Sequence record: DRR378314_146 | Reading direction: 5' to 3' (one strand) | Length of the DNA: 46,033 nt | Shown here: piece by piece, positions 1-46,033 of the stretch | Numbering within the stretch: position 1 is the stretch's first letter | Layout: each line of letters begins with the position of its first letter | Notes under the pieces: model-generated | What the model saw: only the letters and a program-made list of their open reading frames with translations | Told to the model about the DNA's origin: nothing | Database searches by the model: none | Program-made: the position numbers and the translations under genes

Positions 1-53
1 TTCTCAGTGAAAATTTATGGGGCTACCGGGCCAGTTCTCAATGAAAACCAACA
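1..53. mobile_element. Terminal end of an IS21-family-like insertion sequence (rest lies left of the window)
   Basis: Ends ...GGGCCAGTTCTCAATGAAAACCAACA (reverse complement TGTTGGTTTTCATTGAGAACTGGCCC, TG...CA-type end). A second copy of the core (TTCTCAGTGAAAA at 1-13 vs TTCTCAATGAAAA at 35-47) matches the repeated subterminal motifs of IS21 ends. The amidohydrolase-like reading begins right after 53. Confidence 0.7.
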
Positions 54-1487
54 CTCGAACTTCCACCAGGGGCAGCACCACAAGAAATTATCGAAGCGGT
101 GGCGAACTACGCAAAGGCGCATCCAGAGCTCTCTTGTATCAAGGGTCGTGCGTGGGACATTGATGCTTTTGGTCTTGAGGGGCCGAATAAGGAACTTCTG
201 GATCATGCCGTATCTGACCGGCCGGTTTTACTCCTCGATTCCTCAGGTCACAGCCAGTGGTTGAATTCGAAAGCCCTTGAGCAGATGAACGTCAGCGCAG
301 CAACGCCTGACCCAGTGCCCAACGTGTCTGTCTTCGTGCGAGATAGTGACGGCAGTCCAACAGGGTGGGCAAAGGAAGCCGCGCTGTGGTTTCACACGGA
401 GCAATTGGATATTCCCACCAAGCTGGATGGTGAAAACCTCCTTGGGTTTCTGACCTATCTACGGGCACTTGGAGTGACCTCAGTCTATGACGCGGGAATT
501 GAACTGCTGGATGTGGCGATCCGAAACGACGAAGCTTATGAGATCCTGTCTCGGTTCGACCGAGAAGGGCGGCTGCCATTACGTTACTTTGGCAGTCTTG
601 TCGTCCACAGCCCGGTCCAACTGGCCGGTGCCATCGATGAATTTAAGCGACTTCGGGAAAGATACAGTGGCCATCGACTGAAGTTCAATTCGGTGAAACT
701 GTTTTTGGACGGTGTGAGCGAAATTGGAACGGCGCAACTTCTGGCACCCTATGAAGGGCAGCCTGACAACTACGGGCTTACGACCATCAGTCGTGAAGAG
801 CTCGATGGTTTACTTGCTGAATTGCATGCAGAACAGATCGATTTCCATGTCCATACCATTGGCGATGGCGCTGTCCGGCTTGTTCTTGATGCCGTTGAGG
901 CGCTGCGCGAACGTGTGGGTGAGCCGGCAACTCAGATCACGATGGCCCATGTCGAACTCGTTGATCCTGCGGATATACACCGGTTCAAGTCGTTGGGAAT
1001 TTACGTCAACCATACACCACATTGGAACGGTGGATATTTTCGCGGGCAGGAACGTACACTTGGCCCGGAAAGAGCCAAACGCACCAATCAACTCGCGAGC
1101 CTTATCGCAACGGGTGCAGTGGTTGCCTTGTCCAGCGACATTACCGAAGGCCCTGAGTGGGAAACCGACCGTGCCAATCCTTACTTAGGTATCCATATCG
1201 GACATAATAGACGCGAACCCGGCACCGCCCTTGACGCCGCGGCTTTCCCCCCGGTGGATGAAAAGGCAGATCTTGTCGATCTTCTCGCCGGGTACACGAT
1301 CAACGGTGCCATGCAGCTTCGTGTCGATGATGACCTAGGGTCGCTGACGGTGGGCAAGATCGCTGATTTTCAAATTCTCGACAAAGACATCTTTGAAGTA
1401 CCAGCTGATGAGATTTACAAAGTTTACCCCAAAGCCGTCTTTATGGACGGCCAGCTTGTAGCGGGATCTTTGGCAGGTGCGGAATGA
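54..1487 (+). pseudogene. Amidohydrolase 3 (YtcJ-like) family gene, 5'-truncated
   Basis: Motifs GH-S-x-W-x-NS-x-AL, VKLFLDG, HVHTIGDGAV, AHVELV, SSD, YTINGA, GSLTVGKIADF. The N-terminal PG(F/L)IDxHxH metal motif is missing, and there is an in-frame TGA at 42-44 inside the IS-like end. Confidence 0.75.
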
Positions 1488-1601
1488 AAATCGGGGCGAT
1501 AGGGCGTCGTTGCAGCGATTGGCTCACAGCTAAGATAAGCGTGGTTTAAGCGGATGATGTCTGAACCGACTTCAAAGTAGCGCGCACCCCCACTGCAAGT
1601 T

Positions 1602-1629
1602 TTCCTACATAATGTGAATTATGTAATAT
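1602..1629. other. dif-like XerC/XerD recombination site
   Basis: TTCCTACATAA-TGTGAA-TTATGTAATAT has the 11-6-11 layout; core CATAATGTgaATTATGT vs E. coli dif CATAATGTatATTATGT; intergenic. Confidence 0.7.
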
Positions 1630-1645
1630 TTCTTCATTATTCCTG

Positions 1646-1664
1646 TGATCAGAAAATCCGATCA
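1646..1664. promoter_or_regulatory. Candidate LysR binding site (TGATC-N9-GATCA, T-N11-A)
   Basis: Perfect dyad about 65-80 bp upstream of the 1729 start; a LysR gene lies in the same cluster. Confidence 0.45.
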
Positions 1665-1728
1665 AAGGATACAGAAAATGACGATTTGATTTTATACTTC
1701 TCTCCCTTCATCCTTTGATGCAGGGGAG

Positions 1729-2598
1729 ATGCAAGACATGATCAGGACCACTGTTGATCGTTCAAAGGACGTGCAGATAAACAGTCTAAGCCCCCAAGCG
1801 GCGCGGCTGAAATTTCGCACTCAGGGCTATACTGGCACAACCTCGGGCTATTGCGATGGTGCCTTGCAATGCAATCTGATCGTTTTGCCGGAACCACTTG
1901 CACAACCGTTTGAACGCTATTGTTTATCAAACCCGTTGCCTTGCCCGCTGGTCGCGCATGCGCCATCTGCCCACGGGGGGTTTGAGGCTCTCGGCAAAGG
2001 TCTGGATATTCGAACGGACCTGCCGCTTTACAATATTATCAATGGAGATAGCGTTGTTGGGCAGGTGCCTGATTTGCTGTATCACTGGCAGGCGGACCTG
2101 CATGCATTTGCGATTGGATGTTCCTTCACATTTGAACGTGCACTAATCAATGCAGGGATCGCGATACGCCATATTGAAGAACAGAAAACCGTTCCAATGT
2201 TTCGCACAGATATTGAAACGATACGCTCTGGTCCCTTTGGCGGGCCAATGGTTGTTAGTATGCGGCCCATTCAGGTGTCTGACGTCAATCGGGTGAAAGA
2301 GATCTGTCAGGCTTTCCCACATGCACATGGTGCCCCGATCCATATCGGTGACCCCGGTGAGATTGGTATCTCAGATGTCATGCATCCCGATTGGGGTGAT
2401 CCGGTTGAAGTAACGGCCGGCGAAGTGCCGGTATTCTGGGGATGTGGTGTGACCAGCCAGATGGCTGTGTTGCAGGCAAAACCCGAAATCGCCTTTAGCC
2501 ATGCACCGGGGGCAATGCTTATTACCGATTGGCCGGAAACGCCCCCTTCCGACTATGATTCCACGTTTTCACCCACCACAAATCCTACACAATTTTAA
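1729..2598 (+). CDS. UPF0317/DUF1445 putative hydro-lyase (YcsI, D-glutamate-cyclase-like)
   Basis: Motifs QCNL, NP-x-PCP, DIRTDLP-x-Y, GCSFTFE, VVSMRP, HGAPIHIG, FWGCGVT, HAPG; RBS GGGGAG. Confidence 0.85.
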   Translation: MQDMIRTTVDRSKDVQINSLSPQAARLKFRTQGYTGTTSGYCDGALQCNLIVLPEPLAQPFERYCLSNPLPCPLVAHAPSAHGGFEALGKGLDIRTDLPLYNIINGDSVVGQVPDLLYHWQADLHAFAIGCSFTFERALINAGIAIRHIEEQKTVPMFRTDIETIRSGPFGGPMVVSMRPIQVSDVNRVKEICQAFPHAHGAPIHIGDPGEIGISDVMHPDWGDPVEVTAGEVPVFWGCGVTSQMAVLQAKPEIAFSHAPGAMLITDWPETPPSDYDSTFSPTTNPTQF

Positions 2599-2615
2599 CC
2601 ATCAAGGAGTTCCTC

Positions 2616-3650
2616 ATGAAGTTCACTTCCGGACTAGCCGGGCTAGCAATTGCCCTTTCATCCACGGCGGCATATGCCGAAGAAACACTTTCCGTTGTGG
2701 GAAGCTGGAGCGGTCTGCCGCTGCACAAGCAATATGAAAATCCATTCTGGACAGAGAAATTCCCGCAAGCCAGCGGCGGCGATTTTACGGTCAACCTGAC
2801 CACACATGATCAGATGGGGATCAAAGGCGGCGATGTTTTCCGCATGTTGGGCCAAGGTGTCTTTGACGTTGGGATGACTGTTGCCGATTATGCGGTATCA
2901 GACACGCCCGCGCTTGAAGGGCTTGATGTTCCGTTGATTGCAACCGATGCGGCTTCTGCCCGCAAGATGGTAGAAGCCGCCCGCCCGATGGTGGATGATA
3001 TCTATGCGGATGTGTTCAACGCAAAAGTTCTGGGCATTGCACCCTACCCGCCGCAGGTTGTGTTTTGCAACGCTGATGTCTCGTCCATTTCGGACCTGAA
3101 GGGGCTGAAGATCCGTGCCTCTGGCCGGATGACGGGTAAGCTGCTTGAAGCACTGGGTGCAGAAGCCGTCAGCGTTAGTTTCGGCGAAGTGCCCGGCGCG
3201 TTGCAAAAAGGTGTTGTGGATTGTGCCGTCACCGGCGCGGGATCTGGCTATAGCGCTGGCTGGTGGGAGGTTTCCACCCATCTGATGCCCATCCCCCTTG
3301 GTGGCTGGGACCCCGTTGTTACTGCGATCAATCTGGACAAGTGGAACTCCCTTTCAGGGGAACAGCAGACGCTGATCCAACAACAGGTGACAGACAATCT
3401 TGAAACACCGGCATGGGAAACCGCACAGGAAGCACTGGCAAATGACGTGGCCTGTCTGACTGGCGAAGGCGATTGCCCGGGCGAGAAACGCAACATGACA
3501 CTTGTGCCGGTTTCCGATGCGGATGTTGCCACGGCGCGTGAGATCCTGATCACCAAAGTACTGCCCGATTGGGCTGAACGTTCCGGCGGAGACTGGGGCA
3601 AACGCTGGAGTGATACAGTGGGTGCCGCAACCGGCGTTTCTCTCAACTAG
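2616..3650 (+). CDS. dctP: TRAP transporter solute-binding protein
   Basis: Signal peptide (AYA|E), DLKGLKIR, LGAEAVSVSFGEVPGALQKGVVDC; followed by DctQ/DctM genes. Confidence 0.9.
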   Translation: MKFTSGLAGLAIALSSTAAYAEETLSVVGSWSGLPLHKQYENPFWTEKFPQASGGDFTVNLTTHDQMGIKGGDVFRMLGQGVFDVGMTVADYAVSDTPALEGLDVPLIATDAASARKMVEAARPMVDDIYADVFNAKVLGIAPYPPQVVFCNADVSSISDLKGLKIRASGRMTGKLLEALGAEAVSVSFGEVPGALQKGVVDCAVTGAGSGYSAGWWEVSTHLMPIPLGGWDPVVTAINLDKWNSLSGEQQTLIQQQVTDNLETPAWETAQEALANDVACLTGEGDCPGEKRNMTLVPVSDADVATAREILITKVLPDWAERSGGDWGKRWSDTVGAATGVSLN

Positions 3651-3664
3651 GTCTGGATCAAACT

Positions 3665-4198
3665 ATGCCATCCCTCATCTCTCGCCTTCATCAGCTGAAC
3701 GATTGGGTTGCGCTGGCGGCAGGATTTGTCCTGCTGGCCAGTGTCCTGTCGACCCTGTTTGATATCGTTGCCCGTCAATTCCAGATGTCTCTGGGTGGGA
3801 CAGACGAGCTTTCAGGCTATGCGATGGCCATCGCGACGAGCTGGGGGATGGCATATACCCTGACAAACAAGGCACATGTGCGCATCGATGTGATCCGCGC
3901 GCAGGCCAGTGACCGCATTCGGCCCTTGTTTGATTGCCTGTCGATCACCGCCCTTGCCGGGACGGCCCTGTTTATCGCCGTAAAAGCCTGGCCGGTTCTG
4001 GAAAAATCCATTCGCAACAACTCAACGGCCAATACCACGTTGGAAACACCGCTTTGGATACCACAATCGCTGTGGATCATCGGCTGGGCGTGGTTCGCCT
4101 TTACTGCCGTGGTGCTGACGGCCAGCGCATTCTGGTCACTCATGAAACGCGATCTTGATGCCTTTGATGCATCGGTCGGCATGGGGGAAAGCGAATGA
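3665..4198 (+). CDS. dctQ: TRAP transporter small permease
   Basis: 4 TM segments, GGTDELSGY and HVRID motifs. Confidence 0.9.
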   Translation: MPSLISRLHQLNDWVALAAGFVLLASVLSTLFDIVARQFQMSLGGTDELSGYAMAIATSWGMAYTLTNKAHVRIDVIRAQASDRIRPLFDCLSITALAGTALFIAVKAWPVLEKSIRNNSTANTTLETPLWIPQSLWIIGWAWFAFTAVVLTASAFWSLMKRDLDAFDASVGMGESE

Positions 4199-5475
4199 TC
4201 CTCTTTACCTCCACAGGGCTTTTGGCCCTTCTCGCCCTGTCAATTCCGGTAGGTATTGTTCTTTTTCTTCTGGCCTTCGGGATTGACCTGTTCTTTTCAC
4301 CTTTTCCGCTGATGCGTGGCCTTGGACAGATCGTCTGGTCCTCCTCCAACAGCGCGACATTGATTGCTATTCCGTTCTTTGTCCTGCTTGGTGAGATCCT
4401 TGTAAGAAGCGGGATTGCGCGACGGACCTATGCAGCGCTTGAGGCTTGGGTGTCCTGGTTGCCCGGTGGTTTGATCCACGCGAATATCGCAACCGCCACG
4501 CTGTTTTCGGCGACCTCCGGGTCATCGGTTGCCACGGCCGCAACCGTTGCAAGCGTGGCCATGCCTCAGGCCGAGCGGCTGGGCTATGATCAGCGGTTGT
4601 TTTCCGGGGCCATTGCCGCCGGAGGCACGCTTGGGATCATGATCCCACCGTCCATCAATCTGATCGTCTATGGCTTCCTGACTGAAACCTCCATTCCAAA
4701 GCTGTTTCTTGCAGGGCTTGTGCCGGGGCTGCTTCTTGCGCTGATGTTTATGGCGGCCACCGCAGGGATATGCAGCATCTGGCCAAAGCTTGGCGGGCCG
4801 GGCAGCAAGACGACATGGGCAAGGCGACTAAACGGTCTGTGGGATCTTATCCCGTTGTTTGGCCTGTTTGGTGTGATTGTCGGATCAATCTATGCCGGTC
4901 TTGCAACCCCTACCGAAGCGGCGGCCATCGGGGTGGCCATGGCCTTTCTGATCGCAGCATTCCACCGATCGCTGACACTGACGATGATCCTCGACAGCCT
5001 AAGAGGCGCGGTGCGCACCTCCTCGATGATCATGCTTGTGGTGATCGGGGCCTATGTGCTGAACTTTGTGCTGACGGCCTCCGGCGTCAGCGCCGCCCTG
5101 CAATCCTTCCTGTCAAACCTCGGGTTAAGCGCTTTCTCCACGCTTCTGGTCATCATCCTGATGTATCTGATCCTTGGCTTCTTCATTGAAACCCTGTCCC
5201 TCATGGTTGCGACAATCCCGATTGTCGTGCCGATTATCGTTGAACTGGGCTATGATAAACTGTGGTTCGGTATCCTGATGATCATCCTCGTCGAGATGGC
5301 TTTGATCACCCCTCCGGTTGGCCTGAATCTATATGTTGTTCAGGCCGTGCGCACCAAGGGACGCTTTATCGACGTCATGGTCGGGGTCATTCCATATGCC
5401 TTGGTCATGTTGTTTATGGTCGCCCTGCTGATCGCCTTCCCATCCATTGCACTATTTCTGCCAGAAGGGCTTTGA
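4195..5475 (+). CDS. dctM: TRAP transporter large permease
   Basis: AIPFF, SGSSVAT, GGTLGIMIPPS, TPTEAA, ITPPVGLNL; ATGA overlap with dctQ. Confidence 0.93.
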   Translation: MILFTSTGLLALLALSIPVGIVLFLLAFGIDLFFSPFPLMRGLGQIVWSSSNSATLIAIPFFVLLGEILVRSGIARRTYAALEAWVSWLPGGLIHANIATATLFSATSGSSVATAATVASVAMPQAERLGYDQRLFSGAIAAGGTLGIMIPPSINLIVYGFLTETSIPKLFLAGLVPGLLLALMFMAATAGICSIWPKLGGPGSKTTWARRLNGLWDLIPLFGLFGVIVGSIYAGLATPTEAAAIGVAMAFLIAAFHRSLTLTMILDSLRGAVRTSSMIMLVVIGAYVLNFVLTASGVSAALQSFLSNLGLSAFSTLLVIILMYLILGFFIETLSLMVATIPIVVPIIVELGYDKLWFGILMIILVEMALITPPVGLNLYVVQAVRTKGRFIDVMVGVIPYALVMLFMVALLIAFPSIALFLPEGL

Positions 5476-5478
5476 GCC

Positions 5479-6138
5479 ATGAACTTTGCTTTCAATTTCG
5501 GCGATACAAATGTGTCGCTGTCGATCACTGCTGTCATCGTGGCAGGCTGGACCGGGCGCAACCCAGACGCGGTGCAGCATCACATTGACGAATTGGCAGA
5601 GCTTGGCATCGCCCCGCCAAGTCAAGTGCCGCTGTTTTACCGCGTGTCTGACGGGCTTCTCACCCAGAGCGGTGAGATTGAGGTGCTGGGGGAAGCCACC
5701 TCCGGTGAGGTGGAACCACTGTTGATCAGATCAAATGGCAAAACCTATTTTGGTCTGGCGTCGGATCATACGGACAGGGATCTGGAGGCGTTTTCGGTTG
5801 CGGCCTCAAAACAGGCCTGTGCCAAGCCGATGGCGTCAGAGTTGTGGGATTATGATGCGATCAAGGGTCATCTCGATCAGATCATGCTGTCCTGCTGGAT
5901 GGAGAGTGATGGCGCTGAAGTGCTGTATCAAGAGGGCACGCTTGCCAATATTCGCCCCCTTGCAGAGCTATGTTCAGCGGCGGAACTGGGTGAAGGATCA
6001 GCCATGTTATGCGGCACCCTTGGCGCAATTGGCGGCGTGCGCCCGGCCCGGAAATACCGGATGACCGTGACCGACCCGGTGCTGGGGAAAACCATGAAAC
6101 TGTCCTATGCCGTGTCGACCCTGCCCATTGTATCCTAG
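5479..6138 (+). CDS. DUF2848 family protein (fumarylacetoacetate-hydrolase-like fold)
   Basis: IVAGWTGR...HHIDEL, TSGEVE, SDHTDR, SKQAC-x-KP, LYQEG, CGTL motifs. Confidence 0.8.
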   Translation: MNFAFNFGDTNVSLSITAVIVAGWTGRNPDAVQHHIDELAELGIAPPSQVPLFYRVSDGLLTQSGEIEVLGEATSGEVEPLLIRSNGKTYFGLASDHTDRDLEAFSVAASKQACAKPMASELWDYDAIKGHLDQIMLSCWMESDGAEVLYQEGTLANIRPLAELCSAAELGEGSAMLCGTLGAIGGVRPARKYRMTVTDPVLGKTMKLSYAVSTLPIVS

Positions 6139-6227
6139 GCTGGCAGATCTGATGCAGGTCAGTCGATGCTATCCAGTCAGAAGAGTCAGCGATAATGTCA
6201 GCTGATCGGAAACCGGGGAGCATCCAC

Positions 6228-7103
6228 ATGACATTGGATCAATTGACCACCTTTTTATGGGTCGCACGTTTGGGCGGTGTGCGGCGTGCCGCGCTGGAAA
6301 TGAACCTGTCCCAGCCTGCGGTTTCAGGCCGCATCGCCGCATTGGAAGAGTCGCTGGGCACGCAATTGTTTGATCGTGCGCAACGCGGGGTCAGCCTGAC
6401 AAAACAGGGTTTAATTCTGCGGGATCACGCCGAAAAAATGGCGGATCTTGTCGAGGATATCAAAGCAACAGTTGTCTCTGATCAAAGCGTGAATGCACTT
6501 TTGCGTATTGGTGTTGTTGAAACCATCGTGCAGCTTTGGTTGCCGAATTTCCTGTCGGATCTTTATGAGAAATATCCCAATATCAAGGTCGAAATCACCG
6601 TCGATCTGACCGTCAATCTGCGCCAGCAACTGTTGGAGCGCTCTTTGGACATTGCGATCCTGATGGGGCCGGTTTCCGAATATTCCGTTGATAACATCGA
6701 CCTTTCGACAATCGAACTCAGCTGGCTGAAAGCCGCCGGTACACCGGAGCCGGATCTGGCGGTCACACCGGTGGTTTCCTACAAACGCAACTCGCGACCA
6801 TATCGCGAGCTGCGGGCTGAACTAAGCGCCAGACATGGCAATAAGACGCAGATCTTTACCACCAGTTCGATTTACGCCGGGTTGGAGATGGTGGCCTCTG
6901 GCATCTGCGTCGGGACGTTTCCCTGTGAGCTGGCCACAACTTTAATCGAACAGGGACGCATTGTTGAGTTTGATCCCGGTTGGCGACTGTCCCCACTGCG
7001 CCTGACCGCATCCTATCTTGGCGAACCGAAAAACAACCTTAACGCCCAAGCCGCAAAGGTCGCCCAATTGTCGGCGGAATCCTATTGGAAGGAACAAAAG
7101 TAA
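6228..7103 (+). CDS. LysR-family transcriptional regulator
   Basis: HTH (AALEMNLSQPAVSGRIAALEESLG...LFDR); start moved to ATG 6228 behind GGGGAG. Confidence 0.9.
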   Translation: MTLDQLTTFLWVARLGGVRRAALEMNLSQPAVSGRIAALEESLGTQLFDRAQRGVSLTKQGLILRDHAEKMADLVEDIKATVVSDQSVNALLRIGVVETIVQLWLPNFLSDLYEKYPNIKVEITVDLTVNLRQQLLERSLDIAILMGPVSEYSVDNIDLSTIELSWLKAAGTPEPDLAVTPVVSYKRNSRPYRELRAELSARHGNKTQIFTTSSIYAGLEMVASGICVGTFPCELATTLIEQGRIVEFDPGWRLSPLRLTASYLGEPKNNLNAQAAKVAQLSAESYWKEQK

Positions 7104-8374
7104 TGGCTGACACCTCTCTATGGAACCGTGAGACTGTGCAGGACCGCGCCGCAAATGTCTTTGCACGTCTTGATCGGGAAGAAAGGGGAACAAAGCATGT
7201 GTTTACCCAGACCTTTGCCACTCAATGTCTAAGTACAGAGACAATGCCACAAGCCGGACCGCTGGCAGGGGCTTTGGTTTCGGTAAAAGACCTGTTTGAT
7301 GTTAAATCATTTGTGACCCGTGCGGGCACGATCTTCCTGTCAGATACCCCCCCGGCAGAGAAAGATGCAGAGGCCATTGGCCGTCTTCGGGATGCAGGCG
7401 CACTGCTGCTGGGGCATACCAATATGACCGAGCTTGCCTATTCCGGGCTGGGGCTTAATCCGCATTACAACACGCCCTGCAACGCCTTGGACCCGGACCG
7501 CATCCCCGGCGGGTCGACCTCTGGCGGTGCGGTCTCTGTTGCCCTTGGTCTGGCAGATATCGCCATTGGCACGGATACCGGCGGTTCCTGCCGTATTCCC
7601 GCGGCCTTCAACGGTATTGTCGGGTTCAAACCAACGCAATCAGCCATTTCGCGTCAAGGCTGCAAACCTTTGTCGCAAACCCTGGACAGTGTTGGCGTGA
7701 TGGCGCAATCGGTGGCAGCCTGTCGCGCCGCATTTGGAATTATGGCAAAGGAAAATGCAGATTTCGACAGGCCGGTTTCCAAGCGTTTTATCGTTCCCAC
7801 AAATTTTGGCACGCATGATCTTGAGCCGGCAATCGCCAATGCTTTTGAGGCTGCCATTGCTCGCCTGACAGCTGCGGGCCACTCGGTGTCTTATGCACCG
7901 TTAAATGTTCTGGACTTGATGGCAGAGTTTCCCGCATGGCATGTCACCTCGGTCGAATGTCGAGCGAACTATGCACAGGCTTTCGCACAATCGCCCGAGA
8001 CATTTGACCCACGTGTTTTGTCGCGCATGCACCGCGCAGAAGAACGCGGTGCCGTCGCCTATAGGGAAAGCCTGAACTTACGGGCCGCATTGATACCGCA
8101 ATTTGAAACCGAATTAGCGGATGCCACACTTCTGATGCCAACTGTTCCCATACAGGCCCCGCGGTTCAGCGAGGTCGATGAAGACGCATCTTTCAACAGT
8201 AAAAACCTGCAGGCCCTGCGCAATCCTTCCGTGGCAAATGTGATGGACGGCTGCTCGGTGTCGGTGCCCTTTTGGCACGAGGATACCTGTATCGGCGTGA
8301 TGCTGACCGCCCCTGCAAAACGGGATCTTGGCCTTTTGGCGCTCGCTGAAGGCCTTGAGCGGGTGTTCGCATAA
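7103..8374 (+). CDS. Amidase (amidase-signature family)
   Basis: VSVKDLFDV, PGGSTSGG, GTDTGGSCRIPAAFNG; TAATG overlap with the LysR gene. Confidence 0.9.
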   Translation: MADTSLWNRETVQDRAANVFARLDREERGTKHVFTQTFATQCLSTETMPQAGPLAGALVSVKDLFDVKSFVTRAGTIFLSDTPPAEKDAEAIGRLRDAGALLLGHTNMTELAYSGLGLNPHYNTPCNALDPDRIPGGSTSGGAVSVALGLADIAIGTDTGGSCRIPAAFNGIVGFKPTQSAISRQGCKPLSQTLDSVGVMAQSVAACRAAFGIMAKENADFDRPVSKRFIVPTNFGTHDLEPAIANAFEAAIARLTAAGHSVSYAPLNVLDLMAEFPAWHVTSVECRANYAQAFAQSPETFDPRVLSRMHRAEERGAVAYRESLNLRAALIPQFETELADATLLMPTVPIQAPRFSEVDEDASFNSKNLQALRNPSVANVMDGCSVSVPFWHEDTCIGVMLTAPAKRDLGLLALAEGLERVFA

Positions 8375-8455
8375 GGCTTAACCGCCGCGCCGGTCCGCAA
8401 GATTGAAGTAAACGGAAGAATTGTGTTTAGCATGAGGGATGTTCATAGATAAGAT

Positions 8456-9385
8456 ATGGACATCACCCTGATCAGAACCTTTGTCGAAGTTGCCAATACC
8501 GGTTCTTTTGTGGCCGCTTCGGATCGGTTGTTTGTCACCCAATCTGCGGTCAGCCTGCGGGTGCAGCGACTTGAGGACAGCCTTGGGCATCCCTTGTTTT
8601 TCAGATCCAAAGCCGGGGCATTGCTGACCCCTGCGGGCAAGGAATTTGAATTTTACGCCCTCAGTCTGTTGAAAATCTGGGAAGAGGCACGCCAGCAGAT
8701 CGCCATTCCCGAGGGCTTTTCCCGTTCCCTGACCATTGGCGGGCAATATTCACTTTGGCCGCGCCTCGGTTTCAAATGGATTGATGTTTTGCGCCGGGAC
8801 ATCCCCGAGCTCAGTATCCGCACCGAACTGGGCATGCCAGATCGCATCACCCGGTTTCTGGTCGAAGGGGTGGTACAGGCGGCCTTACTTTACACGCCGC
8901 AACTGCGCCCCGGTCTGGTTGTGGAAAAAGCTCTGGAGGATGAATTGGTTCTGGTGGCCTCTTATGAGGGTGCCTCTGCAGCGCAAAGTGACGGCTATGT
9001 CTTTGTTGACTGGGGCCCAGAGTTTGTGCACGCCCATGCCGCCGCCCTGCCCCATCTGACGCATTCCGGCCTGACGATGCGGCTTGGGGCGCTTGCCGCA
9101 GACTTTATTACCAATCGCCGGGCCTCGGCCTATCTACCTGCACGTGCGGTAAAGCGGCGGGTAGACGCTGGTTTATTGCATATTGTGACAGATGCGCCAC
9201 GGTTTCCCTACCCTGCATATGCCGTTTGGCGCGATGACCTTGATGGCGATCTTGGCATCGCTGCACGCGCTGCATTGTCTGAAGTTATCCAAGATGCTGA
9301 AGATGAACAAAAAACGGTTGTCGCTCTGTTAGAGGATATGTGTGAATTCGAACCTGATCAGAATGGTGCGATTACAAACGAGTAA
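8456..9385 (+). CDS. LysR-family transcriptional regulator (HdfR-like)
   Basis: MDITLIRTF...GSF-x-AASDRLFVTQSAVSLRVQRLE HTH; YVFVDWG motif. Confidence 0.9.
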   Translation: MDITLIRTFVEVANTGSFVAASDRLFVTQSAVSLRVQRLEDSLGHPLFFRSKAGALLTPAGKEFEFYALSLLKIWEEARQQIAIPEGFSRSLTIGGQYSLWPRLGFKWIDVLRRDIPELSIRTELGMPDRITRFLVEGVVQAALLYTPQLRPGLVVEKALEDELVLVASYEGASAAQSDGYVFVDWGPEFVHAHAAALPHLTHSGLTMRLGALAADFITNRRASAYLPARAVKRRVDAGLLHIVTDAPRFPYPAYAVWRDDLDGDLGIAARAALSEVIQDAEDEQKTVVALLEDMCEFEPDQNGAITNE

Positions 9386-9520
9386 TACTTGTTATATCTT
9401 CAATTTATTCGAATTTCACTCATGGTAACTGCTGATTTATATCCAATCACAGCAGAGATGCTCCCGATCTAGGGCGAAAACGCCGGATGACGGGTCACCT
9501 TGTTGGGAAAGGAATGACCC

Positions 9521-10375
9521 ATGAACACTCTTTTGAAATTGGCCACCGTATCTGCCTTGGCCTTGGCTGTCGCAGCACCCTCCTTTGCGCAGAATCAAAT
9601 CACTGGCATTGAAGCACTGAACGACGACATCGACGACATCACACGGGATGTGAACAAAGATCTGAACCGCGGTGAAGACGCAGAGCGTTTTGGCCCGAAC
9701 GGTGTGGCACAAGGCTGGCGCGGCTCTTTCGCACTGTCCGCCTCAGGCACATCAGGCAACACAGACAATGGTGAATTGTCAGCCGCTGGCCGTTTGACCT
9801 ATGGCGTTGGCGACTGGAACCACCTGATTGGGTTCGCAGCAGAGTATGGCGAAGCAAATGGCGCGCGCAGCGAAGAAAAATTCTTCGCAACCTATGAAGG
9901 CAGCCGTTACTTCTCGGATACTTTCTATGCCTTTGGCCTTGCCCGCGTGCAATACGATGGTTTCCTCACCGATACAAACGGTGTTGAAATCGACGGTGAA
10001 GAGACAGACGCCTTCCTGGGCTTTGGTCCCGGCTACCGTGTGATCAACAAGGACAACCACACCTGGCGTGTTCAGGGCGGCCCCGGCGTGCGTTATTTTG
10101 AAGACGTGACCGGTAACTCTGAAACCGAAGTCGGCTTTATCGTTTCCTCACGCTACTACTATGCCTTCAACGACACAGTGTCTTTCACCAATGACACCGA
10201 TATCCTCGGTTCCGACGTGAACACCATTCTGTCCAACGATGCTGGTATCAACTTTAAGATGTCCGACAATCTGTCCACACGGGTCAGCTACCGCACAGAC
10301 TATAACACCGACCCTGCGGCGGGTCTGAAATCCACAGACAACACCATTGGTGTGTCTCTGGTTCTGGGGTTCTGA
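9521..10375 (+). CDS. DUF481/YdiY-family outer-membrane beta-barrel (salt-stress-induced OMP-like)
   Basis: Signal peptide (SFA|Q), SGTSGNTD, amphipathic beta strands, C-terminal Phe; strongly biased codon usage. Confidence 0.8.
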   Translation: MNTLLKLATVSALALAVAAPSFAQNQITGIEALNDDIDDITRDVNKDLNRGEDAERFGPNGVAQGWRGSFALSASGTSGNTDNGELSAAGRLTYGVGDWNHLIGFAAEYGEANGARSEEKFFATYEGSRYFSDTFYAFGLARVQYDGFLTDTNGVEIDGEETDAFLGFGPGYRVINKDNHTWRVQGGPGVRYFEDVTGNSETEVGFIVSSRYYYAFNDTVSFTNDTDILGSDVNTILSNDAGINFKMSDNLSTRVSYRTDYNTDPAAGLKSTDNTIGVSLVLGF

Positions 10376-10432
10376 TAAACGGAACGATCCGCGGCGGTTT
10401 GATTACCTCGTACCGTCAATGATCTGACTGAC

Positions 10433-10461
10433 AAGAGGATGGGGCAACCCATCCTCTTTTT
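10433..10461 (+). terminator. Rho-independent terminator, possibly bidirectional
   Basis: AAGAGGATGGG-GCAA-CCCATCCTCTT followed by T run, between convergent genes. Confidence 0.8.
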
Positions 10462-10478
10462 GCGTTGAGGGGTCGGCG

Positions 10479-11390
10479 TTATGTCCGGCCTTGCGCACAA
10501 ACTTCGCTTAACAGGTTGGAAAACGCACGGGTTGCAACGGAAGGGACTTCTTCGGTGCGGCTCATAATGCCTACAGCGCCGAGTGTCGGTGCCATATCCA
10601 CCCTCAGGGGCACCAACCGGCCCTGCGCGATATCCTCGGCGACGACCCCTTTGCTGATGACCCAGACGGTGTGGGGATCCGAGGTCACAACAGCGCGTCC
10701 GAAAGCAGGTGATGCAGTTTCAATGCGATTGTCAAAAAGCGGAACGCTGCGGGCGATCAACATCCGGGCAACCAAAGGGCGGATGGCTGACTCCTTGGGG
10801 GGATAAAGCACGCGAAAGGCGGCAAGATTGTGAAAGTCGGTGATGCCCAAGGCCGGACTTTCGGGGTTGGCGACAATCACAACCTCTTCTGCGTATAGCT
10901 GCCGGAAGCTCAGACCAATCATGGCATCGGGGCTGCCCAGCCGTCCAACCACCATATCGAGCCCCCCTTGGCGCAGCCGCGCCGTCAGATCACTGTGCGG
11001 CCCTTCATGAATCTCGACGCGGGTATCGGGGCTTTGCTCTGCAAAAATCATCGCTGCCTTGGGCAACAGGGACGTGGCCACGCTGGGCAAGGCACCCACT
11101 TTTAACTGGCCCGCCGCACTGCTGGTCGCCCTTATACTGCGCAAACCGTTTCTAAGAGCGGCGGTGCTTTGCTCTGCAAATTGCAGGAAAACCTCACCCT
11201 CCGGCGTCAGGGATACACCCGCACGGCTGCGGGTCATCACAACCACGCCCAGTATCTCTTCCAACTCTCTAAGCGTCTTTGAAATCGCCGGTTGCGTCAG
11301 GTTCAACTGATTGGCGGCGACCTTGAAACTATTGGCCCGCACAATCGCGCTGAACGCATCCAGATGCCGAAATTTGATACGTCTGTCCAT
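10479..11390 (-). CDS. pcaQ: PcaQ LysR-type activator of pca genes
   Basis: MDRRIKFRHL N-terminus, LTQPAISKTLRELE; divergent from pobA-pcaCHG. Confidence 0.9.
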   Translation of the reverse strand: MDRRIKFRHLDAFSAIVRANSFKVAANQLNLTQPAISKTLRELEEILGVVVMTRSRAGVSLTPEGEVFLQFAEQSTAALRNGLRSIRATSSAAGQLKVGALPSVATSLLPKAAMIFAEQSPDTRVEIHEGPHSDLTARLRQGGLDMVVGRLGSPDAMIGLSFRQLYAEEVVIVANPESPALGITDFHNLAAFRVLYPPKESAIRPLVARMLIARSVPLFDNRIETASPAFGRAVVTSDPHTVWVISKGVVAEDIAQGRLVPLRVDMAPTLGAVGIMSRTEEVPSVATRAFSNLLSEVCAQGRT

Positions 11391-11486
11391 ATAGATGCCT
11401 ATTTGGATATCTAAGTTACCCATTTTATCATTTTCAATACCCATAAAACTATGGGACATTCAATTCAACAGCCGCAGGAGAATGGC

Positions 11487-12656
11487 ATGAAAACGCAGGT
11501 CGCAATTATTGGTGGCGGGCCCTCCGGTCTGTTGTTGTCCCAACTGCTGCACACACGCGGGATCAGTTCCGTGGTGTTGGAACGCAAGACCAAGCAATAT
11601 GTGCTTAGCCGCATCCGCGCTGGCGTTCTGGAACAGGGGCTGGTTGGCCTGATGGAAGAGGCCGGCTGCGCGGCGCGTCTGCATGCCGAAGGCATCGAAC
11701 ATGACGGCACGCTTATTTCCTATGGCGACGAAATGTTTCGCGTTGATTTCATTGAACACACAGGCAAACCGGTGATGGTCTATGGCCAAACCGAAGTGAC
11801 CCGCGATCTATATGACGCCCGTGAAAAGGTCGGTGGTCAGATCGAATTCAATGTAGAAGACGTGGTGATCCAGGGTGCCGACACAGAAGCACCGAAGGTG
11901 CGTTGTACTGTGGACGGACAGGCCCGTGAAATAGACTGCGACTTTGTTGCAGGATGTGACGGGTTTCATGGCGTCAGCCGCCAGGCAATCCCCCTTGAGG
12001 TACGCCGCGAATATGAAAAGGTCTATCCATTTGGCTGGCTTGGCATCCTGTCTGACACACCCCCGGTCAACAATGAGCTGATCTATGCCAACTCGCCGCG
12101 CGGCTTTGCCCTGTGTTCAATGCGCAATGAAAAGCTAAGCCGCTATTACATTCAGTGTTCGTCCTCAGATCGGCCTGAAGACTGGACGGATGCCGCCTTC
12201 TGGCAGGAGCTGAAACGCCGCATCCCCGAAGAACAGGCGAATAAATTGATCACCGGCCCCAGTATCGAGAAATCCATCGCCCCGCTGCGGTCCTTTGTGA
12301 CCGAACCCATGCGATGGGGCAGGCTGTTCCTTTGCGGTGATGCTGCGCATATTGTCCCACCAACAGGGGCCAAGGGGCTGAACACTGCCGCATCGGATGT
12401 GCACTACCTTTATAATGGGTTACGTGATTTTTACGAAAACAACAGCACCAATGGCATCGACAGCTATTCTGAAAAGGCACTGGCCCGCGTCTGGAAAGCA
12501 GAAAGGTTCAGCTGGTGGTTCTCTTCTCTGATGCACAGCTACCCGGACCAAACACCATTCGACCTGAAAATGCAGGTTGCAGAAATAGAATTCCTGCGCA
12601 CCAATAAGGCTGCGCAACAGGCAATGGCGGAAAACTATGTCGGGCTGCCCTATTGA
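11487..12656 (+). CDS. pobA: 4-hydroxybenzoate 3-monooxygenase
   Basis: MKTQVAIIGGGPSGLLL, RIRAGVLE, GCDGFHG, YPFGWLG, GDAAHIVPPTGAKGLN, AENYVGLPY. Confidence 0.97.
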   Translation: MKTQVAIIGGGPSGLLLSQLLHTRGISSVVLERKTKQYVLSRIRAGVLEQGLVGLMEEAGCAARLHAEGIEHDGTLISYGDEMFRVDFIEHTGKPVMVYGQTEVTRDLYDAREKVGGQIEFNVEDVVIQGADTEAPKVRCTVDGQAREIDCDFVAGCDGFHGVSRQAIPLEVRREYEKVYPFGWLGILSDTPPVNNELIYANSPRGFALCSMRNEKLSRYYIQCSSSDRPEDWTDAAFWQELKRRIPEEQANKLITGPSIEKSIAPLRSFVTEPMRWGRLFLCGDAAHIVPPTGAKGLNTAASDVHYLYNGLRDFYENNSTNGIDSYSEKALARVWKAERFSWWFSSLMHSYPDQTPFDLKMQVAEIEFLRTNKAAQQAMAENYVGLPY

Positions 12657-12704
12657 GGGCCAACTGAACAACGCCTCCAGATCGGTTTACAAGGGAGATC
12701 GACA

Positions 12705-13085
12705 ATGTCGGATCGTTTCGAAAAAGGCATGACCACCCGGCGCAGGGTTCTGGGGGATGCCCATGTAGACCGTGCAGAGGCCAGTCGCACAACGTTTGAC
12801 ACCCCATTCCAAGACATGATTACCGAAGGGGCCTGGGGCACATTGTGGTCAAATGACAGCATCAGTGACCGCGAGCGTTCGATGTTGACCCTGTCCTTGC
12901 TGGCTGCAACCGGCAACTTTGAGGAGATCCCGATGCACATCCGCGCCACGGCCAATACAGGTGCCAGCCCGCAGGATGTGATGCAGGCGTTTATGCATGT
13001 GGCGGTCTATGCGGGTGTGCCGAAAGCCAACCATGCGATTAAACTGGCCAAACAGACCTTTGCCGAGATGGGAGTCCCTTTATGA
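12705..13085 (+). CDS. pcaC: 4-carboxymuconolactone decarboxylase
   Basis: [32 protein letters not shown]-x-AN. Confidence 0.93.
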
Positions 13086-13828
13086 GCAGTGCCGACATGC
13101 CCGCCAAAACCGGCGGCTATATCCCACGCGACCGCAACTGGCAGCCCGAGGCGCTGACCCCGCCTTATAAAACCAGCATCAAACGCAGCCCGCAGGCCGC
13201 GCTTTTGTCCTTCCCCAGCACGCTTAGCGAAGAAACCGCGCCAATGTTTGGCCATCACATGCTGGGCGCACTGGACAGCGATCTGATCCACAACTACGCG
13301 CAGGATGGTGCAAGCGCAATTGGCCCGCGCATCATCGTGCATGGGCGAGTCTTGGATGAAAACGGTCGCGGTGTGCCCGGTGCCTTGCTGGAGGTCTGGC
13401 AGGCCAATGCAGGCGGGCGGTATCGTCACAAGAAAGAAAGCTATCTGGCACCGCTGGACCCCAACTTTGGCGGCTGTGGACGCACCATCACCGGGGCGGA
13501 TGGCAGTTACGAATTTCGCAGTATCCAACCCGGCCCCTACCCTTGGCCCAACGGCATGAACGATTGGCGCCCTGCCCATATCCATTTCTCGATCTTCGGG
13601 CATGGTTTTGCCCAGCGTCTGATCACCCAGATGTATTTCGAAGGGGATCCGCATATCAAACTGTGCCCCATCGTCGGAATCCTTAAAACGCAAGCGGCGA
13701 TTGACGCGTTGACCGCACCCTTGGACATGAACCGCACTGTCCCGATGGACAGCCGTGCGTTCAAATTCGACATCGTGCTGCGCGGCCGGCGGCAGACCTA
13801 TTTCGAGAACCGCAAGGAGGGGCTGTGA
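13082..13828 (+). CDS. pcaH: Protocatechuate 3,4-dioxygenase beta subunit
   Basis: [38 protein letters not shown]. Confidence 0.96.
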
Positions 13829-13830
13829 TC

Positions 13831-14445
13831 ATGGTACAACCTTTGAACCATCTGCGCGAAAGCCCCAGCCAGACGGCGGGGCCCTATGTGCATATCGGCT
13901 GCACACCCAACTTTACCGGCATTGAGATTTACGGTGGTGACCTTGGCACCTCGATGAAGACCGGCCCGGTACAGGGCAGCGAGATCACCATCAAGGGCAT
14001 TGTCTATGATGGCACCGGCACACCGTTGCGCGATGCGATGATCGAAATCTGGCAACCCGATGCGGCGGGCCTGTTTGCCTCCGCCAATGAAACACGCGGT
14101 ACAGCTGATCCTAATTTCACCGGCTGGGGCCGTTCACCGGGGGATATGGAGACTGGCGAATTCACCTTTGAGACCGTCAAACCGGGTGCGGTGCCCTTTC
14201 CCGATGGGCGCATGCAGGCACCCCATATCACCGCATGGATTGTGGCCCGCGGGATCAACATCGGCCTGCACACCCGGATCTATTTCGAAGACGAGGCCGC
14301 CGCGAATGCCGTGGATCCGATCCTGACACGGATCGAACATCAAAACCGTGTGCCAACCCTGCTTGCCAAACAACAGGCAAATGGCAGTTACCGGTTCGAC
14401 ATCCATTTGCAAGGGCCGGATGAAACCATCTTTTTTGATATCTGA
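13831..14445 (+). CDS. pcaG: Protocatechuate 3,4-dioxygenase alpha subunit
   Basis: ESPSQTAGPYVHIG, QAPHI, ARGINIGLHTRIYF, ETIFFDI; alternative start GTG 13825. Confidence 0.95.
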   Translation: MVQPLNHLRESPSQTAGPYVHIGCTPNFTGIEIYGGDLGTSMKTGPVQGSEITIKGIVYDGTGTPLRDAMIEIWQPDAAGLFASANETRGTADPNFTGWGRSPGDMETGEFTFETVKPGAVPFPDGRMQAPHITAWIVARGINIGLHTRIYFEDEAAANAVDPILTRIEHQNRVPTLLAKQQANGSYRFDIHLQGPDETIFFDI

Positions 14446-14452
14446 GAACGCC

Positions 14453-15280
14453 ATGACCAACCCCTGTATCATCTGTGTCGCCATCACCGGATCTGTGCCG
14501 ACACAGGCCGACAATCCCGCTGTGCCGGTCACCATCGCCGAACAGATTGAAAGCACCCAACAGGCTTTTGAAGCCGGGGCCAGCATCGCCCATTGCCATG
14601 TGCGTGATGATGCGGGCAAGCCGACCTCTGACCCCGAACGTTTTGCGGCATTGAAAGAAGGTTTGGAAAAACACTGCCCCGGCATGATTGTGCAATTCTC
14701 GTCCGGCGGGCGGTCCGGTGCCGGGCGTGAACGTGGTGGCATGTTGCCACTTGCACCCGACATGGCCTCCCTGACGGTGGGGTCAAACAACTTTCCCACA
14801 CGGGTCTATGAAAACAGCCCCGATCTGGTCGATTGGCTGGCCGCTGAGATGATCACCTATAAGGTGAAGCCCGAGATTGAAGCCTTTGATCTTGGGCATA
14901 TTGTACATGCTGCAAGAATGGCCGCGGATGGGCGGCTCAAGGGGCCGCTTTACGTGCAATTTGTCATGGGGGTGAAAAACGCGATGCCGGCGGATGAGCC
15001 GATCTTTGATTTCTATATTGAAACGCTGAAACGGCTTGCGCCTGATGCGCAATGGTGTGCCGCAGGCATTGGACCGGCCCAGCTGACCATCAATGAATGG
15101 TCTATTGCCAAAGGTGGTCACACCCGTACCGGCCTAGAAGATAACATACGATTGGATCGCGAACGCCTTGCCCCGTCGAACGCGGCGCTGGTGCAGCGTG
15201 CGGTCGATCTGTGCGAGAAATACGAGCGCCCCGTCGCCACATGGCAACAGGCCCGCGCAATCCTTGGGCTGGAGACCTAA
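14453..15280 (+). CDS. DUF849 beta-keto acid cleavage enzyme (BKACE/Kce family)
   Basis: IICVAITGS, AGASIAHCHVR (HxH), SSGGR, RTGLEDN, AR-x-ILGL. Confidence 0.9.
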   Translation: MTNPCIICVAITGSVPTQADNPAVPVTIAEQIESTQQAFEAGASIAHCHVRDDAGKPTSDPERFAALKEGLEKHCPGMIVQFSSGGRSGAGRERGGMLPLAPDMASLTVGSNNFPTRVYENSPDLVDWLAAEMITYKVKPEIEAFDLGHIVHAARMAADGRLKGPLYVQFVMGVKNAMPADEPIFDFYIETLKRLAPDAQWCAAGIGPAQLTINEWSIAKGGHTRTGLEDNIRLDRERLAPSNAALVQRAVDLCEKYERPVATWQQARAILGLET

Positions 15281-15295
15281 CCGCCTTCGCCAGCT

Positions 15296-16642
15296 CTAGG
15301 CCGCGGCCAGCCCAACATCCAGCGCCGAAAGGATCACATCCGCATCCGCCTGCGTCAGTACCAGCGGCGGTGACAGGATGATGTTCGGCCCCGATACCCG
15401 CACCATGGCTCCGTTCTGATAGGCCACGTCCTGAACCACCCCTGCCCGTGCGCCATCTATCGGCTTTTTCGTGGCACGGTCGCTGACCAGTTCAATCGCT
15501 GTCATCAACCCGTGGCCGCCACGCACGTCACCAATGATCTCGTGTTTTTCCATCAGCGCCTTGCAGCCTTCATAGATCTGCGTGCCCCGCGCGGCGGCGT
15601 TTTCGACAACATTCAGCCGTTTGGTTTCTGCCAGACAGGCCAATGCAGCAGCCGCCCCGACCGGATGGCCGGAATAGGTATAGCCGTGCCCGATTTTGGC
15701 TGCCGGATTGCCTTCGAAGGCGTCAATCATCCGATCCCCCAGCATCACAGCACCGAAAGGAAAAAACCCGTTTGTGATCGCCTTGGCTGTCGCCATCATA
15801 TCCGGCTTGATGCCCCACAGGCGGGCCCCGGTCCATGCACCGGTGCGCCCATAGGCGGTGATCACCTCATCTGTGATCAACAAGATACCGTGGCGGTTGC
15901 AAATCTCCTGAACCATTGGCGCGAAACTGGGGTGTGGTACAATCACCCCGCCTGCCCCGAGGATAGGTTCAATGACCATGGCCGCGATGGTATGGGCCCC
16001 CTGAAATGCGATCTCGTCTTCCAGCGCATTTGCACAAAGCTGCGCCAGCTTGGCAGGGTCGGTTTCATTGAAGGGATTGCGATAGGTATAGGGGGCCGGA
16101 ATGTGAAAACAGCCGGGCATCAAGGGTTCATATGCCGCCCTGAAATTGGCATTTCCGTTGACGCTTGCCGCGCCCATATGGGTGCCGTGATAACCTTTCT
16201 TAAGGCTTAGAAACTTGGTGCGCCCCGGCTCTGCGCGCAGCTTGTGATACTGACGGGCCAGCCGCAAAGCGGTTTCGATGGAATCCGACCCCCCAGAGGT
16301 GAAAAACGCACGGCTTAACCCGTCGGGGGCAAAAAACTGTGCCAGCTCATAAGATAGTTCAATCGCCGCATCATTGCTGGTGCCGCGAAAGGTCGAATAA
16401 TACGGCAGGGTATGCAGCTGGCTGGAAATGGCATCTTTCACCGGCTGGCAGGAGTAACCAAGATTGACGTTCCACAAGCCGCCCACAGCATCAACAGTAT
16501 CATGACCATCAATATCACGGATCCGCACCCCTTCAGAGGATACGATGATTTTGGGCGGTTCTGTCATACTGTCTTCGGGCGAAGTCATGGGATGCCAGAA
16601 ATGGCGTGCGTTGTTCTCTTTCAGAAAATTGGAATCTTTCAT
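15296..16642 (-). CDS. Class III (omega-amino acid) aminotransferase
   Basis: GGLWNVNLGY, SGGSDS, GYHGTH, DEVITAYGRTG, AKAITNG, HGYTYSGHP. Confidence 0.92.
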   Translation of the reverse strand: MKDSNFLKENNARHFWHPMTSPEDSMTEPPKIIVSSEGVRIRDIDGHDTVDAVGGLWNVNLGYSCQPVKDAISSQLHTLPYYSTFRGTSNDAAIELSYELAQFFAPDGLSRAFFTSGGSDSIETALRLARQYHKLRAEPGRTKFLSLKKGYHGTHMGAASVNGNANFRAAYEPLMPGCFHIPAPYTYRNPFNETDPAKLAQLCANALEDEIAFQGAHTIAAMVIEPILGAGGVIVPHPSFAPMVQEICNRHGILLITDEVITAYGRTGAWTGARLWGIKPDMMATAKAITNGFFPFGAVMLGDRMIDAFEGNPAAKIGHGYTYSGHPVGAAAALACLAETKRLNVVENAAARGTQIYEGCKALMEKHEIIGDVRGGHGLMTAIELVSDRATKKPIDGARAGVVQDVAYQNGAMVRVSGPNIILSPPLVLTQADADVILSALDVGLAAA

Positions 16643-17448
16643 GATGTAAGGGCCTTTTTGCTGTCAGAGGTTAATGTTGCATCCCAAAGCGCCTGAACCT
16701 TCGGCGGCACCCGTCCGCCCCAATTATGGGTGATGTCCTGACTGGCTTTGACAAGCTGATGTTTGGTTTCCTGTATACGGGCAGGCGTGATCCGGCTTGA
16801 GACACTGGCCACCGCAACGCTGCCCGCCACTTGGCCTGTGTGGTCAAAGACCGGCACGGCAAGCCCGTGAATATCCGCCTCAAGCCCGCGATCCGAGATG
16901 GCAAACCCCTGTGTGGCGGCGGCATCCACCAGCACTTGCAGCTGCTCCTCTGTGGCGGCGGTATGAGAGGTGAACGCCGCCAACCCCGCTGTTGCGACGG
17001 GCATCAACTCTGGCGGGCCAAAGGCCAAAACGCACAGTCCCGATGCCGTGGCATGCAGCGGCAGGGTCTGCAGGTCGATCACCGCACGTGTGCTGTGCAA
17101 ATTCGATTCACAAAAGGCCAGGGCATGCAGCGTGTGACCGGACAGCACGGAAACATGTGCGGTTTCACCAATGGCATCCGCAAGTGTTTGCAGAGGAGCA
17201 AGGGCACCGCTGCGCCGTGGCACGGTAGCTTCGCGCAGATCCGCCAGATGCAGGACGGCAGGGCCAATCCGATAGGATTTGGTGCGCGGGTTCTGTTCCA
17301 CAAACCCCAGATCCTGCAGCGCCGTGAGATGACGATAGGTCGTGGCCTTGTCACGTTTAGCCGCACGGCACAGATCCGACAGACCGATTTCGGGAGATTC
17401 CACGGAAAAGTGGTTCAGCAATGCGAGGGCTTTGGCAACGACAGACAT
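16639..17448 (-). CDS. IclR-family transcriptional regulator
   Basis: SVVAKALALL, KATTYRHL, Y-x-IGP, IGETAH, PLHATASG, GLAVPVFD. Confidence 0.92.
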   Translation of the reverse strand: MSVVAKALALLNHFSVESPEIGLSDLCRAAKRDKATTYRHLTALQDLGFVEQNPRTKSYRIGPAVLHLADLREATVPRRSGALAPLQTLADAIGETAHVSVLSGHTLHALAFCESNLHSTRAVIDLQTLPLHATASGLCVLAFGPPELMPVATAGLAAFTSHTAATEEQLQVLVDAAATQGFAISDRGLEADIHGLAVPVFDHTGQVAGSVAVASVSSRITPARIQETKHQLVKASQDITHNWGGRVPPKVQALWDATLTSDSKKALTS

Positions 17449-17523
17449 ATCCGCTTTCTTGAAAAGGTTCTGCTTCTCAGAAGCTTGACGATTAGCGCGG
17501 CCAACGCAATCAATTTTTCAATA

Positions 17524-17548
17524 CATCGGTTTATTAATTGAACCGATG
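17524..17548. promoter_or_regulatory. Inverted repeat, candidate IclR operator
   Basis: CATCGGTT-tattaattg-AACCGATG, 76-100 bp upstream of the IclR start. Confidence 0.5.
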
Positions 17549-17661
17549 ACATGTAAAAGGGGAGTTCTCTATCCAGAAAAGGCGCTGCATGTAGTCCTTC
17601 GACAGTGCCTTTTCCTGCGTTTGCTGTCGGGGTAGCAATCTGGGTGGTGTAAAACCCGCCC

Positions 17662-19575
17662 TCAATACAGCCCGTTGATCTCCAGCGGCAGCCGTTCGAC
17701 CTTGCGTTCTTTCAACAGGCTGCGTGGCGGTTCCGCGGCATCGGCCTTGCGGATCCGTTTGAACTGGCGTTGTGCCACTGCTGTCGCCTTGTGCTGGCTG
17801 TCGATGACCGTGGGGCGCATAAAGACAAACAGGGTGCGCCGGGTCTGGCTTTTACTGCGCGAGCGGAATAACCCGCCGATGATTGGCGTATCGCCAAGCC
17901 CCGGAACCTTGCCATTGACCGCGCTGCTGTCGTCGGTGATCAACCCGCCCAGCACAATGGTGCCGCCGTCCTGTGCTTGCACCGTGGTTTCGATTACCCG
18001 CCGATTTGTCACCAGATCGGCTGCTCCTTCGACATTTGCATCCACAAGGCTTGAGACCTCTTGCGAGATGTCCAGCCGCACAACCCCGTTCGAGGTCACA
18101 CGCGGCAGCACCTGCATGGTGATACCGACATCGCGCCGCTCGATGGTGGTGAAGGGCGTGGCCGTATTGCCATCCGTCGCAAAAGATCCGGTGCGGAACG
18201 GGACGTTCTGGCCCACCACAATGGTCGCCGGTTTATTGTCCGTGGTGGTGATTGATGGTGTTGACAGCAGATTGGCCTGTGTTGATTGCGACAGCGCCTG
18301 CACCAGAATGCCAAAGTTATCGACTGCACCGCCCAATGTCAGACCACTGGCCAGACCCGATGCCTGACTGACGCCTAGGGCGCTCAGGACATTGCCAAGC
18401 GAGGTGCCACCGTTGCCAAAGGACGTCGCCGCAATGCCGCCGCGAGGAATATTCTCGCCAAGGCCAAGTTGCACACCAAGCCGTTCGGCAACCTCACCGG
18501 AGACTTCGACAATGGCGGCCTCAATCATCACTTGCGCAGGCCGCTGGTCCAGCGCTGCAATCAGGCTGGTGGCTTCCTGAATTTGGGTCGCCGTGCCACG
18601 GATAACAATGGAATTTGTTTCAGTCGAGGCCTGCACGGAGACCTCTGGCGCCGGGCCTGATGGCAAAGGCACCTGATCACCCTCCACCGCCTGCGCCACC
18701 GGATTGGCAATATCCGCGCCCCCTTGCAGGGTGTTTGCAACAATGGCGGCGACAACCTCGGCATCGCCGTATTTCAATGCATAAAGATGTGTGCGTTTTT
18801 GCACTCTTGGATTGCTGCGCGGGGCGACGTCAAGATCGCGGGCAAGCTGCCTGATCTGGCTGATGTCCCTCTCCGTGCCACGTACCAGCAGCAGATTGGA
18901 AGCCGTATCAACAGAGATTTTTGCCCCCGTCCCAGAAGATCCAAGCACCTCGGTCATGGCTTGTGCCACCGTCTCTGCCTCGGCAAAGGCAAATCGGATC
19001 ACCTCGGTGCGCTGTTCCTCGGGCGTGTCAAATGTGCGGGCGATGGCAACAATGCGGTCCACATTGGCCTGCGTGTCGGTAATGATAATGGCGTTCGGAT
19101 CTGTCAGCGCCTCGATATATCCGTTCTGGGCCACCAGCGGGCGCAGCACCCGCACCGCCTCGGCAGAAGGCAGCCGCGCGAGCGGCACCAGTTTAGTGAC
19201 CACATCCTGATCTCCCGCCGGACTACCGGCACCGGCAGCACCTCCTTTGGCAACGGATTGGGTTTCGGGGACAATCTCCCAGATCACCCCGGCCTCAACC
19301 GCCACAAAACCGCGCACCCGCAGCATGGATTGAAACAAGGACCAGACGCCTGCCTGCGTTAGGGGTTTGGCAGAGATCACCGTCACATCCCCTGCAAGGC
19401 CAGGGTTGATCACCAATGTGCGTTCGGTGATTTCAGACACTTGTTCGGCCAGCACGGAAATTTCAGCATTGCGCAGGTTGATCACGAAATCAGCCTTGGC
19501 ATTGTCCAATTGCGCCCAAAGCGCAGAAGGCAACAAGAATACCAGAAGTACAAGATGGGCGGTCAATCTGCGCAT
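17662..19575 (-). CDS. gspD: Type II secretion secretin GspD
   Basis: Signal peptide, N0-N3 domains, QVMIEAAIVEV, LSTPSITTTDN, VGQNVPF, ERRDVGI, KVPGLGD-x-PIIGGLFRS; start 19575 has a GGAGG RBS (alternative 19596). Confidence 0.95.
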   Translation of the reverse strand: MRRLTAHLVLLVFLLPSALWAQLDNAKADFVINLRNAEISVLAEQVSEITERTLVINPGLAGDVTVISAKPLTQAGVWSLFQSMLRVRGFVAVEAGVIWEIVPETQSVAKGGAAGAGSPAGDQDVVTKLVPLARLPSAEAVRVLRPLVAQNGYIEALTDPNAIIITDTQANVDRIVAIARTFDTPEEQRTEVIRFAFAEAETVAQAMTEVLGSSGTGAKISVDTASNLLLVRGTERDISQIRQLARDLDVAPRSNPRVQKRTHLYALKYGDAEVVAAIVANTLQGGADIANPVAQAVEGDQVPLPSGPAPEVSVQASTETNSIVIRGTATQIQEATSLIAALDQRPAQVMIEAAIVEVSGEVAERLGVQLGLGENIPRGGIAATSFGNGGTSLGNVLSALGVSQASGLASGLTLGGAVDNFGILVQALSQSTQANLLSTPSITTTDNKPATIVVGQNVPFRTGSFATDGNTATPFTTIERRDVGITMQVLPRVTSNGVVRLDISQEVSSLVDANVEGAADLVTNRRVIETTVQAQDGGTIVLGGLITDDSSAVNGKVPGLGDTPIIGGLFRSRSKSQTRRTLFVFMRPTVIDSQHKATAVAQRQFKRIRKADAAEPPRSLLKERKVERLPLEINGLY

Positions 19576-19595
19576 GCTGCTCCTCCCCATCCTCA

Positions 19596-20483
19596 TTATC
19601 TCAGCGGAAAGGTCAGCAATAATGCCTGACCGTCCCTCACCACTTCCAGCCGTGCGATGCCGGATGCTGCTACATCGTCATATAGCAGGCGATCACTGTC
19701 GAGATCCCCAACAGCCTGTCCGTTCAACCGCGTTACCACATCACCGGGCCTTAGCCCAGCCAAAGTGACCCCGATGTTGGGGTCTGCCTTGATCCGATAC
19801 CCGTTGTCCACAAGTTCAACACCCACGCTATCCATCGCCGCCTGCGGGTTCTGGGTGATCCGGCCACGCCACAGGTTAATGTATTCCTCTGTGGTCTCTG
19901 GCGGCGGTGCCTCGCGCAGGTCAATCGAGCCATGACCGGGCACAAGGGCGGCCGCCAGTCTGGCAAATGGATCGTTCGGATCCCCCACCTCTGGCTCCGC
20001 TGTCTGTGAAGGGGCGGCGCTGTCGCCAGTCACCACACCGTCAAATCCAACAATCAACAACGCGCCACCGTCTTTTAACGTAATCGTATCTGCGTTGATC
20101 GCAACCAATTCGGCAGATTGAACCATCTCACCAATGCGAAAGACCGAGGTGCTTCCTGCAGCCAGCACAAATGCCCGCGATTGTTCTGGATCAGGGTCAA
20201 CAAGCACACCACGCAACGCAAGGTCCAACTGCCGCCGCGCGTTTGCGGGGGCTACGGTCTGCGCCACTGCAACAGTTTGGCCAAATGGGGCCAGCGCAAG
20301 GATCGCATTGATGTCGCGTGGCGCTTCTATCGATTGATCGACGGGCGGCGCACTTACCTCCATGGGCAAGACATCCGTATGCCCGGAAAGATGCCAGCCA
20401 AGCCGGGTCGCCGCAAACACCAGTGACGCCAGCAACGCCAGAGCGACAAAGAAACTGACCAACCATAGGTGCCTTGCTGTCAT
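19596..20483 (-). CDS. gspC: Type II secretion protein GspC (HR domain plus PDZ domain)
   Basis: N-terminal TM, LALRGVL...SRAFV...FRIGE HR domain, GLRPGDVVTRLNG...VVRDG PDZ; ATGA overlap with gspI. Confidence 0.8.
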   Translation of the reverse strand: MTARHLWLVSFFVALALLASLVFAATRLGWHLSGHTDVLPMEVSAPPVDQSIEAPRDINAILALAPFGQTVAVAQTVAPANARRQLDLALRGVLVDPDPEQSRAFVLAAGSTSVFRIGEMVQSAELVAINADTITLKDGGALLIVGFDGVVTGDSAAPSQTAEPEVGDPNDPFARLAAALVPGHGSIDLREAPPPETTEEYINLWRGRITQNPQAAMDSVGVELVDNGYRIKADPNIGVTLAGLRPGDVVTRLNGQAVGDLDSDRLLYDDVAASGIARLEVVRDGQALLLTFPLR

Positions 20484-20857
20484 TGCACGCCCCCCTTCAG
20501 GGTAAGATAGCCGGTCAGGGTGACCAATGATGCATCCGCCCCCGCCGCTGCATCCGCAACCCGCACTGTCACCGCATGTAATCCCGAACCGGGCAAGGCG
20601 CGGGCGTCTTGCCGCACGGTCCAATCCACCCCAAGTGCGTTGTGCCAGCGGCCCTCCATCGCCAGCCCCAGTGATGTTGCCGCAATGGCATTCTCTGCCA
20701 CCCATCGTGCCACAACCCGGTCTGACAAGCCCCGCGTGCCCGCCGCATGACGCTCAACACCAGTCAACAATGTCATCGCTCCTACAGCAAGCACCGTCAG
20801 GGCCACGAGAGTCTCGATCAAGGTAAAACCGGCATCTGGCATGCGTTGCTCTGTCAT
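20480..20857 (-). CDS. gspI: Minor pseudopilin GspI
   Basis: G|FTLIETLVAL; A-x-WVAEN motif. Confidence 0.88.
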   Translation of the reverse strand: MTEQRMPDAGFTLIETLVALTVLAVGAMTLLTGVERHAAGTRGLSDRVVARWVAENAIAATSLGLAMEGRWHNALGVDWTVRQDARALPGSGLHAVTVRVADAAAGADASLVTLTGYLTLKGGVQ

Positions 20858-21333
20858 GAGCCCCCCTGCCCCGTTTGGGCGGCAAAGCCATCAAAGGTGA
20901 TCAACTGTTGAATACCCCCCGCCACAAGCCGCAGTTGCGCGACCCCTTCGGCGGACGGCACTAAATCAGGTGTGATCCGTAGATTGCCCTGACGGTCACC
21001 GCCAGTTTGCGACAGGAGCGCCCCGCCAGCCAACTGATGTTCCTCATTCAGCGGCGCGGCAGTGGCGACTGTCCATGCCTGCCCCTGCCATTGCAAAAAC
21101 CGATAGCCCGCCACGGTCCAGTCCAGCCGATAATGCTGACCACTGATCAGGCTGCGTTCTGCCGCAAGGTTTATCCGTGCGCTCAGCAAGTTCGCTTCCT
21201 GCTCAATCGTGCGCGCAGCACGGGCCGACGGCAGGGCATAGGTCACCACCCCGGCACTGACGCCAATCAGGACGAGCACGATCAGCACCTCAATCAAGGT
21301 TACACCGCTGTCTTTTAACCGGGCATTACCCAT
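20854..21333 (-). CDS. gspH: Minor pseudopilin GspH
   Basis: G|VTLIEVLIVL, EA-x-x-L...A-x-ERS...G, GYRF...W; lies between gspG and gspI. Confidence 0.85.
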   Translation of the reverse strand: MGNARLKDSGVTLIEVLIVLVLIGVSAGVVTYALPSARAARTIEQEANLLSARINLAAERSLISGQHYRLDWTVAGYRFLQWQGQAWTVATAAPLNEEHQLAGGALLSQTGGDRQGNLRITPDLVPSAEGVAQLRLVAGGIQQLITFDGFAAQTGQGGS

Positions 21334-21802
21334 TGGTCGCTTGTGCCGCACCAAAGGCAATATCGGCATTAGCCCCCTCGCCGCCCGGTTGCCCGTCAGC
21401 GCCAAGGGTGATCAGATCAAACCGGCCAGCTTCGCCGGGAAACCGATACACATATGGCACACCCCAAGGATCCTGCGGCATCACACTCAGATAGCCGTCA
21501 GAGGCCCAGCTGACAGGTTCCGGTGGCACGGTGGGACGTTCGACCAAGGCTGAAAGCCCCTGTGCGGTGGTGGGATAGCTGCGGTTGTCCAGCCGGTAGA
21601 TTTCAAGCGCCCCGGCGATAGAGCGCAAATCACTTTGCGCCACGGTCACCCGCGCCTCATCCGGTCGCCCGATCACATTCGGCACAACCATGGCCGCGAC
21701 CACCGCAATGATCACCAGCACAACCATCATCTCGATCAAGGTCACACCTGCCTGCGGGTCCCGCTTCTTTTTGGGTTTGCTGATGCTAAATTTATGCAAC
21801 AT
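21326..21802 (-). CDS. gspG: Major pseudopilin GspG
   Basis: G|VTLIEMMVV, YRLDN-x-x-YPTTAQGL-x-ALV, DPWG, LGADG-x-PGGEG-x-NADI. Confidence 0.95.
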   Translation of the reverse strand: MLHKFSISKPKKKRDPQAGVTLIEMMVVLVIIAVVAAMVVPNVIGRPDEARVTVAQSDLRSIAGALEIYRLDNRSYPTTAQGLSALVERPTVPPEPVSWASDGYLSVMPQDPWGVPYVYRFPGEAGRFDLITLGADGQPGGEGANADIAFGAAQATNG

Positions 21803-21804
21803 CG

Positions 21805-21831
21805 TGAAACTCTTCCCCTGTCTGATCCGTT
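21805..21831 (+). promoter_or_regulatory. Candidate ECF-sigma promoter for gspLMEF (TGAAAC-N17-CGTT)
   Basis: TGAAACT-cttcccctgtctgat-CCGT, same motif and spacing as the one upstream of the DUF4331 gene. Confidence 0.55.
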
Positions 21832-21909
21832 TTATAGGTAGTGTCACCGTCATCAGATAAGGAAAGCCGCCAAGAATCCCCGCTTTGGACCCTAGCATAG
21901 AAACCCGCT

Positions 21910-23064
21910 GTGAAAAGAAATAAAACACAGTTAAATCAAAATGATACCGGTCTTTTCGAAGATTTAGACGGGGCCAAGAAACTTGACCAGCCGCCGGCGG
22001 TTCCGCTCCATACTCCGCCCGTATCTCGGCCCCTGACACAGCTGGTCGCACCAGATCAAAAACAGCTGATCGAGATTATTCCGGCCGAGCTGGTCGCCCT
22101 GCATGCGCTTGATTTGCCGGTGCGCTCCGCCCGCCAGCGCCTTGCCGCCCTGCCGTTTGCGCTGGAAGAAACTGCTGGGTGCCCGATTGAACAGACCCAT
22201 TTCGCCCTTTGCGGTAGAACGCCGGAGGCGCGGCATCTGGCGGCAACATTGGATGCTGACGATTTTGCCAGACGTATCAGTGCCACGCCTGACCGTGCCC
22301 TTGTAGCGGAACAAATGCTGATTGCACCGGGCCAGCCAGATGAAGCGGGGCGGCACAGCTGGCGGGCATTCCGGGAGCGGGACAGAACCCTGGTACGGGT
22401 GTCTGATGGCACAGGTTTTGCAGCCCGCAGCGACATGTTGGTCACGCTTTGGCACCGCGCCAAAATGCCAGAGGTCGAAAGCTTTGGGGCGTCTTTGCCC
22501 GAGGGGATGCGCTGGCTGGACAGATCGCAAGACGGGCTGCCCCCGGTCGCTGATCTTGCTGTCTTTGACCTTCGGCAAGGGGTTCATCAACCTTCCCGCG
22601 GGCTGCTGCGGCCGCTGAAGCTGCTGGCCGCCAGCATTGCATTTGCCGCAATTGGGCATCTGGCCATTGCAGCCGCTGATGCGCGCGCACAAAGCGCCAT
22701 TGCGGATGATCTGAAAAGTCAGGCGTCTGCTAGCCTTGCCGCCCGTCTGCCAAATGCCTCCGTGGAAGCGGACCCTTCGTTGACCTTACGCCAGCTCACC
22801 GCCCTGAACCAACCCCGGCGCGGATCCGCGTTTTTACCGCTGATGGATCGCGTGTCGCAGGCGTTGCTGGCGCAGGAGGGCACAGTCCAATTCCGCCAAT
22901 TGGCATGGGCCGACGATATATTGCGCCTGACAGTCGAAGCCCCCGGACTTGACGCCCTGCAACAGGCTGAGGCCAGTCTCAAAGCGGTGGGGCTGCGGGT
23001 TAGCAGCGGCTCTGCAACTGCGGATGCGGGCGCTGCGCGGGCTGAATTGACGGTGCGCCCGTGA
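21910..23064 (+). CDS. gspL: Type II secretion protein GspL
   Basis: P-x-E-x-V...LP...ALPFALEE...HFAL cytoplasmic domain, DLRQG, one TM; precedes gspM. Confidence 0.88.
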   Translation: MKRNKTQLNQNDTGLFEDLDGAKKLDQPPAVPLHTPPVSRPLTQLVAPDQKQLIEIIPAELVALHALDLPVRSARQRLAALPFALEETAGCPIEQTHFALCGRTPEARHLAATLDADDFARRISATPDRALVAEQMLIAPGQPDEAGRHSWRAFRERDRTLVRVSDGTGFAARSDMLVTLWHRAKMPEVESFGASLPEGMRWLDRSQDGLPPVADLAVFDLRQGVHQPSRGLLRPLKLLAASIAFAAIGHLAIAAADARAQSAIADDLKSQASASLAARLPNASVEADPSLTLRQLTALNQPRRGSAFLPLMDRVSQALLAQEGTVQFRQLAWADDILRLTVEAPGLDALQQAEASLKAVGLRVSSGSATADAGAARAELTVRP

Positions 23065-23519
23065 AGGCCTTTGCCCAACTCACCCTGCGGGAACAGATCC
23101 TGCTTGCAGGCGGTGCCGCGCTGCTGCTGGTGCTTGGGGCGTGGCTCTACGTCTGGCAGCCGATCACGATGGACCGCGCCCTGCAAAACAGCCGTATCGC
23201 GCGGTATCTGAGCCTGATCGAGATTGCCCGCAGGGCCGACACTGGCACCCCGCCCCCTGTTGCCCTTCAGGCCGACGCCACACCGCTTGCCCCCCGCATT
23301 ACCCAAAGCGCCGAAGCCGCCGGTATTCCGCTGGCCCGTCTGGATCCCGAAGGCGCGCAGCTGCGGGTGACTGTTGCCAAAGTCGGCTATGCCGAGGCCA
23401 GCGCATGGATCGCGTCACTGGAAGCACGGGATGGTGTGCGGGTCTTGGCAATAGAAATGTCACGCCTGACGGAACCGGGCCAGATCACACTGCGCATGAC
23501 ACTGGAGGACGCAAGATGA
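23061..23519 (+). CDS. gspM: Type II secretion protein GspM
   Basis: LTLREQILL + TM + VWQP; W-I-x-x-LE ferredoxin-like domain. Confidence 0.88.
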   Translation: MKAFAQLTLREQILLAGGAALLLVLGAWLYVWQPITMDRALQNSRIARYLSLIEIARRADTGTPPPVALQADATPLAPRITQSAEAAGIPLARLDPEGAQLRVTVAKVGYAEASAWIASLEARDGVRVLAIEMSRLTEPGQITLRMTLEDAR

Positions 23520-25006
23520 CGGGGGCCGCACTGGGTTATAGTTTCGCCAAAGCGCAGGGTGTGCTGCTGAGCAGTGCGGAGACGCCGGACGCCGCACCCA
23601 TTTGCCGCCATCTACCAGATGCCGCCTTGCCTGCTTTGATAGAGGCGCAACGCATCGCCGGTCAGCTGATCCGTTTTGAAACGATTGAGGCGGCAGATTT
23701 TGACAAGGCGCTTTCAGCAACCTACCGCGACAGCGCATCAGAAGCGGCCAACATGGCCGAAGACGGCAGTGATGATCTAAGCGCCTTGGCCGAAACAGCG
23801 GCCAGTGTGGATGATCTGCTGGATCAGAAGGACGACGCCCCTGTGGTCCGGCTGATCAACGCCTTGCTGCTGGAAGCGGTCAAGGATGGCGCATCAGATA
23901 TCCATATCGAGGTTGAGGAAAAGCGGCTGGTGGTCCGGTTTCGGGTCGACGGTGTGTTGCGCGAAGTGCTTGAACCCCGCCGCGCATTGGCACCGCAATT
24001 GTCCAGCCGGCTGAAGGTAATGGGCAAGCTGGATATTGCCGAAAAACGCCTGCCGCAAGACGGGCGTGTCAGCTTGCGGGTGGGCAGCTACGAGTTGGAT
24101 GTGCGGATCTCTACCCTGCCATCGCAATTTGGCGAACGGGTAGTGCTGCGCCTGCTGGATCGCGGGCAAACGCAACTGGGCATCGCCCATCTGGGCATGA
24201 GCGAACGTGACAGCGCGGTATTTAACCAGATCATCACGGCCCCCGAAGGTCTGGTTCTAGTGACCGGCCCAACCGGATCGGGCAAAACCACTTCGCTTTA
24301 TGCTGCACTACATGCGCTGAATGACCGCCAACGCAACATCCTGACGGTTGAGGATCCGATAGAATATTCGATGGACGGCGTAGGGCAGATTCAGGTCAAT
24401 GCCAAGACCGAGATGACCTTTGCCCGCGGCTTGCGTGCCATTTTGCGGCAAGACCCGGATGTCATTATGGTTGGGGAAATCCGCGACGGTGAAACCGCAA
24501 AGATCGCTGTAGAAAGTGCGATGACCGGGCATCTTGTCATGTCGACCCTGCACACAAACACAGCCATTGGTGCCGTTTCGCGTTTGATTGATATGGGGGT
24601 GGAGCGCTTTTTGCTGGCCCCGATGCTGCGCGGATTGATGGCACAGAGACTGGTGCGTAAACTGTGCCCCGATTGCCGGGTGCCCCATCAGGTCAGCGCC
24701 GCAGAGGCCGCCTTGCTCTCTGGTGCATTGCCTGTCGGAACCCAGGTGTTTGCGGCAAAGGGCTGTGACACATGCGGCGGCACCGGGTATCGCGGACGCG
24801 TGCCGGTTTACGAGATCATCACCATGACCCCCGGGCTTGAGACAATGATCCACGAGGGCGCGTCAGAGGCCGATCTGACCAGTGAAGCCCGCAAAACCGC
24901 ACCCGGCATCCTGCAAGACGGGGCGCAGAAAATCCGTGACGGGTTAAGCACAGTGCAGGAAGTTGCCCGCGCGGTGCGCGATGACGGTTTGGCAGGGGGC
25001 AGTTAG
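23516..25006 (+). CDS. gspE: Type II secretion ATPase GspE
   Basis: ASDIHIE, LDIAEKRLPQDGR, Walker A GPTGSGKT, LRQDPD...GEIRD, TGHLV-x-STLH, CPDC/CDTC Zn motif. Confidence 0.96.
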   Translation: MTGAALGYSFAKAQGVLLSSAETPDAAPICRHLPDAALPALIEAQRIAGQLIRFETIEAADFDKALSATYRDSASEAANMAEDGSDDLSALAETAASVDDLLDQKDDAPVVRLINALLLEAVKDGASDIHIEVEEKRLVVRFRVDGVLREVLEPRRALAPQLSSRLKVMGKLDIAEKRLPQDGRVSLRVGSYELDVRISTLPSQFGERVVLRLLDRGQTQLGIAHLGMSERDSAVFNQIITAPEGLVLVTGPTGSGKTTSLYAALHALNDRQRNILTVEDPIEYSMDGVGQIQVNAKTEMTFARGLRAILRQDPDVIMVGEIRDGETAKIAVESAMTGHLVMSTLHTNTAIGAVSRLIDMGVERFLLAPMLRGLMAQRLVRKLCPDCRVPHQVSAAEAALLSGALPVGTQVFAAKGCDTCGGTGYRGRVPVYEIITMTPGLETMIHEGASEADLTSEARKTAPGILQDGAQKIRDGLSTVQEVARAVRDDGLAGGS

Positions 25007-25007
25007 G

Positions 25008-26216
25008 ATGCCTGCATTCCTCTACCGTGCGGTTGATCCGGCGGGCAAAAAATTCAAGGGTTTGTTGGAGGCCGCGAATGAAACCGCCGTCCGTGCGCAA
25101 TTGCGCAAACGCAAGCTGCTGCCGCTCTCGGTAGAGGCGACACAACAACGGGCGGGGGCGGCGACCGGCCTAAGGCCGCATCGGATGGCGCTGAAAAAAC
25201 AGGTTCTGGTCACCCGCCAACTGGCCACGCTGGCAGGTGCGCGGGTGCGGATCGAGGATGCGATCAAGATAGTCGCGGATCAGATGAAGGGCGCGCGGGA
25301 TATCTCACTTTTGTTGAACATGCGCAGCGCAATCATTGACGGGCGCAGTTTTGCCGAAAGCCTTGAGGATGCATCAGGCAGCTTTGACGAGTATTACCGC
25401 GCGTCCGTGCGGGCGGGGGAAAGCGCCGGTAAACTGCCACAGGTGTTGGAACATCTCGCCGTGCATATCGAGGACCGCGCCCGCAATCGCCAGACCTTAC
25501 AACTGGCGTTGATCTACCCTGCCCTTTTGGCACTGGTGTCTCTGGGTGTCATTGTGGCGCTGCTGACTTTTGTGGTGCCGGATATTGTGCGGGTGTTCAC
25601 GGCGCGGGGGGCGGAATTGCCTGCCCTGACCCGTGGATTGATTGCCGTGTCGGACTGGTTGCAACGCTGGGGGTTGATCAGCGCGGGCATTATGGCGGCG
25701 GCCATTGTCAGCATGCTGGCGGTTTTGCGGCAGCCAGCAATGCGCCTGCGCTGGGACAGATGGCTGACCCGCGCACCGGGGATCGGTGCCTTGACCCTGC
25801 GGCTGAATGCGGCGCAGTTTTCTGGCACTTTGGCGACATTGGTGCAATCGGGTGTCCCTCTTTCCGACGCATTGGCTGCGGCGGCGGGGACGGTGCCAAA
25901 CCGCTATATCCGCGCCCGCGTCGCACAGATCACACAGAACGTGCAGGATGGTGCGGTGCTGTCGAAATCGGTCGAGGCTGCCGACGTCTTTCCCCCCATG
26001 TTGGTTGCGATGATTGCCAGTGGCGAGGCGGGGGGCAAACTGGGGGATAGTCTGGACCGTGCGGCACGGGATCAGGCGGCATCGTTGAAGGCGACGGTGA
26101 CGGCGATTGTCGCATTGGTTGAACCTGCCGTCCTGCTGGTGATGGGTGGGATCGTCATGCTGTTGGTAATGTCGATCCTGATGCCGATTGTGGGGTTGAA
26201 TGCGCTTGCAGGGTGA
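25008..26216 (+). CDS. gspF: Type II secretion inner-membrane protein GspF
   Basis: MP-x-F-x-Y-x-A, TRQLATL, AGESAGKL, ALIYP, LP-x-LTR, FPP...MIASGE, EP. Confidence 0.95.
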   Translation: MPAFLYRAVDPAGKKFKGLLEAANETAVRAQLRKRKLLPLSVEATQQRAGAATGLRPHRMALKKQVLVTRQLATLAGARVRIEDAIKIVADQMKGARDISLLLNMRSAIIDGRSFAESLEDASGSFDEYYRASVRAGESAGKLPQVLEHLAVHIEDRARNRQTLQLALIYPALLALVSLGVIVALLTFVVPDIVRVFTARGAELPALTRGLIAVSDWLQRWGLISAGIMAAAIVSMLAVLRQPAMRLRWDRWLTRAPGIGALTLRLNAAQFSGTLATLVQSGVPLSDALAAAAGTVPNRYIRARVAQITQNVQDGAVLSKSVEAADVFPPMLVAMIASGEAGGKLGDSLDRAARDQAASLKATVTAIVALVEPAVLLVMGGIVMLLVMSILMPIVGLNALAG

Positions 26217-26957
26217 TCAGAACGGCAGCGTCAGGCGGATCGGGCCGCCACGGGGCAATTGTGGAAACACCTCCGCTGCCGCTGGGTGCAGCAGAATGCC
26301 CAACGTCCGGGCGCGGCTGACGCGAAGTTGTGCCAGTTCCGCCGACTGCGCCCCCGTCAGGGTCACCACCCCATCCTCCCCCAAACTGCGCAAGCGCAAG
26401 ATCAGAGGTGGCATCGCAGTCTCGCGCTGGTTCTTTTCGCAGCGCCCCGCAGGTGTGCTTATCTCTCCCGTCGCGGTAACCCTACGCCAGCCCCAGCGCA
26501 TCCCGACATCACGAAGACGGGCAGTCATATCACATGCCCATGCACCCGGCACCAATTGGGTCAACCCCGGTCCGGCCCGGCCATTGCCGCCTTGTACCGC
26601 GATGCCCCGCACCCCGGTCTGCACAATACCATCTACCCGCGTGTCATCACCGGCCAGCGTAAAGCCGGTGGCAAGATGAGGCAGCGGGAACACTTTGACG
26701 CGGCTGTTCCAGTCCAGCTGATATCCGCCCTTAAGCACAGCGCGACCGGTGCGCAGGTTGCCGTAAACCGCCACCACGGCTGGTGCCAAATTCAAGTGTC
26801 GTGTAAACAGACTTACCGGCATCCATACCCCAAGGATGCCTGCCAGTGAGACGAGGATCCCACATGCCAAAACCAATCCAGCCCCCCAGCGCAACAAGAT
26901 ATGGAACGGCCCCCGGCCCGTCACGACGGCGGCTTTTGGCGGGTCTTTCTGCGGCAT
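26217..26957 (-). CDS. gspN: GspN-like type II secretion protein
   Basis: N-terminal TM ending WMP, then G-x-L-x-x-G...L-x-W beta pattern, two Cys, C-terminal ...LTLPF; GGAG RBS before ATG 26957; lies inside the gsp locus. Confidence 0.55.
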   Translation of the reverse strand: MPQKDPPKAAVVTGRGPFHILLRWGAGLVLACGILVSLAGILGVWMPVSLFTRHLNLAPAVVAVYGNLRTGRAVLKGGYQLDWNSRVKVFPLPHLATGFTLAGDDTRVDGIVQTGVRGIAVQGGNGRAGPGLTQLVPGAWACDMTARLRDVGMRWGWRRVTATGEISTPAGRCEKNQRETAMPPLILRLRSLGEDGVVTLTGAQSAELAQLRVSRARTLGILLHPAAAEVFPQLPRGGPIRLTLPF

Positions 26958-27979
26958 CTCTGGTCTCCCTTGGGGCAGGTTGCGGGCAAGTTGCCTTCCC
27001 TGCAAGCGGTGCATCGCGAAACATTGGCGGGCCACGGAAATCCGCGCTGCTATTGCCACTTTCAGGTGCCTCTGCCGAGTTAGGCCAGACATTGCAAAGC
27101 GCCGCAACCCTTGGCGGCGGGCCGGGCATCGGGATTGAGATCATCGACAGCGGATCGACCCCGGAAACCGCTGTTTCCGCCGCACAGGCAGCCGTTGCTG
27201 CAGGTGCCAAGATGATTGTCGGGCCGGTGTTCAGCGCACAGGCGGAAGCGGTGGGCAAAGCAGTTCGTGTGCCCTTAGTAACCCTGTCCAATAACGAGGC
27301 ACTGGCTGGGGGTGGCACCTATGTGTTTGGCGTCACGCCCACGCAATCCGCACAGGCGATCCTGTCGATTGCCGCACAGCGCAATCTGCGCGAGGTCGCT
27401 GTCATTGTCCCGCCGGGGGCTTTTGGCGCACAATCAGCAGCGGCGGCTGAAAAAACCGGGCGTGCCCTTGGCCTGTCGATGCGCCCGGCCCTGGTCCTGC
27501 AAAACGCTGATGACCTGTTGGCCGCACTGCGTGCCGCCGGGGGGCTGCCGAACGCGGTCTATCTGCCCGCTGCGGATGCAACGCTTGAACCTTTTGCGCA
27601 GGCTTTGCGCGGTCAGGGCATCCAGCTTTTGGGCTCGACACAATGGTCGGCATTGGACCTGTCAGGCCGTGCCGCTTTTCGCGATGCATGGTTTGCCGCC
27701 CCTGATCCGCTGCGCTTTGCCGCTTTTGACGATGCGTTTTCCAAAGCTGCTGGTAAACCCGGCGGCATCATCAGCGGGCTGACCTTTGACGCGGTCGAAC
27801 TGCTGCGCATTCTGGGGCAGTCCGACCAATTGTCGGCAAAGGGACTGACGCGCAAGGAGGGTTTCACCGGGGTTGTCGGCCCCTATCGGTTTCAAAAATC
27901 CGGCTTGTGCGAAAGGGGTCTGGGTGTTCTCAAGGTTGGCGCAGGTGAATTCAGCTTGATCGGCAGCACCTCGGTATGA
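26864..27979 (+). CDS. LpoA/LppC-like (type I periplasmic-binding fold) Tat lipoprotein
   Basis: SRRRLL twin-Arg signal and LGAG|C; ALLLPLSG, MIVGPVFS, LSN, LLGS-x-QW, GFTGV-x-G-x-YRF...ER-x-L; GAGGA RBS before ATG 26864. Confidence 0.8.
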   Translation: MPKPIQPPSATRYGTAPGPSRRRLLAGLSAASLVSLGAGCGQVAFPASGASRNIGGPRKSALLLPLSGASAELGQTLQSAATLGGGPGIGIEIIDSGSTPETAVSAAQAAVAAGAKMIVGPVFSAQAEAVGKAVRVPLVTLSNNEALAGGGTYVFGVTPTQSAQAILSIAAQRNLREVAVIVPPGAFGAQSAAAAEKTGRALGLSMRPALVLQNADDLLAALRAAGGLPNAVYLPAADATLEPFAQALRGQGIQLLGSTQWSALDLSGRAAFRDAWFAAPDPLRFAAFDDAFSKAAGKPGGIISGLTFDAVELLRILGQSDQLSAKGLTRKEGFTGVVGPYRFQKSGLCERGLGVLKVGAGEFSLIGSTSV

Positions 27980-28527
27980 GCAAAGGACGCAGCCCCGAAA
28001 CAGGGCTGAGCCTGATCGAAGTGCTGGTCTCTCTGGCGATATTTGCATTGATCGGCATCGCCGGTCTGGCCGTGCTGAACACGGTCGCCCGCACCGGTGA
28101 GCGCACCGATGGCAGGCTGGACCGGCTGGCCGAACTGGACCGCGCCTTTCTGCTAATTTCACGTGATCTGGCACAGGTCAAAGGGGCGCAAATGACATTA
28201 GGCGACGGCGCGCTAGCGTTTCAACGTACCGGAGCACCCCGCCCCTTTAAAATCTCATTTTCCTTGCAGGACACCACCATGATCCGCCGCGTTGATCTTG
28301 GCACCAGCCTGCCGGTTGATCAGCACCTGCTTTCAGGGGTGGCCACAATACAATGGCGCCTGTTGGATCACAGCAAAAGCTGGCACGCCGTCTGGCCACC
28401 AGTCGCGCTGGACCCGCGAACCCGGCCACTGGCTGCTGAGCTGACTCTTGGCATCTGGCGCGATGGGGTGGAAGGTGCCGGCTCCCTGACCCGTCTGTTC
28501 CCCCTGCCCGCAGGACGAGGCAAATGA
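27976..28527 (+). CDS. gspJ: Minor pseudopilin GspJ
   Basis: G|LSLIEVLVSLAIFA, L-x-RA...RDL-x-Q, LL-x-GV, W-x-x-x-WP. Confidence 0.88.
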   Translation: MSKGRSPETGLSLIEVLVSLAIFALIGIAGLAVLNTVARTGERTDGRLDRLAELDRAFLLISRDLAQVKGAQMTLGDGALAFQRTGAPRPFKISFSLQDTTMIRRVDLGTSLPVDQHLLSGVATIQWRLLDHSKSWHAVWPPVALDPRTRPLAAELTLGIWRDGVEGAGSLTRLFPLPAGRGK

Positions 28528-29384
28528 ACCAGCGCAGGAAAGACAGCGGTGTGGTGCTGGTCAATGTGCTGGTCGTGCTGGCGATTGCAGGCGGCTTGAT
28601 GGTCCTGCTGATCTCCAGTCAGGAGGCCGCGCTGGACCGGATCGCCCGCGCGGCGGATGCCTCCGTGATGACACAGATCGCCATGGGGGCAGAGGCCAGC
28701 GTGGTCGATGCCCTGCGTCGTGATCTGGATGACGCCCCGGAAACAGACCATTTTAACGAACCATGGGCGCGTAGCGTGATACAGGATGAGGTGCTGCTGC
28801 CCACCGGCCGGTTCTCTGTACAGATCACCGATCTGCAAGCCAAGTTCGACGTGAACCTGCTGATGGATGTGACCGCCGGCACGCAGGACTTTGCACGCCG
28901 CCTGATGGTCGCGGTTGAACAACCGCCCGAAATGGCCAACCGGATCGCGCGGGTTCTAGCCGCCATTGGACCCGTGGCAAAGCTGGAAGATCTGGAAAAC
29001 TACGGTGTCTCACAGGAAACACTGGCAGCAATTGCCCCACATGTAACTGCCTTGCCCGTTCCGGGGACAATCAATCTGAACTCGGTCAATCCGTTCCTGC
29101 TGAATGTGATGCTGAAAAACCGAAGCCAAACCGCACAGCTGATCCGAACACGTGAGAGCCGTGGGGCGCTGTCGCGGGAAGCGCTGCACAATGTCGGTGC
29201 CCTGCGTCCGCAAAACAGCGGCTTCACCTCAAATGCCTATCTTGTCGATATCCTGGCAACCGCCGGGGAGGCGCAGATCAGGATGCAATCTGTTGTCATC
29301 CGCCGCAATGCGCGAGGAGAAAAAGCAGTGGAGATTGTAGAGCGCCGCTTTCTGTATGAAGATCCCGACATAGCCACAAATTAA
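28524..29384 (+). CDS. gspK: Minor pseudopilin GspK
   Basis: G|VVLVNVL (no E5), A-x-GAE, DH-x-x-EPWA, I-x-DLQAKF-x-VN, IN-x-N. Confidence 0.88.
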   Translation: MNQRRKDSGVVLVNVLVVLAIAGGLMVLLISSQEAALDRIARAADASVMTQIAMGAEASVVDALRRDLDDAPETDHFNEPWARSVIQDEVLLPTGRFSVQITDLQAKFDVNLLMDVTAGTQDFARRLMVAVEQPPEMANRIARVLAAIGPVAKLEDLENYGVSQETLAAIAPHVTALPVPGTINLNSVNPFLLNVMLKNRSQTAQLIRTRESRGALSREALHNVGALRPQNSGFTSNAYLVDILATAGEAQIRMQSVVIRRNARGEKAVEIVERRFLYEDPDIATN

Positions 29385-29385
29385 A

Positions 29386-29411
29386 CGGCCCCCGAAAGGG
29401 AGGCCGCATTT
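29386..29411. terminator. Hairpin terminator between convergent gspK and the small lipoprotein gene
   Basis: CGGCCCCC-GAAA-GGGAGGCCG stem-loop with T-rich tail. Confidence 0.6.
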
Positions 29412-29431
29412 CGTTGTTTGTTCTCAACCGT

Positions 29432-29638
29432 TTAGGGGTTGAAGGGTTCTGCTGTCAGGCTGACCGCAATGTCGACGCTTTGCGCATCTACAGGCTCTGC
29501 ATTGCGATCCGCATCAAACATGGCGCGGAAGGCGCTGCCAAGGGTGTCAATACCCGCAACCGCAACAGCGGAACTGCCACAGGCGGCAACAAACAGAACA
29601 CCGGCAAGCACCACAGAGGATTTTGATTTCAGTCTCAT
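29432..29638 (-). CDS. Small predicted lipoprotein (68 aa), unknown function
   Basis: AAGGAG RBS, basic n-region, lipobox VAA|C; starts 12 bp after the DUF4331 stop. Confidence 0.8.
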   Translation of the reverse strand: MRLKSKSSVVLAGVLFVAACGSSAVAVAGIDTLGSAFRAMFDADRNAEPVDAQSVDIAVSLTAEPFNP

Positions 29639-29650
29639 ATCAACTCCTTC

Positions 29651-31213
29651 TTAGTTGGTTGCGCCGGGCAGAGGTGTGTTCAGGTAGGGGAACACATTCT
29701 GCAATTCAGCCGCCGAAATCGGCGCACCATCAATGAACGGCGCGTTGCCCACGGGCGCATCTTCCGGGGCGCAAAGACCCAGATTGATCATGTCGCTGTC
29801 GGTATCTTCCACCGCCCCTTCAATGCCCAGTTCAGCACCCAGTGGCAGCGGGTGACACAAGGCCCCCATCACAACACGCAGCGCAATATCAACGGTATCA
29901 TCCCCCGGACGGCGCCCATTTGGAAAACCAGCAAGATCTTCGGCAACAACGCCAAAGGCACTTTGATCCGCGCGGGCGGTGGCCGGAATGGCCGTGTTCA
30001 GGCGCATCATTTCAGACGCCGTGACTGTGGCCTGCTGGTTCACCCCCGGAAAGCCGGTCAGGAAAGCGGTCACAAGGTCGGTCCGCGGCAGGTTCGATGG
30101 CGCAATATTCGAGGTCGCCCCAAGTGGTTCGCGGAACAGGATGTCGATCAAGGCCGGCAATGTCGGGTTGGTCACATAGGTGGCCAAAGCGCCGTCCTGT
30201 GTTGGCTCTGCCGCGTTGAACAGATCCTTATCCGGCAGGCCGATCACAACTTCATTCACCAGCGGTGCTGACAAACGCGATTGCTGTACATAGGCACCAC
30301 CATAGACGGATGTTGCCGCATAGGTTGGTGACGGATCTTCGACATTCCCCTGTGGCAGGCTTGCCGTGGTCCAGGCACCAATCACGCCGTTTCCTTCACC
30401 GGTCACACAGCTGATAGGCACTTCAAGCGCCAGCGAGGTGACATTGAATCTGTCAACCAGATCATCATTTGCACGGTCGTTGGTGATAGACCCTTCCAGC
30501 GGCACAAGGTTCACAAGGTCAAACACCTCTCCAAGGTTCACGGCAAAGGCTTCTGCGCGCTGCCCGACAAAGACCTTGCCCGGCATTTCACACCCTGGGA
30601 TCGAGATGGTCTGGATCTTCGCATTGGCATAGGCTTCGTAATCAGGGATCGTCTTTTCACCAATGTTATCAATCGGCTTGCTGAAAGACGTCTCACCACC
30701 AGTGCCAGTCACCGGCGTCGCTGTGCCAGAGCGACGATCGCCCGCAATATGCGTCACGGTGTAGCTTTCGATTTCATTCAAAGGATCACTGGCAGCACCT
30801 GTCAACGGGCCCGCGGTGCGCAAAGGAATGGCAACCGTGGCGTCCCCGATTTGCAAGGCAATACCGCCCCCATCATTGGCAAGCTCGTTTTTGAAATCAA
30901 ACTGAAAGGTGACATCCTCAACTGCGTCACCGTCGTTGTCGATATGAATTTCATAGATCGCATCAGGATCCATCGTGAAATAGTTCGGCCCGCCATATGG
31001 GGCCTGCAAAGGAATGTAGTTGGCAATGAAGGTCACGTAATCCTCACGCCCCGGTTCGTAACTGCGGAACATGTAAAAATCTGACGCATCGACTTTCGGC
31101 TGTTCGGTAATCCCCGGCGCTTCGCGGTGCGAGGATGCTGTTGCTGCCGAAGCAACAAGAGCGGCCGCGCTGACCGTCATTGCAAATTTTGCAGCATTAT
31201 TCTTAAATCGCAT
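29651..31213 (-). CDS. Secreted DUF4331-family protein
   Basis: Sec signal then SSHREAP, DFYMFRSYE, YEIHIDNDGD, VFVGQR, NV-x-SLALEVP, PLVNEV, GFPNGRRPGDD; CAGGAG RBS before ATG 31213. Confidence 0.88.
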   Translation of the reverse strand: MRFKNNAAKFAMTVSAAALVASAATASSHREAPGITEQPKVDASDFYMFRSYEPGREDYVTFIANYIPLQAPYGGPNYFTMDPDAIYEIHIDNDGDAVEDVTFQFDFKNELANDGGGIALQIGDATVAIPLRTAGPLTGAASDPLNEIESYTVTHIAGDRRSGTATPVTGTGGETSFSKPIDNIGEKTIPDYEAYANAKIQTISIPGCEMPGKVFVGQRAEAFAVNLGEVFDLVNLVPLEGSITNDRANDDLVDRFNVTSLALEVPISCVTGEGNGVIGAWTTASLPQGNVEDPSPTYAATSVYGGAYVQQSRLSAPLVNEVVIGLPDKDLFNAAEPTQDGALATYVTNPTLPALIDILFREPLGATSNIAPSNLPRTDLVTAFLTGFPGVNQQATVTASEMMRLNTAIPATARADQSAFGVVAEDLAGFPNGRRPGDDTVDIALRVVMGALCHPLPLGAELGIEGAVEDTDSDMINLGLCAPEDAPVGNAPFIDGAPISAAELQNVFPYLNTPLPGATN

Positions 31214-31292
31214 CTGTCTCTCCTGATTGGACGGCATCGCATTTGATTCACGGGATACCATTTTGTAGATTTTTTATTATCTGTATGAGGAG

Positions 31293-31320
31293 ATACGGGA
31301 TGGCTGACAGTTTAGTTTCA
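31293..31320 (-). promoter_or_regulatory. Candidate ECF-sigma promoter for the DUF4331 operon (TGAAAC-N17-CGTA)
   Basis: Minus strand reads TGAAACT-aaactgtcagccatc-CCGTAT, about 80 bp before the start codon. Confidence 0.55.
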
Positions 31321-31358
31321 GGCAAGGCTGGCAGTTTCGACAGCCTCTGGTCAACGCG

Positions 31359-31808
31359 TTGTTAAGCTTGATTTATATTCAAGCAATAGTTTTGACCTTC
31401 GTTCTGGCGCGGCTCTCTTGGATTGATCTTCGGACATTTCGCCTGCCGGATGTTTATACTTTGCCATTGATCTTGGCGGGGCTGATCCTCGCAACAGGGG
31501 ACAAGGGGGTCGGACTGCCCGCGTCCCTGCTCGGCTGCCTGCTGGGCTTTGCACTATTCTGGGCTGTAGGGCAGTATTACTTCTGGCGCACGGGGCAGGA
31601 AGGATTGGGGCTGGGCGACGCCAAGCTTTTTGCCGCAAGTGGTGCATGGCTCGGCCCGGAAGCTTTACCTTATGTATTGCTGATCGCGGCACTGGGGGGG
31701 CTGGTGTTTTTACGGATGCGCAAAAACGCTGTCAGGCGGGAAATCGCATTCGGTCCCTGGCTGGCACTTGGATTCTGGCTGGTCTGGATCGCTGAACACT
31801 TTGCCTAA
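31359..31808 (+). CDS. gspO: Prepilin peptidase, A24 family, short form
   Basis: Catalytic WID...LPD and GLGLGDAKL, IAFGPWL; no N-terminal tetracysteine domain. Confidence 0.85.
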   Translation: MLSLIYIQAIVLTFVLARLSWIDLRTFRLPDVYTLPLILAGLILATGDKGVGLPASLLGCLLGFALFWAVGQYYFWRTGQEGLGLGDAKLFAASGAWLGPEALPYVLLIAALGGLVFLRMRKNAVRREIAFGPWLALGFWLVWIAEHFA

Positions 31809-31834
31809 GCTCAGAAGACATCAATCCTACAAGA

Positions 31835-32779
31835 TCAACCGCTGGCCGCATCCATTTCCAGACGCTTCTGAAGCAGTTGGCGCGCGCGGTCAAAGGTCGG
31901 CTTGACGCGTTTGGTCTTGCTTGCATTTGGACGAAAAGGACGGCCCAATACGACGGCGACAGGGCACCCCAAACTCGCCTTTTTCAACGAGGGCGATGCC
32001 GCCAGAATTGTCTTGATCGTAGGTTCCAACCCAAGCCATTCGTCCTGAATACTACAGGCTGCAATCAAAATGAATGTGCCGGATCCGACATAGCTGCCCA
32101 GCAATCGGGTGTTGTCGGCTGCGGCTGAAATACTGTTCCAGACCTCCGACAATACAGTGGCAAGCTCCTGCTCTGTGCAGCTTCGGTACAGGGCATCAAA
32201 CGACTGAATTTGCCCCGCAAAAACAGAGGTTTCATCAACCCGGTAGCGTTCCATGGTCGACAGGTAATTGCCCAGTGAAAACACATCGGTATGTTGTTTG
32301 ACACCGCGCAGGCAAACGGCATCCTCAAGAGCAAAACAATGCTGCCCTTCCGGCCCATCCAGTTTGGATTGCAACGCGTTGATATCCAGCGTGATCCGGT
32401 TTTCTGCCATCATACGTTCGGCAATCTGCAACCTTATGCCAATGCCTTTTATGTCAAATGGTTTGGTGATGTAGTCATTCGCACCTGCCCCGAACGCGCT
32501 TTCGATGGAGCGGCTATCGGAATGCGCAGTCAGCATGATGATCGGCGTGTCCGCATAATAACGCAGTTTGCGGATCTCGCGGCACAGAACAACGCCATCC
32601 ATACCCGGCATCGCAATATCCAGCACCAAGACATCAAACCCGCTGTCGTCCCGCACAAGAATATCAAGTGCCGCAGGACCAGAGCCCGCAACAACAACTT
32701 CGTCGTGGCCTTCTTGCTTCAGGATAACCTTCAGCAAATCTAAAACAACTGGGTCGTCATCTACAGCGAGAATTCTCAT
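31835..32779 (-). CDS. Response regulator: REC plus degenerate GGDEF-like output
   Basis: ILAVDDD, LDIAMP, MLTA, ITKPF; C-terminal SYVGSGTF. Confidence 0.85.
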   Translation of the reverse strand: MRILAVDDDPVVLDLLKVILKQEGHDEVVVAGSGPAALDILVRDDSGFDVLVLDIAMPGMDGVVLCREIRKLRYYADTPIIMLTAHSDSRSIESAFGAGANDYITKPFDIKGIGIRLQIAERMMAENRITLDINALQSKLDGPEGQHCFALEDAVCLRGVKQHTDVFSLGNYLSTMERYRVDETSVFAGQIQSFDALYRSCTEQELATVLSEVWNSISAAADNTRLLGSYVGSGTFILIAACSIQDEWLGLEPTIKTILAASPSLKKASLGCPVAVVLGRPFRPNASKTKRVKPTFDRARQLLQKRLEMDAASG

Positions 32780-33022
32780 CTTGTTTCCTTGCGAACCATA
32801 AGTTGAATTCAGTGGTGCCTCACAATCTGGACAAATTTGTGAAAAGACTTGGCCAATTTTGAGAGATTCAGCGGGTTTAAGGCGGTTATGTGAAATTCTA
32901 TCTGAAGTTGTCTTAATGTTGTCACAACCTCGTCATTGATTTGCCGGGGATGAGTGGTTTCTTGCTTCGGTAAACATAGGCGCTCAATTTCATGCGCCGC
33001 TCTTGAATAGGAAACGACAACC

Positions 33023-33988
33023 ATGCGTATTTTGGTAGTAGATGATGATCCGGTAATCCTTGATCTCCTTGCCGATTGTTTGACCGAGGAACTTGGTTAT
33101 CATCTTCACATGTATGATTCAGCGGAAAGTGGTCTGGAGGCGTTGCATACGTCACAAGAGCCATTTGACTGTATCTTGCTGGACATCATGCTGCCCGGAA
33201 TGGATGGCATTCAGATGTGTGAGCTGCTGCGCCAGACAACACAATGTTGTTCAACACCGATCCTGATGATCACCGCCAGCAACGAAGTCGGGCTGATGGC
33301 ACGGGCCTTTGAGGCGGGTGCGACCGATTTCATCAATAAGCCGTTGAAGCCGGTGGAATTGACCGGGCGTGTTGTGATGGCCGGCCTGCTGAACCGCAGC
33401 CTTGCCAAGGCACAACACACAATGAGCGCGCTGAGTGATTCATTGAAACTGCGGTTCGAAGAGCCGCTGGACCTTGAGGTTCCCGGGATGACCAGCATCC
33501 TTGCTCATGAGAACCTGTTGCTGCGTTGCAATGCAAACTGCTTTGTAATGACCATGTTTACGCTGAACGTATCAGGGCTGCGCGGCATTTATCGGACTGT
33601 CAGGTCCCCTGCCTTCCGCCAGTGTCTGGAAACGATTGGGACTGCAGCCATTGAAACCCTGGGCCAGCACAATGTGAACCTGTCCTACATTGGCAATGGC
33701 CGTTTCTTTGGCACCGTCATGGACCGCAAGCGTCTGGATCAGGACAAACTAAACGAGGAACTTGAGGCAAATCTGTTGGCCACATGGGATTTCACCCAGA
33801 CCGGTGTACCGGTTCCGCCGACATGTACCTTTTCACAGGTTTCTCCCCAGCGCATGTGGTCAAATCTATCCGCCAGTGACAAACTGCGCGATTGTATCAA
33901 CGTCGAGGCCGGTGGAAACCATCTGACCTCCAGCGAAGAGAATGACCTTTTTGCCCGGCTGAACAACAAGCTGGCACAGGAAGGTTGA
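33023..33988 (+). CDS. Response regulator: REC plus degenerate GGDEF-like output
   Basis: ILVVDDD, LDIMLP, MITA, INKP; C-terminal SYIGNGRF. Confidence 0.85.
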   Translation: MRILVVDDDPVILDLLADCLTEELGYHLHMYDSAESGLEALHTSQEPFDCILLDIMLPGMDGIQMCELLRQTTQCCSTPILMITASNEVGLMARAFEAGATDFINKPLKPVELTGRVVMAGLLNRSLAKAQHTMSALSDSLKLRFEEPLDLEVPGMTSILAHENLLLRCNANCFVMTMFTLNVSGLRGIYRTVRSPAFRQCLETIGTAAIETLGQHNVNLSYIGNGRFFGTVMDRKRLDQDKLNEELEANLLATWDFTQTGVPVPPTCTFSQVSPQRMWSNLSASDKLRDCINVEAGGNHLTSSEENDLFARLNNKLAQEG

Positions 33989-34141
33989 ACCGTTGTCTGT
34001 TGAGAAACTTGCAACAAAACCCATCTTTTTCAAGTATTGTCTCAATGCGCCCAAATTTGGCCATCTTTCCACTCCAAATTGAAAACGAGAAAGATAATCC
34101 TGACATCGCTTTTTCGGCGTAAGCAGGGAACGGAGAAGAAG

Positions 34142-35131
34142 ATGAAAATCCTAGCGGTCGATGATGATCCTATTATTCTTGAACTGCTTGTTCAGTTTGC
34201 GGAGCTGATTGGTGAACACGAGCTGACAACTGCCTTGTCCGGCCCAGAGGCGCTTGACCTATTGAACTCCTCCGAAGCAGAGGCGTTTGATTGTTTTCTC
34301 TTTGATATCCAAATGCCCGAGATGGACGGGATCGCACTGACCAAAAGCGTGCGTTCCCTGCCATCTTATGCCGACACGCCGATTCTGATGCTGACCGCAA
34401 TGTCGGACAAACGTTATGTCGATGCGGCATTTTCTGCCGGGGCCACCGACTATATCACCAAACCTTTCGAAGTGCCTGAATTGCGGGCACGTCTGGGTCT
34501 AGTCGAGGGCCTGGTCGAAGCACGCCAATCGCGCACCCGCAAGATTTTCGCAACCCAGAATATCTCGGCCCCATCACAGCCGGACGCGCCGGACAACGCT
34601 ATTGAATTGCATGAACCCATTTCGATTTATGATGTGGACAATGTGATCGAATATATGGCGATGCAAAACTATGTTGCACAGCTTTCCCGTGGGGCCCTGT
34701 TCGGATCTACGACATTTGCGTTCACGATCCGCAAGATCGAAGAACACCATCAATCCATGTCTCCCTTCGAGTTCTACAGCCTGGTGTCTGACGTCGCAGA
34801 AGTGATCTCTGACACATTGGCCGGCCATCAGTTTCTGATGTCCTACGCGGGCAGCGGGACATTTGTTTGCGTCACCGAAAGCGGCTGGCGCCCCAAAATG
34901 TCCGCCTTGATGGATGCTGTAAACTTGGCACTGTCGCGCACAGAGTTATACGATAATTCAGCACGGAAACTTTATGTCCGTGTCAGCGCAGGTGAAGCGA
35001 TCCGCTTGATCTGGAAGTCGGCTGGCTCCGTGATGGAAGCTGTTGCCGCCGCACATACTTCAGCAGAAGCTGCCAGTGAAGCACACGAGCGGTCCTTGAC
35101 CGACTTTTGGTCCGTGGAGCAACGAGCATGA
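34142..35131 (+). CDS. Response regulator: REC plus degenerate GGDEF-like output
   Basis: ILAVDDD, FDIQMP, MLTA, ITKPF; C-terminal SYAGSGTF; GGAG RBS. Confidence 0.85.
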   Translation: MKILAVDDDPIILELLVQFAELIGEHELTTALSGPEALDLLNSSEAEAFDCFLFDIQMPEMDGIALTKSVRSLPSYADTPILMLTAMSDKRYVDAAFSAGATDYITKPFEVPELRARLGLVEGLVEARQSRTRKIFATQNISAPSQPDAPDNAIELHEPISIYDVDNVIEYMAMQNYVAQLSRGALFGSTTFAFTIRKIEEHHQSMSPFEFYSLVSDVAEVISDTLAGHQFLMSYAGSGTFVCVTESGWRPKMSALMDAVNLALSRTELYDNSARKLYVRVSAGEAIRLIWKSAGSVMEAVAAAHTSAEAASEAHERSLTDFWSVEQRA

Positions 35132-35472
35132 AAGACATGGTAGACTCATTACCTGGCATCGAGCGCATCAAACAACGTTTCCTGAGTTTACTTCAGGAGC
35201 GGCAAACCACCATTGCCCATCACGTACTTACCGCATGGGACAGTACCGACCCCACAGAGGCCGCGGGCGAGCTTGAGGCCGCGCAGGGCATTCTGCATCA
35301 GATTGCTGGCAGCGCAGGGTCTTTGGGGTTCCATGATTTGGGTCAGATGGCCCGCGATAGCGAAAACGCGATCATTGCCTATCTTAAGGACCCGTCAGCC
35401 AAGCTCATCGACGTTATGTCCCTGATTGATAGTTTTGTCGCCAAGGGCCAGACCCTGATCGCAGAACATTAA
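35128..35472 (+). CDS. Stand-alone Hpt phosphotransfer protein
   Basis: LHQIAGSAGSLGF-x-x-LG-x-x-A Hpt motif; ATGA coupling to the upstream regulator. Confidence 0.88.
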   Translation: MKDMVDSLPGIERIKQRFLSLLQERQTTIAHHVLTAWDSTDPTEAAGELEAAQGILHQIAGSAGSLGFHDLGQMARDSENAIIAYLKDPSAKLIDVMSLIDSFVAKGQTLIAEH

Positions 35473-35823
35473 CGGCTGAGACGGTGCCGCGCAGTGGCGC
35501 GGTGCCGATACCTTCCCATTCATCTGATAGATTTCATTAAGTCAGGAGTGCTGGCCGCAATGTCAGGATTCATTGGTCCTGCGCGGGCCCCAGTTTTGCG
35601 AGGCCATCCGCCACCCAATATCTGCATTGTCAGGGTTTGTGGGTAAGGAAAAGGCAATGCCAAACGGCCCAAACGGCGAGGACAACAGACCCCGCCATTT
35701 AGGCCATGAGACAGGATTTCATTGGAATTGGCTGTGCCTGCGCCGGAAGTCTAACAAGACAAAGCGATGCCTCTTGTACCAGACCGACAAATTGCCGGAC
35801 CACGTTCAAGGGGCGCGCAGAAC

Positions 35824-36213
35824 CTATGCGGCGATGGTCATGCCCGCCTTTTGCATTGCCGCCTTGATCTGATCCCCGAGGGAGATTGGATCAAAGGGTT
35901 TGCTGATCACATCTGCCGCACCGATCTGCAACAGCTCGTCAATCTCGGCATGTTGCGCGCGTGCAGTCATAAAAATAGCCGGTACATTTGCGAACTCCGG
36001 CTTTTCACGCATCTTTTCCAAAGTCTGACGGCCTGTCATACCGGGCATCATCATATCCAGCAACACGATGTCAGGTGTGTAGTTTTCGACATAGGCCAAA
36101 GCCGCCTCACCCGTTTCGCATTGTACCACATCAAACTCACCAGAAAGGCTTAGCGCCATCTCGGCAATTTCGCGAATGTCGGCATCGTCTTCTACATGTA
36201 AAAGTTTGATCAT
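35824..36213 (-). CDS. Single-domain response regulator
   Basis: LLHVEDD, LLDMMMP, FMTA, ISKPFD. Confidence 0.9.
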   Translation of the reverse strand: MIKLLHVEDDADIREIAEMALSLSGEFDVVQCETGEAALAYVENYTPDIVLLDMMMPGMTGRQTLEKMREKPEFANVPAIFMTARAQHAEIDELLQIGAADVISKPFDPISLGDQIKAAMQKAGMTIAA

Positions 36214-36226
36214 CTTAGGTCTCCGA

Positions 36227-37885
36227 TCATGCAATGCGTTTGACGTCGATCTCATCAATCGCGTTAGAGCTTGGCTCCGATTTAGGCAGGTTAAAGTAGA
36301 ATGTCGTGCCAACACCTTCTTGGGTGTCAAAGCCGATTGTACCGCCAAGGTTTTCAACAATAGCTTTACAAATGCTTAACCCCAGACCAGTGCCGCCTTT
36401 CGCCGCACGATCAGAGTTGGTCATATCTGCAAAACGATCAAAGATCTTGCCTTGTTCGGACAGTGGAATCCCCTGCCCTTCGTCCTTGACCGAAATGCAG
36501 ACATGTTCGCCGACATCTTTAATATCAAGGATGATACAGCCGTTAGGCGGTGAGAACTTATAGGCGTTTGACATCAGGTTGGTCAAAACCTGGATAAATC
36601 GGTTTGGGTCCGTCTTCAGAAGCACCGGTTCATCCGCGCCGGTTATCTTTACATCAACGCCGAAACGCTGTTGCAACATGGCGTTGGCCCTGTCTGCCTC
36701 ATGCAGAAGCTCGACCAGATCAACATCCCGAATTTCGAAATCCATTTGACCATTCGAGATTTTGTCGAGATCCAGAATATCGTTGATGATCAAAATCAGA
36801 CGGTCCGCATTGCGGTGCGCAATCTCAAGCAGAGCAGACGCCTTGTCCGGCAATTCGCCTGCGGAGCCTGACAAAAGCAACCCCATCGCGCCCTTGATCG
36901 ATGTCAGAGGCGAACGCAACTCATGGCTGACCGTAGAGATAAATGCAGACTTCCGCTGTTCCTGTTCCAGACGGTGCGAAATATCGGTTGATACGATCAG
37001 ATAGCGGCCGGCACCCCGTGGGCCCGGCAGAAACTTGATGCTGATATACATCGGTGTATCGACCAGCACAGATTCAAACTGGGTCGTCACCTCGCCTTTT
37101 TCCCGCAGGGCACGGCAAGCTTTCAAGACCGCTTCAATCTCATGGGCGAGGCTGAAATCAGTCGAGCTTTTCCCAAGATACTCCTCGTTGGCCATCAGCA
37201 AGCGCTTTTTCGCTGGGCCGTTCAGATAACTGAACTCCTCGGTCTGGGCATCAACAATCCAGATATCATCGCGCAGCTCATTCAGGGTTTGCGCCGAATG
37301 ACGTTCCGCCAGCAACGCGCTTGTTTCGGTCACGTCAGTGCGTGCCGAAATCGAACCCGTCCAGGTTCCGTCTGCATCGAACAATGGAATAACTGTCGCC
37401 TGGGTAACTAGAGTACGACCGTCCTTGCGGCGCAATTGCGTTTCACCTTGCCAGGTCAACCCGCGCTGCAGGTTGCCGCGAATTAAATCCGTTACCGATC
37501 GGGCCTCATCGTCATACAATACTCTGACATGCTGGCCGATCAGTTCTTCTCTGGAGTATCCTGTCAACTTAAGCAGATGATCATTGACCTCGGTAAGCAG
37601 GCTGTCACTGTCGACGATGTTTATTCCAGCATGCTGGTCGAGTGCTTGCAGCTGTTTCAACATCGACTCGCCGGGTCGGGGTTTATTTTTGGCATTCTGC
37701 CCTGAATTTCTAGCGGCCAGTATCGCCGGTAAGAAACCCGCTATCGCAATGGCACCGGCAGCAGGCACAATATTGCCTGCGGCACCGGAAAGTAGGCCCG
37801 AAGCGGCACCATACCATCCAGCTGCCAATCCGCAGCCGAGGGCCGCAGTAATTGCGGTGTCGCTTTTCAGTTTAACCGATAGCAC
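36227..37885 (-). CDS. Membrane-anchored PAS-PAS sensor histidine kinase
   Basis: Two N-terminal hydrophobic segments, PAS (TGYSREELIG...RRKDG), H-box VSHELRSPL, N box NLMSNA-x-K, D-x-G-x-G, GGTGLGL; start inferred at GTG 37885. Confidence 0.9.
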   Translation of the reverse strand: MLSVKLKSDTAITAALGCGLAAGWYGAASGLLSGAAGNIVPAAGAIAIAGFLPAILAARNSGQNAKNKPRPGESMLKQLQALDQHAGINIVDSDSLLTEVNDHLLKLTGYSREELIGQHVRVLYDDEARSVTDLIRGNLQRGLTWQGETQLRRKDGRTLVTQATVIPLFDADGTWTGSISARTDVTETSALLAERHSAQTLNELRDDIWIVDAQTEEFSYLNGPAKKRLLMANEEYLGKSSTDFSLAHEIEAVLKACRALREKGEVTTQFESVLVDTPMYISIKFLPGPRGAGRYLIVSTDISHRLEQEQRKSAFISTVSHELRSPLTSIKGAMGLLLSGSAGELPDKASALLEIAHRNADRLILIINDILDLDKISNGQMDFEIRDVDLVELLHEADRANAMLQQRFGVDVKITGADEPVLLKTDPNRFIQVLTNLMSNAYKFSPPNGCIILDIKDVGEHVCISVKDEGQGIPLSEQGKIFDRFADMTNSDRAAKGGTGLGLSICKAIVENLGGTIGFDTQEGVGTTFYFNLPKSEPSSNAIDEIDVKRIA

Positions 37886-38028
37886 AGTTTCACCTTCGCC
37901 TTTCCGACCAAAGCCCCGCAAAATATAGCGAGGCAAGTCAATTTTATTCAATTCAAAAACATCATGAGCTGTAAAGCGGGCATAAATGTGGCATATCTCG
38001 CCAAAAATGAAATTTTGTTTTGTCGAGC

Positions 38029-41000
38029 CTAGGAAGCCAAAGCCTGACATCGATTAACTTCAGCTGCAACATCGGCAAGGTCTGTCCGGCTTTTTATCAT
38101 GTTTGCAAACAATCGTGGATCTGTTTCCCGCTCCGCATCCGCAGAAAGGGCAATCACCTGCAGGTCAGGTTTAAGTTCCAATATGTCATCCAACAGCTGA
38201 TCTGCGTCACCGTCAGGCAAACCCCAATCAAGGATCACCACGTCCAATGCTGAATTTTCCAGCAACTGTTTGGCGGCGGCAATGGATTTTGCATGGGATA
38301 CTGTCGCAAATTCACCCAAGGCCCCTGCTACGATTTCCGCAAAATCATGGTCATCCTCGACATGTAGAACGGCGAGTTTGTTATTGGACGGTTCGTTGGG
38401 CACCAGCCGGACCTGTGGCTCAGCCTCAAGCGCACTTTCGGACAATGGCAGTGTGAACCAGAAAACCGTGACACCATTCGGAGTGCTTTTATACCCGATC
38501 TGGCCGCCATGGCGCAGAACGATTTGCCGCGTGATATTGAGGCCAAGCCCGGTCCCGCCCTTGGCACGTGTGTCTGAACTGTCAGCCTGCGAGAAGGCTT
38601 TGAAAATACGATTCTTGAAGTTTTCCGGCACGCCGGGGCCACTGTTCTGAACATAGACGATCGCCATATTGTCCAGCCGCTCTGCCTTGATCAGCACCTC
38701 GCTGTTTTGATTGGAATACTTGCAGGCGTTGGAAATCAAATTTGCCAGAATCTGCTTGGTACGCCCGATATCTGCATAAATGCTCAAGTCCTCTTCAGAC
38801 ATCTCGATACGCAAAGAACTATCATGCGTTGTGGCAAATGGTGCCATTTCCAACACCACAGTATCCACAACATCCGCAAGATCCACATCGTCGAAATCAA
38901 ACGAGATTTCACCCGAAGAAATTTTTTCAAGGTCCAGAATATCATTTACGATATCCGTCAGCCGGTCCGCATTCGATCCGGCAATCTCTATCAAACGCGC
39001 CTGTCCTTTGGTCAGGTTATTATCTTTTGAAGCTGTCAAAAGCCCCAGCGCACCCTTGATCGACGTCAAAGGTGTCCGCAATTCATGGCTGACTGTTGAA
39101 ACAAATTCACTCTTGATCAGATCAAGTTTTTTCTGGTCGGTAATATCGATAATCTGCGCAATAAACAAATTACCGCCCAGATTTTTGTCAAAAGACCACG
39201 ATACATTCAACAGGCCCCAACGTTCGACCTCCGAACTATCCAGAATGCGATGCTCTGCTGTATAAACCGAGGCGCTACCCGTCTGCATCAATTCGGTAAT
39301 CGACTTGTATAGCATCTTACGGTCTTCACTGGGCATCAACTCTGCAAGGCTGACGCCGTTTAGCAAGGCTGCTTCACTGCGTCCGGTCAAATGACAAAAT
39401 GCTTTATTTACAATAGTAAACTTGCCGGTATCGTCCATCAGCGCCATGCCAATGGGAGCGCTGGAAAGCACCTGTCGGAACTGACTTTCGCTTGCCTCCA
39501 GTGCATTCCGGTCACGGCGCAGATCTGTCACATCTGTCTGTGTTCCGATCAAACGCAGAGCATTGCCATCCTCATCACGTTCAACCACCACCGCATCGGA
39601 TCGCATCCAGCGCCAGCCTTCGTCAAAAGACTTTAACCGATATTCGGCTGTAGATCTTTCCGTCCGCCCTTCGATACAATCCAAATCTGCCTGTTGCAGC
39701 AGGGGTAAGTCATCCGGGTGAATGCGCGACAGAAAGCTTTCTTGCGTGTTCATCCCGTTACAGCCATCGGGATATCCCATGATCCGGCACCACGTCTCTG
39801 ACACATCCGAAAGACCAGTGGTCAAATCAACGTCAAAGACACCGATCTCGGATCCTTGCAGGGCCATGTCATTCAACGTCTTATGCCGCTTCAGCTCACG
39901 CTCGGCCCGGTTATGTTCTGTCAGGTCCCGCACAATGGCCGTTGTGCGCATTTCCCCATCACTGGTAAGCCATTCATTGCATTGCAAATCAAGTTCCAGA
40001 ACGCCGCCATCTTTGGTCCGTCCCAACGCATTGTGGTTCCCGTCCGGGTCGCTAATCGCCGTTGTTAAAGTGCTGAAATGCAGCTGGCTCATTTCGTCTT
40101 TGGAATATCCAAAGCACCGCTGTGCCGCCTGATTGGCAACAAGGATCTTGCCAGCAGCATCCATTACCAGAACCGAAATCACAGCGTTTTCAACTATCGA
40201 GCGGTTTTCTTCCGCCCGCGTCTGCGCCTGATGCCCGCTTTGGCGCGCAGTATGTCGCAAACTCTCTGCCCGCGCCTGCAAATTCCGCAAAATCAGCACG
40301 AGGAACGCAGTCAACGCCAACCCCGCGACCAAAACGGATAATGGTTGATAGGACCTGAGCGCTGCGTCAAATCCTGTCGTACTGTTATATGACAAGGTCC
40401 ATGTCCGACCAAATTGGTCAAACTGCCGTTGAGTGGTGAATTCACCCTGATCCTGCACCCCTTTGGCTTCGTCAAAGATAGAAAGGGCCTCGCCGGTCGG
40501 AGGTTGGTCTGAAACCTGAAGGTTGTACAACTGTCCCTGCCCCAACGTCAGACCCTGAAGCAGGTTTTCAGCAACAAACGGGGCATTTACCCATCCCTTG
40601 AAAACCTGTGGACCACCCGGATCCTGAGCTTGGGCAAAGATCGGCATCAGCGTAACAAACCCGGGGAGCGATCTGTCTTCTTGCACCAATTGTATCGGCG
40701 GTGTGATCTGAAGCGTGCCAGTATCCCGAGCCCTCTCCAACACTTCAGCGCGTTCGGGTGAAAAGCTGATATCAAGTCCAATCGCCCTGGAGTTTTTAGC
40801 CTCAGGTTCGATGTATTTTACAATAAGATGGGTATCTCTTTCGGATTTGCGCCGGATTTCGAAATCCGGCCGCCCGCCTGCGCGAATGCTACTGACAAAT
40901 TCATCGAGCCCAGCCGCAGGCACTTCTACAGAATACCCCAGACCGGTAAGGCTTGGCAGCCGGTTCTCAATCTCTAGGGCACTGATGTAGTTCCTGAAGT

Positions 41001-41223
41001 CACGGTGGGTCACATCATCTGATGCCGCAATATAGGCGGCAGTACCCCTGATGGTCTGAAGATAGCTTTTGGTACGCTCTCGCAGTGCCTCGACACTGTC
41101 ATCAGCCAACCTCTGGAACTCTACCTCTGCTACACGCCTGTCGCTTCTCACGTTTATCGAGTACGCGGCCCCAGTCAGAGCCAAGCACACCACAACGAGC
41201 AGTATCTCCAATCGTGAAGTCAT
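38029..41223 (-). CDS. Hybrid sensor kinase TM-CHASE-TM-PAS x3-HisKA-HATPase-REC
   Basis: CHASE (YIEP...N-x-RAIGLD...ARDTG...PIQLVQ), PAS3 (IHPDD...EYRL...W-x-W), VSHELRTPL, GGTGLGL, C-terminal REC (HVEDD, ILDWGLPD). Confidence 0.92.
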   Translation of the reverse strand: MTSRLEILLVVVCLALTGAAYSINVRSDRRVAEVEFQRLADDSVEALRERTKSYLQTIRGTAAYIAASDDVTHRDFRNYISALEIENRLPSLTGLGYSVEVPAAGLDEFVSSIRAGGRPDFEIRRKSERDTHLIVKYIEPEAKNSRAIGLDISFSPERAEVLERARDTGTLQITPPIQLVQEDRSLPGFVTLMPIFAQAQDPGGPQVFKGWVNAPFVAENLLQGLTLGQGQLYNLQVSDQPPTGEALSIFDEAKGVQDQGEFTTQRQFDQFGRTWTLSYNSTTGFDAALRSYQPLSVLVAGLALTAFLVLILRNLQARAESLRHTARQSGHQAQTRAEENRSIVENAVISVLVMDAAGKILVANQAAQRCFGYSKDEMSQLHFSTLTTAISDPDGNHNALGRTKDGGVLELDLQCNEWLTSDGEMRTTAIVRDLTEHNRAERELKRHKTLNDMALQGSEIGVFDVDLTTGLSDVSETWCRIMGYPDGCNGMNTQESFLSRIHPDDLPLLQQADLDCIEGRTERSTAEYRLKSFDEGWRWMRSDAVVVERDEDGNALRLIGTQTDVTDLRRDRNALEASESQFRQVLSSAPIGMALMDDTGKFTIVNKAFCHLTGRSEAALLNGVSLAELMPSEDRKMLYKSITELMQTGSASVYTAEHRILDSSEVERWGLLNVSWSFDKNLGGNLFIAQIIDITDQKKLDLIKSEFVSTVSHELRTPLTSIKGALGLLTASKDNNLTKGQARLIEIAGSNADRLTDIVNDILDLEKISSGEISFDFDDVDLADVVDTVVLEMAPFATTHDSSLRIEMSEEDLSIYADIGRTKQILANLISNACKYSNQNSEVLIKAERLDNMAIVYVQNSGPGVPENFKNRIFKAFSQADSSDTRAKGGTGLGLNITRQIVLRHGGQIGYKSTPNGVTVFWFTLPLSESALEAEPQVRLVPNEPSNNKLAVLHVEDDHDFAEIVAGALGEFATVSHAKSIAAAKQLLENSALDVVILDWGLPDGDADQLLDDILELKPDLQVIALSADAERETDPRLFANMIKSRTDLADVAAEVNRCQALAS

Positions 41224-41552
41224 CGCACACTCACAATCTTTACCAACATTTAGAGCCGGAACAGCCCGACCCAGGCACGACAATCTATGCAGTTATCAAT
41301 GTTCTAGCCTAGGTTGATAGGCCGGATAGCGGACTCAGGCAACAATAATAATGCAATTTGGTCAAGAGGTATGACCGGCGTGGCTCTATAGCACCGCTTG
41401 AAAAATTTGGCATTCGGGCTAGTGCTGATGAAGGCAATTGATCTGATCAAAATTACCTCCCGCGCAACAACAGTCCCACGCCGCAAAACTGGAACGGGCA
41501 CCGTCTGTTGCCGGTGATCTAAAACATGTCTGCAACTGCCCGGCGGCAGCAC

Positions 41553-42047
41553 TTAGTGGCTGTGAGAACCACCCTCAAGATCACCGTGGATCGCAAATTG
41601 ATCCAAACCGGCATCACGCGGCTCGATCATGCGAAAGCTCTCTCTCACGCCGGCCTCGGTCAACTCCCGCGCAACAGTCAGCAATGTATTGGCATCCTGA
41701 TCTTCGCAAAGCTCTGCCATATGGCGCAGCTCGTCCTCTGCCACCTGTGCGGAGGCCTCCACCGAGGGCGCACCATACATCTGAACAAAATGTTCGGCCA
41801 AAGCGGTCTTGAGCGTTTCAAATTCAGGTGGCTCAATCTGGGTCACGGCGACAAATGTCACCCGGCCAAATGTTTCAACCCCAAGCCAGCCATTTGAAAA
41901 CGCCTGACGCGCCTTGCCTGTCAGATCGGCCTGCGACCAGTTGGAAAACTCAAATCCCCCTGCAATGCACCATTCACCGGTACGGGCAGGTTTGTGAAAG
42001 ACATTCCTGTCACTCTCGTCAAAATGAATTGCACGCGCCAACATCAT
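41553..42047 (-). CDS. DUF6505-like protein (formate-dehydrogenase-cluster associated)
   Basis: LARAIHFDESD, GEW-x-x-x-GGFEF, RQAF-x-NGWLG, YGAP; context. Confidence 0.65.
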   Translation of the reverse strand: MMLARAIHFDESDRNVFHKPARTGEWCIAGGFEFSNWSQADLTGKARQAFSNGWLGVETFGRVTFVAVTQIEPPEFETLKTALAEHFVQMYGAPSVEASAQVAEDELRHMAELCEDQDANTLLTVARELTEAGVRESFRMIEPRDAGLDQFAIHGDLEGGSHSH

Positions 42048-42048
42048 G

Positions 42049-42753
42049 TCACTGGCCCTCCAAAAGAACACTCAGCGGGATCAGATGTGTCGTATCATCG
42101 GTACGCAGCAACATCCCGAACTTTTCATCCACCCCTAGAAACGTGCCAGAAACACCATTTCTTTCAATAGCTTCGCCAATGCCAAAAGCCAATGCTCGCC
42201 AGTCCTTATGCAATGCCGCCACGCCATCATCCTGCCAAGTATTGATCGCCACAAGCGTATGTTTAACCCAGGATTCCAACAGATCCACGGCATTCACATC
42301 TGCACAGCCTTCGGCATAAAGCGCGGTTTGATCCGGGGTTTCGCCCGGTGCGTCACTGGTCGGCCAAAGCGGCAGCTCCAACCCCACAACCAGCCAATCC
42401 GGCTCTGCTTCGGGGTCGCTCGCGGAAGAGGCCATCCGCATCTGCCCGCAGGACGCCCCGTTGATCCGCAACCCGCCGCCCCAATCAAGATGCACAGCAA
42501 CCTCAGGCGGGGCCAGCGCCCCCAACGCATTCTGAAACCCGACACCGCACAGCGGCAGCATCGCCACCGCATCGGCCAAGGTCACATCCGGTGCAAAGAC
42601 CAGCGCCGCCTGCAAGGTGTTTGCGCCCAGATTATACACCACCAACCCCGCATCACAGCCGCGCGCGGCCTCCACGCAAGCCTTGTCAAACGGGTCAATC
42701 TGCCCCTCTACGGCAAGGCCACTGAACAGCGGTGGAAAGCTGGGGATGCTCAT
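42049..42753 (-). CDS. Biotin/lipoate-ligase-like protein with DUF4444
   Basis: P-x-FPPL, GCDAG, ALGALAPPE, PDWLVVG, TALYAEGC, GTFLGVDE-x-FGMLL. Confidence 0.75.
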   Translation of the reverse strand: MSIPSFPPLFSGLAVEGQIDPFDKACVEAARGCDAGLVVYNLGANTLQAALVFAPDVTLADAVAMLPLCGVGFQNALGALAPPEVAVHLDWGGGLRINGASCGQMRMASSASDPEAEPDWLVVGLELPLWPTSDAPGETPDQTALYAEGCADVNAVDLLESWVKHTLVAINTWQDDGVAALHKDWRALAFGIGEAIERNGVSGTFLGVDEKFGMLLRTDDTTHLIPLSVLLEGQ

Positions 42754-43805
42754 GCTTTGCCCATTTCAATCAATGACTTGGCAACTGTGCGAAAGGCCTG
42801 CGCCTGCACTGTATTGGGCTTTGACACCACAATCGGGGCGCCCCCGTCCGCCGCCATGCGAATGTCCAGATGCAGCGGGATTTCCGCCAACAAAGGCACC
42901 TCCAGTTTATCCGCCTCGGATTTCACCCCACCATGGCCAAACACATGTTCCTCATGACCACATTGCGAACAGATATGCGTGCTCATGTTTTCGATCATGC
43001 CGATGATCGGTGTGCCCATCTGGTTGAACATATCGATCCCCTTGCGGGCATCCAGTAGCGCCACGTCCTGCGGCGTTGACACAATGATCGCCCCGTCCAG
43101 CTGCGCCTTTTGTGCCAGCGTCATCTGCACATCCCCGGTACCCGGCGGAAGATCCACAATCAACACGTCAAGCGCACCCCATTGCACCTGCGTCAACATC
43201 TGCTGCAAGGCACCCATCAACATCGGTCCCCGCCAGACAACGGCCTGATCATCATTGGTCATCAACCCGATCGACATCATCGTCACACCATAGTTGCGAA
43301 GCGGCAAAATCAGTTTGCCATCAGGACTTTGCGGGCGGCCGGACACGCCCAGCATGCGTGGCTGCGACGGTCCGTAAACATCCGCATCCAACATGCCAAC
43401 ACGCCGCCCTTCGGCCGCAAGGGCACAGGCCAGATTGGCCGCAACGGTGGATTTGCCCACACCACCCTTGCCCGATGCAATGGCGATGATGCGGTCCACA
43501 CCGGGCAGTTTTTCCGGCCCGGCGGGTTCCGCTTTCCGGCCCGCTTTCAGATCCGGCGGTGGTGTTGGTTTGCTATGCGCCGTCATCACAATCGACACTG
43601 AAGAAACACCCAATGCCGTCAGTGCCGCTTCGGCTTCTGCCTTCGCCGCCATGAAGGGATCAGGACTGTCCACCTCCATCACAAAACGCACACCTGTGTC
43701 ATCCACATTCAACGCGCGGACCAATCCGGCCTCAACCAGATCAACACCAGAGGGCGCTTTGATGCCTTTCAGACAGGCAAGAACTTCTTCACGGGTCGGG
43801 GACAT
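42750..43805 (-). CDS. apbC: Mrp/NBP35 Fe-S cluster carrier ATPase
   Basis: SGKGGVGKST, DADVYGPS, WRGPM, DLPPGTGD, ENMS-x-x-x-C-x-x-C. Confidence 0.93.
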   Translation of the reverse strand: MSPTREEVLACLKGIKAPSGVDLVEAGLVRALNVDDTGVRFVMEVDSPDPFMAAKAEAEAALTALGVSSVSIVMTAHSKPTPPPDLKAGRKAEPAGPEKLPGVDRIIAIASGKGGVGKSTVAANLACALAAEGRRVGMLDADVYGPSQPRMLGVSGRPQSPDGKLILPLRNYGVTMMSIGLMTNDDQAVVWRGPMLMGALQQMLTQVQWGALDVLIVDLPPGTGDVQMTLAQKAQLDGAIIVSTPQDVALLDARKGIDMFNQMGTPIIGMIENMSTHICSQCGHEEHVFGHGGVKSEADKLEVPLLAEIPLHLDIRMAADGGAPIVVSKPNTVQAQAFRTVAKSLIEMGKA

Positions 43806-43997
43806 TTACTTGCCTTCAATCTTGCCGGTCACGACATGTTCCAGATCAACACCTTCAATGGTCAACACCATCTTGGCCTCAAAACTCTTGCCGGATGTAT
43901 CACCTGCCTTGCGCATCGCCTCTTCAATGGCTTGCTGTGACGTCACGCCAACCTGTTTGAGAAACTTGCGCATCGACATGTTGAAATCTTCGCTCAT
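43806..43997 (-). CDS. DUF6494-like small protein
   Basis: FNMSMRKFLKQVGVTSQQAIE; abuts apbC. Confidence 0.7.
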   Translation of the reverse strand: MSEDFNMSMRKFLKQVGVTSQQAIEEAMRKAGDTSGKSFEAKMVLTIEGVDLEHVVTGKIEGK

Positions 43998-44080
43998 GAC
44001 ATAATCCCTTGAATTACCTGTATTGTTGACGCCGCGACCCTAACGCCCCTAGGCTGGGGCGCAAGATTGGAGCGGATAGA

Positions 44081-44806
44081 ATGTTGAGACAAATCGCAGT
44101 GCTGATCAGCCTGCTTGCCACCCCGCTGGCGGCGCAAGACAAAGGCTTCAGCTTGCAAGTTCCCCAATCCCTGATTGAAACCGGGTTCATCAAACATCTG
44201 CTGCCCCGATTTTCCCTGAAGACGGGCATCAGGATAACGCCGAAAAGCGAGGGCGCGGATGCGGCCTTTGGTCCCAGTGGCACACCGGTTTTTCGAGAGG
44301 GCGCAACCCTGTGGCACCTGTCGAACACGGGCGCGCCACATACCGATGGCTTTCGCGCATGGTTGTTGTCCGACATCGGCAAACGCACCATCGAAGCGTT
44401 TGCCCCAAACGGCACGCCGTTGTTCAGCGCAGAACTGGCGCCAACCGCAACGGCCGAACCGGTGGTTCTGACCGGCGATGCAGTGTTGGGCGAAACCGTC
44501 AGCCTGCAACGCTGTGGGCGCTGCCATGTGGTGAACGACAGCAACCGGATGAAGGCCATCGGTTCCACACCGTCTTTCGCATTGCTGCGAAGCTTCCCCG
44601 ACTGGCAGGAACGCTTTGAAACCTTCTTTCTGCGCAAACCGCATCCCGCGTTTACCCAGGTCGCCGAGGTGACCGAGCCCTTCGCAGCCAACCTGCCCTC
44701 GCCCATCGCACCAATTGAGGTGACGCTGGAAGAGATCACCGCAATTGTCGGTTTTGTCGCCTCCATCAAGGCCGCTGATCTGGGTGCGCCGATCCAATCT
44801 CAATGA
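44081..44806 (+). CDS. Exported c-type cytochrome with an N-terminal TupA-like segment
   Basis: Signal peptide (LAA|Q), CGRCH heme motif, GSTPSF, PHP; GGAG RBS. Confidence 0.75.
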   Translation: MLRQIAVLISLLATPLAAQDKGFSLQVPQSLIETGFIKHLLPRFSLKTGIRITPKSEGADAAFGPSGTPVFREGATLWHLSNTGAPHTDGFRAWLLSDIGKRTIEAFAPNGTPLFSAELAPTATAEPVVLTGDAVLGETVSLQRCGRCHVVNDSNRMKAIGSTPSFALLRSFPDWQERFETFFLRKPHPAFTQVAEVTEPFAANLPSPIAPIEVTLEEITAIVGFVASIKAADLGAPIQSQ

Positions 44807-46032
44807 TCCTTGCGCTTTGAGAAATAGTCATCTGTGGTGCGCACCCGTGGACGCTCGCCCCCCTGAAACGGATTGTCGGAAGAATGGAACTGCGCCTGAA
44901 CACGGCAATTGTCACACATCTGGATCATTTTGGCGGCCTCTGACGTGGCAAACATCGCATGTTTACCGGCCAGTTTTTCGGTAATCTTTTCGATTGTTGA
45001 TTTCACCCCGAACAGCGCCCCACAGTCGATACAGGCAAAAGGTTCCTCTTCGTGCAGCACCCGCTGGGTGAAGGCGGCATCGCTCAGGTCCATCTGGGGT
45101 TTTAGCGTGATGGCGTTTTCAGGGCAAATATTGCTGCACAAACCACATTGCAAACAGGCATCTTCCTGAAAACGCAACTGCGGCATATCGGGATTATCCA
45201 CCAAGGCCCCGGAAGGGCAAAGCGACACGCAGGACAAGCAAAGGGTACAGGCATCATTATCCACCAATACCGCCCCATAGGGGGCATTCTCTGGCAGATC
45301 GACAATTGTTGCCTCCGGCTGCAACGCCTTGGCGGCAAGCCGCGTCACCTGCCGGCGCGACCCGATGGGCAGGACAGAGGCACAGGTGACAGGCGTTTTG
45401 GCCTCGGCGTAAAGCAGCGCACACAGCGCCTCAGGATCTACGGGATGCAACAGCTGCACAGCCTCAGAACCGGACAGGGCTTTGGCCAACACCGCTTGGG
45501 CCTCGATCACCTCAACCTCGGCTTTGGGCGAAACAAGGATATCCACCTGTTCAAATCCGCAAGCCAGTGCGGCAAGTATTTCCGCATGGCCAAAACCGGA
45601 CAAGGCATCCACCTCAAGCGGGATAACATGCGCCGGCAGCCCCCGTTCAAAACGCGCCGCAAGTGTGATCATTTCCGCCCCGAAATTTGCATCATGCACC
45701 AACAGACGGGCATGTTCACCACCCGCCTTGCGATAGGTCGAACCCAGTACCGACATACGGCGGAACAATGTATCAACCGGCGGCGCATCATAGCTGATAG
45801 CCCCCGAGGGACATACCGCCGAACACGACCCACACCCCGCACAGATCATCGGATCAATCGCGACATGTTCACCCGCTGAGGTAATCGCGCCCATTGGGCA
45901 GACATCCAGACAATTCGAACAGGCCGCCTGTTCCGCGCGGCTATGGGCACAGATGCTTGGCTCCAACCGCACATAGAGGGGTTTCTCGAATGTACCAATC
46001 ATTTGGGAGGCCGTGAAAATCGCCTTCGCAAC
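44800..46032 (-). CDS. Multi-[4Fe-4S] ferredoxin-like protein, 5'-partial (runs off the window)
   Basis: Several CxxCxxCxxxCP clusters (CAGCGSCSAVCP, CTLCLSCVSLCP, CLQCGLCSNICP); frame stays open to the window end. Confidence 0.9.
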   Translation of the reverse strand, partial: VAKAIFTASQMIGTFEKPLYVRLEPSICAHSRAEQAACSNCLDVCPMGAITSAGEHVAIDPMICAGCGSCSAVCPSGAISYDAPPVDTLFRRMSVLGSTYRKAGGEHARLLVHDANFGAEMITLAARFERGLPAHVIPLEVDALSGFGHAEILAALACGFEQVDILVSPKAEVEVIEAQAVLAKALSGSEAVQLLHPVDPEALCALLYAEAKTPVTCASVLPIGSRRQVTRLAAKALQPEATIVDLPENAPYGAVLVDNDACTLCLSCVSLCPSGALVDNPDMPQLRFQEDACLQCGLCSNICPENAITLKPQMDLSDAAFTQRVLHEEEPFACIDCGALFGVKSTIEKITEKLAGKHAMFATSEAAKMIQMCDNCRVQAQFHSSDNPFQGGERPRVRTTDDYFSKRKDH

Positions 46033-46033
46033 C

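Follow-up and report, generated by a model that had tools for sequence, protein, structure and literature searches.

VreI is an ECF sigma factor, encoded beside a T2SS, that raises the transcripts of the T2SS cluster together with those of the gene of a secreted substrate, the alkaline phosphatase PA0688. The locus described here is comparable in that joint control of a T2SS operon and a neighbouring gene for a secreted protein is proposed, and the linkage between sigma factor and T2SS is found in four relatives (G100, G109, G126 and G135). It differs in three respects: VreI works with a FecR-like regulator and a TonB-type receptor in a cell-surface-signalling system, whereas an RskA-type anti-sigma factor is proposed here; the sigma gene is unlinked in the lineage studied; and the secreted protein is a DUF4331 protein, with no function assigned. 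In Bacillus subtilis, SigW promoters read TGAAAC-N16-CGTA, with -35 and -10 letters almost identical to those reported below. The likeness is limited to promoter letters, since SigW belongs to an unrelated Firmicutes ECF group and is paired with the anti-sigma factor RsiW.

Two systems with RskA-type anti-sigma factors are also relevant. In the part of the source on which we draw (PMC7826278), the ECF18 group, whose members include RpoT, LitS, RpoP and Rsph17029_3536, is found in Proteobacteria only, with an RskA-like single-pass anti-sigma factor encoded at +1 and two conserved sigma-4 cysteines; autoregulation is not universal among its members. A photolyase is under the control of LitS, and the predicted ECF18 promoter combines a -35 element TGCATCTT with a -10 element CGT(A), given in the supplement in the consensus form TGCACC..CGTAAC (PMC7826278). 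Our candidate sigma factor shares with this group the RskA-like anti-sigma factor at +1, the sigma-4 cysteines and the CGT of the -10 element, and photolyase is a motif-bearing gene here too. Unlike the predicted ECF18 promoter, the -35 element is TGAAACT, and the same part of the source describes no member as a controller of a T2SS (PMC7826278). SigK-RskA of Mycobacterium tuberculosis, as presented in the portion of PMC7509140 consulted, likewise pairs a sigma factor with RskA and has a small secreted or surface regulon (MPT70, MPT83), but it is actinobacterial (ECF19), reads another promoter and controls no secretion machine. A literature search on the hemT ECF sigma factor (sphaeroides) and on LitS from Burkholderia multivorans yielded nothing useful on promoter letters.

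The window analysed here is a stretch of 46,033 nucleotides (record DRR378314_146). In it, 47 open reading frames were scanned, and gene identities were assigned from Pfam matches (Table 1). The pairing of the prepilin peptidase gene with DUF4331 is kept across genera, and in most loci linked to a T2SS a GspO match was found 150-400 nt ahead of DUF4331.

Table 1 Features of the T2SS and DUF4331 locus in the window.
Feature	Coordinates	Strand	Basis or detail
Divergent gspG-H-I-C-D operon	17662..21802	-	Pfam
Predicted ECF-type promoter, gspL operon (site 1)	21805..21830	+	-35 TGAAAC 21805-21810, -10 CGT 21828-21830
gspL operon	21910..29384	+	Pfam
gspL	21910-23064	+	Pfam
gspM	23061-23519	+	Pfam
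gspE	about 23516-25006	+	Pfam
gspF	24963-26216	+	Pfam
ORF without assignment, gspL operon	26200-26679	+	
LppC/periplasmic-binding-like gene	26846-27979	+	Pfam
gspJ	27976-28527	+	Pfam
Probable gspK	28524-29384	+	No Pfam match here; counterpart in a relative (L202:5852-6703) matches T2SSK
DUF4331 gene, 520 aa	29651..31213	-	PF14224, E 4.5e-142
Predicted ECF-type promoter, DUF4331 gene (site 2)	31295..31320	-	-35 TGAAAC 31320-31315, -10 CGT 31297-31295
Prepilin peptidase (A24 family), divergent from DUF4331	31359..31808	+	PF01478

A reading of the sequence alone had reported that the motif TGAAACT-N15-CCGT stands both before the gspL operon and before the DUF4331 gene. An exact-match scan of the window returned these two copies and no other: TGAAACT CTTCCCCTGTCTGAT CCGT at site 1 and TGAAACT AAACTGTCAGCCATC CCGT at site 2. 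Both face their gene, and the distance from motif end to start codon, put at about 80 nt, was 79 and 81 nt. Both copies were also intergenic as claimed, with the correction that both intergenic regions are divergent and that site 1 adjoins the start codon of gspG. The starts of gspG (ATG 21802, - strand) and gspL (GTG 21910) stand on either side of site 1, and site 2 lies between the start of DUF4331 (ATG 31213, - strand) and the prepilin peptidase gene (31359, + strand). A distance of 3 nt separates the -35 element of site 1 from the start codon of gspG, whose ribosome-binding site (GGGGAAGAG, - strand) falls within the promoter spacer. The letters of ECF promoters (a -35 element with AAC and a -10 element with CGT, 16-17 nt apart) are present at both sites; the gap from GAAAC to CGT is 17 nt at both and 16-17 nt in orthologues. 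Transcription is expected to start near 21836-21839 at site 1 and near 31286-31289 at site 2. Allowing one mismatch added a single match in the window (1347-1372, - strand); shuffled versions of the window (n = 100) contained a mean of 0.55 matches at no more than one mismatch, and three matches were reached in 1 of 100. With the relaxed form GAAAC-N16/17-CGT, four matches were found, and only the two named sites were intergenic.

The sequence-only reading had made its proposal depend on conservation of the motif upstream of orthologues. Phylogenetic footprinting indicated that the motif is kept before both genes, in the genus and in many other genera of Rhodobacterales, with GAAAC and CGT fixed at a spacing of 16-17 nt and variable sequence between and around them. 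Upstream of gspL, GAAAC-N16/17-CGT was found in all 29 readable loci of the genus, while spacer and flanks diverge. Among the 30 loci collected, 25 have TGAAACT..CGT, four have cGAAACT-N15-aCGT and one is cut by a contig end. In other genera, the motif was present in 38 of 41 gspL/gspG pairs. Upstream of DUF4331, TGAAAC-N16/17-CGT was found in 6/6 orthologues of the genus and the motif in 42 of 48 loci in other genera that are linked to a T2SS. Where the DNA examined showed no T2SS gene, 4 of 30 loci carried it, three of these four being on contigs shorter than 5 kb. By our estimate, chance would produce about 0.02 matches per 330-nt region. The motif is always oriented towards the downstream gene, 30-240 nt ahead of its start codon, and of more than 100 sites, nearly all have an invariant A as the second letter of GAAAC. 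Judged by this conservation, the match between the two sites is not a chance one. A second type of T2SS cluster (G119, G103 and G017; GspG about 50% identical) was set aside as unrelated; it has another gene order and no motif at the promoter position. The sole recurring motif match in clusters of this type falls inside the GspO match range.

The genome-wide scan that had been suggested was run on G001, the genome nearest to the window. TGAAACY-N15/16-CGT had 58 matches there, mostly within genes, as compared with 37 for the reversed control. By itself, the motif is not very specific genome-wide. An overlapping pair of motifs (G001:C1:1443705-1443752) was taken as chance because it lies inside a 278-aa open frame.

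Orthologous upstream regions pointed to further motif-bearing genes. A small secreted DUF7282 protein has the motif upstream in 30/30 loci of the genus, 11 of which are in genomes without a gspG match; the factor reading the motif is therefore not specific to the T2SS. In relatives, the motif is linked to DUF4198, photolyase and MsrB/DoxX genes. For photolyase, it was found upstream in 12/16 sigma-positive versus 1/14 sigma-negative genomes. G119 and G120 have DUF7282 and no sigma match, and their -35 element reads TGATCC or TGGTCC. Presence of the motif thus tracks presence of a sigma factor paired with RskA. DUF4331 is under the same sigma family also in taxa where it is not adjacent to a T2SS. 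Hyphomonadaceae-type genomes have DUF4331 beside an ECF sigma gene, mostly with RskA and DUF4198 as well, and the element upstream of DUF4331 in these genomes is TGCACC-N16/17-CGTAAC.

No sigma-factor domain was found by Pfam among the 47 open reading frames scanned in the window, so the factor is encoded outside it, as had been proposed. The most likely reader of the motif is an ECF18-like sigma factor with a membrane RskA-type anti-sigma factor. In G001, the candidate sigma gene (C1:605516-606082) has rskA adjacent and is remote from the T2SS/DUF4331 locus. The ORF after the sigma gene matched the anti-sigma family PF10099 (L009:1926-2660; same in L200, L201, L202 and L204). Several relatives place the pair next to genes of the proposed regulon: gspD is directly followed by ECF sigma, RskA and DUF4198 genes in G126, G109 and G135; the order is gspD, DUF4198 (with the motif), sigma and RskA in G100; and in G025 the motif leads a DUF7282-sigma-rskA operon, with a second motif and DUF4198 after it. 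Cysteines C136 and C186 in sigma-4 are kept in 30/30 orthologues. The -10 CGT agrees with the ECF18 promoter, and the -35 TGAAACT of Rhodobacterales shares 6/8 letters with TGCATCTT; the ECF18-type form TGCACC was found in Hyphomonadaceae-type loci only.

The expectation that a sigma/anti-sigma pair would carry the motif in its own promoter was borne out in part. In relatives the motif does accompany the pair (in G109, for example, it lies ahead of an ORF-sigma pair), and a copy was also found inside the sigma coding sequence, but in G001 the region ahead of the start codon yielded none. In G001, G012, G004, G029 and G016, no sigma-70-family gene was found to have the motif ahead of its start codon, and classical autoregulation is consequently not seen in the nearest genome. 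Within the sigma gene, the codons for AKLFGVCLRV spell GAAAC-N17-CGT in 30/30 orthologues of the G001 sigma factor. Codon choice in this segment departs from the rest of the same genes: Lys is AAA in 30/30 (48% elsewhere), Arg is CGT in 30/30 (16% elsewhere), Ala is GCG in 28/28 (32% elsewhere) and Leu is never CTG (48% elsewhere). The intervening Phe, Gly, Val and Cys codons vary freely. These biases indicate that the internal motif is held by synonymous codon choice.

Collectively, the data presented indicated that both sites are probably promoters of one sigma factor of the ECF family, most likely ECF18-like with an RskA-type anti-sigma factor. It is unlikely, on the same evidence, that they are read instead by the general stress sigma factor EcfG or another core ECF sigma factor. 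The alphaproteobacterial EcfG consensus, GGAAC-N16/17-CGTT, is one base off GAAAC..CGT, but the differing position is the near-invariant A of the motif. GGAACT..CGTG does occur ahead of DUF4331 in Aquicoccus (L209). An EcfG/NepR locus is present in G001 (L011), but nepR-ecfG has GGAAC-N17-GTT upstream rather than GAAAC. EcfG control would fit the lack of a motif ahead of the RskA-paired sigma gene's start codon; against this, it is the RskA-paired factor that the motif tracks, both in the photolyase counts and in its loss from G119 and G120, and that is physically linked to the T2SS, DUF7282, DUF4198 and DUF4331 in several genomes.

Instead of a promoter, the bipartite element could be a site bound by a DNA-binding regulator, the neighbouring response regulator (31835-35131) being a candidate; we regard this as more improbable than reading by EcfG. 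At the flanks of the locus are genes for three response regulators, one Hpt protein and two sensor kinases, but Pfam recognised no DNA-binding domain in the response regulators. The element consists of two short blocks at a fixed distance of 16-17 nt with a free spacer, and it carries AAC and CGT, the hallmark letters of ECF promoters. Its constant aim at the downstream gene, and its occurrence at unlinked loci and in genomes without a gspG match, also argue against such a site. Hardly credible is a chance similarity, or conservation of site 1 as part of the overlapping gspG translation start region: two 100-nt regions will not rarely have a 7-mer in common, and site 1 does overlap both the start codon and the ribosome-binding site of gspG, but this is already contradicted by the conservation before DUF4331, DUF7282 and gspL, letters and spacing are kept at site 2 and at DUF7282 and photolyase sites that have no overlapping gene start, and the sequence between ribosome-binding site and start is not normally fixed at such divergence (GspG identity down to 63%).

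Control of both genes by one ECF sigma factor, as the sequence-only reading had proposed, is supported by motif conservation, by the regulon membership that the motif predicts and by sigma linkage, and co-regulation of the gspL operon and DUF4331 can be considered well supported on these grounds. A published expression table for Sulfitobacter D7, in which counts are low, was also consulted. In 2/3 listed comparisons the gene taken as DUF4331, on position and length alone, was up along with gspD, gspE and the LppC-like gene. The gene at the gspL position, the first after the predicted promoter, was unchanged (log2FC -0.02 and -0.18), and in samples 10-15 (the last two triplets) the DUF4331-position gene was down about 4- to 10-fold and the T2SS genes were not. 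We counted the behaviour of the gspL-position gene and of samples 10-15 against control of both genes by one sigma factor.

The sequence-only reading had gone further and taken the shared motif as evidence that machine and cargo work together. The shared motif stands, but the step from it to joint work as machine and cargo is weaker than claimed, because the motif is also present in genomes in which gspG was not found (DUF7282, photolyase) and because some taxa have DUF4331 under the same sigma family but not beside a T2SS. DUF4331 may be a cargo of the T2SS. Among 78 DUF4331 loci, 48 are linked to a T2SS, 42 of them with the shared motif, and 30 have no T2SS gene in the DNA examined; a GspL-family match was found elsewhere in four of five genomes whose DUF4331 locus lacks a T2SS gene. 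The DUF4331 N-terminus has a signal-like segment followed by an invariant SHREAP. In an alignment in which some rows are partial tblastn ranges, all full-length N-termini showed, by eye, a hydrophobic segment with small residues at its end. An AlphaFold2 model (26-row alignment) had a mean pLDDT of 51, too poor for a fold search. DUF4331 has more than 8000 relatives; the ESM Atlas gave no usable match, a PDB sequence search gave no match and a literature search on DUF4331 found no paper.

We hypothesize that the anti-sigma factor would release the sigma factor and RNA polymerase would start a few nucleotides past CGT, reading rightward through the gspL-M-E-F...J-K operon and leftward through the DUF4331 gene. 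Part of the secretion machine would thereby increase along with the secreted protein encoded next to it. DUF7282, encoding a secreted protein, would be driven by the same factor, as would DUF4198, photolyase and MsrB/DoxX in relatives; this would place the T2SS and DUF4331 in a wider envelope regulon rather than making them a private pair. Related systems and regulon content suggest redox, light or metal stress as the inducing signal. A histidine at the N-terminus of the mature protein is a hallmark of metal-chelating 'N-terminal histidine' proteins. A more elaborate scheme, which we offer as doubtful, is that an ECF18-type sigma/RskA switch of marine Rhodobacterales, responding to redox, light or metal, governs a regulon in which every secreted member (DUF4331, DUF7282 and DUF4198) exposes a mature N-terminal His, that a dedicated T2SS was recruited to this regulon and exports DUF4331 as an extracellular metal-capturing or redox protein, and that the sigma-internal promoter drives the anti-sigma gene, giving negative feedback embedded in synonymous codons.

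To our knowledge, there is nothing in print on the control or the substrates of roseobacter T2SSs. The T2SS is uncommon in the roseobacter group and, in the part of the source consulted, is proposed as a possible virulence route of alga-killing Sulfitobacter (PMC9873259). The analysis offers a concrete regulon with a defined promoter motif, a candidate sigma/anti-sigma pair and a short list of predicted targets (the gspL operon, DUF4331 and DUF7282, with DUF4198, photolyase and MsrB/DoxX in relatives). The candidate pair would be a simple handle for turning on the T2SS and seeking its cargo. A putative promoter within the sigma factor's own codons is an unusual layout and may interest those concerned with the design of ECF feedback more widely.

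The sequence-only reading had proposed that a single ECF sigma factor, encoded outside the window, co-induces the gspLMEF operon and the DUF4331 operon, as type II secretion machine and presumed cargo. Both copies of TGAAACT-N15-CCGT were present where it placed them, and the window has no other exact match; allowing one mismatch added one further match, against a mean of 0.55 matches at one mismatch or fewer in shuffled sequence. Each site lies in a divergent intergenic region and faces its gene, 79 and 81 nt from the start codon (about 80 bp had been claimed). A sigma-factor domain was found by Pfam in 0/47 window ORFs scanned, in keeping with a factor encoded elsewhere. Only 3 nt separate the -35 element of site 1 from the gspG start codon (21800-21830), and the ribosome-binding site of gspG is on the opposite strand within the site 1 spacer. 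Transcription of gspG must accordingly begin on the far side of the gspL promoter, so that the divergent gspG and gspL transcripts overlap. In many relatives, the gspG start codon overlaps the T of the gspL-promoter -35 (caTGAAAC). A block tagCATAGAAA (21888-21909), about 10 nt 5' of the gspL GTG, is kept in closer relatives (L025, L026, L028, L030, L033). Between gspF and the LppC-like gene (26200-26850), open frames without Pfam match overlap on both strands, and the published annotation of Sulfitobacter D7 has a minus-strand gene of the type II secretion system (T2SS) kind at the corresponding place. The kinases of the T2SS-side signalling cluster are one PAS histidine kinase and one CHASE-PAS hybrid kinase, and the C-terminal parts (about 200 aa) of its three response regulators have no Pfam match.

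Features of the window, with related elements in other genomes
Feature	Position	Strand	Basis
gspD	17662-19596	-	Pfam
gspC	19596-20705	-	Pfam
gspI	20480-20857	-	Pfam
pseudopilin	20854-21405	-	Pfam
gspG	21326-21802	-	Pfam
site 1 (predicted promoter)	21805-21830, between gspG and gspL	+	
gspL	21910-23064	+	Pfam
gspM, gspE, gspF, unassigned ORF, LppC-like gene, gspJ, probable gspK	after gspL, in this order, to 29384		Pfam
DUF4331	29651-31213	-	Pfam
site 2 (predicted promoter)	31320-31295, between DUF4331 and prepilin peptidase gene	-	
prepilin peptidase	31359-31808	+	Pfam
three response regulators, Hpt protein, two sensor kinases	31835-41283		Pfam
intragenic motif	L009:1519-1546 (G001:C1, within ECF sigma gene); equivalent place in L170-L199		
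Hyphomonadaceae-type DUF4331 loci	L218, L221, L226-L229, L234, L242, others		

A genome-wide scan was run on G001, the genome nearest to the window (70% of sampled words in common). The exact pattern gave 5 matches versus 1 for the reversed control: two were the counterparts of sites 1 and 2, two lay inside or antisense to long ORFs, and the fifth was intergenic, about 30 nt 5' of a gene for a small secreted protein matching DUF7282. The looser TGAAACY-N15/16-CGT gave 58 matches versus 37, mostly within open frames. The motif was thus enriched, but only mildly for the letters alone, so the argument must rest on conservation.

The expectation that the motif would be conserved upstream of orthologues was borne out before both operons. 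DUF4331 was detected in 9/61 relatives, and six genus genomes have a full-length orthologue; TGAAAC-N16/17-CGT preceded all six, in sequence otherwise unalignable by eye. gspG was detected in 44/113 genus genomes. Among the 30 loci examined, 25 carried TGAAACT-N14-16-CGT between gspG and gspL, facing gspL, four carried cGAAACT-N15-aCGT, and one was interrupted by a contig end. Outside the genus, 80 named genome loci encoding DUF4331 were collected (Sulfitobacter, Aquicoccus, Pelagibaca, Marivita, Roseivivax, Oceanicola, Pseudooceanicola, Marinovum, Thalassococcus, Profundibacterium, Roseobacter, Oceaniovalibus, Cypionkella and others); in 78 of them the upstream sequence extended for 200 nt or more. 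DUF4331 was T2SS-linked in 48 of the 78, with the gene order kept as gspO-DUF4331-gspK...gspL-gspG. NGAAAC-N15-18-CGT occurred within 330 nt upstream in 42 of these 48, where we estimate that chance alone would give a match in about 2% of regions of this kind; the other six include one-letter variants (Aquicoccus GGAACT..CGTG, Limimaricola TGAAACT..GGTG). Where no T2SS gene was detected in the DNA examined, 4/30 loci had the motif, three of the four on contigs below 5 kb. The motif faced gspL in 38 of the 41 loci outside the genus containing both gspL and gspG.

G001 encodes nine sigma-70-family genes, and the motif was found upstream of the start codon of 0/9. The leading candidate among them, at G001:C1:605516-606082, is an ECF sigma of 189 aa, followed by an RskA-type anti-sigma (PF10099). 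This RskA-paired sigma was detected in 78/113 genus genomes, and in several genomes its copies or paralogues adjoin motif-bearing genes. In G126, G109 and G135, a gspG-H-I-C-D operon runs directly into genes for an ECF sigma, RskA and DUF4198, and the G109 cluster also contains a prepilin peptidase gene and a motif-bearing DUF4331 gene. G100 has a GspG 87% identical to that of the window; downstream of its gspD come a motif-bearing DUF4198 gene and, after it, the genes for the sigma and RskA. In G095, the sigma and a motif-bearing DUF7282 gene are divergent neighbours. The order in G025 (motif, DUF7282, sigma, rskA, motif, DUF4198) is an autoregulated layout, such as the sequence-only reading had envisaged for the responsible pair. 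G109 has a second ECF sigma beside its T2SS/DUF4331 cluster (L202:1504-2714), after a 176-aa ORF without known family, with the motif upstream of the pair, and an autoinducer synthase gene follows the T2SS-side sigma-RskA pair of G100 (L200:10820-11608). Collectively, motif conservation and sigma linkage support the proposal that one ECF sigma would co-induce the gspL operon and DUF4331; sites 1 and 2 belong to a predicted ECF regulon, of a kind already known.

The motif also lies inside the sigma gene. In 30/30 orthologues examined, the codons for A-K-L-F-G-V-C-L-R-V read GCG AAA CTH ... CGT GTN, which contains GAAAC-N17-CGT. Lys is encoded by AAA in 30/30 (48% elsewhere in the same genes), Arg is CGT in 30/30 (16%), Ala is GCG in 28/28 (32%) and Leu is never CTG (48%), counts inflated by kinship among the orthologues; the intervening Phe, Gly, Val and Cys codons are free to vary. 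Since the silent sites adjoining the motif are near saturation, the simplest reading, despite kinship, is selection at the DNA level. The element faces the remainder of the sigma gene, with rskA beyond it, and we infer an internal promoter through which sigma activity would raise its own anti-sigma.

Further genes carry the motif. DUF7282 occurs in 61/113 genus genomes, and GAAACT-N15/16-CGT was found about 25-45 nt 5' of its start codon in 30/30 loci examined. Eleven of these come from genomes without a gspG match, which indicates a factor of general use in the genus rather than one reserved for the T2SS. G119 (L316) and G120 (L317) have DUF7282 but no match to the RskA-paired sigma; the -35 before their DUF7282 reads TGATCC or TGGTCC and CGTA is kept, as if control had passed to a different sigma. 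In G001, the motif lies 53 nt 5' of a photolyase gene; GAAACC-N16-CGTG precedes photolyase in 12/16 genomes with the RskA-paired sigma versus 1/14 without, the exception being an 84%-complete genome. This element overlaps a sigma-70-like promoter, TTGAYT..CTAAST (L073, L286-L315). In G029, G004 and G016 (L137-L139), (T)GAAACT-N16/17-CGT follows rskA and lies 180-500 nt 5' of DoxX-like genes and, in G029, of an MsrB gene.

That machine and cargo work together fared less well. Co-regulation and conserved adjacency (48/78 loci) are consistent with export of DUF4331 by this T2SS, but the cargo proposal is weakened because the motif promoter also serves genes in genomes without a gspG match, and because DUF4331 stays associated with the sigma at loci lacking an adjacent T2SS. 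A GspL-family match was found elsewhere in 4/5 genomes whose DUF4331 does not adjoin a T2SS, three above the Pfam cut-off. The Sulfitobacter D7 transcriptome table, in which counts are low, gave mixed support (PMC9873259, supplement 2). B5M07_11935, placed at the DUF4331 position by position and length only, has the highest expression in the cluster except gspD, whose mean is about equal. Log2 changes in three comparisons were 1.48, 0.84 and 0.17 for this gene, 1.33, 1.65 and 0.24 for gspD, 0.83, 1.65 and 0.28 for gspE, and -0.02, -0.18 and 0.33 for the gspL position; for the LppC-like gene, the first two comparisons gave 4.3 and 4.4. Expression at the DUF4331 position was 4- to 10-fold lower in samples 10-15 (the last two triplets), and the T2SS genes showed no such drop (PMC9873259).

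A literature search for DUF4331 found no paper, a sequence search of the PDB found no relative, and the AlphaFold2 model (pLDDT 51) was too poor for use. Signal-peptide cleavage usually follows the -3/-1 rule. The signal-like segment of DUF4331 ends [A/G]-x-S before an invariant HREAP in 26/26 aligned sequences, the window's included; that of DUF7282 ends A-x-A before H in 30/30 (L140-L169), and the G025 DUF4198 protein (L204:3535-4419) reads ...QA|HEFW. If cleavage occurs at these points, read by eye, histidine would be the first residue of all three mature proteins. A recent study showed DUF4198 to be a secreted nickel-binding protein using an N-terminal histidine of just this kind (PMC12537917).

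DUF4331 lacks an adjoining T2SS in Hyphomonadaceae-/Maricaulaceae-type genomes (Algimonas, Litorimonas, Hyphomonas, Henriciella, Ponticaulis). Its neighbours in most of these genomes are genes for a related ECF sigma, RskA and/or DUF4198, and TGCACC-N16/17-CGTAAC stands upstream of it. This agrees with the promoter predicted for ECF18 (-35 TGCATCTT, -10 CGTA; Casas-Pastor et al. supplement, PMC7826278). ECF18, described there as restricted to Proteobacteria, has two conserved cysteines in sigma-4 and an RskA-like anti-sigma encoded at +1, and autoregulation in it is not universal; among its characterised members, LitS regulates a photolyase and RpoP is linked to resistance to nickel and cobalt (PMC7826278). 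The RskA-paired sigma likewise keeps both cysteines in 30/30 orthologues, whereas its -35 letters differ from the prediction; it appears ECF18-like, not a proven ECF18 member.

The closest precedent is Pseudomonas aeruginosa VreI, an ECF sigma driving the Hxc T2SS and its substrate alkaline phosphatase, with another kind of anti-sigma and receptor (PMC2729926). Two features of the present regulon are unusual: in roseobacters its targets include a T2SS, and one target promoter is predicted to be written into the sigma's own codons.
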